From contig JABIHA010000040.1 of assembly GCA_018649885.1 (NCBI GenBank), positions 1 through 37,158 on the forward strand: DNA of 37,158 nucleotides, given 5' to 3'. The translations under genes and the position numbers were made by a program. The notes below the pieces were generated by a model, which made no database searches, was not told the origin of the DNA, and worked only from the letters and a program-made list of their open reading frames with translations. Positions 1 through 37,158 of this stretch are shown here, piece by piece (position 1 is the stretch's first letter; every line of letters starts with the position of its first letter). This DNA is from Bacteriovoracaceae bacterium (lineage in GTDB: Bacteria > Bdellovibrionota > Bacteriovoracia > Bacteriovoracales > Bacteriovoracaceae).

Positions 1-560
1 ATCAGCTGCCGGCTCCCATTTACTGGCCCCGTTATTCCACTTCAAGACCTGCCCATTTGTTGGCGCAGATGTTGTGGTATCCACATCGGCCAGAACATCA
101 ACAGATGATCCAGTCCAATTAAGTTTTGTCAGGGCGATATTGGCGCCGGCATTGACGTCGGCATTGTCGATGGTGCCATCAGTGATCTCACCGGTTTCTA
201 TAGTTGCCCCAAGAGCAGAAACAGTATCGCTATCAGCGGCCGGCTCCCATTTACTGGCCCCGTTATTCCACTTCAAGACCTGCCCATTTGTTGGCGCAGA
301 TGTTGTGGTATCCACATCGGCCAGAACATCGACAGATGATCCAGTCCAATTAAGTTTTGTCAGGGCGATATTGGCGCCGGCATTAACGTCGGCATTGTCG
401 ATGGTGCCATCAGTAATCTCACCAGTTTCAATGCTGGCCCCTAGGGTAGAGCCTGAGTCACTGTCGTTTGCGGGCTCCCACTTACTTGTTCCATTATTCC
501 ATTTTAAGACTTGGCCATTGGTGGGGGCCGCAGTGGATGTATCGACATCAGTAATATCAT
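1..560 (-). repeat. 231-bp (77-aa) intragenic tandem repeat, at least 2.4 copies
   Basis: 1-231 and 232-462 are nearly identical (atcagc.gccggctcccatttactggccccg...). A more diverged partial copy starts at 463. Confidence 0.9.
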
Positions 561-1386
561 CAATAGTAGAAGTGGCCTTATTTATCTGGGCCCAAGTATA
601 GTCTCCTGCTTGGGGAGACACATTTCCTGATCTTCCATTAAAGCTCATGACTCCGCCGCCACTTTGGACTCTTGTCCAAACGGCTCCGCCTCCATCATAC
701 AAGGCCCAGTCTCCAGCAACCCAAGTATTGATTCCATCTACTAAATGAGAACCACTTTGAGATACCACGTAGTAATCTCCCGAGACTGGCCCTCCACTAG
801 GGTCTATGTCAGGTCCACCTTGGCCTGCAGTCCTGGCATCCCATGTCCCTTGAAAGGTGATCCCATTTAAATTGGTTGGCTCCCATTTTCCAGAGACACC
901 ATTGTAGGCCAGTACATCTCCGTTACTTGCACCCATCTGGGCAATCTTAGCACCATCAATACTTCCGTCGGCCATGGTCACAGTTACTGGAAATGTGCTG
1001 GCGCCTTTGGCGTCTGAGATTAGGATACTAAATGCCGAACCCACAGCGACACTGAAAGCGCTTAAAGCACCTGCGACTATGGTGGTTCCGGTTTTACTTA
1101 TAATGCTAAATTTTTGCTTAACTCCATTTGAAAATACAACGCTCAGCTCATTTACTCCTGACAGCTTGCTGCCTTGAATAACTAAGTTGCCACTGGCATT
1201 TATAGTTGCCGCACCAACTATTCCCTCGGCCTTTCCATCACTTCTGTTTGTGAGCTCATCGAAGGGGTTTTTATGTTCTGAAAGTTTGGGAACGGCCAAA
1301 CAGGCCTGAAGTAGGACAATGCAAAGCATTGAAAATATCTTGTGAATATGAGCACTTATTTGTGCTTTAGGGGTCTTCACAAACAT
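1..1386 (-). CDS. Tail-fibre-like repeat lipoprotein/adhesin (5' part; continues beyond the window's left edge)
   Basis: Manual translation of the minus strand: ATG at 1386 (or GTG at 1380 after AGAGAGG) opens 462 codons with no stop to position 1. MFVKTPK...MLCIVLLQAC is a lipobox-like signal, followed by fibre-type motifs (GDVLAYNGVSGKWEP, FQGTWDA, GDYYVV, GVMSFNGRSGNV, NGQVLKWNNGASKWEP). Confidence 0.85.
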   Translation of the reverse strand, partial: MFVKTPKAQISAHIHKIFSMLCIVLLQACLAVPKLSEHKNPFDELTNRSDGKAEGIVGAATINASGNLVIQGSKLSGVNELSVVFSNGVKQKFSIISKTGTTIVAGALSAFSVAVGSAFSILISDAKGASTFPVTVTMADGSIDGAKIAQMGASNGDVLAYNGVSGKWEPTNLNGITFQGTWDARTAGQGGPDIDPSGGPVSGDYYVVSQSGSHLVDGINTWVAGDWALYDGGGAVWTRVQSGGGVMSFNGRSGNVSPQAGDYTWAQINKATSTIDDITDVDTSTAAPTNGQVLKWNNGTSKWEPANDSDSGSTLGASIETGEITDGTIDNADVNAGANIALTKLNWTGSSVDVLADVDTTTSAPTNGQVLKWNNGASKWEPAADSDTVSALGATIETGEITDGTIDNADVNAGANIALTKLNWTGSSVDVLADVDTTTSAPTNGQVLKWNNGASKWEPAAD

Positions 1387-1418
1387 CCTCTCTCTAATAA
1401 CCAACTGATACGGTTATT

Positions 1419-1443
1419 CTATCGTCGGTTTAATTCTTCTTTG
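1419..1443 (-). promoter_or_regulatory. Putative sigma28/FliA-type promoter of the fibre gene
   Basis: Minus strand CAAAG-N12-GACGATAG, ~33 nt upstream of the ATG; resembles TAAAG-N11..13-GCCGATAA. Confidence 0.35.
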
Positions 1444-1460
1444 GATTAAGCAAAAACTAG

Positions 1461-1480
1461 CGTTCCAAAGCCTTGGAACG
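1461..1480. promoter_or_regulatory. Perfect 8-bp inverted repeat in the divergent intergenic region (possible operator)
   Basis: CGTTCCAA-agcc-TTGGAACG. Confidence 0.3.
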
Positions 1481-1676
1481 TTGGTTTCCAGGTGAAATTG
1501 GGAAGAAATATTTTGCAGCAAGCCAACTATTTTTGGCTAGAGGAACCCTTTTTGAAAATAGTTTAGTAATGTATCGAAATCACGAAAAACCTGACTTTTT
1601 CACTTTTAACTCTAGCTTAGGGGTGGTTTGATGAGGCCTTCTCAATTGTTAGTAACCCCATAGGTGAATAAATCCC

Positions 1677-2966
1677 ATGATGGATTGGTTAAAGATAAAA
1701 ATTCTGGCACCATTTAGCGAAATCTCTGAAGAAGAGCTTTTGAGGCAGAATGTGACTTTCACCACATTTATGCTGATGAATTTACTCTTTGTTTTATCAA
1801 TTTTTCTCTATGATTTTGGTTTCTATCAAAATGCAGACAATCATAGTCCATACTATTTCTCAGTGCTTCTTATTTCAGCGATTGTTGGAATTTTTAATTA
1901 TCTATTGTGCAGGTTTGGAAAACACTTAGCGGCTGCTATTGCCTTCAGTATTTACTCTAATTCGGCAATTTTGTTCTATGCACTGACTGATGTCATAGAT
2001 CCACTGGATAGTATGGCCACGCTATTTTTGACTATCCCCATAGCAATTGCAGCGTTTATCATAAAATTTCGTTACGCTTTTTTTATATATCTAATTTGTA
2101 TGTCCTCAAATTTTGTTGTGCTTTATTTTAGCCACAAGGCCGAATTCTTGAGCTCCACTCCCATGCTATATAATCTCTATATTTGCCAACTACTGCTTCT
2201 GGGTGCTTTCCTCCAAGACCGCAATATAAAAAATATTGTACAAGACCGAGAAAAGTTAATTCAATCAGAAAAGTTTGTGGCCTTGGGAGAAATGGCAGCG
2301 GGAATTGCTCATGAAATTAGTAATCCGCTCACAATTATTTCCACCACAACTGAGCTTATGAGAAGAAAGTCTTCAAAAAATCAAACTGACGAAAGTATTC
2401 AAGATGATTTTAAGAAATTAAATAAAACCATGAAGAGAATAAATACCATCATAAAGGGTATGAGAAATGTGTCTCGCAGCTCTAGCAGTGAGGATTTAAT
2501 CACTCAAAAAGATGTGTACCTATTGATTGATGAGGTCACCTCTCTTTGTAAGCAAAAAATTAAGGCCCACGGAATAACACTTCAATACGCAAAATCATCG
2601 CCTGTGGCCATTGTTTGCAAGCAAATTCAGTTTGAACAAGTTCTATTAAACTTAATGGGTAATGCCATTGATGCCGTGAAAGAGTTGGATAAGAAATGGA
2701 TCAAAATTGAAGTAGAGAAAAAAGGCAAAAACCTTCTTGTTAAGGTGATTGATAGTGGCGGTGGAATTTCTTCCACACTTCAAAAGAAGATCTTTATCCC
2801 ATACTTTACGACAAAAGGAGTTGGCAAAGGCACAGGTCTTGGGCTTTCTCTTTCTAAGTCTTTTATGAGAGAGCAAAAGGGCGACCTCTTCCTTGACTGC
2901 AATCTCAAAAATACCTGTTTTGTAATGGAGATACCAACTTCCATTGAAGGAAATCACCCAAGTTGA
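1677..2966 (+). CDS. Membrane sensor histidine kinase (NtrB-like HisKA + HATPase_c)
   Basis: About 6 TM segments, H-box GIAHEISNPL, N-box QVLLNLMGNAIDA, DSGGG, FIPYFTTK, GTGLGLS. Confidence 0.95.
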   Translation: MMDWLKIKILAPFSEISEEELLRQNVTFTTFMLMNLLFVLSIFLYDFGFYQNADNHSPYYFSVLLISAIVGIFNYLLCRFGKHLAAAIAFSIYSNSAILFYALTDVIDPLDSMATLFLTIPIAIAAFIIKFRYAFFIYLICMSSNFVVLYFSHKAEFLSSTPMLYNLYICQLLLLGAFLQDRNIKNIVQDREKLIQSEKFVALGEMAAGIAHEISNPLTIISTTTELMRRKSSKNQTDESIQDDFKKLNKTMKRINTIIKGMRNVSRSSSSEDLITQKDVYLLIDEVTSLCKQKIKAHGITLQYAKSSPVAIVCKQIQFEQVLLNLMGNAIDAVKELDKKWIKIEVEKKGKNLLVKVIDSGGGISSTLQKKIFIPYFTTKGVGKGTGLGLSLSKSFMREQKGDLFLDCNLKNTCFVMEIPTSIEGNHPS

Positions 2967-3099
2967 AGGCTGAGCGGGATGGTCGGGTAGTATTACTACT
3001 TAAATCATCTATCATTTAGCGATTTCTATGCTGTAAGTCAGGTTCTCTCTTAAATCCACTTGCTACAATTCTATGAATTATTTTTGTTAGGGAGGACTC

Positions 3100-4215
3100 A
3101 TGAAAGTATGGATACTATTTAGTGTTGGCATTTTGCTAGCATTGTCTCAAAGCGCATATTCAGTTGATATTCACAACACCTATAAATGGAATAGAAAAAA
3201 CGTTAATAAAAATAATGGGAAAGTTGATCGCGATCCCTGGTATGAGTGGTGGTATTACAAGGTCGTCGACCCTAAAACTTCCAAATCCTTCTTCTTTGTT
3301 TATGGGATTGTTAATCCATGGGACGATGCCGGTACCATGAAGGGGACTCGCTCATATGTGGGAATGGGAGATTTTAAAAATAAGTTAAATCTTGAAGAGC
3401 ATTTTCCCATATCTAATTTTTCTAGTAGCTACGATAAAACCTTTGTTGCAATTGATTCGAATATGGCCACTGACAAAAAAATCTATGGCTCAATAATTGA
3501 TAAGAGTGGAAAAATTGCTAAATGGGATGTGGATGTTACTAAGAAGTGGTCCTTTAATGCCACAGGATGGGCAACAGGAAAGATGATAACCAATATTGAG
3601 TGGTATCCTGCCCAGGCGGATGCACTTTGTAATGGGACTATTACTGTTGGCGCTGAAGTCACTAAACTTACAGATGCTCCTTGTTATCAAGATCGAAATT
3701 GGGGACACTCCTTTCCAAAGTGGTGGACATGGATAGTCTCGAATCACTTCGAAGGACACTCCGAAACCGCTCTTGCCATTGGCGGGGGAAAACCCCAATT
3801 CTTTGGAAAAGTGGAGCCCATTGAAGGTGTGGCCATCGGGCTAAAGCATAAGGGAGTTGAGTATCACTTTCGTCCCAATGACTTAGATCTAGTGAGAGTT
3901 AATATTAAATTTGGAAAATGGGAAGTTCTAGGTTTAAACAGAAAATATAAAATTGAAATTGTGGCATCTGCTCCCAAAGACCAATTTATGGACCTAGAAT
4001 TTGTGACTCCTGAAGGAAAAGTATTTCATGACTATGAGACTCTTACGGGTGAAATCAAAGTTAAGCTGTATAAGAGACCAAGGTACCTTATAGGCAAGTG
4101 GGAGCTAATTGATACGCTTACGACAAAGTATGGCGGAATTGAGTATGGAAGTGACAAAGACTATGGTCTGACTTCTCTTTTAAATGAAAATATAGAACTT
4201 TTCTCCAATTTTTAA
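3100..4215 (+). CDS. Secreted tocopherol-cyclase-family protein
   Basis: Signal peptide; PWYEWWYYKV and YQDRNWGHSFPKWWTWIVSNHF motifs typical of the tocopherol cyclase family; RBS GGAGG. Confidence 0.8.
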   Translation: MKVWILFSVGILLALSQSAYSVDIHNTYKWNRKNVNKNNGKVDRDPWYEWWYYKVVDPKTSKSFFFVYGIVNPWDDAGTMKGTRSYVGMGDFKNKLNLEEHFPISNFSSSYDKTFVAIDSNMATDKKIYGSIIDKSGKIAKWDVDVTKKWSFNATGWATGKMITNIEWYPAQADALCNGTITVGAEVTKLTDAPCYQDRNWGHSFPKWWTWIVSNHFEGHSETALAIGGGKPQFFGKVEPIEGVAIGLKHKGVEYHFRPNDLDLVRVNIKFGKWEVLGLNRKYKIEIVASAPKDQFMDLEFVTPEGKVFHDYETLTGEIKVKLYKRPRYLIGKWELIDTLTTKYGGIEYGSDKDYGLTSLLNENIELFSNF

Positions 4216-4237
4216 GATTTAGCTTATAGGGTGTAAA

Positions 4238-5587
4238 ATGAAAATACTTCTGATCGTTACGTGCATACTATTTTATGGTTTTCAATCTGCCTATTCGCAG
4301 ACTTGGAAAAATTATCCCTACCAGTCAAAAAAATCATCGATTGTTTTTCCAGATGATGAGGGAAACCACCCATGGGTTCCAGACCTTGAGTGGTGGTATG
4401 TAGTGATGCACGTGAAGGGAGATATTAGTGGGGATCAATATTCAATTTTGGTGACCCATTTTAATAACTTATTTCGATTTTTCACTGTTACCAATGTCAC
4501 TAAGAAAACACACTCCAGTGGAACTGCCATGGGGATTTTAAAAGCATCAACCAAGAGGTTAGATCTGACTCAAAATACAAAGTTTGGGAAAGACTATATG
4601 CGGACTAAAAAAGATGGTGCAGGAAATCTTATCCCTTTTGAGTATGAGTTGAAAACTCATCACAAGGATATGAACGTTATGGCATCACTTCGTTCTACTA
4701 AAGCACCTCTTATGGTGGGAGGAAGTGGCTATGTTGATGTGGGGAGTAGCGGGAAGAGTTGGTATTATTCAAATACAAGGTTAGATGTGAAGGGAGTTCT
4801 CGACTACGCCGGGATAAAAGAAGGCTTTTCTGGTATTGCTTGGATGGATCATCAATGGGGTCCATTTCTTATTTCTCCTGTCGAGGGACTTAGAACTTTT
4901 GAGTCCTATGAATGGTTTTGCATTCAGCTCGACGATGGAAGTGATATCATGATCAGCAATATTTTTAATAGAAAGTATCAAAGACCCAAAGATGGAAAGC
5001 ATGGAGGCATTGAGATTTACTATCCCGATGGCAAATGGGCAAAAACTGAAGATGTGGAATTTACAAGGGTTAAATATTGGAAAGACCCTGACAGTGGCCA
5101 TGTCATGTCTATGGGCTGGAAAGTAGTTGTGCCTGCGTGGGGGCTTGATATCAACTTGACTCCTGATTTTGAACATCAAATGGTGAACTTTCCATTAGGG
5201 GGAGATTTTTGGGAGGGCAGTATTCACGTGACGGGAAAATTAAAAAAAGTTTCCGTTAAAGGTAAAGCTTATGGAGAGCTCGTTCACCGCTATAAAAAAC
5301 CTAAAATTGCGCTCACCCGCCTTACAAAAAATCTAGCAAGTGATTCCTTGGGTGTAAGCTGGAAAGTTAAAAACCCAGATGCAGGTAACCCGCTCAATTA
5401 TGACTTGTTTCTTTATTCTGGTAAAAAAGTCATTAAAAAAATCAACGGATTAAAAAAGAATTCCTATATTTTAAATTCTGCAAGCACACTTTTGAAAAGT
5501 GGTCAGAGATTTAGAGTGAAAATTGTAGGCAGCTCAGTTGATGGATTATTAAAAGGCCATGCTAATTCAAAAAAGCAAAGGTGGTAG
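4238..5587 (+). CDS. Secreted AttH/CrtC (lipocalin-like, hydroxyneurosporene synthase fold) protein with C-terminal Fn3-like domain
   Basis: Signal peptide; H..LEWWY, SWYYSNTRL, AWMDHQWG, YEWFCIQLDDG, FWEG motifs; C-terminal VSW...NPLNYDL...FRVKIVG pattern. Confidence 0.8.
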   Translation: MKILLIVTCILFYGFQSAYSQTWKNYPYQSKKSSIVFPDDEGNHPWVPDLEWWYVVMHVKGDISGDQYSILVTHFNNLFRFFTVTNVTKKTHSSGTAMGILKASTKRLDLTQNTKFGKDYMRTKKDGAGNLIPFEYELKTHHKDMNVMASLRSTKAPLMVGGSGYVDVGSSGKSWYYSNTRLDVKGVLDYAGIKEGFSGIAWMDHQWGPFLISPVEGLRTFESYEWFCIQLDDGSDIMISNIFNRKYQRPKDGKHGGIEIYYPDGKWAKTEDVEFTRVKYWKDPDSGHVMSMGWKVVVPAWGLDINLTPDFEHQMVNFPLGGDFWEGSIHVTGKLKKVSVKGKAYGELVHRYKKPKIALTRLTKNLASDSLGVSWKVKNPDAGNPLNYDLFLYSGKKVIKKINGLKKNSYILNSASTLLKSGQRFRVKIVGSSVDGLLKGHANSKKQRW

Positions 5588-5588
5588 A

Positions 5589-5617
5589 GCAGAAGACTCC
5601 TGTCAGAAGTCTTCTGC
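5589..5617. terminator. Hairpin between convergent genes
   Basis: GCAGAAGACT-9nt-AGTCTTCTGC perfect 10-bp stem immediately after the 5587 stop. Confidence 0.6.
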
Positions 5618-5623
5618 AAATTC

Positions 5624-6022
5624 TTAGTGTAAAAGTTTAGAGTCCAGTTGATTTTGTAATTCTTCTCGCATCTGAGAATGTATGTCTGCAAGTTTTTTAA
5701 TTGAGCTGGACCTTAAAATGGCCAAAACGACTACGCTCAAAATAAATACAACCAGAAATGAAGGTAGCATGTGGTAGCCGAAAAGCGGATAAACAAAAAA
5801 TGATAGAGGAAAACTTATGAGAAGGCATCTAATCATAATTCCTCCCAGCGTTTCACCTCTAAATTGTAAATCCTCAAAGACTTCATGATGCTTCTTCAGC
5901 AGACCCTCAAGTTTTCCTCCCGGAGCCACGACAACAGGTCCATCAATTTCTTCTCTTAAGAAATCTAAACCTTTAAACTTTTCAACATTTTCTGCATACT
6001 TTAGATTCTCTCTCCTCTCCAT
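5624..6022 (-). CDS. Hypothetical membrane protein (2 TM)
   Basis: 132-aa ORF with GGGGG RBS and two hydrophobic segments. Confidence 0.7.
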   Translation of the reverse strand: MERRENLKYAENVEKFKGLDFLREEIDGPVVVAPGGKLEGLLKKHHEVFEDLQFRGETLGGIMIRCLLISFPLSFFVYPLFGYHMLPSFLVVFILSVVVLAILRSSSIKKLADIHSQMREELQNQLDSKLLH

Positions 6023-6165
6023 GGTGCCCCCATTTTTAAATTCCCCTTAACTAAATTCTATAAATCAAATGGAAAACTAGAATGAGTTGATGCAGAAAAA
6101 AAAAGAGAATTATTAGAAAATATTTTGATTTCTATTATGAAATTTTCATTGAATGAGATAAAAAA

Positions 6166-7374
6166 CTATGACTTTCTTAATTTTCCTGAACTAATGGCCA
6201 GAGCTGACTTCGCCATCAGCGTAAAGATCATAGCGCCCGCTGCCCAAATTCCAAGAGAGATAAAAAACTCATGGGCCGAGGGAGTGTACTCCACTATGTC
6301 TCCAAGAGGAGAGGGAACAAAGCCTGGAATAATAAGTCCCATGCCTTTTTCAATCCAGATCCCTATAATAATTAAAACACTGCCACCTAAAACAAGTCTC
6401 TGTTGATTTCTATATTTTGGCATTAAAAATATCACCATTCCAATACTGCTAAATGCAATTGCTGCCCAAATATAGGGAACTAGCAAGTGGTGCCCGTGAA
6501 GACCAAAGAAAAGATATTTGGCAGAAGCTACATGAGTGCTGTCTGTATAGAATTCTTTGAATAATTCACAACCTAATAAAAACATATTAATAGGTAGTGT
6601 GACGGCAGTAATTTTTTTCAACAGATCAAATACACTTTCTTCAATATCAAAATCTTTGTAAAAATGATTGATGACAGTGAAAATAATAATCAGAAGAGGT
6701 GGACCACCTGCAAAGGCCGATATGAGAAATCTTGGCGCTAATATGGCAGCATTCCAGTAAGGCCTTCCGCCGAGTCCGCTGTATAAAAAGGCGGTTACAG
6801 TGTGAATACTGACGGCCCAAAAAATGGATGTATAGACAAAAGGAAGGTAATAGCTTTGGTGTGGTTTTTTCCCAAGGTAGAGTTGATAGAGTAAGTATCC
6901 TGGGATGTGGAGGTTTAATAGTAGGTAGCCGTTTAGTACCACAACGTCCCATGCTAAAACGGATTTTGGAAAGTTGAGTCTGCCAATAAAGGGAATGACG
7001 TGCCAAAAGCGGTCCGGTCTACCCATATCAACCATAATGAAGAGCATGCACATGACAATGGCGGATACCGCTAAAAGCTCACCTAGAAGGACAACCTTTT
7101 TGACCGATTTCATTTTAAATACATAGGCCGGTACCACAAGTAGAACTGCTGCCGCTGCTACGCCTACTAAAAAGGTGAAGTTGGCAATATAGACTCCCCA
7201 GCTGACTTGATCGGAGAGATTTGTCACTTCAAGGCCTTGGGTAAATTGAAAATAGTAGGCCACCATTCCAAATAAAATGAAAACAGAAAGACCGCCGAGC
7301 CAGGTGAAATATCTCTTATCACCAGTAAAGGCCTCTTTAATCATTGCTACCCAAAATGTAAGATACTGTGCCAT
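6166..7374 (-). CDS. nrfD: NrfD/PsrC/DsrP-family quinol oxidoreductase membrane subunit
   Basis: About 10 TM; WGVYIANFTFLVGVAAAA, DMGRPDRFWH, SVLAWD, SIHTVTAF motifs. Confidence 0.9.
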   Translation of the reverse strand: MAQYLTFWVAMIKEAFTGDKRYFTWLGGLSVFILFGMVAYYFQFTQGLEVTNLSDQVSWGVYIANFTFLVGVAAAAVLLVVPAYVFKMKSVKKVVLLGELLAVSAIVMCMLFIMVDMGRPDRFWHVIPFIGRLNFPKSVLAWDVVVLNGYLLLNLHIPGYLLYQLYLGKKPHQSYYLPFVYTSIFWAVSIHTVTAFLYSGLGGRPYWNAAILAPRFLISAFAGGPPLLIIIFTVINHFYKDFDIEESVFDLLKKITAVTLPINMFLLGCELFKEFYTDSTHVASAKYLFFGLHGHHLLVPYIWAAIAFSSIGMVIFLMPKYRNQQRLVLGGSVLIIIGIWIEKGMGLIIPGFVPSPLGDIVEYTPSAHEFFISLGIWAAGAMIFTLMAKSALAISSGKLRKS

Positions 7375-7385
7375 TTCTATAGATC

Positions 7386-8321
7386 CTAATCAAAGTAGTA
7401 GAAGAACTGTGGCATGGTATTGAGCTCTTCTTTAAGTACAAATACTCTTTTTGTTTTAAGAATTTGGTAAACTTCACTTTTTTCATCAAGTATGTTGCCA
7501 AATTTTCTGGCCCCTGTGGGACATGCCTCAAGGCAAGCTGGATACTGTTTATTTCGCGTTCGGTGGAGACAAAAAGTACATTTCTCCATGACGCCTTTAG
7601 GTCTGACTCTATTAGATAGGTAGGACTGCTCAGTATTTATTTTTGTACGGTCAAGTTGTGGTTCTCTAAAGTTAAAGTGTCGGGCCTCGTAAGGGCAAGC
7701 AGCTTGGCAATAGCGACATCCGATACACCAGTCGTAATCCACTACCACAAGGCCATCTTTTTCCTTCCAAGTGGCTTCTACAGGGCAAACCTTAGTACAT
7801 GGAGGGGCATCACAGTGATTACACTGTACTGGCATATAAAACTTTCCAGATTCGGGAACAGAGTCGCCTTGATAGTACTTGGTCCCTTTTTCAAGGTTCA
7901 TGCTCCCAATGGGCATTTCAAGAACTTTAATATAGCTACCAATTTGAGGATCAATATTATTCTCTTCAGCGCATGCAGTGACACATTTTCTTGAGCCATT
8001 GCAAGTTGAGAGATTAAGACAATAAGCAAACTTCACACCTTCAATAACTTCAGGATCAGAAATTGTCACATCTCTTTGATACTTCTCTTTTGCTTCTTTT
8101 TGGATCCTGGCAAATACACTTTTCTTATCTTCAGCGTCCATCTCTTTGTAATGTTTTTGAAAAAACTTCGCAAAGGAGAAGGCCTGCGCTTTTTTGACAG
8201 GTATGACAGAAGCCGCTGCGGCCGTGGCTAGGCCTTGTAAGAAAGATCGTCTTTTTACTTGTTTGCCAATGGAGTTTTCCATTGCTTTACCAAGTCTATT
8301 TTCTAAGGATTTCTTTTTCAA
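7386..8321 (-). CDS. nrfC: Tat-exported 4Fe-4S ferredoxin subunit (NrfC/PsrB/DsrO family)
   Basis: RRSFLQG Tat motif; CNGSRKCVTAC, CNHCDAPPCTKVCP, CIGCRYCQAACP, CTFC..ACLEACP. TTG start overlaps the upstream TGA (alternative ATG at 8282). Confidence 0.9.
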   Translation of the reverse strand: MKKKSLENRLGKAMENSIGKQVKRRSFLQGLATAAAASVIPVKKAQAFSFAKFFQKHYKEMDAEDKKSVFARIQKEAKEKYQRDVTISDPEVIEGVKFAYCLNLSTCNGSRKCVTACAEENNIDPQIGSYIKVLEMPIGSMNLEKGTKYYQGDSVPESGKFYMPVQCNHCDAPPCTKVCPVEATWKEKDGLVVVDYDWCIGCRYCQAACPYEARHFNFREPQLDRTKINTEQSYLSNRVRPKGVMEKCTFCLHRTRNKQYPACLEACPTGARKFGNILDEKSEVYQILKTKRVFVLKEELNTMPQFFYYFD

Positions 8322-8803
8322 TGTTTGGCCCCTGTTTTACGGTTGGGGTGAATAGGGGGGGGATCAGCTTTCCATTGTGGAAATTTGGGAGCATGGGGGT
8401 TATGGCACTCTACACAAGTGTATCTGTGCTTTACGCCTTCCCAGCTACCAACTTGCTTGCCGTGGGCCCCAGATCTAAAGTCTGGGCCTTTTTCACCGTG
8501 GCATTGAATACACAGAAGGTGTGAGTCGTTGAAGCTAATTTTCTTTTCATTAATTAGCCTTAACTTGTCACGGTCGTTTTGATCGTGACAGAGCTTACAA
8601 TTTTTCACATCTTCCATATGCTTAAATTTTAAATCTTCATGAGGTTTGGGCAGCGGAAAAGTGGGCGTGGAGGTTTTAATTTCCGAGTGGCACTTCATGC
8701 ATGGAAAGTTGGGGACAGAAAATGTTCTGTCATCAATCACCACCTGAGCAAGTGCTTGGCCTACAAATAGTAGAGAAACTATAATCTTTGTAATCATCAT
8801 CAT
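8318..8803 (-). CDS. Periplasmic tetraheme cytochrome c
   Basis: Signal peptide plus four CxxCH motifs (CMKCH, CKLCH, CIQCH, CVECH). Confidence 0.9.
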   Translation of the reverse strand: MMMITKIIVSLLFVGQALAQVVIDDRTFSVPNFPCMKCHSEIKTSTPTFPLPKPHEDLKFKHMEDVKNCKLCHDQNDRDKLRLINEKKISFNDSHLLCIQCHGEKGPDFRSGAHGKQVGSWEGVKHRYTCVECHNPHAPKFPQWKADPPPIHPNRKTGAKH

Positions 8804-8809
8804 ACCATC

Positions 8810-9253
8810 TTAAAGCATAAGTTTGTGGGCCAAGCTGTCTTGATCCCTTATCCCTAATGTTCTTGCAGCGAGTTCATCCATCAACCAATCATCATAATCT
8901 TTTAGATAAGTATTTTCTGGGAAAGTGACTGAGAACACTTTGTGGGTTCCGAGGTATTTCCCAGTGGATTCCTCTGCAAAAAAACATTCAACTACAAATG
9001 TCTTTCCATGGGGCATCAGCGCTCCGTAAAGGCTAATGCCATCTCCTTCATAATCATTTTCATTCATTTTGGAGAAGATAGGCCAATTCATGACGAGAAA
9101 GATGCCGGTAATCTCAGGTGCAAATGCAGGCTTAAGATTTCCATTCTCGTCAAGCTTTAGGAAACTAGAGCCAACCGGCATTTGTTTTGTCTCAGAGGTT
9201 ATCTCTTTTAAAACAATATTATCCAGGACTATAGTTTCCGTAATGGTCTCCAT
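8810..9253 (-). CDS. Hypothetical acidic cytoplasmic protein within the cytochrome operon
   Basis: 147 aa; start overlaps the upstream stop (TAATG); stop lies 6 nt before the cytochrome start. Confidence 0.75.
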   Translation of the reverse strand: METITETIVLDNIVLKEITSETKQMPVGSSFLKLDENGNLKPAFAPEITGIFLVMNWPIFSKMNENDYEGDGISLYGALMPHGKTFVVECFFAEESTGKYLGTHKVFSVTFPENTYLKDYDDWLMDELAARTLGIRDQDSLAHKLML

Positions 9254-10688
9254 TATTTCTTCCTTGCCTTAAATTTTCTTTTTCTTTCGGCCCTTACTTT
9301 CTTTTCACTGTTACTCATTTTTCCTAAGAACCACTTGTGGTTGTCATGGTTTAGGATCTCATCGAGTTTTTTCTCAAGCGCATGGGCAGCTTCAACCTTC
9401 GAAGGATTCGAACTTGCGAGTCCCTTTTCTATAAGGTGTTTAAGCTCTGGAATGAATTTAACATAAAAGTGTTTGGCTATTTCATAAGTACCATGCCAGT
9501 GAGTGTAGTCAGGTCCCATCATCGCAGCGCCATGTCTGGCCCTTCTGCCTTCGTGGTGCCATAGCTCAAACCATATGAAATCTATCTTATTAGAGAATTT
9601 CACAGGACTAATTAAAGGCTTGGCCACTTTCATTAAAGCGATACCAGGCTTGGCAAATTTTTCATTGTAAAGAGTGATAAGAGCGTCGTATTGCAGGTAG
9701 AAGTTTCCTACGTACTCATTATTGTGACAGCTGACACAAACCTTTTTCATATTGGCACGTCTAGTTTTCCAATTGATGTTAGCGCCTGGAAGACCAAGTT
9801 TCGCATCAGACACTTCAGGTCTAATGGAAGTAGGTGGTCTGTTATTCCAAGAGATTCTCATGCCCACATCATGGGTCACAGGCATAGTTTTTGTAGCAGA
9901 CATGTGACAAGTCGCACAGGTTGGCCCAGTATTATAGTCTTCACCTGGTATCCACTTGGGATTGTCTAGCTTCATCTTATGTTTGTTTGCTTGGTAGGCG
10001 ATGCCGTGTTTTGACTCGTTATAGATTTCTAATTGAGGATGGTCAGGTCCCATGTGACATTTACCACAATTTTCTGGCTGTCTTGCTTGAGCAACGGAAA
10101 ATTCGTGGCGAGAGTGACAGGCTGAACAAGCACCCTTTGATCCATCTGGGTTAATCCTTCCAATGCCTGTGTTGGGCCAAGTTGCTGGATCAAGTTTTCC
10201 ATTTTTTAAAACTTTAACTTCAGAGCCGTGACACTGCCAACAGCCGCTGACAGCAGCCGCACTATTTCCGTTTGGAAAACCTTCTGTTTTAAAGCCTCTA
10301 TTACCTTCGACAACCTCAGCTAAAATATTGTCAAGGGAGCCCAAAATATTTCCGGCCTCAACGTGGTGAGAGGATGCAAACTCTTTAACTTCCCTAGAGT
10401 GACATTTGGAACAGTCCTTAGGGGAGACGATAACAGAGATTCTTTTTTTGTAGTGCATGAATGCATCTTTGTCCGTCGCATTTGCTTGGTGACACTCATA
10501 ACAGGACACTTTCCCTCTATAGTGTTTAGAGGCCCCCACATCTCTACAATGGCAGGTGATGTCTTTTTGTGACATTCTATACAAGCCTTACTCTCAGTAG
10601 AGAATTCGTTGGGCGTCGTTTTGGCGTGAACCAAAGACACAAGTGAAAAAGTAACTAACAAGGTTTTGAGAAATAGTTTGCTGAACAC
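9253..10688 (-). CDS. hao: Octaheme hydroxylamine-oxidoreductase-family cytochrome c (reductive/epsilon-Hao-like), frameshifted at 10533-10537
   Basis: ORF 10320-10688 gives the signal peptide plus CIECH...EMWG; ORF 9253-10584 gives ASKHYRGKVSCYECH and six further CxxCH. Adding one G to G5 joins them into a ~478-aa protein with 8 hemes, GPDHPQLEIYNESKHG and HEGRRARHGAAMMGPDYTHWHG. Confidence 0.88.
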
Positions 10689-10782
10689 GTGACTCTCCGC
10701 ATTTATAAGTGATTATTGATATCATTATTTTATTTACAATAACATGTTGAAATCATTCTCGTCTTAATTGTAAAAGATATAA

Positions 10783-10796
10783 ATGATATAGGTCAA
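10783..10796 (-). promoter_or_regulatory. FNR/Crp-family-like box upstream of the hao operon
   Basis: Minus strand TTGAC-CTAT-ATCAT (8/10 match to TTGAT-N4-ATCAA), ~95 bp before the GTG start. Confidence 0.5.
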
Positions 10797-10877
10797 CATG
10801 TGGTGAAGAAATATTAAATAGTGCGCGTCTAATTTATCAAACTAATCTCTGATCTATCGCACCCTATTTTGACCGAT

Positions 10878-10904
10878 AAAAATAAGCCCCTTCTAGTAGG
10901 GGCT
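10878..10904 (-). terminator. Rho-independent terminator of por
   Basis: AGCCCCT-6nt-AGGGGCT stem followed on the minus strand by TATTTTT; overlaps the stop codon. Confidence 0.8.
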
Positions 10905-13900
10905 ATAGAGTCTTGAGGGTTTCTTGATGAAGCTCATAGGTCTTTGAGAAAAATTCTTCTTTCTTAATTTTACCGGTATCAAACTTAACCAGCAAAATTT
11001 GCTGGGCCCTATAATCCTTGTTTTCTACACCGGCCCGACTTTGAAGTCTTCTCCAATTTTTTCTTCTCTCAACACAAAATAAAACCATGTGCCTTGATAT
11101 GCCAACAGTTTTTCTCTTTCCGTTTTCATCTACAATATCTGTGTAGACGCCTACTACTGGTGTGTAGCTTCTATGGTTTAGGTCAAGGTAGCGTCTGTGG
11201 ATGACATCTGCTTGGGTGATTCGAACCAGCAGATCGTCGAGGTTAATCATTTTGTTATCGTCAGTTAATTTGATGAAGTGCCTTCTAAAACGTCCTTCTG
11301 TGGCGGCCCACTGTACAACTGTGGCATCGTAGGGCCTTTTATTGCTGTCTTTTTTTGAATTCCAGTCTCTTGAGTTTCTGGGGTTTGCTTTGATATCAAA
11401 GGCCTCGTGATCGTTTTCACCTAAGATAGGATTGAATATAAACTCAGGGGCCCCTCTGGTATCTCTGACACTAATGGCCTGCTTTTGGCTCATATTGTCG
11501 CCAACTCCATGCTCTGGCTGGCAAGTTGTGAAGGATTGAATAAACGAAACTCCTCGGTGGAGAAGTCCATCTAAGACGGCCTTGTAGTACTTTCCAGCAT
11601 TGGCCATAGAAACGGCGGCCACAAAAGGAGAGCCATGTCCCGAGGTAAATATTTGGGCCAACTCTTTTCTCTCTGTAAGCTTACCCTCTGAGTATTTACC
11701 GTATTGATTCATATCAAAACCACCAGGCATGATGGAGCTATCAGAGTTTTGACCTCCGGTATTGGAATAGACTTGGGTGTCGAGCATCAAAATGTGGATA
11801 TTGGGTCTGTTTTGTAAGATCACCTTTGATACGTTTTGAAACCCAATATCTCCAAGTGCGCCGTCTCCTCCAACTGCCCAAACCTTGGGAAGCTCTAGGA
11901 TTTCTAAATCACTCATTTGAGTGTCACTAAAATGAGTCAGAAATAGATAGTCATCCTGACCAAAACTATCAGCGCCAGAGAGAACTAAATTTGCCAGTCT
12001 CTCTGGAATTACTGAACGCCTTGCATGGTCCATGATAAAGCTTTCAGCAACAAGCCAGCCAATAGTTGCGCCGTCTTGAAATAGAGAGTTCATCCACGGA
12101 TAGGGGTGAGGATTTGAAGGATGGGTTGAGCCATAAACAGTGTTACAACCTGTAGATGCAGTCATACTCATGACTGTCATTCCTTGGTGGTGTCCATCAA
12201 TGACTTGATGGGTTTTATGATTGGCGGCATCTGTTTCGAGCACCGTGGAAAGGGCATCAATAAGATTTTTATCATTACCACTAAATTCTTTTTCAATTCT
12301 TTTTTTGGTTTCTTCCAAACTATCTGCGCCAATGCCCATGATTAAATGGGTGATGGCCAATTTAATATTTTCATAGCTAGTAGGATTTTTCTGGGAGAGT
12401 TTTTCAAGAGCTGCGAGTCCATTGGTTTTAATGGCACCCGCTACAGCTAGAACTCTTTCAATTTTTCTATCCCATACAGGTCTCATTAGCGCTTCTGTCA
12501 TGGTCACAATACCGCGTAGGACTGATTTTTCTCCGCATCCAGCACAGGAGCCATCACCACTAACAAATGCCTGGTAGTGATCTTGTACCATTAGGTGATT
12601 GTGTAAAATCGCCGCTCTAGTTTCTTCAATGTTATCTGGATCAAATAGTCCTAGGTATTTTCTGGGAGTTCTTGGAAGTGTTTTGAAAAACTCCATGGCA
12701 CTGAGATGCTCACCTCTAAGCTCAGAGTCTTCGTCTACCATTGTGAGGGCCTCATGATCTCCACATGCATCAACACATTCGGCGCAGCCCTTACACAGAT
12801 CACTTACAAATATAGAAAATAGTCCACCTTCTCCAGGAGATTTCTTTTCAAGCATTTGAAAGATACTTCTAGTCTTTCCATAGCCCAGGGGGAGAGTTTT
12901 TAAGATTTTTTTGATTTCATCAAGCGAATCGTGGGAGAGATCTCCAAGTTTCATCAATTGTTCTGAAACCAAATCGTTAAAAGGAGTGATATGTTTGTCT
13001 GCTATAGACTTGTTCATTCCCTCTCTTACCACCTCCGTGATCTCTGTTACTTTGGCCATAAGCATTTTTCTATCTTTTTCAGAGCTTACATATTGGCCAA
13101 AAACCTTTCTCAGTACTACATCCAGATCTTGTGAAGTATTGGGTAGAGCTGTATCAGGACAGACATCAATACAACTCATGCACTGGGTACATTTATAGGG
13201 ATCTATGACTGGTGTTTTTATTCTCGATACAAATTTCGAATTTCTTGCACCCGATGCCGCAGGCATTATCCCCGTTGCAGTGAGCGCCGAGGCCTTTTGA
13301 TTATAGATATCTCCCTCAAGAAACTCTTCACTATATTTTTTGAAATCAAAAATAGGGGAGTATACGCTTGCGTCCCCAGAAGGTGTTCCATCAACACTTT
13401 TGACACTGCAATTTTGAGGAGAGATAATGTGTCCTTTAAGAGCAGAGTTATCAAAATCATCAACTTCTCCAAAAGGTATTTTTTTGGTTTTTTCAAAACC
13501 AGCTTTCATCACTTCCATATTGGATGCCACAACATCATCACCAAAACGTCCAAATTTCTTATGGTACTGCTTATTCACAGTATCTAGGAAGGTATCGTGA
13601 TCAATACTGTGCTCTTTAAGAAATGTTGAAACTTGAAAGAAGGCACCGAGAAAACTATTTCCCTGCATTCTTGTTTGAAGGGCCTCATTACTGGTATTGG
13701 ACTTGGCCACTTCAAAGCCATTAAGAGTGTAGAGTTTTATATCGTGATCAATCAATTGCTTTCGATACTTGGGGGGGATTCGCTGCCAAACTTCTTTGTC
13801 ACTGATATTTGATTCCCAGATAAAGGCCCCGCCTGGCTTTAGGCCATTGAGGGGATTGGTATGGGTAAAGATTTTAGGGTCACAGCACAGGACAACATCC

Positions 13901-15522
13901 ACATGGTTTAGATCACAGTTAACTCTAATTCTTTCACGAGCAACTACTAAGAAGTAATTGGTAGGAGCACCTTTTTTCTCAGAACCGTATTTTGGATTGG
14001 CAGAGATATGTAAAAGTTGCTTTGATTTGTCAGTGTTTAGCTTGGAGACCTCTGAGAGGTTTCCAAGAATTTCGGCCATGTTTTTACCTGTGGTAATGGC
14101 ACCCCAGCCGCCAATAGAATGAATTCTAACAGCAATGGCACTTTCAGGGAGCAGGCTGACCACATCACTAGAAATGACTGCATAGGGGTGATTGACTCCT
14201 AAATAAATGAAGCTCTCTCCATCATTTGCAGCTTTTCCATCCATTCTTTTGGTTTTGCCTCTGACATACTCGTAGGCCCCCAAAATATTTTCCGGTCTAA
14301 AATCTCTCGATCCCAGTCCGTAAACCCCTTCAAATATACGGGGAACATCTTCTTCATTTAAAGTCGGAAGGTGGGCGTGACAATTGGTGGTGGCATTTTC
14401 ACGGGCCTTGGAAATGGCAGCACGCACATCTCTTGCAATGGGGTTTGAGCCAGAGTTAGGCTCATCAGTTCTCTCAAGAATAATGACATTTTTCAAACCA
14501 CTGATGGCCTCTATGATGGCCTTTTCGGGAAAGGGTCTTATGACATTGAGGTGCATGACACCAATATTATCATTGTGAGTTTCTTTAATGTAATCAATGG
14601 CCGCTTCTATATTTTCTGCACTTGAGCCCAGACTTAAAAAGACTGTGTCGGCCTTATCACAGTTGTATTTGTCTATAAGTCCATATTTTCGACCAGTGAG
14701 GTTATAGAATTCAGTATAGGCCTTTTCTAAAAATCCTAAAATATATTGATGAAAGGCACATCTTCTGGCGATAACACCAGTCATATAGTGTTCTTGGTTT
14801 TGAACAGAGCCCAATAGAATTGGATTTTTTAGACTATAGACTTCTGGAATTCTTCTACGTGTTGGGCCAAAGAGTTCTTTTTGTTCTTCTGTGGGAGTGT
14901 CGATAATATCTGAAGGGTGTCCCAGGTATTCTCTTATAAGCTCACTTTCAAGCTCAAGAAAAGTTCTTTCTAGGTGAGTTGTCAAAAAGCCATCTTGAAT
15001 ATTCATTCCAGGTGTTAGAGACAATTCAGTGACACGTCTTAGAATTAGGGTTTGGTCTACTGCTTGCTGGGCATCTTTGGCCATTAACATGGTCCAACCC
15101 GTATCCAGTGCGGCCATTATATCATCGTGTCCACAGTGAACATTAAGAGCGTGCTTGGTCAATGCCCTTGCACCAACATTGAGAACCATGGTGGAGAGTT
15201 TTCCTGGGGCGTGGTAGTACTGTTCAAGTCCATAGACTATTCCCTGACCAGAGGTAAAGTTGGAAACTCTTTTACCTGTTACTGAAAAGGCAATGGCCCC
15301 ACCTTGAGCAGAGTGCTCTCCCTCAGCTTCAACGGCCTTAACCTGATCACCAAAAACAGTTTGGGTTCCAGCCGCCACTGACATTTCAAAATTTTCACCT
15401 TGCTCTGTACTGGGGGTTATAGGATAAAAGACTCCACAATCAGAAATTCTCGCCTCTGTTTTTGAAACAAGTTGATTGCCATTGGTAGTCACTCTTTTTC
15501 CAGGGAATTTAAATTCTGGCAT
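10903..15522 (-). CDS. por: Pyruvate:ferredoxin (flavodoxin) oxidoreductase, single-chain long form
   Basis: YPITPS, AEGEHSAQG, GGWGAITTGK, ferredoxin motifs CTQCMSCIDVCP and CKGCAECVDAC, SCAGCGE, TPP motif GGDGA...YSNTGGQ. Likely start ATG 15522 after GGAG. Confidence 0.93.
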   Translation of the reverse strand: MPEFKFPGKRVTTNGNQLVSKTEARISDCGVFYPITPSTEQGENFEMSVAAGTQTVFGDQVKAVEAEGEHSAQGGAIAFSVTGKRVSNFTSGQGIVYGLEQYYHAPGKLSTMVLNVGARALTKHALNVHCGHDDIMAALDTGWTMLMAKDAQQAVDQTLILRRVTELSLTPGMNIQDGFLTTHLERTFLELESELIREYLGHPSDIIDTPTEEQKELFGPTRRRIPEVYSLKNPILLGSVQNQEHYMTGVIARRCAFHQYILGFLEKAYTEFYNLTGRKYGLIDKYNCDKADTVFLSLGSSAENIEAAIDYIKETHNDNIGVMHLNVIRPFPEKAIIEAISGLKNVIILERTDEPNSGSNPIARDVRAAISKARENATTNCHAHLPTLNEEDVPRIFEGVYGLGSRDFRPENILGAYEYVRGKTKRMDGKAANDGESFIYLGVNHPYAVISSDVVSLLPESAIAVRIHSIGGWGAITTGKNMAEILGNLSEVSKLNTDKSKQLLHISANPKYGSEKKGAPTNYFLVVARERIRVNCDLNHVDVVLCCDPKIFTHTNPLNGLKPGGAFIWESNISDKEVWQRIPPKYRKQLIDHDIKLYTLNGFEVAKSNTSNEALQTRMQGNSFLGAFFQVSTFLKEHSIDHDTFLDTVNKQYHKKFGRFGDDVVASNMEVMKAGFEKTKKIPFGEVDDFDNSALKGHIISPQNCSVKSVDGTPSGDASVYSPIFDFKKYSEEFLEGDIYNQKASALTATGIMPAASGARNSKFVSRIKTPVIDPYKCTQCMSCIDVCPDTALPNTSQDLDVVLRKVFGQYVSSEKDRKMLMAKVTEITEVVREGMNKSIADKHITPFNDLVSEQLMKLGDLSHDSLDEIKKILKTLPLGYGKTRSIFQMLEKKSPGEGGLFSIFVSDLCKGCAECVDACGDHEALTMVDEDSELRGEHLSAMEFFKTLPRTPRKYLGLFDPDNIEETRAAILHNHLMVQDHYQAFVSGDGSCAGCGEKSVLRGIVTMTEALMRPVWDRKIERVLAVAGAIKTNGLAALEKLSQKNPTSYENIKLAITHLIMGIGADSLEETKKRIEKEFSGNDKNLIDALSTVLETDAANHKTHQVIDGHHQGMTVMSMTASTGCNTVYGSTHPSNPHPYPWMNSLFQDGATIGWLVAESFIMDHARRSVIPERLANLVLSGADSFGQDDYLFLTHFSDTQMSDLEILELPKVWAVGGDGALGDIGFQNVSKVILQNRPNIHILMLDTQVYSNTGGQNSDSSIMPGGFDMNQYGKYSEGKLTERKELAQIFTSGHGSPFVAAVSMANAGKYYKAVLDGLLHRGVSFIQSFTTCQPEHGVGDNMSQKQAISVRDTRGAPEFIFNPILGENDHEAFDIKANPRNSRDWNSKKDSNKRPYDATVVQWAATEGRFRRHFIKLTDDNKMINLDDLLVRITQADVIHRRYLDLNHRSYTPVVGVYTDIVDENGKRKTVGISRHMVLFCVERRKNWRRLQSRAGVENKDYRAQQILLVKFDTGKIKKEEFFSKTYELHQETLKTL

Positions 15523-15903
15523 TTTTATGTACTCCGCTAATTTTATGAACGTAAATAGTATATTATAAAGAACGCACAAACAAAACGAGATCCTTTGTGT
15601 TTTGTTAAGAAGAAGCTTTAAGCGAATAATCGCCCCATGAAAATTTACACTGAATCATATTCAATTTTTGAGATTCAGACCTGATCAATAATAAAAAAGA
15701 ATATGCGAATTGTTGTGTGACAATAGAAGCATTTTAGGCAGCTTTTATTGGCAGTAATTCAATAAATTTTATTTCCTTAGGTTTCATGAATTACAGCAGC
15801 TTGCCCTCTTCGGTCAAAGGAGGAGTCCAAATTGGTTCACAATATAGGTAATGATTCACTTGTAAAAAACTGGCAAGTGAGAAAACCAAAAAGGGGAACG
15901 TTT

Positions 15904-16344
15904 ATGGGAACCATTAAGAGTGTGATTGTGGCCATGGCCTTAATTATGAGTGCAAGCTATGCCTTTGCTGGTACGAAAGAAGCTTTCTGTCCACCCGGAT
16001 CAGTGCCTGCTCCATCTGCACCAGGTTCATTGAGGTGTGTTCAAGCTGGTGCTAAAATCGAAAAATACAAGCTTCCAAGAAAGGGGAGTAAGTGTGGTCC
16101 ACTAGGACACGCTAAAATTAGAGAGTTAAAAAAGTCACACGGTGTGTTTAAAAGAGGTTTTGATTATTGTGGTCTCAGAAATAATTATTCAGGTGTTCAG
16201 GTGGCCGCTCTTCCAAAGCTTTGTAAGCCAATTTACAAACATCTTCCTCTTGTAAAAAGAGACGTGAGGAGTGGAAAAAGAGATTATTGTGTCTATGGAA
16301 CGCCTAGAATTAAAAAGGTTAGTGTAAAAACTAGAAACTGGTAA
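15904..16344 (+). CDS. Small secreted basic Cys-rich protein
   Basis: ATG 15904 after AGGGG; signal peptide ending YAFA; 6 Cys; Lys/Arg-rich; followed by a terminator. Confidence 0.75.
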   Translation: MGTIKSVIVAMALIMSASYAFAGTKEAFCPPGSVPAPSAPGSLRCVQAGAKIEKYKLPRKGSKCGPLGHAKIRELKKSHGVFKRGFDYCGLRNNYSGVQVAALPKLCKPIYKHLPLVKRDVRSGKRDYCVYGTPRIKKVSVKTRNW

Positions 16345-16365
16345 ATTTATCCAATAAATTTTCAG

Positions 16366-16398
16366 AAAAAGAGGGGAGTTTTTTAGCTCCCCTTTTTT
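16366..16398 (+). terminator. Rho-independent terminator (possibly bidirectional)
   Basis: AAAAA-GAGGGGAGT-loop-GCTCCCC-TTTTTT. Confidence 0.85.
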
Positions 16399-16467
16399 AT
16401 GACACGCAGAGTTTTGAATAACTCAATGGCAGTTCCAGTCGTGCCCTGAGTAATGAAACTTGTGTAT

Positions 16468-16481
16468 ATGACATTGGTCAT
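16468..16481. promoter_or_regulatory. Palindromic FNR/Crp-like site upstream of the Moco operon
   Basis: ATGAC-ATTG-GTCAT, same 5-4-5 architecture as the site at 10783-10796. Confidence 0.4.
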
Positions 16482-16550
16482 GGAAAATAGGATCAGACCG
16501 CTGCATATTTAACACTAGAAAAATGAAACCACGATGTGGTAAAACTAAGA

Positions 16551-16648
16551 TATTCCTTACCTTGAGGACCTAAAGCGAGACAGCAATGGACTTAAGGCGG
16601 TACGGCACACTTGGAAACGAGTTTGTTTCCCGAATTTGGAGAGGAATG
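16551..16648 (+). ncRNA. Moco (molybdenum cofactor) riboswitch / Moco RNA motif
   Basis: P1 UAUUCCU/AGGAAUG sequestering the SD; P2 CCUUGAG/CUUAAGG; CCUAA...AUGG internal element; GAAA-tetraloop stem; UUCCCGAAUUUGGAGAGG resembling the E. coli moaA leader end; directly 5' of moeA. Confidence 0.85.
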
Positions 16649-16651
16649 GAA

Positions 16652-17863
16652 ATGATATCTTCTGATATGGCCTTTCATGAAATCATGGATAGGCAAATTG
16701 TTTTGGGCAAGAAGGCTTGCTCAGTTTTTGATTCCCTAGGACAAGTACTCTCCTGTGATGTTTTCTATGAAAACAATGGCCCCTCTTTTGATCGTGTGGC
16801 CATGGACGGAGTGGCCATAAACTTCCAGCAACGTATCGCAGGAAATTTAACCACCCACAAAATTGAAGCTGTCCAGAGGGCCGGTACGGAAAAGCTAACA
16901 CTAAAACACCACGGTTGTGCCATTGAGGTGATGACTGGAGCGATTCTTCCAAATGGTGTTGATACTGTTATCCCCTATGAAAGATGCACCATCGAAAGTG
17001 GGAGTGTCAGCTTTGATCCCCAATATGATTTAAATATGGGATCCAATGTCCATAGAAAGGGAAGTGATTTCAAAAAAGGAGATCTTTGTCTAAAAAGATC
17101 ATCTCCTATCAGTGCTCCTATGATTGGCACTATTGTTTCACAAGGAGTCAGTGAGCTAGATGTGGTACGTACTCCTTCAATTTGTGTGGTCAGTACAGGT
17201 GACGAGTTAGTAGAGCTAGATGCCACTCCTTTTGAGCACCAGCTTCGCAGATCTAATCCCTACGCCATAAGATCTGTTCTAAGTGATTACGGAATAAAAA
17301 ATGTTGAGTTAAGCCATATTGTGGACGACAAAGAGATCCTCTATGAAAAGCTTGGGGCAATCATCAGTGACCACGATGTGACCATTATTACTGGTGGAGT
17401 GTCCATGGGGAAGTTTGATTTCATTCCCCAGATTTTGAGTGATCTAAAAGTTGAAAAAGTATTTCATAAAATTAAGCAAAAACCCGGAAAGCCAATGTGG
17501 TATGGAGTTAATGCAAGTGGGGCCCAAGTTTTTGGTCTTCCTGGCAATCCTATTTCCTCGCTGGTTTGTCTTATTCGTTATGTGGCCCCAGCTCTTTTAA
17601 AGGTCTCCGGTCACGGTTATCATCAGCGCTTTGTAAAACTCAGTCAAAAAATGAGTTTTAAAAAAGAGATGACTTACTTTCCACCTGTCATTGTGAATAT
17701 TGATGATCACGGTCAGCTGTGGGCAACCCCGATTGAATTTAATGGTTCAGGAGACTATGCGTCGCTTTCTCACAGTAGTGGGGTCGTTGAGTTATGTAGT
17801 CACAAAGAGCATTTTGAAAAGGGCAGTGTTGTGCCTATCTTTCTATGGAGAAAAAATCTATGA
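16652..17863 (+). CDS. moeA: Molybdopterin molybdenumtransferase
   Basis: FDRVAMDG, VMTGAILP, STGDELV, TGGVSMGKFD, KPGKP, GLPGNP. Start 16652 after GGAGAGG. Confidence 0.95.
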   Translation: MISSDMAFHEIMDRQIVLGKKACSVFDSLGQVLSCDVFYENNGPSFDRVAMDGVAINFQQRIAGNLTTHKIEAVQRAGTEKLTLKHHGCAIEVMTGAILPNGVDTVIPYERCTIESGSVSFDPQYDLNMGSNVHRKGSDFKKGDLCLKRSSPISAPMIGTIVSQGVSELDVVRTPSICVVSTGDELVELDATPFEHQLRRSNPYAIRSVLSDYGIKNVELSHIVDDKEILYEKLGAIISDHDVTIITGGVSMGKFDFIPQILSDLKVEKVFHKIKQKPGKPMWYGVNASGAQVFGLPGNPISSLVCLIRYVAPALLKVSGHGYHQRFVKLSQKMSFKKEMTYFPPVIVNIDDHGQLWATPIEFNGSGDYASLSHSSGVVELCSHKEHFEKGSVVPIFLWRKNL

Positions 17864-18801
17864 AAAGTCTTGTCGATCAGTCTGGAAGACATATTCACAA
17901 GCTAAGACTGGGTCTTTTAGACGCTTGTAATTTTCGCTGCCTTTATTGTATGCCAGATAATCCAGTTTTTATGCCTAAGAAAAATTGGATGAAAAGAGAA
18001 GAAATTTTTCGCCTTGCCAGTGTCCTAAATGGTCTCGGTATTGACGAGATAAGACTGACCGGAGGCGAGCCTACACTGCGTTCAGACTTCGTGGATATTG
18101 CTGAAGATATCTCAACTCTACCTCTAAAAAAGCTTGGTATTACCAGCAACGGAGTTACACTCGCTCCCCATTTAAAACGACTCCAGCAAACAAATTTAAA
18201 ATATATTAATTTAAGTTTAGATAGTTTAAATCGTGAAAAATTTAAAGAGCTTACAAAGATGGACGCCCTGGAAGAAGTGCTTAAGTGCATCTTCACAGCA
18301 AAAGAGTTGGGTTTTTCAGTGAAAATCAACACAGTGCTGATGAAGGGATACAACGATGACGAGATTCACCGTTTTGTAGATTTTTCTCGTGAGTACGATA
18401 TTGAAATCAGATTCTTAGAGCTTATGAAAATTGGTGTGGCCAGATCATTTTTTGAAAAGAGATTTGCTCCCATTGATGTGGCCATTGATGCAGTAACAAG
18501 TCGATTTGGCACAACAGATGTGATCTTGCCAAAAGACTCCACTTCTTTTGCCTATGATATTGAAGGAGGTGGCAGAATTGGATTTATTGCCTCTGAATCT
18601 AGACCCTTTTGTCACTCATGCTCTCGTCTTAGGCTAGGCCCTGATGGATGTATCAGACCTTGTTTAATGCTCGATAGTGGCTTTTCTCTAGTAGGGAAAA
18701 ATGAATCAGAGATAGAATCACTTCTACATAAAACCATGGCCTTAAAACCAGTAGATCGAATTGAGTCTGTCGCCCAGGCGATGTACCAAATTGGAGGATA
18801 G
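17860..18801 (+). CDS. moaA: GTP 3',8-cyclase (radical SAM)
   Basis: CNFRCLYCMP, LTGGEP, FCHSCSRLR...C, C-terminal IGG; ATGA overlap with moeA. Confidence 0.96.
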   Translation: MKSLVDQSGRHIHKLRLGLLDACNFRCLYCMPDNPVFMPKKNWMKREEIFRLASVLNGLGIDEIRLTGGEPTLRSDFVDIAEDISTLPLKKLGITSNGVTLAPHLKRLQQTNLKYINLSLDSLNREKFKELTKMDALEEVLKCIFTAKELGFSVKINTVLMKGYNDDEIHRFVDFSREYDIEIRFLELMKIGVARSFFEKRFAPIDVAIDAVTSRFGTTDVILPKDSTSFAYDIEGGGRIGFIASESRPFCHSCSRLRLGPDGCIRPCLMLDSGFSLVGKNESEIESLLHKTMALKPVDRIESVAQAMYQIGG

Positions 18802-19275
18802 ATGGGAGAATTTACCCATGTTGATGAAAACGGCACTCCCAAAATGGTGGATGTTTCACTAAAGCTGCCTACAAAAAGAGTGGCCCATGCACGTGCCACC
18901 ATTGAGCTTACTGAAGAGATCTGTTCTCACTTTAAGGGAGAAGAACTTTACACAAAAAAAGGCCCAGTCTTTCAAACCGCCATTATAGCGGGAACTATGG
19001 CCTTGAAAAAAACCAGTGAGCTGATTCCTTTTTGCCATCCCATTGCTATTGAAGGGGCCAAATTGCAAGCTAACCTAGTAGGCACAAGCGTGGTGATTGA
19101 CTGTGTTGTGAATACAAGTGGAAAGACAGGTGTTGAAATGGAGGCCTTAATGGGGGCACAAATGGCGGCCTTAACGATCTATGATATGTGCAAATCCTTT
19201 GGACACCATATGGAAATTAAAAGTATTCACTTAGTAGAAAAAAAAGGGGGGAAGAGTGACTTCAAAAGGGTTTAA
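18802..19275 (+). CDS. moaC: Cyclic pyranopterin monophosphate synthase
   Basis: FTHVD...MVDVS, LIPFCHP, TGVEMEAL, IYDMCK, KGGKS. Confidence 0.96.
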   Translation: MGEFTHVDENGTPKMVDVSLKLPTKRVAHARATIELTEEICSHFKGEELYTKKGPVFQTAIIAGTMALKKTSELIPFCHPIAIEGAKLQANLVGTSVVIDCVVNTSGKTGVEMEALMGAQMAALTIYDMCKSFGHHMEIKSIHLVEKKGGKSDFKRV

Positions 19276-20392
19276 CTTTATCCACCCACTAGAGATTGCT
19301 TTTTGTGGTTACTCGAACTCGGGAAAAACCACTGTGATCTCTAAATTAATTGAAAGATTTAGTAGTGACTTTCACGTAGGCTACTTTAAGCACGACGCTC
19401 ATCGTTTTGAGATGGATCATCCCGGAAAAGATACCTTTAAGGCCACTGCTGCCGGAGCGAAAACTGTGGTTATTAATTCTCAAACTAAGAGTTGTCTTAG
19501 TTTTGAGAAGTCGATTCCGTCTCGGCTTTTGGCCTCACAGTTTATCGATTGTGATTTTGTGCTATTAGAAGGGCAGAAAAAATCAAAAGTTCCAAAAATT
19601 GTTGTTTTATCTCACGAGTCGCATAAACGTGATGAGATGATTCAAATGTCTGATGCAGGAGAGTTAGGAGAGGTCTTGGCCTTCATCGGAACCGACGATA
19701 AACTTTCTTTATCTGCACCATATTTCCACCGCGATGATGTTGGTAATCTGGCCCAATTTGTTCTGGACCATTTTCAGGCGCAAGTGTTGGCAAGACCCAC
19801 TAAGGCCTTGATACTTGCCGGTGGTAGAAGTAAAAGAATGAACTCCGATAAAGGGGCCTTGTCATATCACGGGAAATCTCAAGTATCTCATCTCTATGAT
19901 CTGATCAAAGAGTTTTGCAGTGAAGTCTTTGTCTCTTGCCGAGATGATCAGGCACAGGCCTCGCATATGGACGGAATTCCTAAAATCTTTGATCTCATTA
20001 AAGACAAAGGTCCCATGGGAGGAATTATCTCGGCCATGGAATATGATCGACAGGCAAATTGGCTAGTTGTTGCATGTGATCTTCCCTTTCTAAACCAGGG
20101 AACTCTTCAGAAATTATTTAATGATCACAACCCCTATAAAGTGGCCACGTGCTTTATCAACCCTGAGAAAGGATGGCCTGAGCCTCTATGTACAATTTAT
20201 TCCCCAAAGGCCCGCGCCAAACTCTATCAATATATGGGTATGGATATGAATTGCCCTCGCAAGGTTTTATTTAATAGTGAGATATGCGCGCTTGAGTTAG
20301 ACGACCAGTTAGCGTTAGAAAATGCCAATACGCCACAGGCCTTTGAGCAAGCTATGAAAAAAATTGAGCACCACAGTGGAGAGTTAATATGA
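19256..20392 (+). CDS. mobA: MobB-MobA fusion (molybdopterin-guanine dinucleotide biosynthesis)
   Basis: N-terminal GYSNSGKTT, KHDAH, D.PGKDT (MobB); C-terminal LAGGRSKRM, GPMGG, ACDLP, EPL (MobA). Confidence 0.9.
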   Translation: MTSKGFNFIHPLEIAFCGYSNSGKTTVISKLIERFSSDFHVGYFKHDAHRFEMDHPGKDTFKATAAGAKTVVINSQTKSCLSFEKSIPSRLLASQFIDCDFVLLEGQKKSKVPKIVVLSHESHKRDEMIQMSDAGELGEVLAFIGTDDKLSLSAPYFHRDDVGNLAQFVLDHFQAQVLARPTKALILAGGRSKRMNSDKGALSYHGKSQVSHLYDLIKEFCSEVFVSCRDDQAQASHMDGIPKIFDLIKDKGPMGGIISAMEYDRQANWLVVACDLPFLNQGTLQKLFNDHNPYKVATCFINPEKGWPEPLCTIYSPKARAKLYQYMGMDMNCPRKVLFNSEICALELDDQLALENANTPQAFEQAMKKIEHHSGELI

Positions 20393-20628
20393 AAATTAAA
20401 GTGAAATACTTTGCCATGCTTAGAGCAAGTGCTGGAAAAAGTGAAGAAGAGCTCGAAACGACTGCTTCAACTCCCAGTGAACTATTTGGTGAACTTAAAG
20501 AAAGGTACAATTTTAAAATTGATCACCATCACTTAAAAGTTGCTATCAATGAGTCCTATGCTCCCTTTGATCAAAGTCTTTGTGAAAGTGATACCGTTGT
20601 CTTTATTCCACCAGTGGCCGGAGGTTAG
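20389..20628 (+). CDS. moaD: Molybdopterin synthase sulfur carrier
   Basis: YFAMLR...AINESY...FIPPVAGG. Confidence 0.96.
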   Translation: MKIKVKYFAMLRASAGKSEEELETTASTPSELFGELKERYNFKIDHHHLKVAINESYAPFDQSLCESDTVVFIPPVAGG

Positions 20629-20630
20629 TC

Positions 20631-21065
20631 TTGTTTGCAATTGAAAATACACCTATTGAAAAATTGAGATCTCTTTCCACCGATGTTAAGTCTCATACGG
20701 GCGGAGTGGTTATTTTTGAAGGCCTTGTTAGAGATATTAATGATGGAAAGAAAGTAAAATCCCTTGAATATCAGGCCTACAATGAGATGGCCTTGAAAGT
20801 AGGGGCCCAAATTATGAAAGAGGCCATGGGGAAATTTGATATCATAGATGCCAAATGTATCCACAGAACCGGTCACCTTCAAATTGGAGAAATGGCCGTT
20901 TACGTCTATTCTTGTTCAGTTCACAGAGAGCAATCTTTTCTCGCCACTCAATATATTATTGATGAAGTTAAAACTAGAGTTCCTATTTGGAAGTGTGAGC
21001 ACTATGTGGATGGGGAGCCAGAGTGGGTGGCCTGTCATAAGTGTGGAGAGCACACTCACAATTAA
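20631..21065 (+). CDS. moaE: Molybdopterin synthase catalytic subunit
   Basis: GGVVIFEGLVRD, LEYQAY, HRTG, HR, KTRVPIWKCE; TTG start. Confidence 0.95.
   Translation: MFAIENTPIEKLRSLSTDVKSHTGGVVIFEGLVRDINDGKKVKSLEYQAYNEMALKVGAQIMKEAMGKFDIIDAKCIHRTGHLQIGEMAVYVYSCSVHREQSFLATQYIIDEVKTRVPIWKCEHYVDGEPEWVACHKCGEHTHN
21002..21063 (+). repeat. Left direct repeat (moaE 3' end), 60/62 identical to 35511-35572
   Basis: ctatgtggatggggagccagagtgggtggcctgtcataagtgtggagagcacactcacaatt. Confidence 0.95.
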
Positions 21066-21411
21066 TTATTTCTTTAATTGATGCGAAATACTTGATAATA
21101 AAAAATCATAGGACGATCACCATAGCGCCACATAAAAGTTAGTAATTCCCTGCCATGAGCTCGGTGAAAAGTAGTGTGGTTTTCAGACACATTCTAAATG
21201 AATTATATTTACTCATAATTTATTTGATACTCATTAAACTTGTGAGGCATATTGTTGGTAAAAAAAGAAATATTGCCTACTTGGAAGGCCCTTAAGTTGT
21301 TGAAGTCGCATAGAATCTAAGGACTCCCTTATAATAGTTCAAACTCGGTTTTTGGACTCTTCACAATTTATTTATAAAGTGTGGCTCCAAGGTGCGCAAG
21401 GAACTTTACTA

Positions 21412-23490
21412 ATGTATGTAGTCTTTCTAAGATATAAATTCACTTTTCTAGTGATTCACGCTGCACTCATTGCGCTAATGAGTTCTTGTGATTTTCAATT
21501 TCTGCCTGGTATGAGTGATGATGATGGAAACTTCTGTGACCTCTTTCCTGGCTCAGATACATGCAGTAAAGAAGCTCGCTCTGTCTCTATCTCAATTAGT
21601 GTGCCAACAGGATATTCTCCAGCCGCCTCATTGCCATCAGGACTATCCTTTGTTTCAAACACTGTTGGTGGTTCGGTAAATTATGGAACAGCTGTTGATA
21701 TAACTTTCAAAAAGGACTGCAAATTAGACATAAGCTCTATAAACGGAAGTGTTGCGGCCAACCTTACGGATACATTAACAACAGGAGCTGACAAAAACGA
21801 AACCGTGACTTTTACTTCAAGTGAGGGAGGAGTAGACCTTACAGCAGGCACAAGCTTTAACGGTATTGCAAGTAATCCCATTAGCGTTTCTTGCGGAACA
21901 GTTCTTAATATAACGGCTTCTCATGCAAAATACCCCGATATTACGCACTCTCATACAGTGACCAAGACTGAAGCTATTGATCTAAATGGATGGATTAAAT
22001 TCAACCCAGATTATCCAATCAAAAATCGAGATGTTTATATCTACGATGAACTCTCTGTAGCTGACAAAACGATCACTTTCTCTCATAATGGAGATAGCGT
22101 TACATGTTCGACAGATGGTGCAATCTATTTGGCCTGCACAACTGGTACGACCCATGAGTGGAGTAGCGCAACCAAAACTAATTATATAAAAATTACCAAG
22201 ACAAATTCCTCCGATCTCATCTATACCTTTCATCCCAAAGACGATGCCGCAAAATCTGGTTGGATCACACTCACATGTGATGTTTCAGTATCAGATGGTG
22301 ATAACCTTATGACGGTAAAGGAGATCAAGGAATATTTAGGCGGTGCCGGAACCAATATGTTTGATCACAGTCTCGGAATAAATGATCGAGTTATTTGTAT
22401 TGATAATGGAATCGTAATTAACTCAACTCAGGTAGCCGACGGAGATCTTATAAGGGCCTATGGGAATGCTACTGGAAGACTTTACGTAGTAGCAAGGGAA
22501 GGCGCTACAGTAGAATTTAAAAATAGTGTTGCAGATGCTGGCTCTAATGCTAATCTCTATACATTTAGAATTTTCACTCAAAATGTCTCTTTAGTAGGGT
22601 TAAAAATAACTTGTACTCAAAATGCTATTGCACCAGGAGCCCACTGCCTCAATAGTAATGCCGATGGATTTCATTTAAAATATAGTGATATTACCACCTC
22701 GGGAGACACGACGAATATTATCTCTTATTGGAACCAGGGTAATAATGGAATTGTAATAAAAGATGTTACAATGACTAATAATGGACCGACACTTTCACAT
22801 GGTTTTATAGGGGGAGGAAAGGTCATGGACATTGACAACTTAACAATTACCATCAACGGCGCCGGAAGGGCCCTTACCATACAAAGCCAGGGAAACAATG
22901 GAACGATCAAAAACTCTTCATTTAACTCTTCCACACTTCAGGCTTTTTTTTCCTACGGTCCGGGAAACCTAAATTTTTTAAATACTAGTTTTTACTCGTC
23001 TTCGGGACAATCATTCTATGTTCAAAATAAGGCCGCTACCGACGTAGATGGACTTGTAACATGTGATCAATGTACATTTCAGTCAGATGGTTCGAATTCC
23101 GTTGTAGTTCGAACAGATGATGTCGTGGGAACACCAACGATGAGGGCCTCAATAACCAATTCAGTATTTAAAGTTATTAATGCAGCTTTTAGCGCTGTTT
23201 TTGTTCAAGACGGCATTTTAAATTTAGATGGAAATAAATTCATTAACTATATAGGCTCTGTAAATGCTATCAATTTAGGATGTATCGCTGCCGACTGTGT
23301 CGCCGCCACTCAGGAGATAAATTCAACCTTACAAAATAATACTGCTTGTGGAAATATCCTTGCCAATAAATGGACGAGAATCCTAAAAGAGTATACTCCA
23401 AATGAAGGAAACTTTGATCCTAATGGACAAATAAATCACTCATCAAACACAGACATCCTTGACTGTGCCAGCTATGGTATTACACCTTAA
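21412..23490 (+). CDS. Surface lipoprotein with probable right-handed beta-helix (pectin-lyase-like) C-terminal region
   Basis: Lipobox-like LIALMSSC; Ser/Thr/Asn-rich; repeated I.N..F / D.L.I patterns. Start uncertain (21352 TTG or 21412 ATG). Confidence 0.7.
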   Translation: MYVVFLRYKFTFLVIHAALIALMSSCDFQFLPGMSDDDGNFCDLFPGSDTCSKEARSVSISISVPTGYSPAASLPSGLSFVSNTVGGSVNYGTAVDITFKKDCKLDISSINGSVAANLTDTLTTGADKNETVTFTSSEGGVDLTAGTSFNGIASNPISVSCGTVLNITASHAKYPDITHSHTVTKTEAIDLNGWIKFNPDYPIKNRDVYIYDELSVADKTITFSHNGDSVTCSTDGAIYLACTTGTTHEWSSATKTNYIKITKTNSSDLIYTFHPKDDAAKSGWITLTCDVSVSDGDNLMTVKEIKEYLGGAGTNMFDHSLGINDRVICIDNGIVINSTQVADGDLIRAYGNATGRLYVVAREGATVEFKNSVADAGSNANLYTFRIFTQNVSLVGLKITCTQNAIAPGAHCLNSNADGFHLKYSDITTSGDTTNIISYWNQGNNGIVIKDVTMTNNGPTLSHGFIGGGKVMDIDNLTITINGAGRALTIQSQGNNGTIKNSSFNSSTLQAFFSYGPGNLNFLNTSFYSSSGQSFYVQNKAATDVDGLVTCDQCTFQSDGSNSVVVRTDDVVGTPTMRASITNSVFKVINAAFSAVFVQDGILNLDGNKFINYIGSVNAINLGCIAADCVAATQEINSTLQNNTACGNILANKWTRILKEYTPNEGNFDPNGQINHSSNTDILDCASYGITP

Positions 23491-23541
23491 CTTTAACTTT
23501 AACTTTAACTTTAACTTTAACTTTAACTTTAACTTTAACTT
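23488..23541. repeat. (TAACTT)9 microsatellite
   Basis: Nine perfect hexamers starting at the stop codon of the lipoprotein gene, with a degenerate tail to ~23555. Confidence 0.95.
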
Positions 23542-23571
23542 TATAACTTAACTATTTAAGCTTCAACGTTT

Positions 23572-23760
23572 TTAAAAACGGCATTCACGACCTGAGAACT
23601 CTAGGATCCGTTACATATTCGCTGCCGCAATAAGATTGATATGTTGATTCCATTCTGACTTTGGCCCCAGTCCGCCCCGGATTCTAAGGACTTTCTCTAT
23701 CTGTAGCTAAACCAATTCTAAATGCCTAAAACATGGCCACAGAAACTGCCCAATTTCTAG
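23572..23760 (-). pseudogene. Degenerate fragment resembling a class I SAM methyltransferase C-terminus
   Basis: Manual translation: ...CFRHLELV*LQIEKVLRIRGGL...WNQHINLIAAANM*RILEFSGRE (two in-frame stops); resemblance judged by eye only. Confidence 0.3.
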
Positions 23761-23891
23761 CTTGGAGTAAATCTATTGTTTTTAAAGGGCCGTAAGGCCC
23801 ATAAATGGAGAACCGTTAAGGTTGTCGATAGTTTAAGGGGGCATTTGAGCAAAGATAGTGGGGGAGTTGTAGTGCTAGTTTTACTTTCTCC
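23758..23891 (+). repeat. Structured ~135-nt dispersed element, copy A
   Basis: Shares blocks TAGCTTGGAGTA, TTTTTAAAGGGCC, CGATA, TTTAAGGGGGCATTTGAGC, GGGGAGTTGT.GTGCTAGTT with 25603-25736. Confidence 0.85.
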
Positions 23892-23898
23892 CTTAATG

Positions 23899-24804
23899 CT
23901 AATCAATAACAGCGTTCTCTACGTCCTCAAGGGAGCCTTCCTCGTTTTTTCCACTGTTAAGATAGTGAAGTCCATTAATGGGATCAGCGCTAGGATCTAT
24001 GGCCCCATCATGATTGAGACATTGAACTGACCCCACAAGGCCTAGGTGTCGTTTGCCACTTTGGTAATCTATTTCAGTATGGACTGACTCAATGGGGGCC
24101 CGATTGAGTGTCTCTAATACTTCTATTTTCATGGCCTCTTTTAAATCATATGTTTTGACTCCCAGTAGGAAGAGGCCTTCAGTACAATTAATAACATCTC
24201 CGTCTGCCTCAGAGCTTGATACTTTCTGCCCTGTGTAGTGAGGATTGCTGCCATTGACTGGCTCATCACATTTTATAATTGTGTATTTGCAGTGATTAAA
24301 ATGTCTAGGATCTCCAAAACTATCACTTGGATTGGAAGAAATTCTGACAAAGCAGTTCTCACTTGATTCATCATATATAAAAAAATCCCAATCAAGTTGG
24401 TGAATACTTACTTCACATAAATTTATAGCAACTGAGTCATCGCCACTTGTTTTAATATAATCTTTACTGATGGCAGTTTGTGGAGATCGAAAGCGGACTC
24501 CCTGATAATCCTCCGGAGTGTCATAGCTTGTACTTGCAAGTACAAGTCCAATTGTTGTCGAAAGGCAGTCTCCTCCAGCAAGATTTGAAAATACATCTTC
24601 AAGCATCGCCCCCCCTCCTGCAGCCGTTCGACCTGAAGTTTCAAATAGAGAAAGTCCAGGAGCTGCAATGGTTTTGCCCAAGCAACCGAGCTGACCCACA
24701 CCAAGTTCAATTCCATCAACAGAATTCCAAACATCTGCCATGGGATCAGACCATGAAGGGTAGCTGTGGAAAATAAATAAAAATGTGAAAACCGAAGCAA
24801 GCAT
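23899..24804 (-). CDS. Hypothetical secreted Cys-containing protein
   Basis: 301-aa ORF with N-terminal signal peptide and 8 Cys; no recognised family. Confidence 0.75.
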   Translation of the reverse strand: MLASVFTFLFIFHSYPSWSDPMADVWNSVDGIELGVGQLGCLGKTIAAPGLSLFETSGRTAAGGGAMLEDVFSNLAGGDCLSTTIGLVLASTSYDTPEDYQGVRFRSPQTAISKDYIKTSGDDSVAINLCEVSIHQLDWDFFIYDESSENCFVRISSNPSDSFGDPRHFNHCKYTIIKCDEPVNGSNPHYTGQKVSSSEADGDVINCTEGLFLLGVKTYDLKEAMKIEVLETLNRAPIESVHTEIDYQSGKRHLGLVGSVQCLNHDGAIDPSADPINGLHYLNSGKNEEGSLEDVENAVID

Positions 24805-24810
24805 TACTTC

Positions 24811-24836
24811 CTATCGGATTCCTAACGGAATATTGA
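24811..24836 (-). promoter_or_regulatory. Putative sigma28/FliA promoter
   Basis: TCAAT-N13-TCCGATAG ending 6 nt before the ATG at 24804. Confidence 0.45.
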
Positions 24837-24964
24837 ATGCATTTGTAATTAGTAGAAGGTTTTGCTCGAGTTTCAGTATGACTTGGTTTTCAACTAAGGT
24901 AAGTGATTGTTAATTTAGCATTTGAATGAGGTATTCTTTTCAATAAATTACCTTTAGGTAACTG

Positions 24965-25370
24965 CTAATATCGATCTAGGACGGTAACATTTTTTATACG
25001 TTGTTTAATGATGCATTTTCGTCCAATTTTCTTTCTTGGTTCTTTATGCAGGCGGTAACCGCAGAAATAACGATACCCTGAGTAGGGGGAGCGACAATAG
25101 CGAGGGGTCCTCCTGCTCTGTTGGCCCTTGTAGTAGGTTTCCACTTTAAAAATGACTCTATTGCTGATAATCTTTATTTTTTTACCTGGCATTTTTTGGA
25201 TATAGGCCTCACCATTTTCTAGGAAACAATCGTAGTGATCATCAAATGGTTGAAGTTTGCCTCTAATAAGATTTTTTGAAATGACTTCCTTGAAAGAAAA
25301 AAAGTATTCAATTTTCTTGCCTGTGGGAACACCTTTGGAATCGACGTAATCTATGGATGTACTTCCAACG
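24965..25370 (-). pseudogene. 3' fragment of a hypothetical basic protein
   Basis: Frame is open from ~25398 to the stop at 24965 (VGSTSIDYVDSKGVPTGKKIEY...VLDRY*) with no credible start; abuts the kinase fragment. Confidence 0.45.
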
Positions 25371-25605
25371 TAGAAAAAAATGGTTGAAATAGCTTCTCTT
25401 TAATATGTGAATTAATGGCCCTTCCACTATCATCTATGTAGATAGAAATTATCCCATCACTATGTTCGACTGAGATTTTTACCCATGGGCCCTCAGTGTT
25501 TTGAACTGCTGCAAGCGCATTATTTAAAAGATTTATTAGAACTTGGGATATCTGAACTATTCTGCCTGAAAAGCATAACTGCTCTTCACTGATCAAAATC
25601 TTTAG
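25351..25605 (-). pseudogene. Histidine kinase HATPase_c fragment, truncated at both ends
   Basis: QISQVLINLLNNALAAV...DDSG...KLFQPFFST then breaks before the G2 box; no H-box. Confidence 0.8.
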
Positions 25606-25736
25606 CTTGGAGTAGTCCCATACTTTTTAAAGGGCCTTTGGGCCATAAGAGAGGACCTTTTAAGGTCCAACGATAATTTAAGGGGGCATTTGAGCTTAGG
25701 GAGTAGGGGAGTTGTGGTGCTAGTTCTACCTACTCC
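25603..25736 (+). repeat. Structured ~135-nt dispersed element, copy B
   Basis: Homologous to 23758-23891 with compensatory stem changes. Confidence 0.85.
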
Positions 25737-25737
25737 T

Positions 25738-25959
25738 ATACCAAATTCCTGTTACTTTCACATATGTCTCATCAATTCTCCAAGAAGTGCCAATTTTCTT
25801 TTTGGTCCTTTGAAATCTTTTTAAAAATTTTGGAGTATGTTTAATGACCCATAAATCAATGGTGGAATGATCGACCTTGATACCTTCACCGAGCATAATT
25901 TCTTCAACTTCACGATAAGACAGGGGATAAGATAAGTATAAACGAATACATTTTAAAAT
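25738..25959 (-). pseudogene. IS6-family transposase N-terminal fragment
   Basis: Manual translation: ILKCIRLYLSYPLSYREVEEIMLGEGIKVDHSTIDLWV...SWRIDETYVKVTGIWY, matching the IS26/IS240 motifs SYR, VDHSTI.RWV and W..DETYVKV. Confidence 0.88.
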
Positions 25960-26403
25960 TCAGCTCTATTGTGGGTCGAAGCTTTGTGACGTATCTTGCC
26001 AAACTTGATCAAAACGTTCCATCCTAGAATCGTAATTAATACAGGGAGCTGATTTTACACTACTTTTTCAAATGACCAAAGCTGAATAATTGGATTCGAC
26101 AGGACCCGGAGGCGAGCGCGCTAGACGGTACTGGTCAGCAAAAAGAATACTGTACTCCTACTAAATGAATATTATCCAGAATAAAAATTGAGAAAGATCA
26201 TTTCAAATTACCTCCAAAACTTATAATTTCCATCATTATGAAAGTTAAAAACTATTTACGACAGAAAAATAGATACAATGACAAATCTTACAAGAAAAAT
26301 TGTAACCTTTGTAACAAAGGAATCTCGCCGCTAAATATATTCGAAAGATTTCGCAAGGAGTGTAAAGAAGAGAATAAATTTAACCTTGTGTCAAAGGCCA
26401 CTG

Positions 26404-29400
26404 ATGTTTAAACGCAAAACAAGTCCAATGTCTTATTCTGAAATTCTAGAAGACCCAATTCGTGCCGAAATTTTTAGTCCTGAACGACTTGAACAATATG
26501 CATACTTTCTCGCTTCGGAGCTATCAATTGAAACTGGTAAAAAGAAAGGTCTCTCACTTCTTCCTAAGGTCCATGAAAATAGCCGTTCTCTCAAAATCTC
26601 TTACCAAAAACTAACAAAATGGGCCACAGAGGGAGTTGATCTTTCTCCTGCAGGTGAGTGGGTTATTGATAATTTTCATATTATTGAGGATCAAATTCGA
26701 GAAATAAAAGAAGACCTTCCTGAGAAGTACTATCTAGAACTACCTAAAACAAATGGAGGAAATCTCGCAGGGTATCCTCGTGTTTATGCTCTCGCATTAA
26801 CTTTGGTGGCCCATTTGGATAGTCATATTGAAATTGGAACACTTAAAAGATTTGTTCATGCTTATCAAAGTGTCACTCCACTTCTTATTGGAGAGATTTG
26901 GGCCATGCCTATTGCACTTAGAATCGCTTTGATTGAAAATCTTTTCCGACTGACAAATCAAGTAGTTATTTGTCAAGAAATGAAAATAAAAGCAGATAAA
27001 TTATCTGGAAACTTATTAGAAAGTAATCATACTTCTTCTCAAAATATACAAAAACTAACTGATGAACTATCCGAAATGTTGGGAAAGTCTCATACTTGTG
27101 ACTGTTTTGTTATTTCGCAATTATCACAAAGACTTCACTCTCGAAATCCTGAAATTCTTCCGGCCTGTGAGTGTATTGATGAATACCTAGCTAAAAAAAA
27201 TCTAAATTTTGAAGAAATTGTGCGAAACGAACACCAGCTTCAAACCACCGCACAGGTAAGTGTGAGTAATGCTATAACTAGTATGAAACTTTTATCAAAT
27301 ACTGACTGGCAAGATTTTTTTGAAAGCTTATCTCTAGTTGAACCCATTTTGGCCCAAGACCCTTTACATGTTTACAAGAATATGGAGTTTTCAACTAGAG
27401 ACCAATATCGCAATGCAATTGAACGTATACACAAAAGAACAGGTTATGGAGAAATAAAAATTGCTCAAGAAGCTATTCGCCTCGCCCAAAAAGCTTGTTG
27501 CAAGAAGGAAAAAGACAAATGCAAACACCACGTGGGTCACTACCTCATAAGAAAAGGCGTAAGGGATTTAGAGAAAAAAACTAACTATCACCCAACAATT
27601 AAAGAAAAATTAATAAGGATGGTTTTAGATCATCCAACCTCCTTTTATATTAGTTTTCTCACAACAATTATCCTTGTTCTGCTTATCCCTTTAATGGTCT
27701 ATGTCTATAGGTCGAATCCTCATTTTATATGGCCTGTCCTTATTTTAATGATAGCTTTGATACCTGCCAGTGATAGCTGTCTTAATATTTTAAATCTCTT
27801 TATTACTTATCTCGTTGGTCCATTTATCTTGCCTAAAATTAATTTAGAAGAAGGAATTCCAAACCATGCCAAAACCTTTGTAGTTATACCGACTATCATT
27901 AATCAGAAAGAGAGCATTTCTCAGCTCTTGGAAGACCTTGAAATTCGATTTCTATCAAATCAAGATAAAAATCTTTACTTTGCCATATTAAGTGATTTTG
28001 CCGATGCTGAATCCAAAAAGATGCCCTTTGATTATGAAATTATTAAAACCTTAAAAATGGGCATCAAAGCTCTTAATGATAAATACCACAAGGGACATGA
28101 GAAATTTTATTTTTTCCACCGAAAACGTCTCTGGAATCCTAGTGAGAGAAAATGGATGGGATGGGAAAGAAAACGCGGTAAGATTCATGAGTTTAATCGT
28201 TTTTTACGGGGAAATCATAACACAAGTTTTAATACTCATCCTCCATATTCTAATTTTTTTTCAGAAATAAAGTATGTCATAACTCTCGATACGGATACTA
28301 AACTGCCACGAAATGCTGCTAAAAAGCTTGTTGGAACAATTCTTCATCCTCTTAATCAACCTCAATTTGACAAAATATCAAGGATAGTGACTAAAGGTTA
28401 CAGTATTCTTCAACCCCGCATAAGCATTACTCCAGAAAGTGCTGAAAAATCACTTTTTTCCAAAATATATTCAGGGCATACAGGAATAGATCCTTATACA
28501 ACTGCGGTATCAGACTCTTACCAAGACCTTTTTGGCGAAGGTATTTATACAGGAAAAGGCCTTTATGTTGTCGATACTTTCGAATCCTCTCTTAAGAACA
28601 GAGTTTCTGAAAATACTCTTTTGAGTCACGACCTTTTTGAAGGAGTTTTCGCCCGCACTGCTCTTGTATCAGATATTGAATTCTTAGATGATTATCCCTC
28701 GAGTTTTGAATCTTTTGCTAAACGACATTACCGCTGGATTAGAGGGGATTGGCAAATTGTAAAATGGATATTTACTCATATTCCTAATAGTAGGAATAGG
28801 CCTGTAATAACCCCTCTTTCTTTCATATCGCGGTGGAAAATTTTTGATAATTTAAGGCGTAGTTTAGTTGCTCCAACTACCTTTCTTTGGTTTGTTTTAG
28901 GTTGGACCATATTGCCAGGTCATCCTCTCTTGTGGACCTTTCTTATTTTAACTGTGTTAGCATTGCCACTATATGCTCATACTGCCAGTAATATATTTAA
29001 ATATCCGCGCAGCCTTTCTCTTCTTGAGCATTTCAAAGGCATATGTGATAATATCAAGTTAAATTTGAATCAACTCACCATCTCGATTGTAACACTTCCC
29101 TACCAAACTTATTTGCATCTAGATGCTATTGTGAGGACTCTTTATAGAGTTTACTTCTCAAAAGCCAACTTGCTCGAATGGACTACTGCTGCTCAAGTTG
29201 AATCAAATATCAAAAATGGTTCATCTTTCATTCTCAATATCTTTAAATGCTCTTCAACTTTTTCTTTGGGAATTTTTTTCTTAATTTTATTTTATAGGCC
29301 TTATTCCTTGTTTATATCCGGAGTATTTCTTCTGGTATGGTTCTTCTCTCCCCTTATTTTGGAAAAAGTTAGTAAGACTCGTAACAGGGAAAAAGTTGAA

Positions 29401-32400
29401 ATTGAACCATCAGATATTGAAATTCTGAGAGGTATTGCTTGTAGAACATGGAATTTTTTTGAAACCTTTGTTACAGAAAAAAACCATTGGTTACCGCCAG
29501 ATAACTTTCAACAAGAACCCGAAGATTTAGTGGCCCATAGAACCTCACCAACGAATATGGGACTTTATCTTTTATCTGCTTGCAGCGCTTATGATTTTGG
29601 ATATATTGGGCCCGGGGAATTAATGACTCGTCTACAACAAACTCTAGATACAATGTTAAAAATCCCTAGACGTTTTGGTCATTTCTACAATTGGTATGAT
29701 ACTGTAAGCTTAGAACCATTAGAACCTGAATATATTTCTACGGTTGACAGTGGCAATCTCGCTGGACATCTATTAGCAGTCAAACAAAGTTGTCTTAAAT
29801 TAAAAGAAAAAACTCAATTTCATTCAACTACTCTATCTGGATTAGAGGATTTCATTAAAATCATTAAATATGGTATAGAAAAACTTGAACCTGCACTCAT
29901 CACCTCTCGTAGATTAAATTCTCACTCCCTTGTTTCGCAGATAAATAACTGCCTTCAATATATAAAAGAGAGCAAATTCGATCCAATCAATGAAAAATGC
30001 CATGATTTAGATGAATTGCAAAAAAGAGTAGATTTAATCAATAATCAAATTAAAAACTTGTCTCAAGAACATGGAGAAGATCACTTTAGATCAATTAATT
30101 CTTGGATTCAAAAGCTTCTTTCTAAAATAGAAAGAACAAGAGATGAGTTCACTAGTGTTACTGGTGAAATTCTACCCCTTCGATTTAAAAAACAATGTGA
30201 TGAAATTGCTCAAACTTGCCACAATCTTGTCATGGATATGGATTTCTCTGCTCTCTACGATAAAAAGCGAAAGCTTTTTACTATAGGTTACAGCATAAGA
30301 GATGGAAAAAACGATAATAGTTATTACGATCTTCTCGCTTCAGAAGCACGCCTTACAAGTTTTTTAAGTATAGCCAAGGGAGATGTTCCAGAAAATCATT
30401 GGTTCCATCTAGGGCGACAGATGACATCACTTTTTCGACATCGAGTACTTATTTCTTGGTCTGCCTCTATGTTTGAATATCTAATGCCCTTACTGGTCAT
30501 GAAGGATTATTTTGGAACCCTTTTAAATGAAACTCATATTGCCGTGATCAAACAGCAAATGACCTATGCACGACTCCGAAAACTCCCTTGGGGAATATCT
30601 GAATCGGCCTTCAATGCCAGGGATCTTAATAAAAACTATCAATATGGGCCTTTTGGAGTTCCTGGTTTGGGATTAAAAAGAGGGCTTAGCAATGATTTTG
30701 TCGTTTCTCCTTACTCTACGGCCTTGGCCTCCCTCGTTTTACCAAAGGAATCTCTAGATAACTTGAAGACATTTATTGATCAGAATCTTCTTACAGACTT
30801 TGGGTTTTATGAAGCAGTTGATTATACTGAAGGACGGATTCCTCCCAAACAAAATTTTTCTGTTATAAAAAGTTTTATGGCCCACCATCAAGGTATGACT
30901 TTAGTTGCACTGAATAATCTTCTCCATAAAAATATAATGACAACTCGGTTTCATCAAGATCCCATGGTGAAATCTTCAGAGCTTTTACTACAAGAACGTA
31001 TTCCTCAAAGAGTATCCATTCTTAATCCTAGGGCAGAAGAAATTTTGCATAAAATGGGAGAAAACTATCGCTCACTACAGACGCTTCATCATGTAGAACA
31101 GGTTAATACGGAAATTCCAGAAACAAGAGTCCTTTCAAATGGTAGTTATACACTCATGCTTACAGCAGTAGGCTCCAATTTTTCCAAATGTGGAAACTTA
31201 TCAGTTTTTAGATGGCAAGAAGACCCTACTCTTGATCGAGATGGACAATATGTCTTTATTTGTGATGATTCAGAAGAATCATTATACTCAACAACTTTTC
31301 AACCTCTGACCAAAAGTTCAAAGGACTACAAAACGATATTTTCAGAACATAAAGCTGAATTCTTTTGTAATAAAAAAAATTTCAAAACCTATACAGAGGT
31401 AATTGTTTCAGCGGAAGATAACGTAGAACTTAGACGTATCACGATTACAAATTTAACTAATAAGAAGCGCTCTTTTAGCTTAACAAGTTATGCTGAACCA
31501 GTTTTGTCTACTTCAGATTCAGACCTGGCACATCCTGCCTTTAACAAACTTTTTATTCAAACCGAGTATATTGGTGAAAAATCCGCCCTTTTGGCCAATC
31601 GAAGAAAACGATCGGAACACGAAGAAGATCTTTATGGTATTAATAAAATTGTCTATGACCATAAAAAATGTGGAACGATTCAATTTGAGACAGACAGGGA
31701 AAAATTTTTAGGACGTAAAAACTCCTTACCAAATGCTCTGAGTCTACAAAAAGATGCTAATCTCTCTAATACCGTTGGTGGAGTCTTAGATCCGATTTTC
31801 TCATTTAAAACGAGAATCACTTTAGCGCCTTTCAAAACCACGCAGGTTATCCTTGTCTCTGGTCTAGCAAAATCACGAGAAGAGGCACTTAGACTAATTG
31901 ATCAGTATCATGACACTCATGCTTTTGAGCGTGAAGATCAAATGTCTTGGACACAAAGTCAAATAACGCTCAAACATCTTAATCTTGAAATAAATGAAGT
32001 AAACACATTTCAAAAATTAGCGGGTGTAATAATTTATTCCTGTTCCAAATTACGACCGAAGGCCAACATTATTGAAAAAAATAAAAAATCACAGAACGCT
32101 CTCTGGAATTACGGAATAAGTGGAGATATTCCCATTCTTTTGGTTTCCATCAAGAATAAGCATGATGTCTCTTTTATTACAGATATTTTACAATTTCACG
32201 AGTATTTGAGAATGAAAAATATTGAATTCGATCTTGTGGTAATGAGTGATGAAACTAGCTCGTATAGAATGGCCATCTATGAAGAGCTACTTCATCAAGT
32301 AAGAATTACGGGAGGACATAGCTTACTTAATAAAAAAGGAGGGATTTTTCTTTTAAGAAAAGACATCACTCCTCCAGAAGACTTGATTTGCTTAAAATCC

Positions 32401-34953
32401 ATTGCCCGAATTTATTTTGATGCTCATCAAGGAAAATTAGAAAAACAAGTTAATCACCTTTTAAAATCGAAAGGCCTTCCCAAGGTAGAAGTGCCAGACG
32501 AACCCTTCCCATCAAATTGGAGAGAGTTTTCTATTAATAAACCTCAGCTTGAATTCTTCAATGGTTTAGGTGGCTTTAAAGAGGGGGGACGAGAATATCA
32601 GATTTTCCTGGATGAAAAAAAGGTTACTCCAGCACCATGGATTAATGTAATATCCAATTCAAAAGGATTTGGATTTCTTGTTTCAGAATCAGGAAGTTGC
32701 CATACTTGGTCACAAAATAGTAGAGAAAATCGTATTACTCCATGGAGTAATGATTCTATTCTCGATCCATCTGGTGAGATTATTTATCTTTATGATCAAG
32801 ATACTAAGGAAAGTTGGTCACCAACGCCAGGATATGCCCGGGATAAATCCTCCTATCTTGTTCGTCATGGTCAGGGGTACTCCATTTTTGAGCATAACAG
32901 TTTTGAGATAGCTCAAAAATTATCAATGTATGTTTCGCTTGATAAAGAAGTAAAGTTTGTCCGTTTGAAACTTAAAAATTTAAGCAACGTTAAGAGAAGG
33001 ATTTCTGCCTATTATTATTTGGAGTGGGTCTTAGGGTATCATCGAACCCAAACAGCTCACCATATTATTACAAAACAGGGTGGTGGTAAAAATATTTTCT
33101 ATGCTCAGAACCGCATTCAGCATGATTTTGGGAATAATATTACATTTGCTTGTTCCAGTAAAGAAGTCACATCATTTACATGTCATCGAGCCTCATTCGT
33201 AGGCCGACACGGGGACTTTGATAAACCAGTCGCCCTTAATCAAAAAGGGCTTGATAAAAAAATAGGAGCAGGTCTCGATCCTTGTTTAGCGATGAAAATT
33301 GATCTAGAGCTTAACCCTCAAGAAGAGGATGAGATTATTTTTCTCTTAGGACAAACGTCTGATGACAGTCAAATTCAGCAACTCGTTGAAAAATTTTTAA
33401 AACCTAAAATGGCAGATCATGCTCTTAAAGAAGTACAGGATTTTTGGGATAATACTCTTGGGGTCATTAAAATTAAAACTCCTTTTCCTCACTTTGATAT
33501 TCTAATGAATCGGTGGATGCTCTATCAAACAATATCAAGTCGTATTTGGGCACGAACTGCCTTTTATCAGTCTGGAGGTGCTTATGGTTTTAGGGACCAA
33601 TTGCAAGATGTGTCTGCTCTTATTCATTCAAATCCCGAGATAGCAAGAGATCATATTCTTAAAGCAGCAGCTCACCAATTTCGCGAGGGAGATGTTCTTC
33701 ACTGGTGGCATCCTCCTATGGACCGAGGGGTGAGAACACGATTTTCTGACGATCTTTTGTGGTTGCCCTACGTTGTCGATCACTACGTAAAAACAACGAA
33801 AGATGAAGCTATATTTGAAGAAAGCATTCCGTTTATTAAAGGACTTCTCTTATCAGAAGGGCAAGATGATCTCTACATGCAAGTAACAAAAAGTGATAAG
33901 AAAGTAACTCTTTTTGAACATTGTATACTTGCACTAGATCGCAGTCTTAAACTTGGGCAACATGGGCTTCCCCTTATGGGCTCAGGAGATTGGAATGATG
34001 GCATGAATAAAGTGGGAAATAAAGGACAAGGAGAAAGTGTCTGGCTGGCGTGGTTTTTAGGTACCAACCTACAATCTTTCATCGACATTTGCCAAAAACG
34101 AGGAGATCAGGAGCGAGTCAACATTTATAAAGCTCATTTAAAGAAATTAAAAAAATCTCTTGAAACAACCGGCTGGGATGGTGAATGGTATCGTCGCGCC
34201 TATTTTGATGATGGAATGCCTCTAGGCTCTCATCAAAATGACGAATGTAAAATCGACTCAATTGCCCAATCTTGGAGCATCCTTTCTAACCTTGGAGACA
34301 AAGAACATAGAAAAAAGGCACTTGAGTCCGCGAAGACCTACCTTATCAATAATGAACAAGAGTTAGTTCATTTGTTCACACCTCCCTTTGATAAAACAAG
34401 ACTTGATCCTGGCTACATCAAAGGTTATCTTCCTGGTATTCGTGAAAATGGTGGCCAATATACCCATGCTGCCATTTGGTTAGCGATGGCCTTCGCTAAG
34501 GAAGGGGACAGTGATATGGGCCTTAAAATCATGAATATGATTAACCCTATAAAACATTCTTTAACTAAAAGTGATACTCAGGTTTACAAGATCGAACCTT
34601 ATGTTATCCCCGCGGACATTTACTCAACTCCTTTATTCTTAGGAAAAGGCGGATGGAGCTGGTACACAGGGTCATCTGCTTGGTATTATAGGGCCTTTAT
34701 CGAATCGATTTTGGGTATTCGTCGCGAGGGAAACACGCTTGTATTTAGACCATCGCTGCCAAAAAATTTTAGAGAGTATGAAGTACAATACCACTTTGGC
34801 TCAAGTATTTACAAAATTTCAGTTCAAATAACAAAAGAAATGAGCGCAATTTATCTTGATCAAAAATTCCTGGGGAATGATTTGATTTTACCTTTAGTTG
34901 ATAATAAATGTGATCATTTAGTAACAATAAAAGTTTGCTGTACAAAAAATTAA
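26404..34953 (+). CDS. ndvB: Cyclic beta-1,2-glucan synthase (GT84 + glucoamylase-like cyclising domain + GH94 phosphorylase)
   Basis: About 2850 aa; WMGWERKRGK, TLDTDT, LLSHDLFEG, RWIRGDWQ, HRTSPTNMG, YYDLLASEARL, SFMAHHQGM, YQSGGAYGFRDQLQD, GDWNDGMN, RENGGQYTH. Start uncertain (26386/26404/26428). Confidence 0.93.
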   Translation: MFKRKTSPMSYSEILEDPIRAEIFSPERLEQYAYFLASELSIETGKKKGLSLLPKVHENSRSLKISYQKLTKWATEGVDLSPAGEWVIDNFHIIEDQIREIKEDLPEKYYLELPKTNGGNLAGYPRVYALALTLVAHLDSHIEIGTLKRFVHAYQSVTPLLIGEIWAMPIALRIALIENLFRLTNQVVICQEMKIKADKLSGNLLESNHTSSQNIQKLTDELSEMLGKSHTCDCFVISQLSQRLHSRNPEILPACECIDEYLAKKNLNFEEIVRNEHQLQTTAQVSVSNAITSMKLLSNTDWQDFFESLSLVEPILAQDPLHVYKNMEFSTRDQYRNAIERIHKRTGYGEIKIAQEAIRLAQKACCKKEKDKCKHHVGHYLIRKGVRDLEKKTNYHPTIKEKLIRMVLDHPTSFYISFLTTIILVLLIPLMVYVYRSNPHFIWPVLILMIALIPASDSCLNILNLFITYLVGPFILPKINLEEGIPNHAKTFVVIPTIINQKESISQLLEDLEIRFLSNQDKNLYFAILSDFADAESKKMPFDYEIIKTLKMGIKALNDKYHKGHEKFYFFHRKRLWNPSERKWMGWERKRGKIHEFNRFLRGNHNTSFNTHPPYSNFFSEIKYVITLDTDTKLPRNAAKKLVGTILHPLNQPQFDKISRIVTKGYSILQPRISITPESAEKSLFSKIYSGHTGIDPYTTAVSDSYQDLFGEGIYTGKGLYVVDTFESSLKNRVSENTLLSHDLFEGVFARTALVSDIEFLDDYPSSFESFAKRHYRWIRGDWQIVKWIFTHIPNSRNRPVITPLSFISRWKIFDNLRRSLVAPTTFLWFVLGWTILPGHPLLWTFLILTVLALPLYAHTASNIFKYPRSLSLLEHFKGICDNIKLNLNQLTISIVTLPYQTYLHLDAIVRTLYRVYFSKANLLEWTTAAQVESNIKNGSSFILNIFKCSSTFSLGIFFLILFYRPYSLFISGVFLLVWFFSPLILEKVSKTRNREKVEIEPSDIEILRGIACRTWNFFETFVTEKNHWLPPDNFQQEPEDLVAHRTSPTNMGLYLLSACSAYDFGYIGPGELMTRLQQTLDTMLKIPRRFGHFYNWYDTVSLEPLEPEYISTVDSGNLAGHLLAVKQSCLKLKEKTQFHSTTLSGLEDFIKIIKYGIEKLEPALITSRRLNSHSLVSQINNCLQYIKESKFDPINEKCHDLDELQKRVDLINNQIKNLSQEHGEDHFRSINSWIQKLLSKIERTRDEFTSVTGEILPLRFKKQCDEIAQTCHNLVMDMDFSALYDKKRKLFTIGYSIRDGKNDNSYYDLLASEARLTSFLSIAKGDVPENHWFHLGRQMTSLFRHRVLISWSASMFEYLMPLLVMKDYFGTLLNETHIAVIKQQMTYARLRKLPWGISESAFNARDLNKNYQYGPFGVPGLGLKRGLSNDFVVSPYSTALASLVLPKESLDNLKTFIDQNLLTDFGFYEAVDYTEGRIPPKQNFSVIKSFMAHHQGMTLVALNNLLHKNIMTTRFHQDPMVKSSELLLQERIPQRVSILNPRAEEILHKMGENYRSLQTLHHVEQVNTEIPETRVLSNGSYTLMLTAVGSNFSKCGNLSVFRWQEDPTLDRDGQYVFICDDSEESLYSTTFQPLTKSSKDYKTIFSEHKAEFFCNKKNFKTYTEVIVSAEDNVELRRITITNLTNKKRSFSLTSYAEPVLSTSDSDLAHPAFNKLFIQTEYIGEKSALLANRRKRSEHEEDLYGINKIVYDHKKCGTIQFETDREKFLGRKNSLPNALSLQKDANLSNTVGGVLDPIFSFKTRITLAPFKTTQVILVSGLAKSREEALRLIDQYHDTHAFEREDQMSWTQSQITLKHLNLEINEVNTFQKLAGVIIYSCSKLRPKANIIEKNKKSQNALWNYGISGDIPILLVSIKNKHDVSFITDILQFHEYLRMKNIEFDLVVMSDETSSYRMAIYEELLHQVRITGGHSLLNKKGGIFLLRKDITPPEDLICLKSIARIYFDAHQGKLEKQVNHLLKSKGLPKVEVPDEPFPSNWREFSINKPQLEFFNGLGGFKEGGREYQIFLDEKKVTPAPWINVISNSKGFGFLVSESGSCHTWSQNSRENRITPWSNDSILDPSGEIIYLYDQDTKESWSPTPGYARDKSSYLVRHGQGYSIFEHNSFEIAQKLSMYVSLDKEVKFVRLKLKNLSNVKRRISAYYYLEWVLGYHRTQTAHHIITKQGGGKNIFYAQNRIQHDFGNNITFACSSKEVTSFTCHRASFVGRHGDFDKPVALNQKGLDKKIGAGLDPCLAMKIDLELNPQEEDEIIFLLGQTSDDSQIQQLVEKFLKPKMADHALKEVQDFWDNTLGVIKIKTPFPHFDILMNRWMLYQTISSRIWARTAFYQSGGAYGFRDQLQDVSALIHSNPEIARDHILKAAAHQFREGDVLHWWHPPMDRGVRTRFSDDLLWLPYVVDHYVKTTKDEAIFEESIPFIKGLLLSEGQDDLYMQVTKSDKKVTLFEHCILALDRSLKLGQHGLPLMGSGDWNDGMNKVGNKGQGESVWLAWFLGTNLQSFIDICQKRGDQERVNIYKAHLKKLKKSLETTGWDGEWYRRAYFDDGMPLGSHQNDECKIDSIAQSWSILSNLGDKEHRKKALESAKTYLINNEQELVHLFTPPFDKTRLDPGYIKGYLPGIRENGGQYTHAAIWLAMAFAKEGDSDMGLKIMNMINPIKHSLTKSDTQVYKIEPYVIPADIYSTPLFLGKGGWSWYTGSSAWYYRAFIESILGIRREGNTLVFRPSLPKNFREYEVQYHFGSSIYKISVQITKEMSAIYLDQKFLGNDLILPLVDNKCDHLVTIKVCCTKN

Positions 34954-35135
34954 GCTGCATTTGATTTTTTATTTTTTCCTTTAGAGGAAATATAAAAAGT
35001 AGCGAGACGCTCTAAGCCAAGTTTAAAAGAGATCTCGTTTAACTCCTTGTAGACATTACGGCAGCTAACTTTTCTATTTTTAATTTTTTTAAACCTATTT
35101 GGTTTTATTTTTAAAATTTCCTTTTTCTCTGGCAT
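34950..35135 (-). CDS. Small basic hypothetical protein
   Basis: 61 aa; GGGGGTGG RBS before the ATG at 35135; convergent with ndvB. Confidence 0.4.
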   Translation of the reverse strand: MPEKKEILKIKPNRFKKIKNRKVSCRNVYKELNEISFKLGLERLATFYISSKGKNKKSNAA

Positions 35136-35249
35136 TACCACCCCCTAATTAAGATTTTCTATCTCATAGAATACATACTCTCCAATATGATCATCATCAG
35201 ATTCTGCCATGATTAATGAAACAGGCCGTCAAATTTTAATCACTACTTT

Positions 35250-35300
35250 TGCGGGGCTTTCCATGCGGGGCATTCCATGCGGGGCATTCCATGCGGGGCT
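35250..35300. repeat. 14-bp tandem repeat (TGCGGGGCATTCCA) x ~3.6
   Basis: Directly visible; contains four GGGG runs. Confidence 0.9.
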
Positions 35301-35428
35301 CAAAGCTGGGACTTATTTAACTTTCGTGGGTAGCTATAGTTCCGTACTCAAATCGGAATCTGTGGCGTTTCGCTTATGAATCTTTCCCGAATCCTATCAC
35401 CATTGACCAAAATGAATTCGACACTACC

Positions 35429-35465
35429 GATAAAGTGGATAAAGTGGATAAAGTGGGATAAGGTG
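35429..35465. repeat. 9-bp tandem repeat (GATAAAGTG) x ~4
   Basis: Three perfect copies plus one degenerate copy, decaying toward 35480. Confidence 0.9.
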
Positions 35466-35510
35466 GGGTAAAGATAAAGAGGATAGTATCACGCACCTTT
35501 TTTCATTGCT

Positions 35511-35583
35511 CTATGTGGATGGGGAGCCGGAGTGGGTCGCCTGTCATAAGTGTGGAGAGCACACTCACAATTTAAAATTTTAA
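35511..35583 (+). repeat. Right direct repeat: displaced moaE 3' end (YVDGEPEWVACHKCGEHTHNLKF*)
   Basis: 60/62 identical to 21002-21063; both mismatches are synonymous; frame ends at TAA 35581-35583. Confidence 0.93.
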
Positions 35584-35595
35584 AGAGAGGTCAGA

Positions 35596-37011
35596 TTGAA
35601 AAGTGAATTCGTAGAGCTCACAAGAAAAAAAATGGCTGCAGTGGTACAAATTTATGTTGAAGGCCATATTGGCGAGGACGTAAAATGTATTTTAAATCCA
35701 AGGTTGGGTGATCTCGAAACCTGGAGTGGCTCGGGATTTTTCATCAAATGTCCCTTCGGAAAAGATCTAATCGTCACAAATGCCCATGTGGTTAAGAATG
35801 CTAAGTCCATTGAAATTATGTCTATGCTTACCTCCGAAGAGAGGTTTGAAGCAGAACTTGTTGGCATTGTTAGAGAGGAAGAACCTGATATTGCAATTAT
35901 TAAGCTTAAAGAAGGTGAGCTTGGAAGATTAAAAAAGTCTGCCGTGGCAGATATTCCCTATCTTAGTTTGCGCATGAAAAATGATATTCCGAGGGGAACA
36001 AGACTTAAGGCCATTGGTTATCCAATGGGGATGAGTGAGCCAAATATTACAGGAGGTGAGATTACCAATTTTATCTCAGGTGATAGACAGCTGGCCGAAA
36101 AATATGTCACCGACGCTGCTATTAACCCAGGTAACTCTGGGGGGCCGGCCATTGATGAAGAGGGAAATGTCATCGGGATGAATACCTCAATTTTTCAAGA
36201 GGCCGAAAATATCGGTTTTATTACCCCTGCTAACTTTATCTCTATTATTTTAAAAAATATCTTTAAAAATAATGCCATTTGTTTTGCCGACCTGGGTGGC
36301 AATTTTCAGCGAAACTCAGAAGTGGTGGCAGCTCAGCTTAGTATGAAAAAAAGTGCAGGAATTATTGTGAGCTCTCTTGAAAAGGGAGGATTCCTTGAAC
36401 AGGCGGGTGTTATTGTCGGAGATGTGATAATAGGCGTTGATGGAGACAGTTTTGATCGCCACGGTATTTGTTTGGGGAAGCAGTACTATCATAGAAGAAA
36501 TATTTTCGATATTTTCAAACTCAGCCCAATTGGCAAAGTGGTAGAGCTTACCATTTGGAGAGATGGCAAAAAGAAAAAGATCAAGGCAAAAGCTGCTGGC
36601 CTTCCCAAAAGAAAAATTGCATCAAGGCCGTTTATCAAAGAGCGCCATTTCTTAGATCTTTGGGGAATGACAATTCAAGTACTGTCTTTTGAAATAGTAG
36701 AGGCCTTTCATTTGATTGATAATCAAGTTTTCTACCAAATTTTGAAAAATGCCGACATCCAAAAAGAGCGCTTAATTGTTACTCATATCCAAAAGGGGAG
36801 TTCCGCAGATCAACAAGAATGGTCTATTGGTGAGGTACTTTATAGCTTTGAAGGTACTAAAATTCGGGGACTATTACACCTGTTAAAGCTTGTTGGAAAA
36901 AGTAAAAAAGTTGCAAAATTTGTTTCTGAAGCGGGCACAATTGGGTATTTTGATTCTAAAAGCCTGGAAGAAATGCTATATGTGCACAATCCCTCTGAGT
37001 ATTTAAGTTAA
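35596..37011 (+). CDS. HtrA/DegP-like trypsin serine protease with PDZ domain(s), no signal peptide
   Basis: GSGFF, TNAHVV, PDIAIIKL, TDAAINPGNSGGP, C-terminal PDZ-like GVIVGDVIIGVDG; AGAGAGG RBS before the TTG. Confidence 0.92.
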   Translation: MKSEFVELTRKKMAAVVQIYVEGHIGEDVKCILNPRLGDLETWSGSGFFIKCPFGKDLIVTNAHVVKNAKSIEIMSMLTSEERFEAELVGIVREEEPDIAIIKLKEGELGRLKKSAVADIPYLSLRMKNDIPRGTRLKAIGYPMGMSEPNITGGEITNFISGDRQLAEKYVTDAAINPGNSGGPAIDEEGNVIGMNTSIFQEAENIGFITPANFISIILKNIFKNNAICFADLGGNFQRNSEVVAAQLSMKKSAGIIVSSLEKGGFLEQAGVIVGDVIIGVDGDSFDRHGICLGKQYYHRRNIFDIFKLSPIGKVVELTIWRDGKKKKIKAKAAGLPKRKIASRPFIKERHFLDLWGMTIQVLSFEIVEAFHLIDNQVFYQILKNADIQKERLIVTHIQKGSSADQQEWSIGEVLYSFEGTKIRGLLHLLKLVGKSKKVAKFVSEAGTIGYFDSKSLEEMLYVHNPSEYLS

Positions 37012-37017
37012 AGATAA

Positions 37018-37158
37018 TTATGAAGCTTTTGTATAGTCGGGGTAGTTTTCAGGTTTGTAGATGTAGATATTAGTTCTCTCGCCTCTGTATATATTATTTG
37101 AATCTTTTCTTGTTGGTGGCGGGATTTTTTTGCCCGCTTTGTTGTAGAGACTTTCTGA
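37018..37158 (-). CDS. Possible 3' end of a convergent gene entering from the right edge
   Basis: 47 open codons (SESLYNKAGKK...DYTKAS*) reaching the window edge. Confidence 0.3.
   Translation of the reverse strand, partial: SESLYNKAGKKIPPPTRKDSNNIYRGERTNIYIYKPENYPDYTKAS

Follow-up and report, generated by a model that had tools for sequence, protein, structure and literature searches.

Solo ends of an ISCR/IS91-type HUH element in a Bacteriovoracaceae genome and their probable part in gene-capture arrays

INTRODUCTION

The accumulation of foreign genes in bacterial genomes involves several kinds of enzymes and recombination sites. Integrons are co-oriented attI/attC cassette arrays served by a tyrosine recombinase, IntI, whose gene lies near one end of the array. 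In the IS200/IS605 group, an HUH enzyme, the Y1 transposase TnpA, moves the element by peel-and-paste and leaves no target duplication. The IS91 family is described as having defined ends, tetranucleotide targets beside oriIS and one-ended transposition (PMC13181058, in the portion available). The ends of the ISCR elements have also been described, and their rolling-circle movement is presumed (PMC13393415, in the portion available). DNA lying downstream of oriIS has been explained by two aberrant rounds plus recombination (PMC7707992, in the portion available). Finally, fragments of IS801 of 229, 360 and 679 nt, which keep the right end and have fixed left ends, were found to transpose (PMC3189936, in the portion available).

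Here, we studied a window of 37,158 nt, the whole of the DNA stretch analysed (contig JABIHA010000040.1 of the Bacteriovoracaceae assembly GCA_018649885.1). A preliminary description of this window, made from its letters alone, had pointed to two copies of a structured element at the junctions of broken genes, and had proposed either a new class of ncRNA or a non-autonomous site that joins DNA segments. The second proposal was the better one: the repeated unit is the end of an ISCR/IS91-type element, and its solo copies join unrelated DNA.

RESULTS

Two related units in the window

The two copies are real. Copy A (23757-23892) and copy B (25602-25737) are 136 nt each, lie on the + strand and share 76.6% identity over 141 nt (BLASTN, E 1.6e-21). 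Both open with YTAG, as had been described, and both are solo ori units of an ISCR/IS91-type element, running from an inner junction to an outer ori end; the nearest subtypes of copy B are C4 and C63. The core of the inner junction occupies 23757-23760 (+) in A and 25602-25605 (+) in B. For A, the match with a C125 paralog stops at 23758 and then diverges, and the same loose end is present in two of the four sequencing runs shown; for B, a kinase paralog in C21 matches through 25605. The outer ori-end motif lies at 23875-23892 (+) in A and at 25720-25737 (+) in B. By eye, the motif of A is like the ends of ISCR1 and ISVsa3, and it repeats the motif found to the left of the inner site in the transposase-linked copies described below. 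Between these two ends, A carries a first GC hairpin (23787-23800, +) and a second hairpin (23811-23823, +).

The left flank of A (23690-23758) is 94% identical to C125 15264-15332, a paralog that is without a unit at that point and continues uninterrupted. The cargo between A and B (23893-25601, 1.7 kb) holds an ORF of 301 aa on the - strand (23899-24804), with a start that resembles a signal peptide by eye, for which we found no Pfam family and no relative except itself. Its stop codon lies 6 nt from copy A. Further along, 24846-25603 matches C21 62222-64272 in three separate stretches at 82-90% identity, and a histidine kinase HATPase_c fragment (25351-25596, -) stops short at the inner junction of B, beyond which its intact C21 paralog continues. 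On the other side, the 5' part of a decayed IS6 transposase (25738-26030, -; NF033587 positions 35-84 of 202) is cut at the outer end of B. The position of B between a truncated IS6 transposase and a truncated kinase is therefore as first described. For A, the neighbouring stop codon was confirmed, whereas the supposed decayed gene fragment on its other side turned out to be the non-coding DNA with the C125 paralog.

The unit is an end of an ISCR/IS91-type element

The genome comprises 5.4 Mb in 151 contigs (92% complete, 38% GC). A profile search returned 35 matches at E up to 10, and further copies, which the preliminary description had asked about, were plentiful: 16 are full length at E < 1e-20. 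Two of them follow a transposase gene (C138 and C63), beginning ∼46 nt past its stop codon, and the other 14 are solo. Both transposases are intact proteins of 477 aa with the PF14319 and PF04986 domains (Zn-binding and Y2_Tnp), 39% identical to the transposase of ISVsa3 and 38% to that of ISCR1, with the HUH and Tyr-Arg residues conserved; they score under the NCBIfam cut-offs for ISCR clade Ia and for IS91. The source names of two close transposase matches point to Bacteriovoracales.

The unit extends from a fixed inner point, 44-55 nt past the transposase stop (∼77 nt in two more distant elements), to an ISCR-like ori end. The outer terminus is fixed by the divergence of the flanks, and its terminal motif is like the ISCR1 and ISVsa3 ends by eye. 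At the other side of the element, where the family has a terIS with a palindrome, C138, C63 and C18 have a common left boundary ∼80 nt before the transposase start codon. The unit has neither terminal inverted repeats nor a target duplication, and the tetranucleotide target of IS91 sensu stricto (CTTG or GTTC beside ori) is absent in 10 distinct right flanks. Seven copies, the C138 one included, are identical over the 136 nt and have different flanks, which indicates recent activity.

Given its position and terminal motif, the unit corresponds to the oriIS region, at which rolling-circle transposition of this family would start on the bottom strand. Judged in this way, its sequence is of the ISCR/IS91 oriIS kind, and A and B are solo outer (oriIS-position) ends of an ISCR/IS91-type HUH transposase element. 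The earlier statement that the copies match no known family is thus incorrect for the sequence; it holds for the array behaviour, which is undescribed in the literature found.

Solo units form arrays in related genomes

The transposase was matched in 31 of 237 genomes of the family, the source genome included. In the relatives, the DNA downstream of the gene ends ∼180-200 nt past the stop codon in a common motif. With the window unit itself as DNA query, 40 relatives gave one weak match; the unit sequence is therefore lineage-specific, and the relatives were reached through the transposase. A related-locus search with the transposase as query returned no loci. Genome searches with the end of one element miss elements with other ends, so that zeros in such searches are not absences. 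Solo units with a sharp inner start occur in G119, G122, G072, G197, G205, G210, G137 and G138, and, in other families, in three of the five genomes tested (G351, G321 and G263, the last as short matches); in G336 and G343, there was no full solo unit within ∼20 kb. The solo units are 131-155 nt long. They outnumber transposase-linked units 14 to 2 in the source genome and over 30 to 1 in G119.

The longest array was observed in G119: all of its 35 matches have the same strand and fall in a region of 115 kb, 34 inside 68 kb, at a spacing of 0.5-7 kb. The four units next downstream are identical to the transposase-linked unit, and identity drops with the distance from the transposase (rho -0.62, p 0.003, n=20), although the units are not independent and the trend is not monotonic. 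One cargo with its unit is tandemly duplicated, and six matches lie upstream of the transposase. Opposite-strand units on shared contigs were seen in G122, G205 (C20), G197 (C251) and G210 (C110).

A second comparison concerns G351, a single contig, and G072, which have one element in common, at 100% identity over 1,793 nt. Adjoining the transposase-linked unit, G351 has an extra 1.4-kb cargo with an lnu-like gene, followed by a unit; next comes the cargo that is first in G072, with a cmlA/floR-family gene. In all, the arrays of these two genomes hold lnu-like, cmlA/floR-family and mph-like genes. A gain in G351 is the simpler reading of this difference, which could also be a loss by recombination between identical units. 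From the co-orientation of the units, from G119 and from G351 against G072, and with the exceptions noted above, we infer that arrays probably grow from the enzyme end.

The two junctions follow different rules

Transposase-linked copies have a CTAATT-type motif at two places, immediately to the left of the inner point and within the outer end; solo units keep the outer motif only. Among the 27 transposase loci listed for the relatives, at least seven have this motif twice. On the inner side, all 14 distinct left flanks in the source genome end in YT (background 0.18), as do 27 of 27 anchored flanks in a second family of units, L043 (38 rows), and 16 of 21 left flanks in G119 (25 rows). The core differs in other elements: it is CAAT in all three G138 solos and different again in G263. 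Paralogs of the flanks share the inner T in six of six comparisons within the source genome, and the next A in three of the six.

On the outer side, 10 distinct right flanks of an identical subtype are without a common motif. There, homology between flank and paralog begins at the last base of the unit or within a few bases of it in six of eight copies, and further out in C48 and C88. None of the nine solo copies with a usable paralog has flanks that rejoin into one source locus, the paralogs being mostly stand-ins of 69-98% identity and not true sources. Cargo for which there is a close source consists of a single uninterrupted stretch of foreign DNA. The C12 cargo aligns with C125 across 4.1 kb at 83%, and one cargo begins, and the cargo in another assembly finishes, at points of C41 that lie 5.7 kb apart. 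At L174, the two ends of a 6.35-kb C92-like segment meet at one unit, which connects the segment's end to its own start, a junction that fits a circle or a tandem copy. Cargo ends cut genes, namely ORF6N, HipA, POR, kinase and IS6 genes.

An exact pattern retrieved 74 metagenome loci, of which 16 had a unit and 58 were dropped as chance matches. The contigs of seven runs confirmed cargo and alternative flanks, with no phasing possible across the 136-nt repeat. In an assembly of 151 contigs, identical 136-nt repeats can be mis-joined, and the left-right flank pairings that differ between assemblies (C23, C149, L194 and L195), which may reflect real shuffling or mis-joins, were left out of the evidence.

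A tet(M) cassette on plasmids

The solo unit of the element shared by G351 and G072 is present at 37 places on 19 plasmids (E. coli 10, Salmonella 8, Acinetobacter 1) and in 9 of 5,426 E. coli genomes; the transposase side was covered at none of the 37 plasmid places. In both enterobacterial plasmids that were examined, tet(M) lies between a full unit and a cut unit of 88 nt. In NZ_CP039857.1, the tet(M) piece measures 2,439 bp and has 99.06% identity to a single stretch on a plasmid of Enterococcus faecalis. It runs from the first base after the outer end of one unit to the inner junction of the next; at this junction, the element supplies the T that precedes the A. The records viewed carry no annotation for the 152-155-nt unit. 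The text consulted of PMC11539080, a portion of that source, presents tet(M) in IS26-bounded forms and does not mention the unit.

As a control, we counted the two ends of known ISCR elements on plasmids, using all places because rows of best places cannot reveal solo ends. ISVsa3 gave 4042 ori places for 4086 transposase-end places, and ISCR1 gave 2602 for 2579. With counts this close, ISCR1 and ISVsa3 have no excess of solo ends.

Folding of the unit

The preliminary description had relied on compensatory base changes between A and B, and most of these did not withstand a comparison of the copies. In the GGCC hairpin, the first GC hairpin of A, the same pairs occur in A and B and the loop alone differs. 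The 3' stems that had been cited differ in register by four columns between A and B and are not homologous pairs. The second hairpin (AACC/GGACC/GGCC), misaligned by MAFFT and hence compared by eye, is the sole helix with double changes, two among the three alleles found in the copies. In a set of 10 distinct copies, 87% of the cells of the remaining proposed helices are paired; however, their covariation score of 0.106 was reached by 200 of 500 shuffles, so that compensatory change overall is not significant, and RNAalifold did not recover the closing helices. Folded as RNA, the + strand has z -2.3 in both copies (- strand, -0.8 and -1.4), which agrees with the strand originally favoured. As DNA, by contrast, neither strand of A or B stands out (z -1.1 to -1.7 on both), and the G119 unit folds no better than shuffles (z 0.7 and -0.15).

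A search of Rfam gave no match at gathering score; up to E 1, only Histone3 appeared, at 20.5 bits against a cut-off of 34. The contigs assembled from the single RNA run, X16, were scattered. A structured ncRNA, and with it a new ncRNA class, is unsupported: covariation does not exceed that of shuffles, and no family-wide structure was seen. An IS110 bridge RNA was likewise set aside, as the IS110 families PF02371 and PF01548, for which the preliminary description had suggested a check, were not found in this 92% complete genome (controls of this search were detected in 6 of 14 cases).

DISCUSSION

The solo ends described here likely mark the joints of gene-capture arrays that the HUH enzyme probably builds. 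In a model of such capture, the enzyme would first connect the ori end with DNA that is incoming or lies nearby, at no particular point. Nicking and rejoining at the inner site and, 0.5-7 kb beyond it, at a site resembling it would then yield a circle of the unit plus its cargo, and this circle would enter beside the transposase-linked unit, either through the enzyme or through RecA across the identical unit. Because entry would take place beside the transposase-linked unit, arrays would grow from the transposase end. We infer this order of steps. In favour of the model are the two junction types with different rules, the double motif confined to transposase-linked copies, the contiguous cargo, and the units that are co-oriented in arrays and identical close to the enzyme. 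Against it are the inner-junction rule, which shifts between elements, the opposite-strand units, the matches upstream of the transposase in G119, and G336 and G343 with no full solo unit nearby. A broader proposal, which we put forward tentatively and hold to be about as open to doubt as to belief, is that of an HUH-driven analogue of the integron. With two sites in direct repeat, the ori on the outside and an attI-like site on the inside, an ISCR-type clade would excise foreign pieces of kilobase size, close them into circles together with a copy of its own end, and add these one after another next to the enzyme gene. It would have produced arrays of 35 units or more in Bdellovibrionota, would capture resistance genes and would have delivered a Firmicute tet(M) to enterobacterial plasmids.

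The main competitor is a reading in which the units are one-ended single insertions like mini-IS801, with arrays formed later by read-through, adjacent deletion and RecA, as in the Toleman model for ISCR1, and with no dedicated inner site. Such insertions have a precedent in the transposing IS801 fragments (PMC3189936, portion available), a model of two-round circles and homologous recombination exists for ISCR1 (PMC7707992, portion available), opposite-strand and scattered copies do occur, and the tandem duplication in G119 fits RecA. Nevertheless, none of nine solo copies is a simple insertion, and each cassette would need two independent events on the same strand a few kb apart, some 35 times in one region. 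Moreover, there is one inner boundary per element, adjoining the repeated motif, and the host-side preference is at the inner end, whereas in IS801 and IS91 it lies beside ori. On balance, we regard this explanation as rather unlikely.

Two other explanations have much less in their favour. The unit might be the recombination site of another enzyme, such as a host tyrosine recombinase or an integron-type integrase, with the HUH gene supplying only the first copy. Polar, co-oriented arrays do resemble integrons or pdif modules, and in several elements a YT-A step lies, by eye, 6 nt inside the outer end, like a staggered cut. This idea is very improbable in view of outer junctions without a common core, cargo ends that cut genes, and the lack of inverted attC or dif boxes by inspection; integron integrases were matched in none of five genomes, in a search whose controls likewise went undetected. 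Similarly, the unit could be, or also encode, a structured + strand RNA or a guide that acts with the transposase. The + strand z values, the extent of pairing with invariant G-U pairs and the outward promoters in the ISCR1 ori end (PMC13393415, portion available) speak for such an RNA. Against it stand the covariation no higher than in shuffles, the different registers of the 3' stems, the G119 unit that folds as DNA like its shuffles, the lack of an IS110 family gene in the genome and the identical copies that have different flanks without variable guide-like loops; we give it hardly any credence. Capture by the HUH enzyme itself is the reading that we favour.

In the literature searched, which covered few of the subscription journals that carry much ISCR work and no supplements, nothing described solo ISCR ori units in arrays, and the repeat around tet(M) may have been noted before. 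The available portions of PMC7923331 and PMC11539080 give no account of this system. What this work adds is an array that is long and polar, a motif present at two sites, an extra cassette next to the transposase, the tet(M) cassette and the control with ISCR1/ISVsa3. ISCR transposition is presumed rather than shown (PMC13393415, portion available), and the elements found here make the question directly testable: they offer dozens of base-exact junctions, a candidate substrate of ∼190 nt with two sites, and transposases that appear intact and recently active. If the capture model is true, it would constitute a second cassette-array system, working on any DNA, and a traceable route of resistance genes through predatory bacteria. 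The 152-155-nt unit would be a new surveillance marker.

Compared with IS200/IS605, the element has in common an HUH enzyme, the lack of duplication and a short host motif on the 5' side of one junction, read along the + strand. However, no link to a Y1 TnpA was seen and the flanks do not rejoin into one target. REP hairpins go with a Y1 RAYT gene; the gene linked to the unit is Y2_Tnp. Like mini-IS801, the unit is a short ori-bearing piece with a fixed internal left end, derived from a full IS91-family element (PMC3189936, portion available). Whereas mini-IS801 was found as insertions into a trap gene with several left ends (same source and portion), there is here one inner end per element, and we observed long arrays with cargo, an inner host-side preference and no simple insertion in nine tests. 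The likeness to ISCR1 and ISCR2/ISVsa3 extends to the Zn-binding and Y2_Tnp HUH transposase (38-39% identity), a fixed end past the stop codon (∼180-200 nt here, ∼235 nt in ISCR1/ISVsa3) with a similar terminal motif, the absence of a target motif or duplication at the ori end and the captured DNA downstream of ori. It is the second, inner junction, yielding solo units that outnumber the transposase, that sets these elements apart from ISCR1/ISVsa3.

With regard to integrons, the enzyme here is of the HUH type, each repeat reproduces the end of the element itself, and the cargo is cut DNA of 0.5-7 kb with promoters and broken genes in either orientation. Single whole-gene cassettes with the inverted boxes of attC define an integron; genes are cut here, and no inverted end boxes were seen by inspection. 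Both systems nevertheless have co-oriented arrays that pair repeat and cargo, an enzyme gene close to one end, the youngest repeats beside the enzyme, and cargo that includes resistance and toxin-antitoxin-like genes. The unit thus falls outside the integrons as they are defined, yet it would be integron-like in its working.

Junctions and parts of the element in its own genome

The outer end of the ISCR/IS91-type element, of which the unit is a solo copy, could be followed to a junction in the genome to which the window belongs (G000). On contig C138 (L001 1-107), the ori of the transposase-linked unit abuts a point within a DUF218 gene, and this sequence is 100% identical to contig C12 (L005 562-668), where the DUF218 gene is intact in the DNA between units (cargo). 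Because the joined point is identical to the intact gene, the C138 joint is, as judged from sequence, an outer-end junction of very recent date. On contig C99 (43958-44016), the stretch from the transposase stop to the inner site, where the unit starts, is present alone, and from that site onward the sequence is foreign. This would be the form expected of a reciprocal product, in a single and old copy. Contig C18 (384-3537, − strand) carries the left end of the element with transposase codons 1-37, then ∼2.8 kb of other genes and then a unit.

Sequence context of the units in the window

Left of copy A, a perfect 6-nt tandem array of 9.5 copies (23487-23543) lies at the 3' end of a 712-aa gene. 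A joint skipping ∼200 nt at this array was seen in four of four sequencing runs and is probably the paralog on contig C125. Long ORFs without Pfam match occupy 21352-23490 (+ strand) and 1-1404 (− strand), the latter containing 231-nt repeats. A molybdenum/tungsten riboswitch (RF01055, 16541-16662, + strand, 42.5 bits) heads a moeA-moaA-moaC-mobAB-moaE cluster, and a cluster of multihaem cytochrome, Fe-S and NrfD genes (6166-15579, − strand) is adjoined by a 1558-aa pyruvate:ferredoxin oxidoreductase-like gene. The 2855-aa protein with glycosyltransferase and GH94 domains (26386-34953, + strand) has the domain make-up of a cyclic beta-1,2-glucan synthase.

Cargo in relatives and units on plasmids

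In the relative G119, the array cargo (L111-L114, C1 1360563-1429043) is rich in secreted-looking unknown proteins and in Fic, RelA/SpoT-domain, nucleotidyltransferase and ABC zinc-uptake genes, and RHS-like tips were recognised by eye. One element is shared by genomes of two families, G351 (L256/L257, C1 1952859-1964825) and G072 (L115, C48), with 100% identity over 1,793 nt. The arrays in these genomes contain lnu-like, cmlA/floR-family and mph-like genes; that of G351 additionally carries tet(G) and tetR, and that of G072 a CPT-like gene (weak match). The unit of this element is also present on plasmids. In the enterobacterial plasmids NZ_CP039857.1 (L265 6001-8680) and NZ_AP024116.1 (L267), a full unit is followed by a tet(M) segment and an 88-nt cut unit, the whole being flanked by two intI1 copies; each junction query of this arrangement was covered by at least 80% in 18 plasmids. 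The Acinetobacter baumannii plasmid NZ_CP048828.1 carries one solo unit (L266 5001-5154), located 3' of tet(X) and estT.
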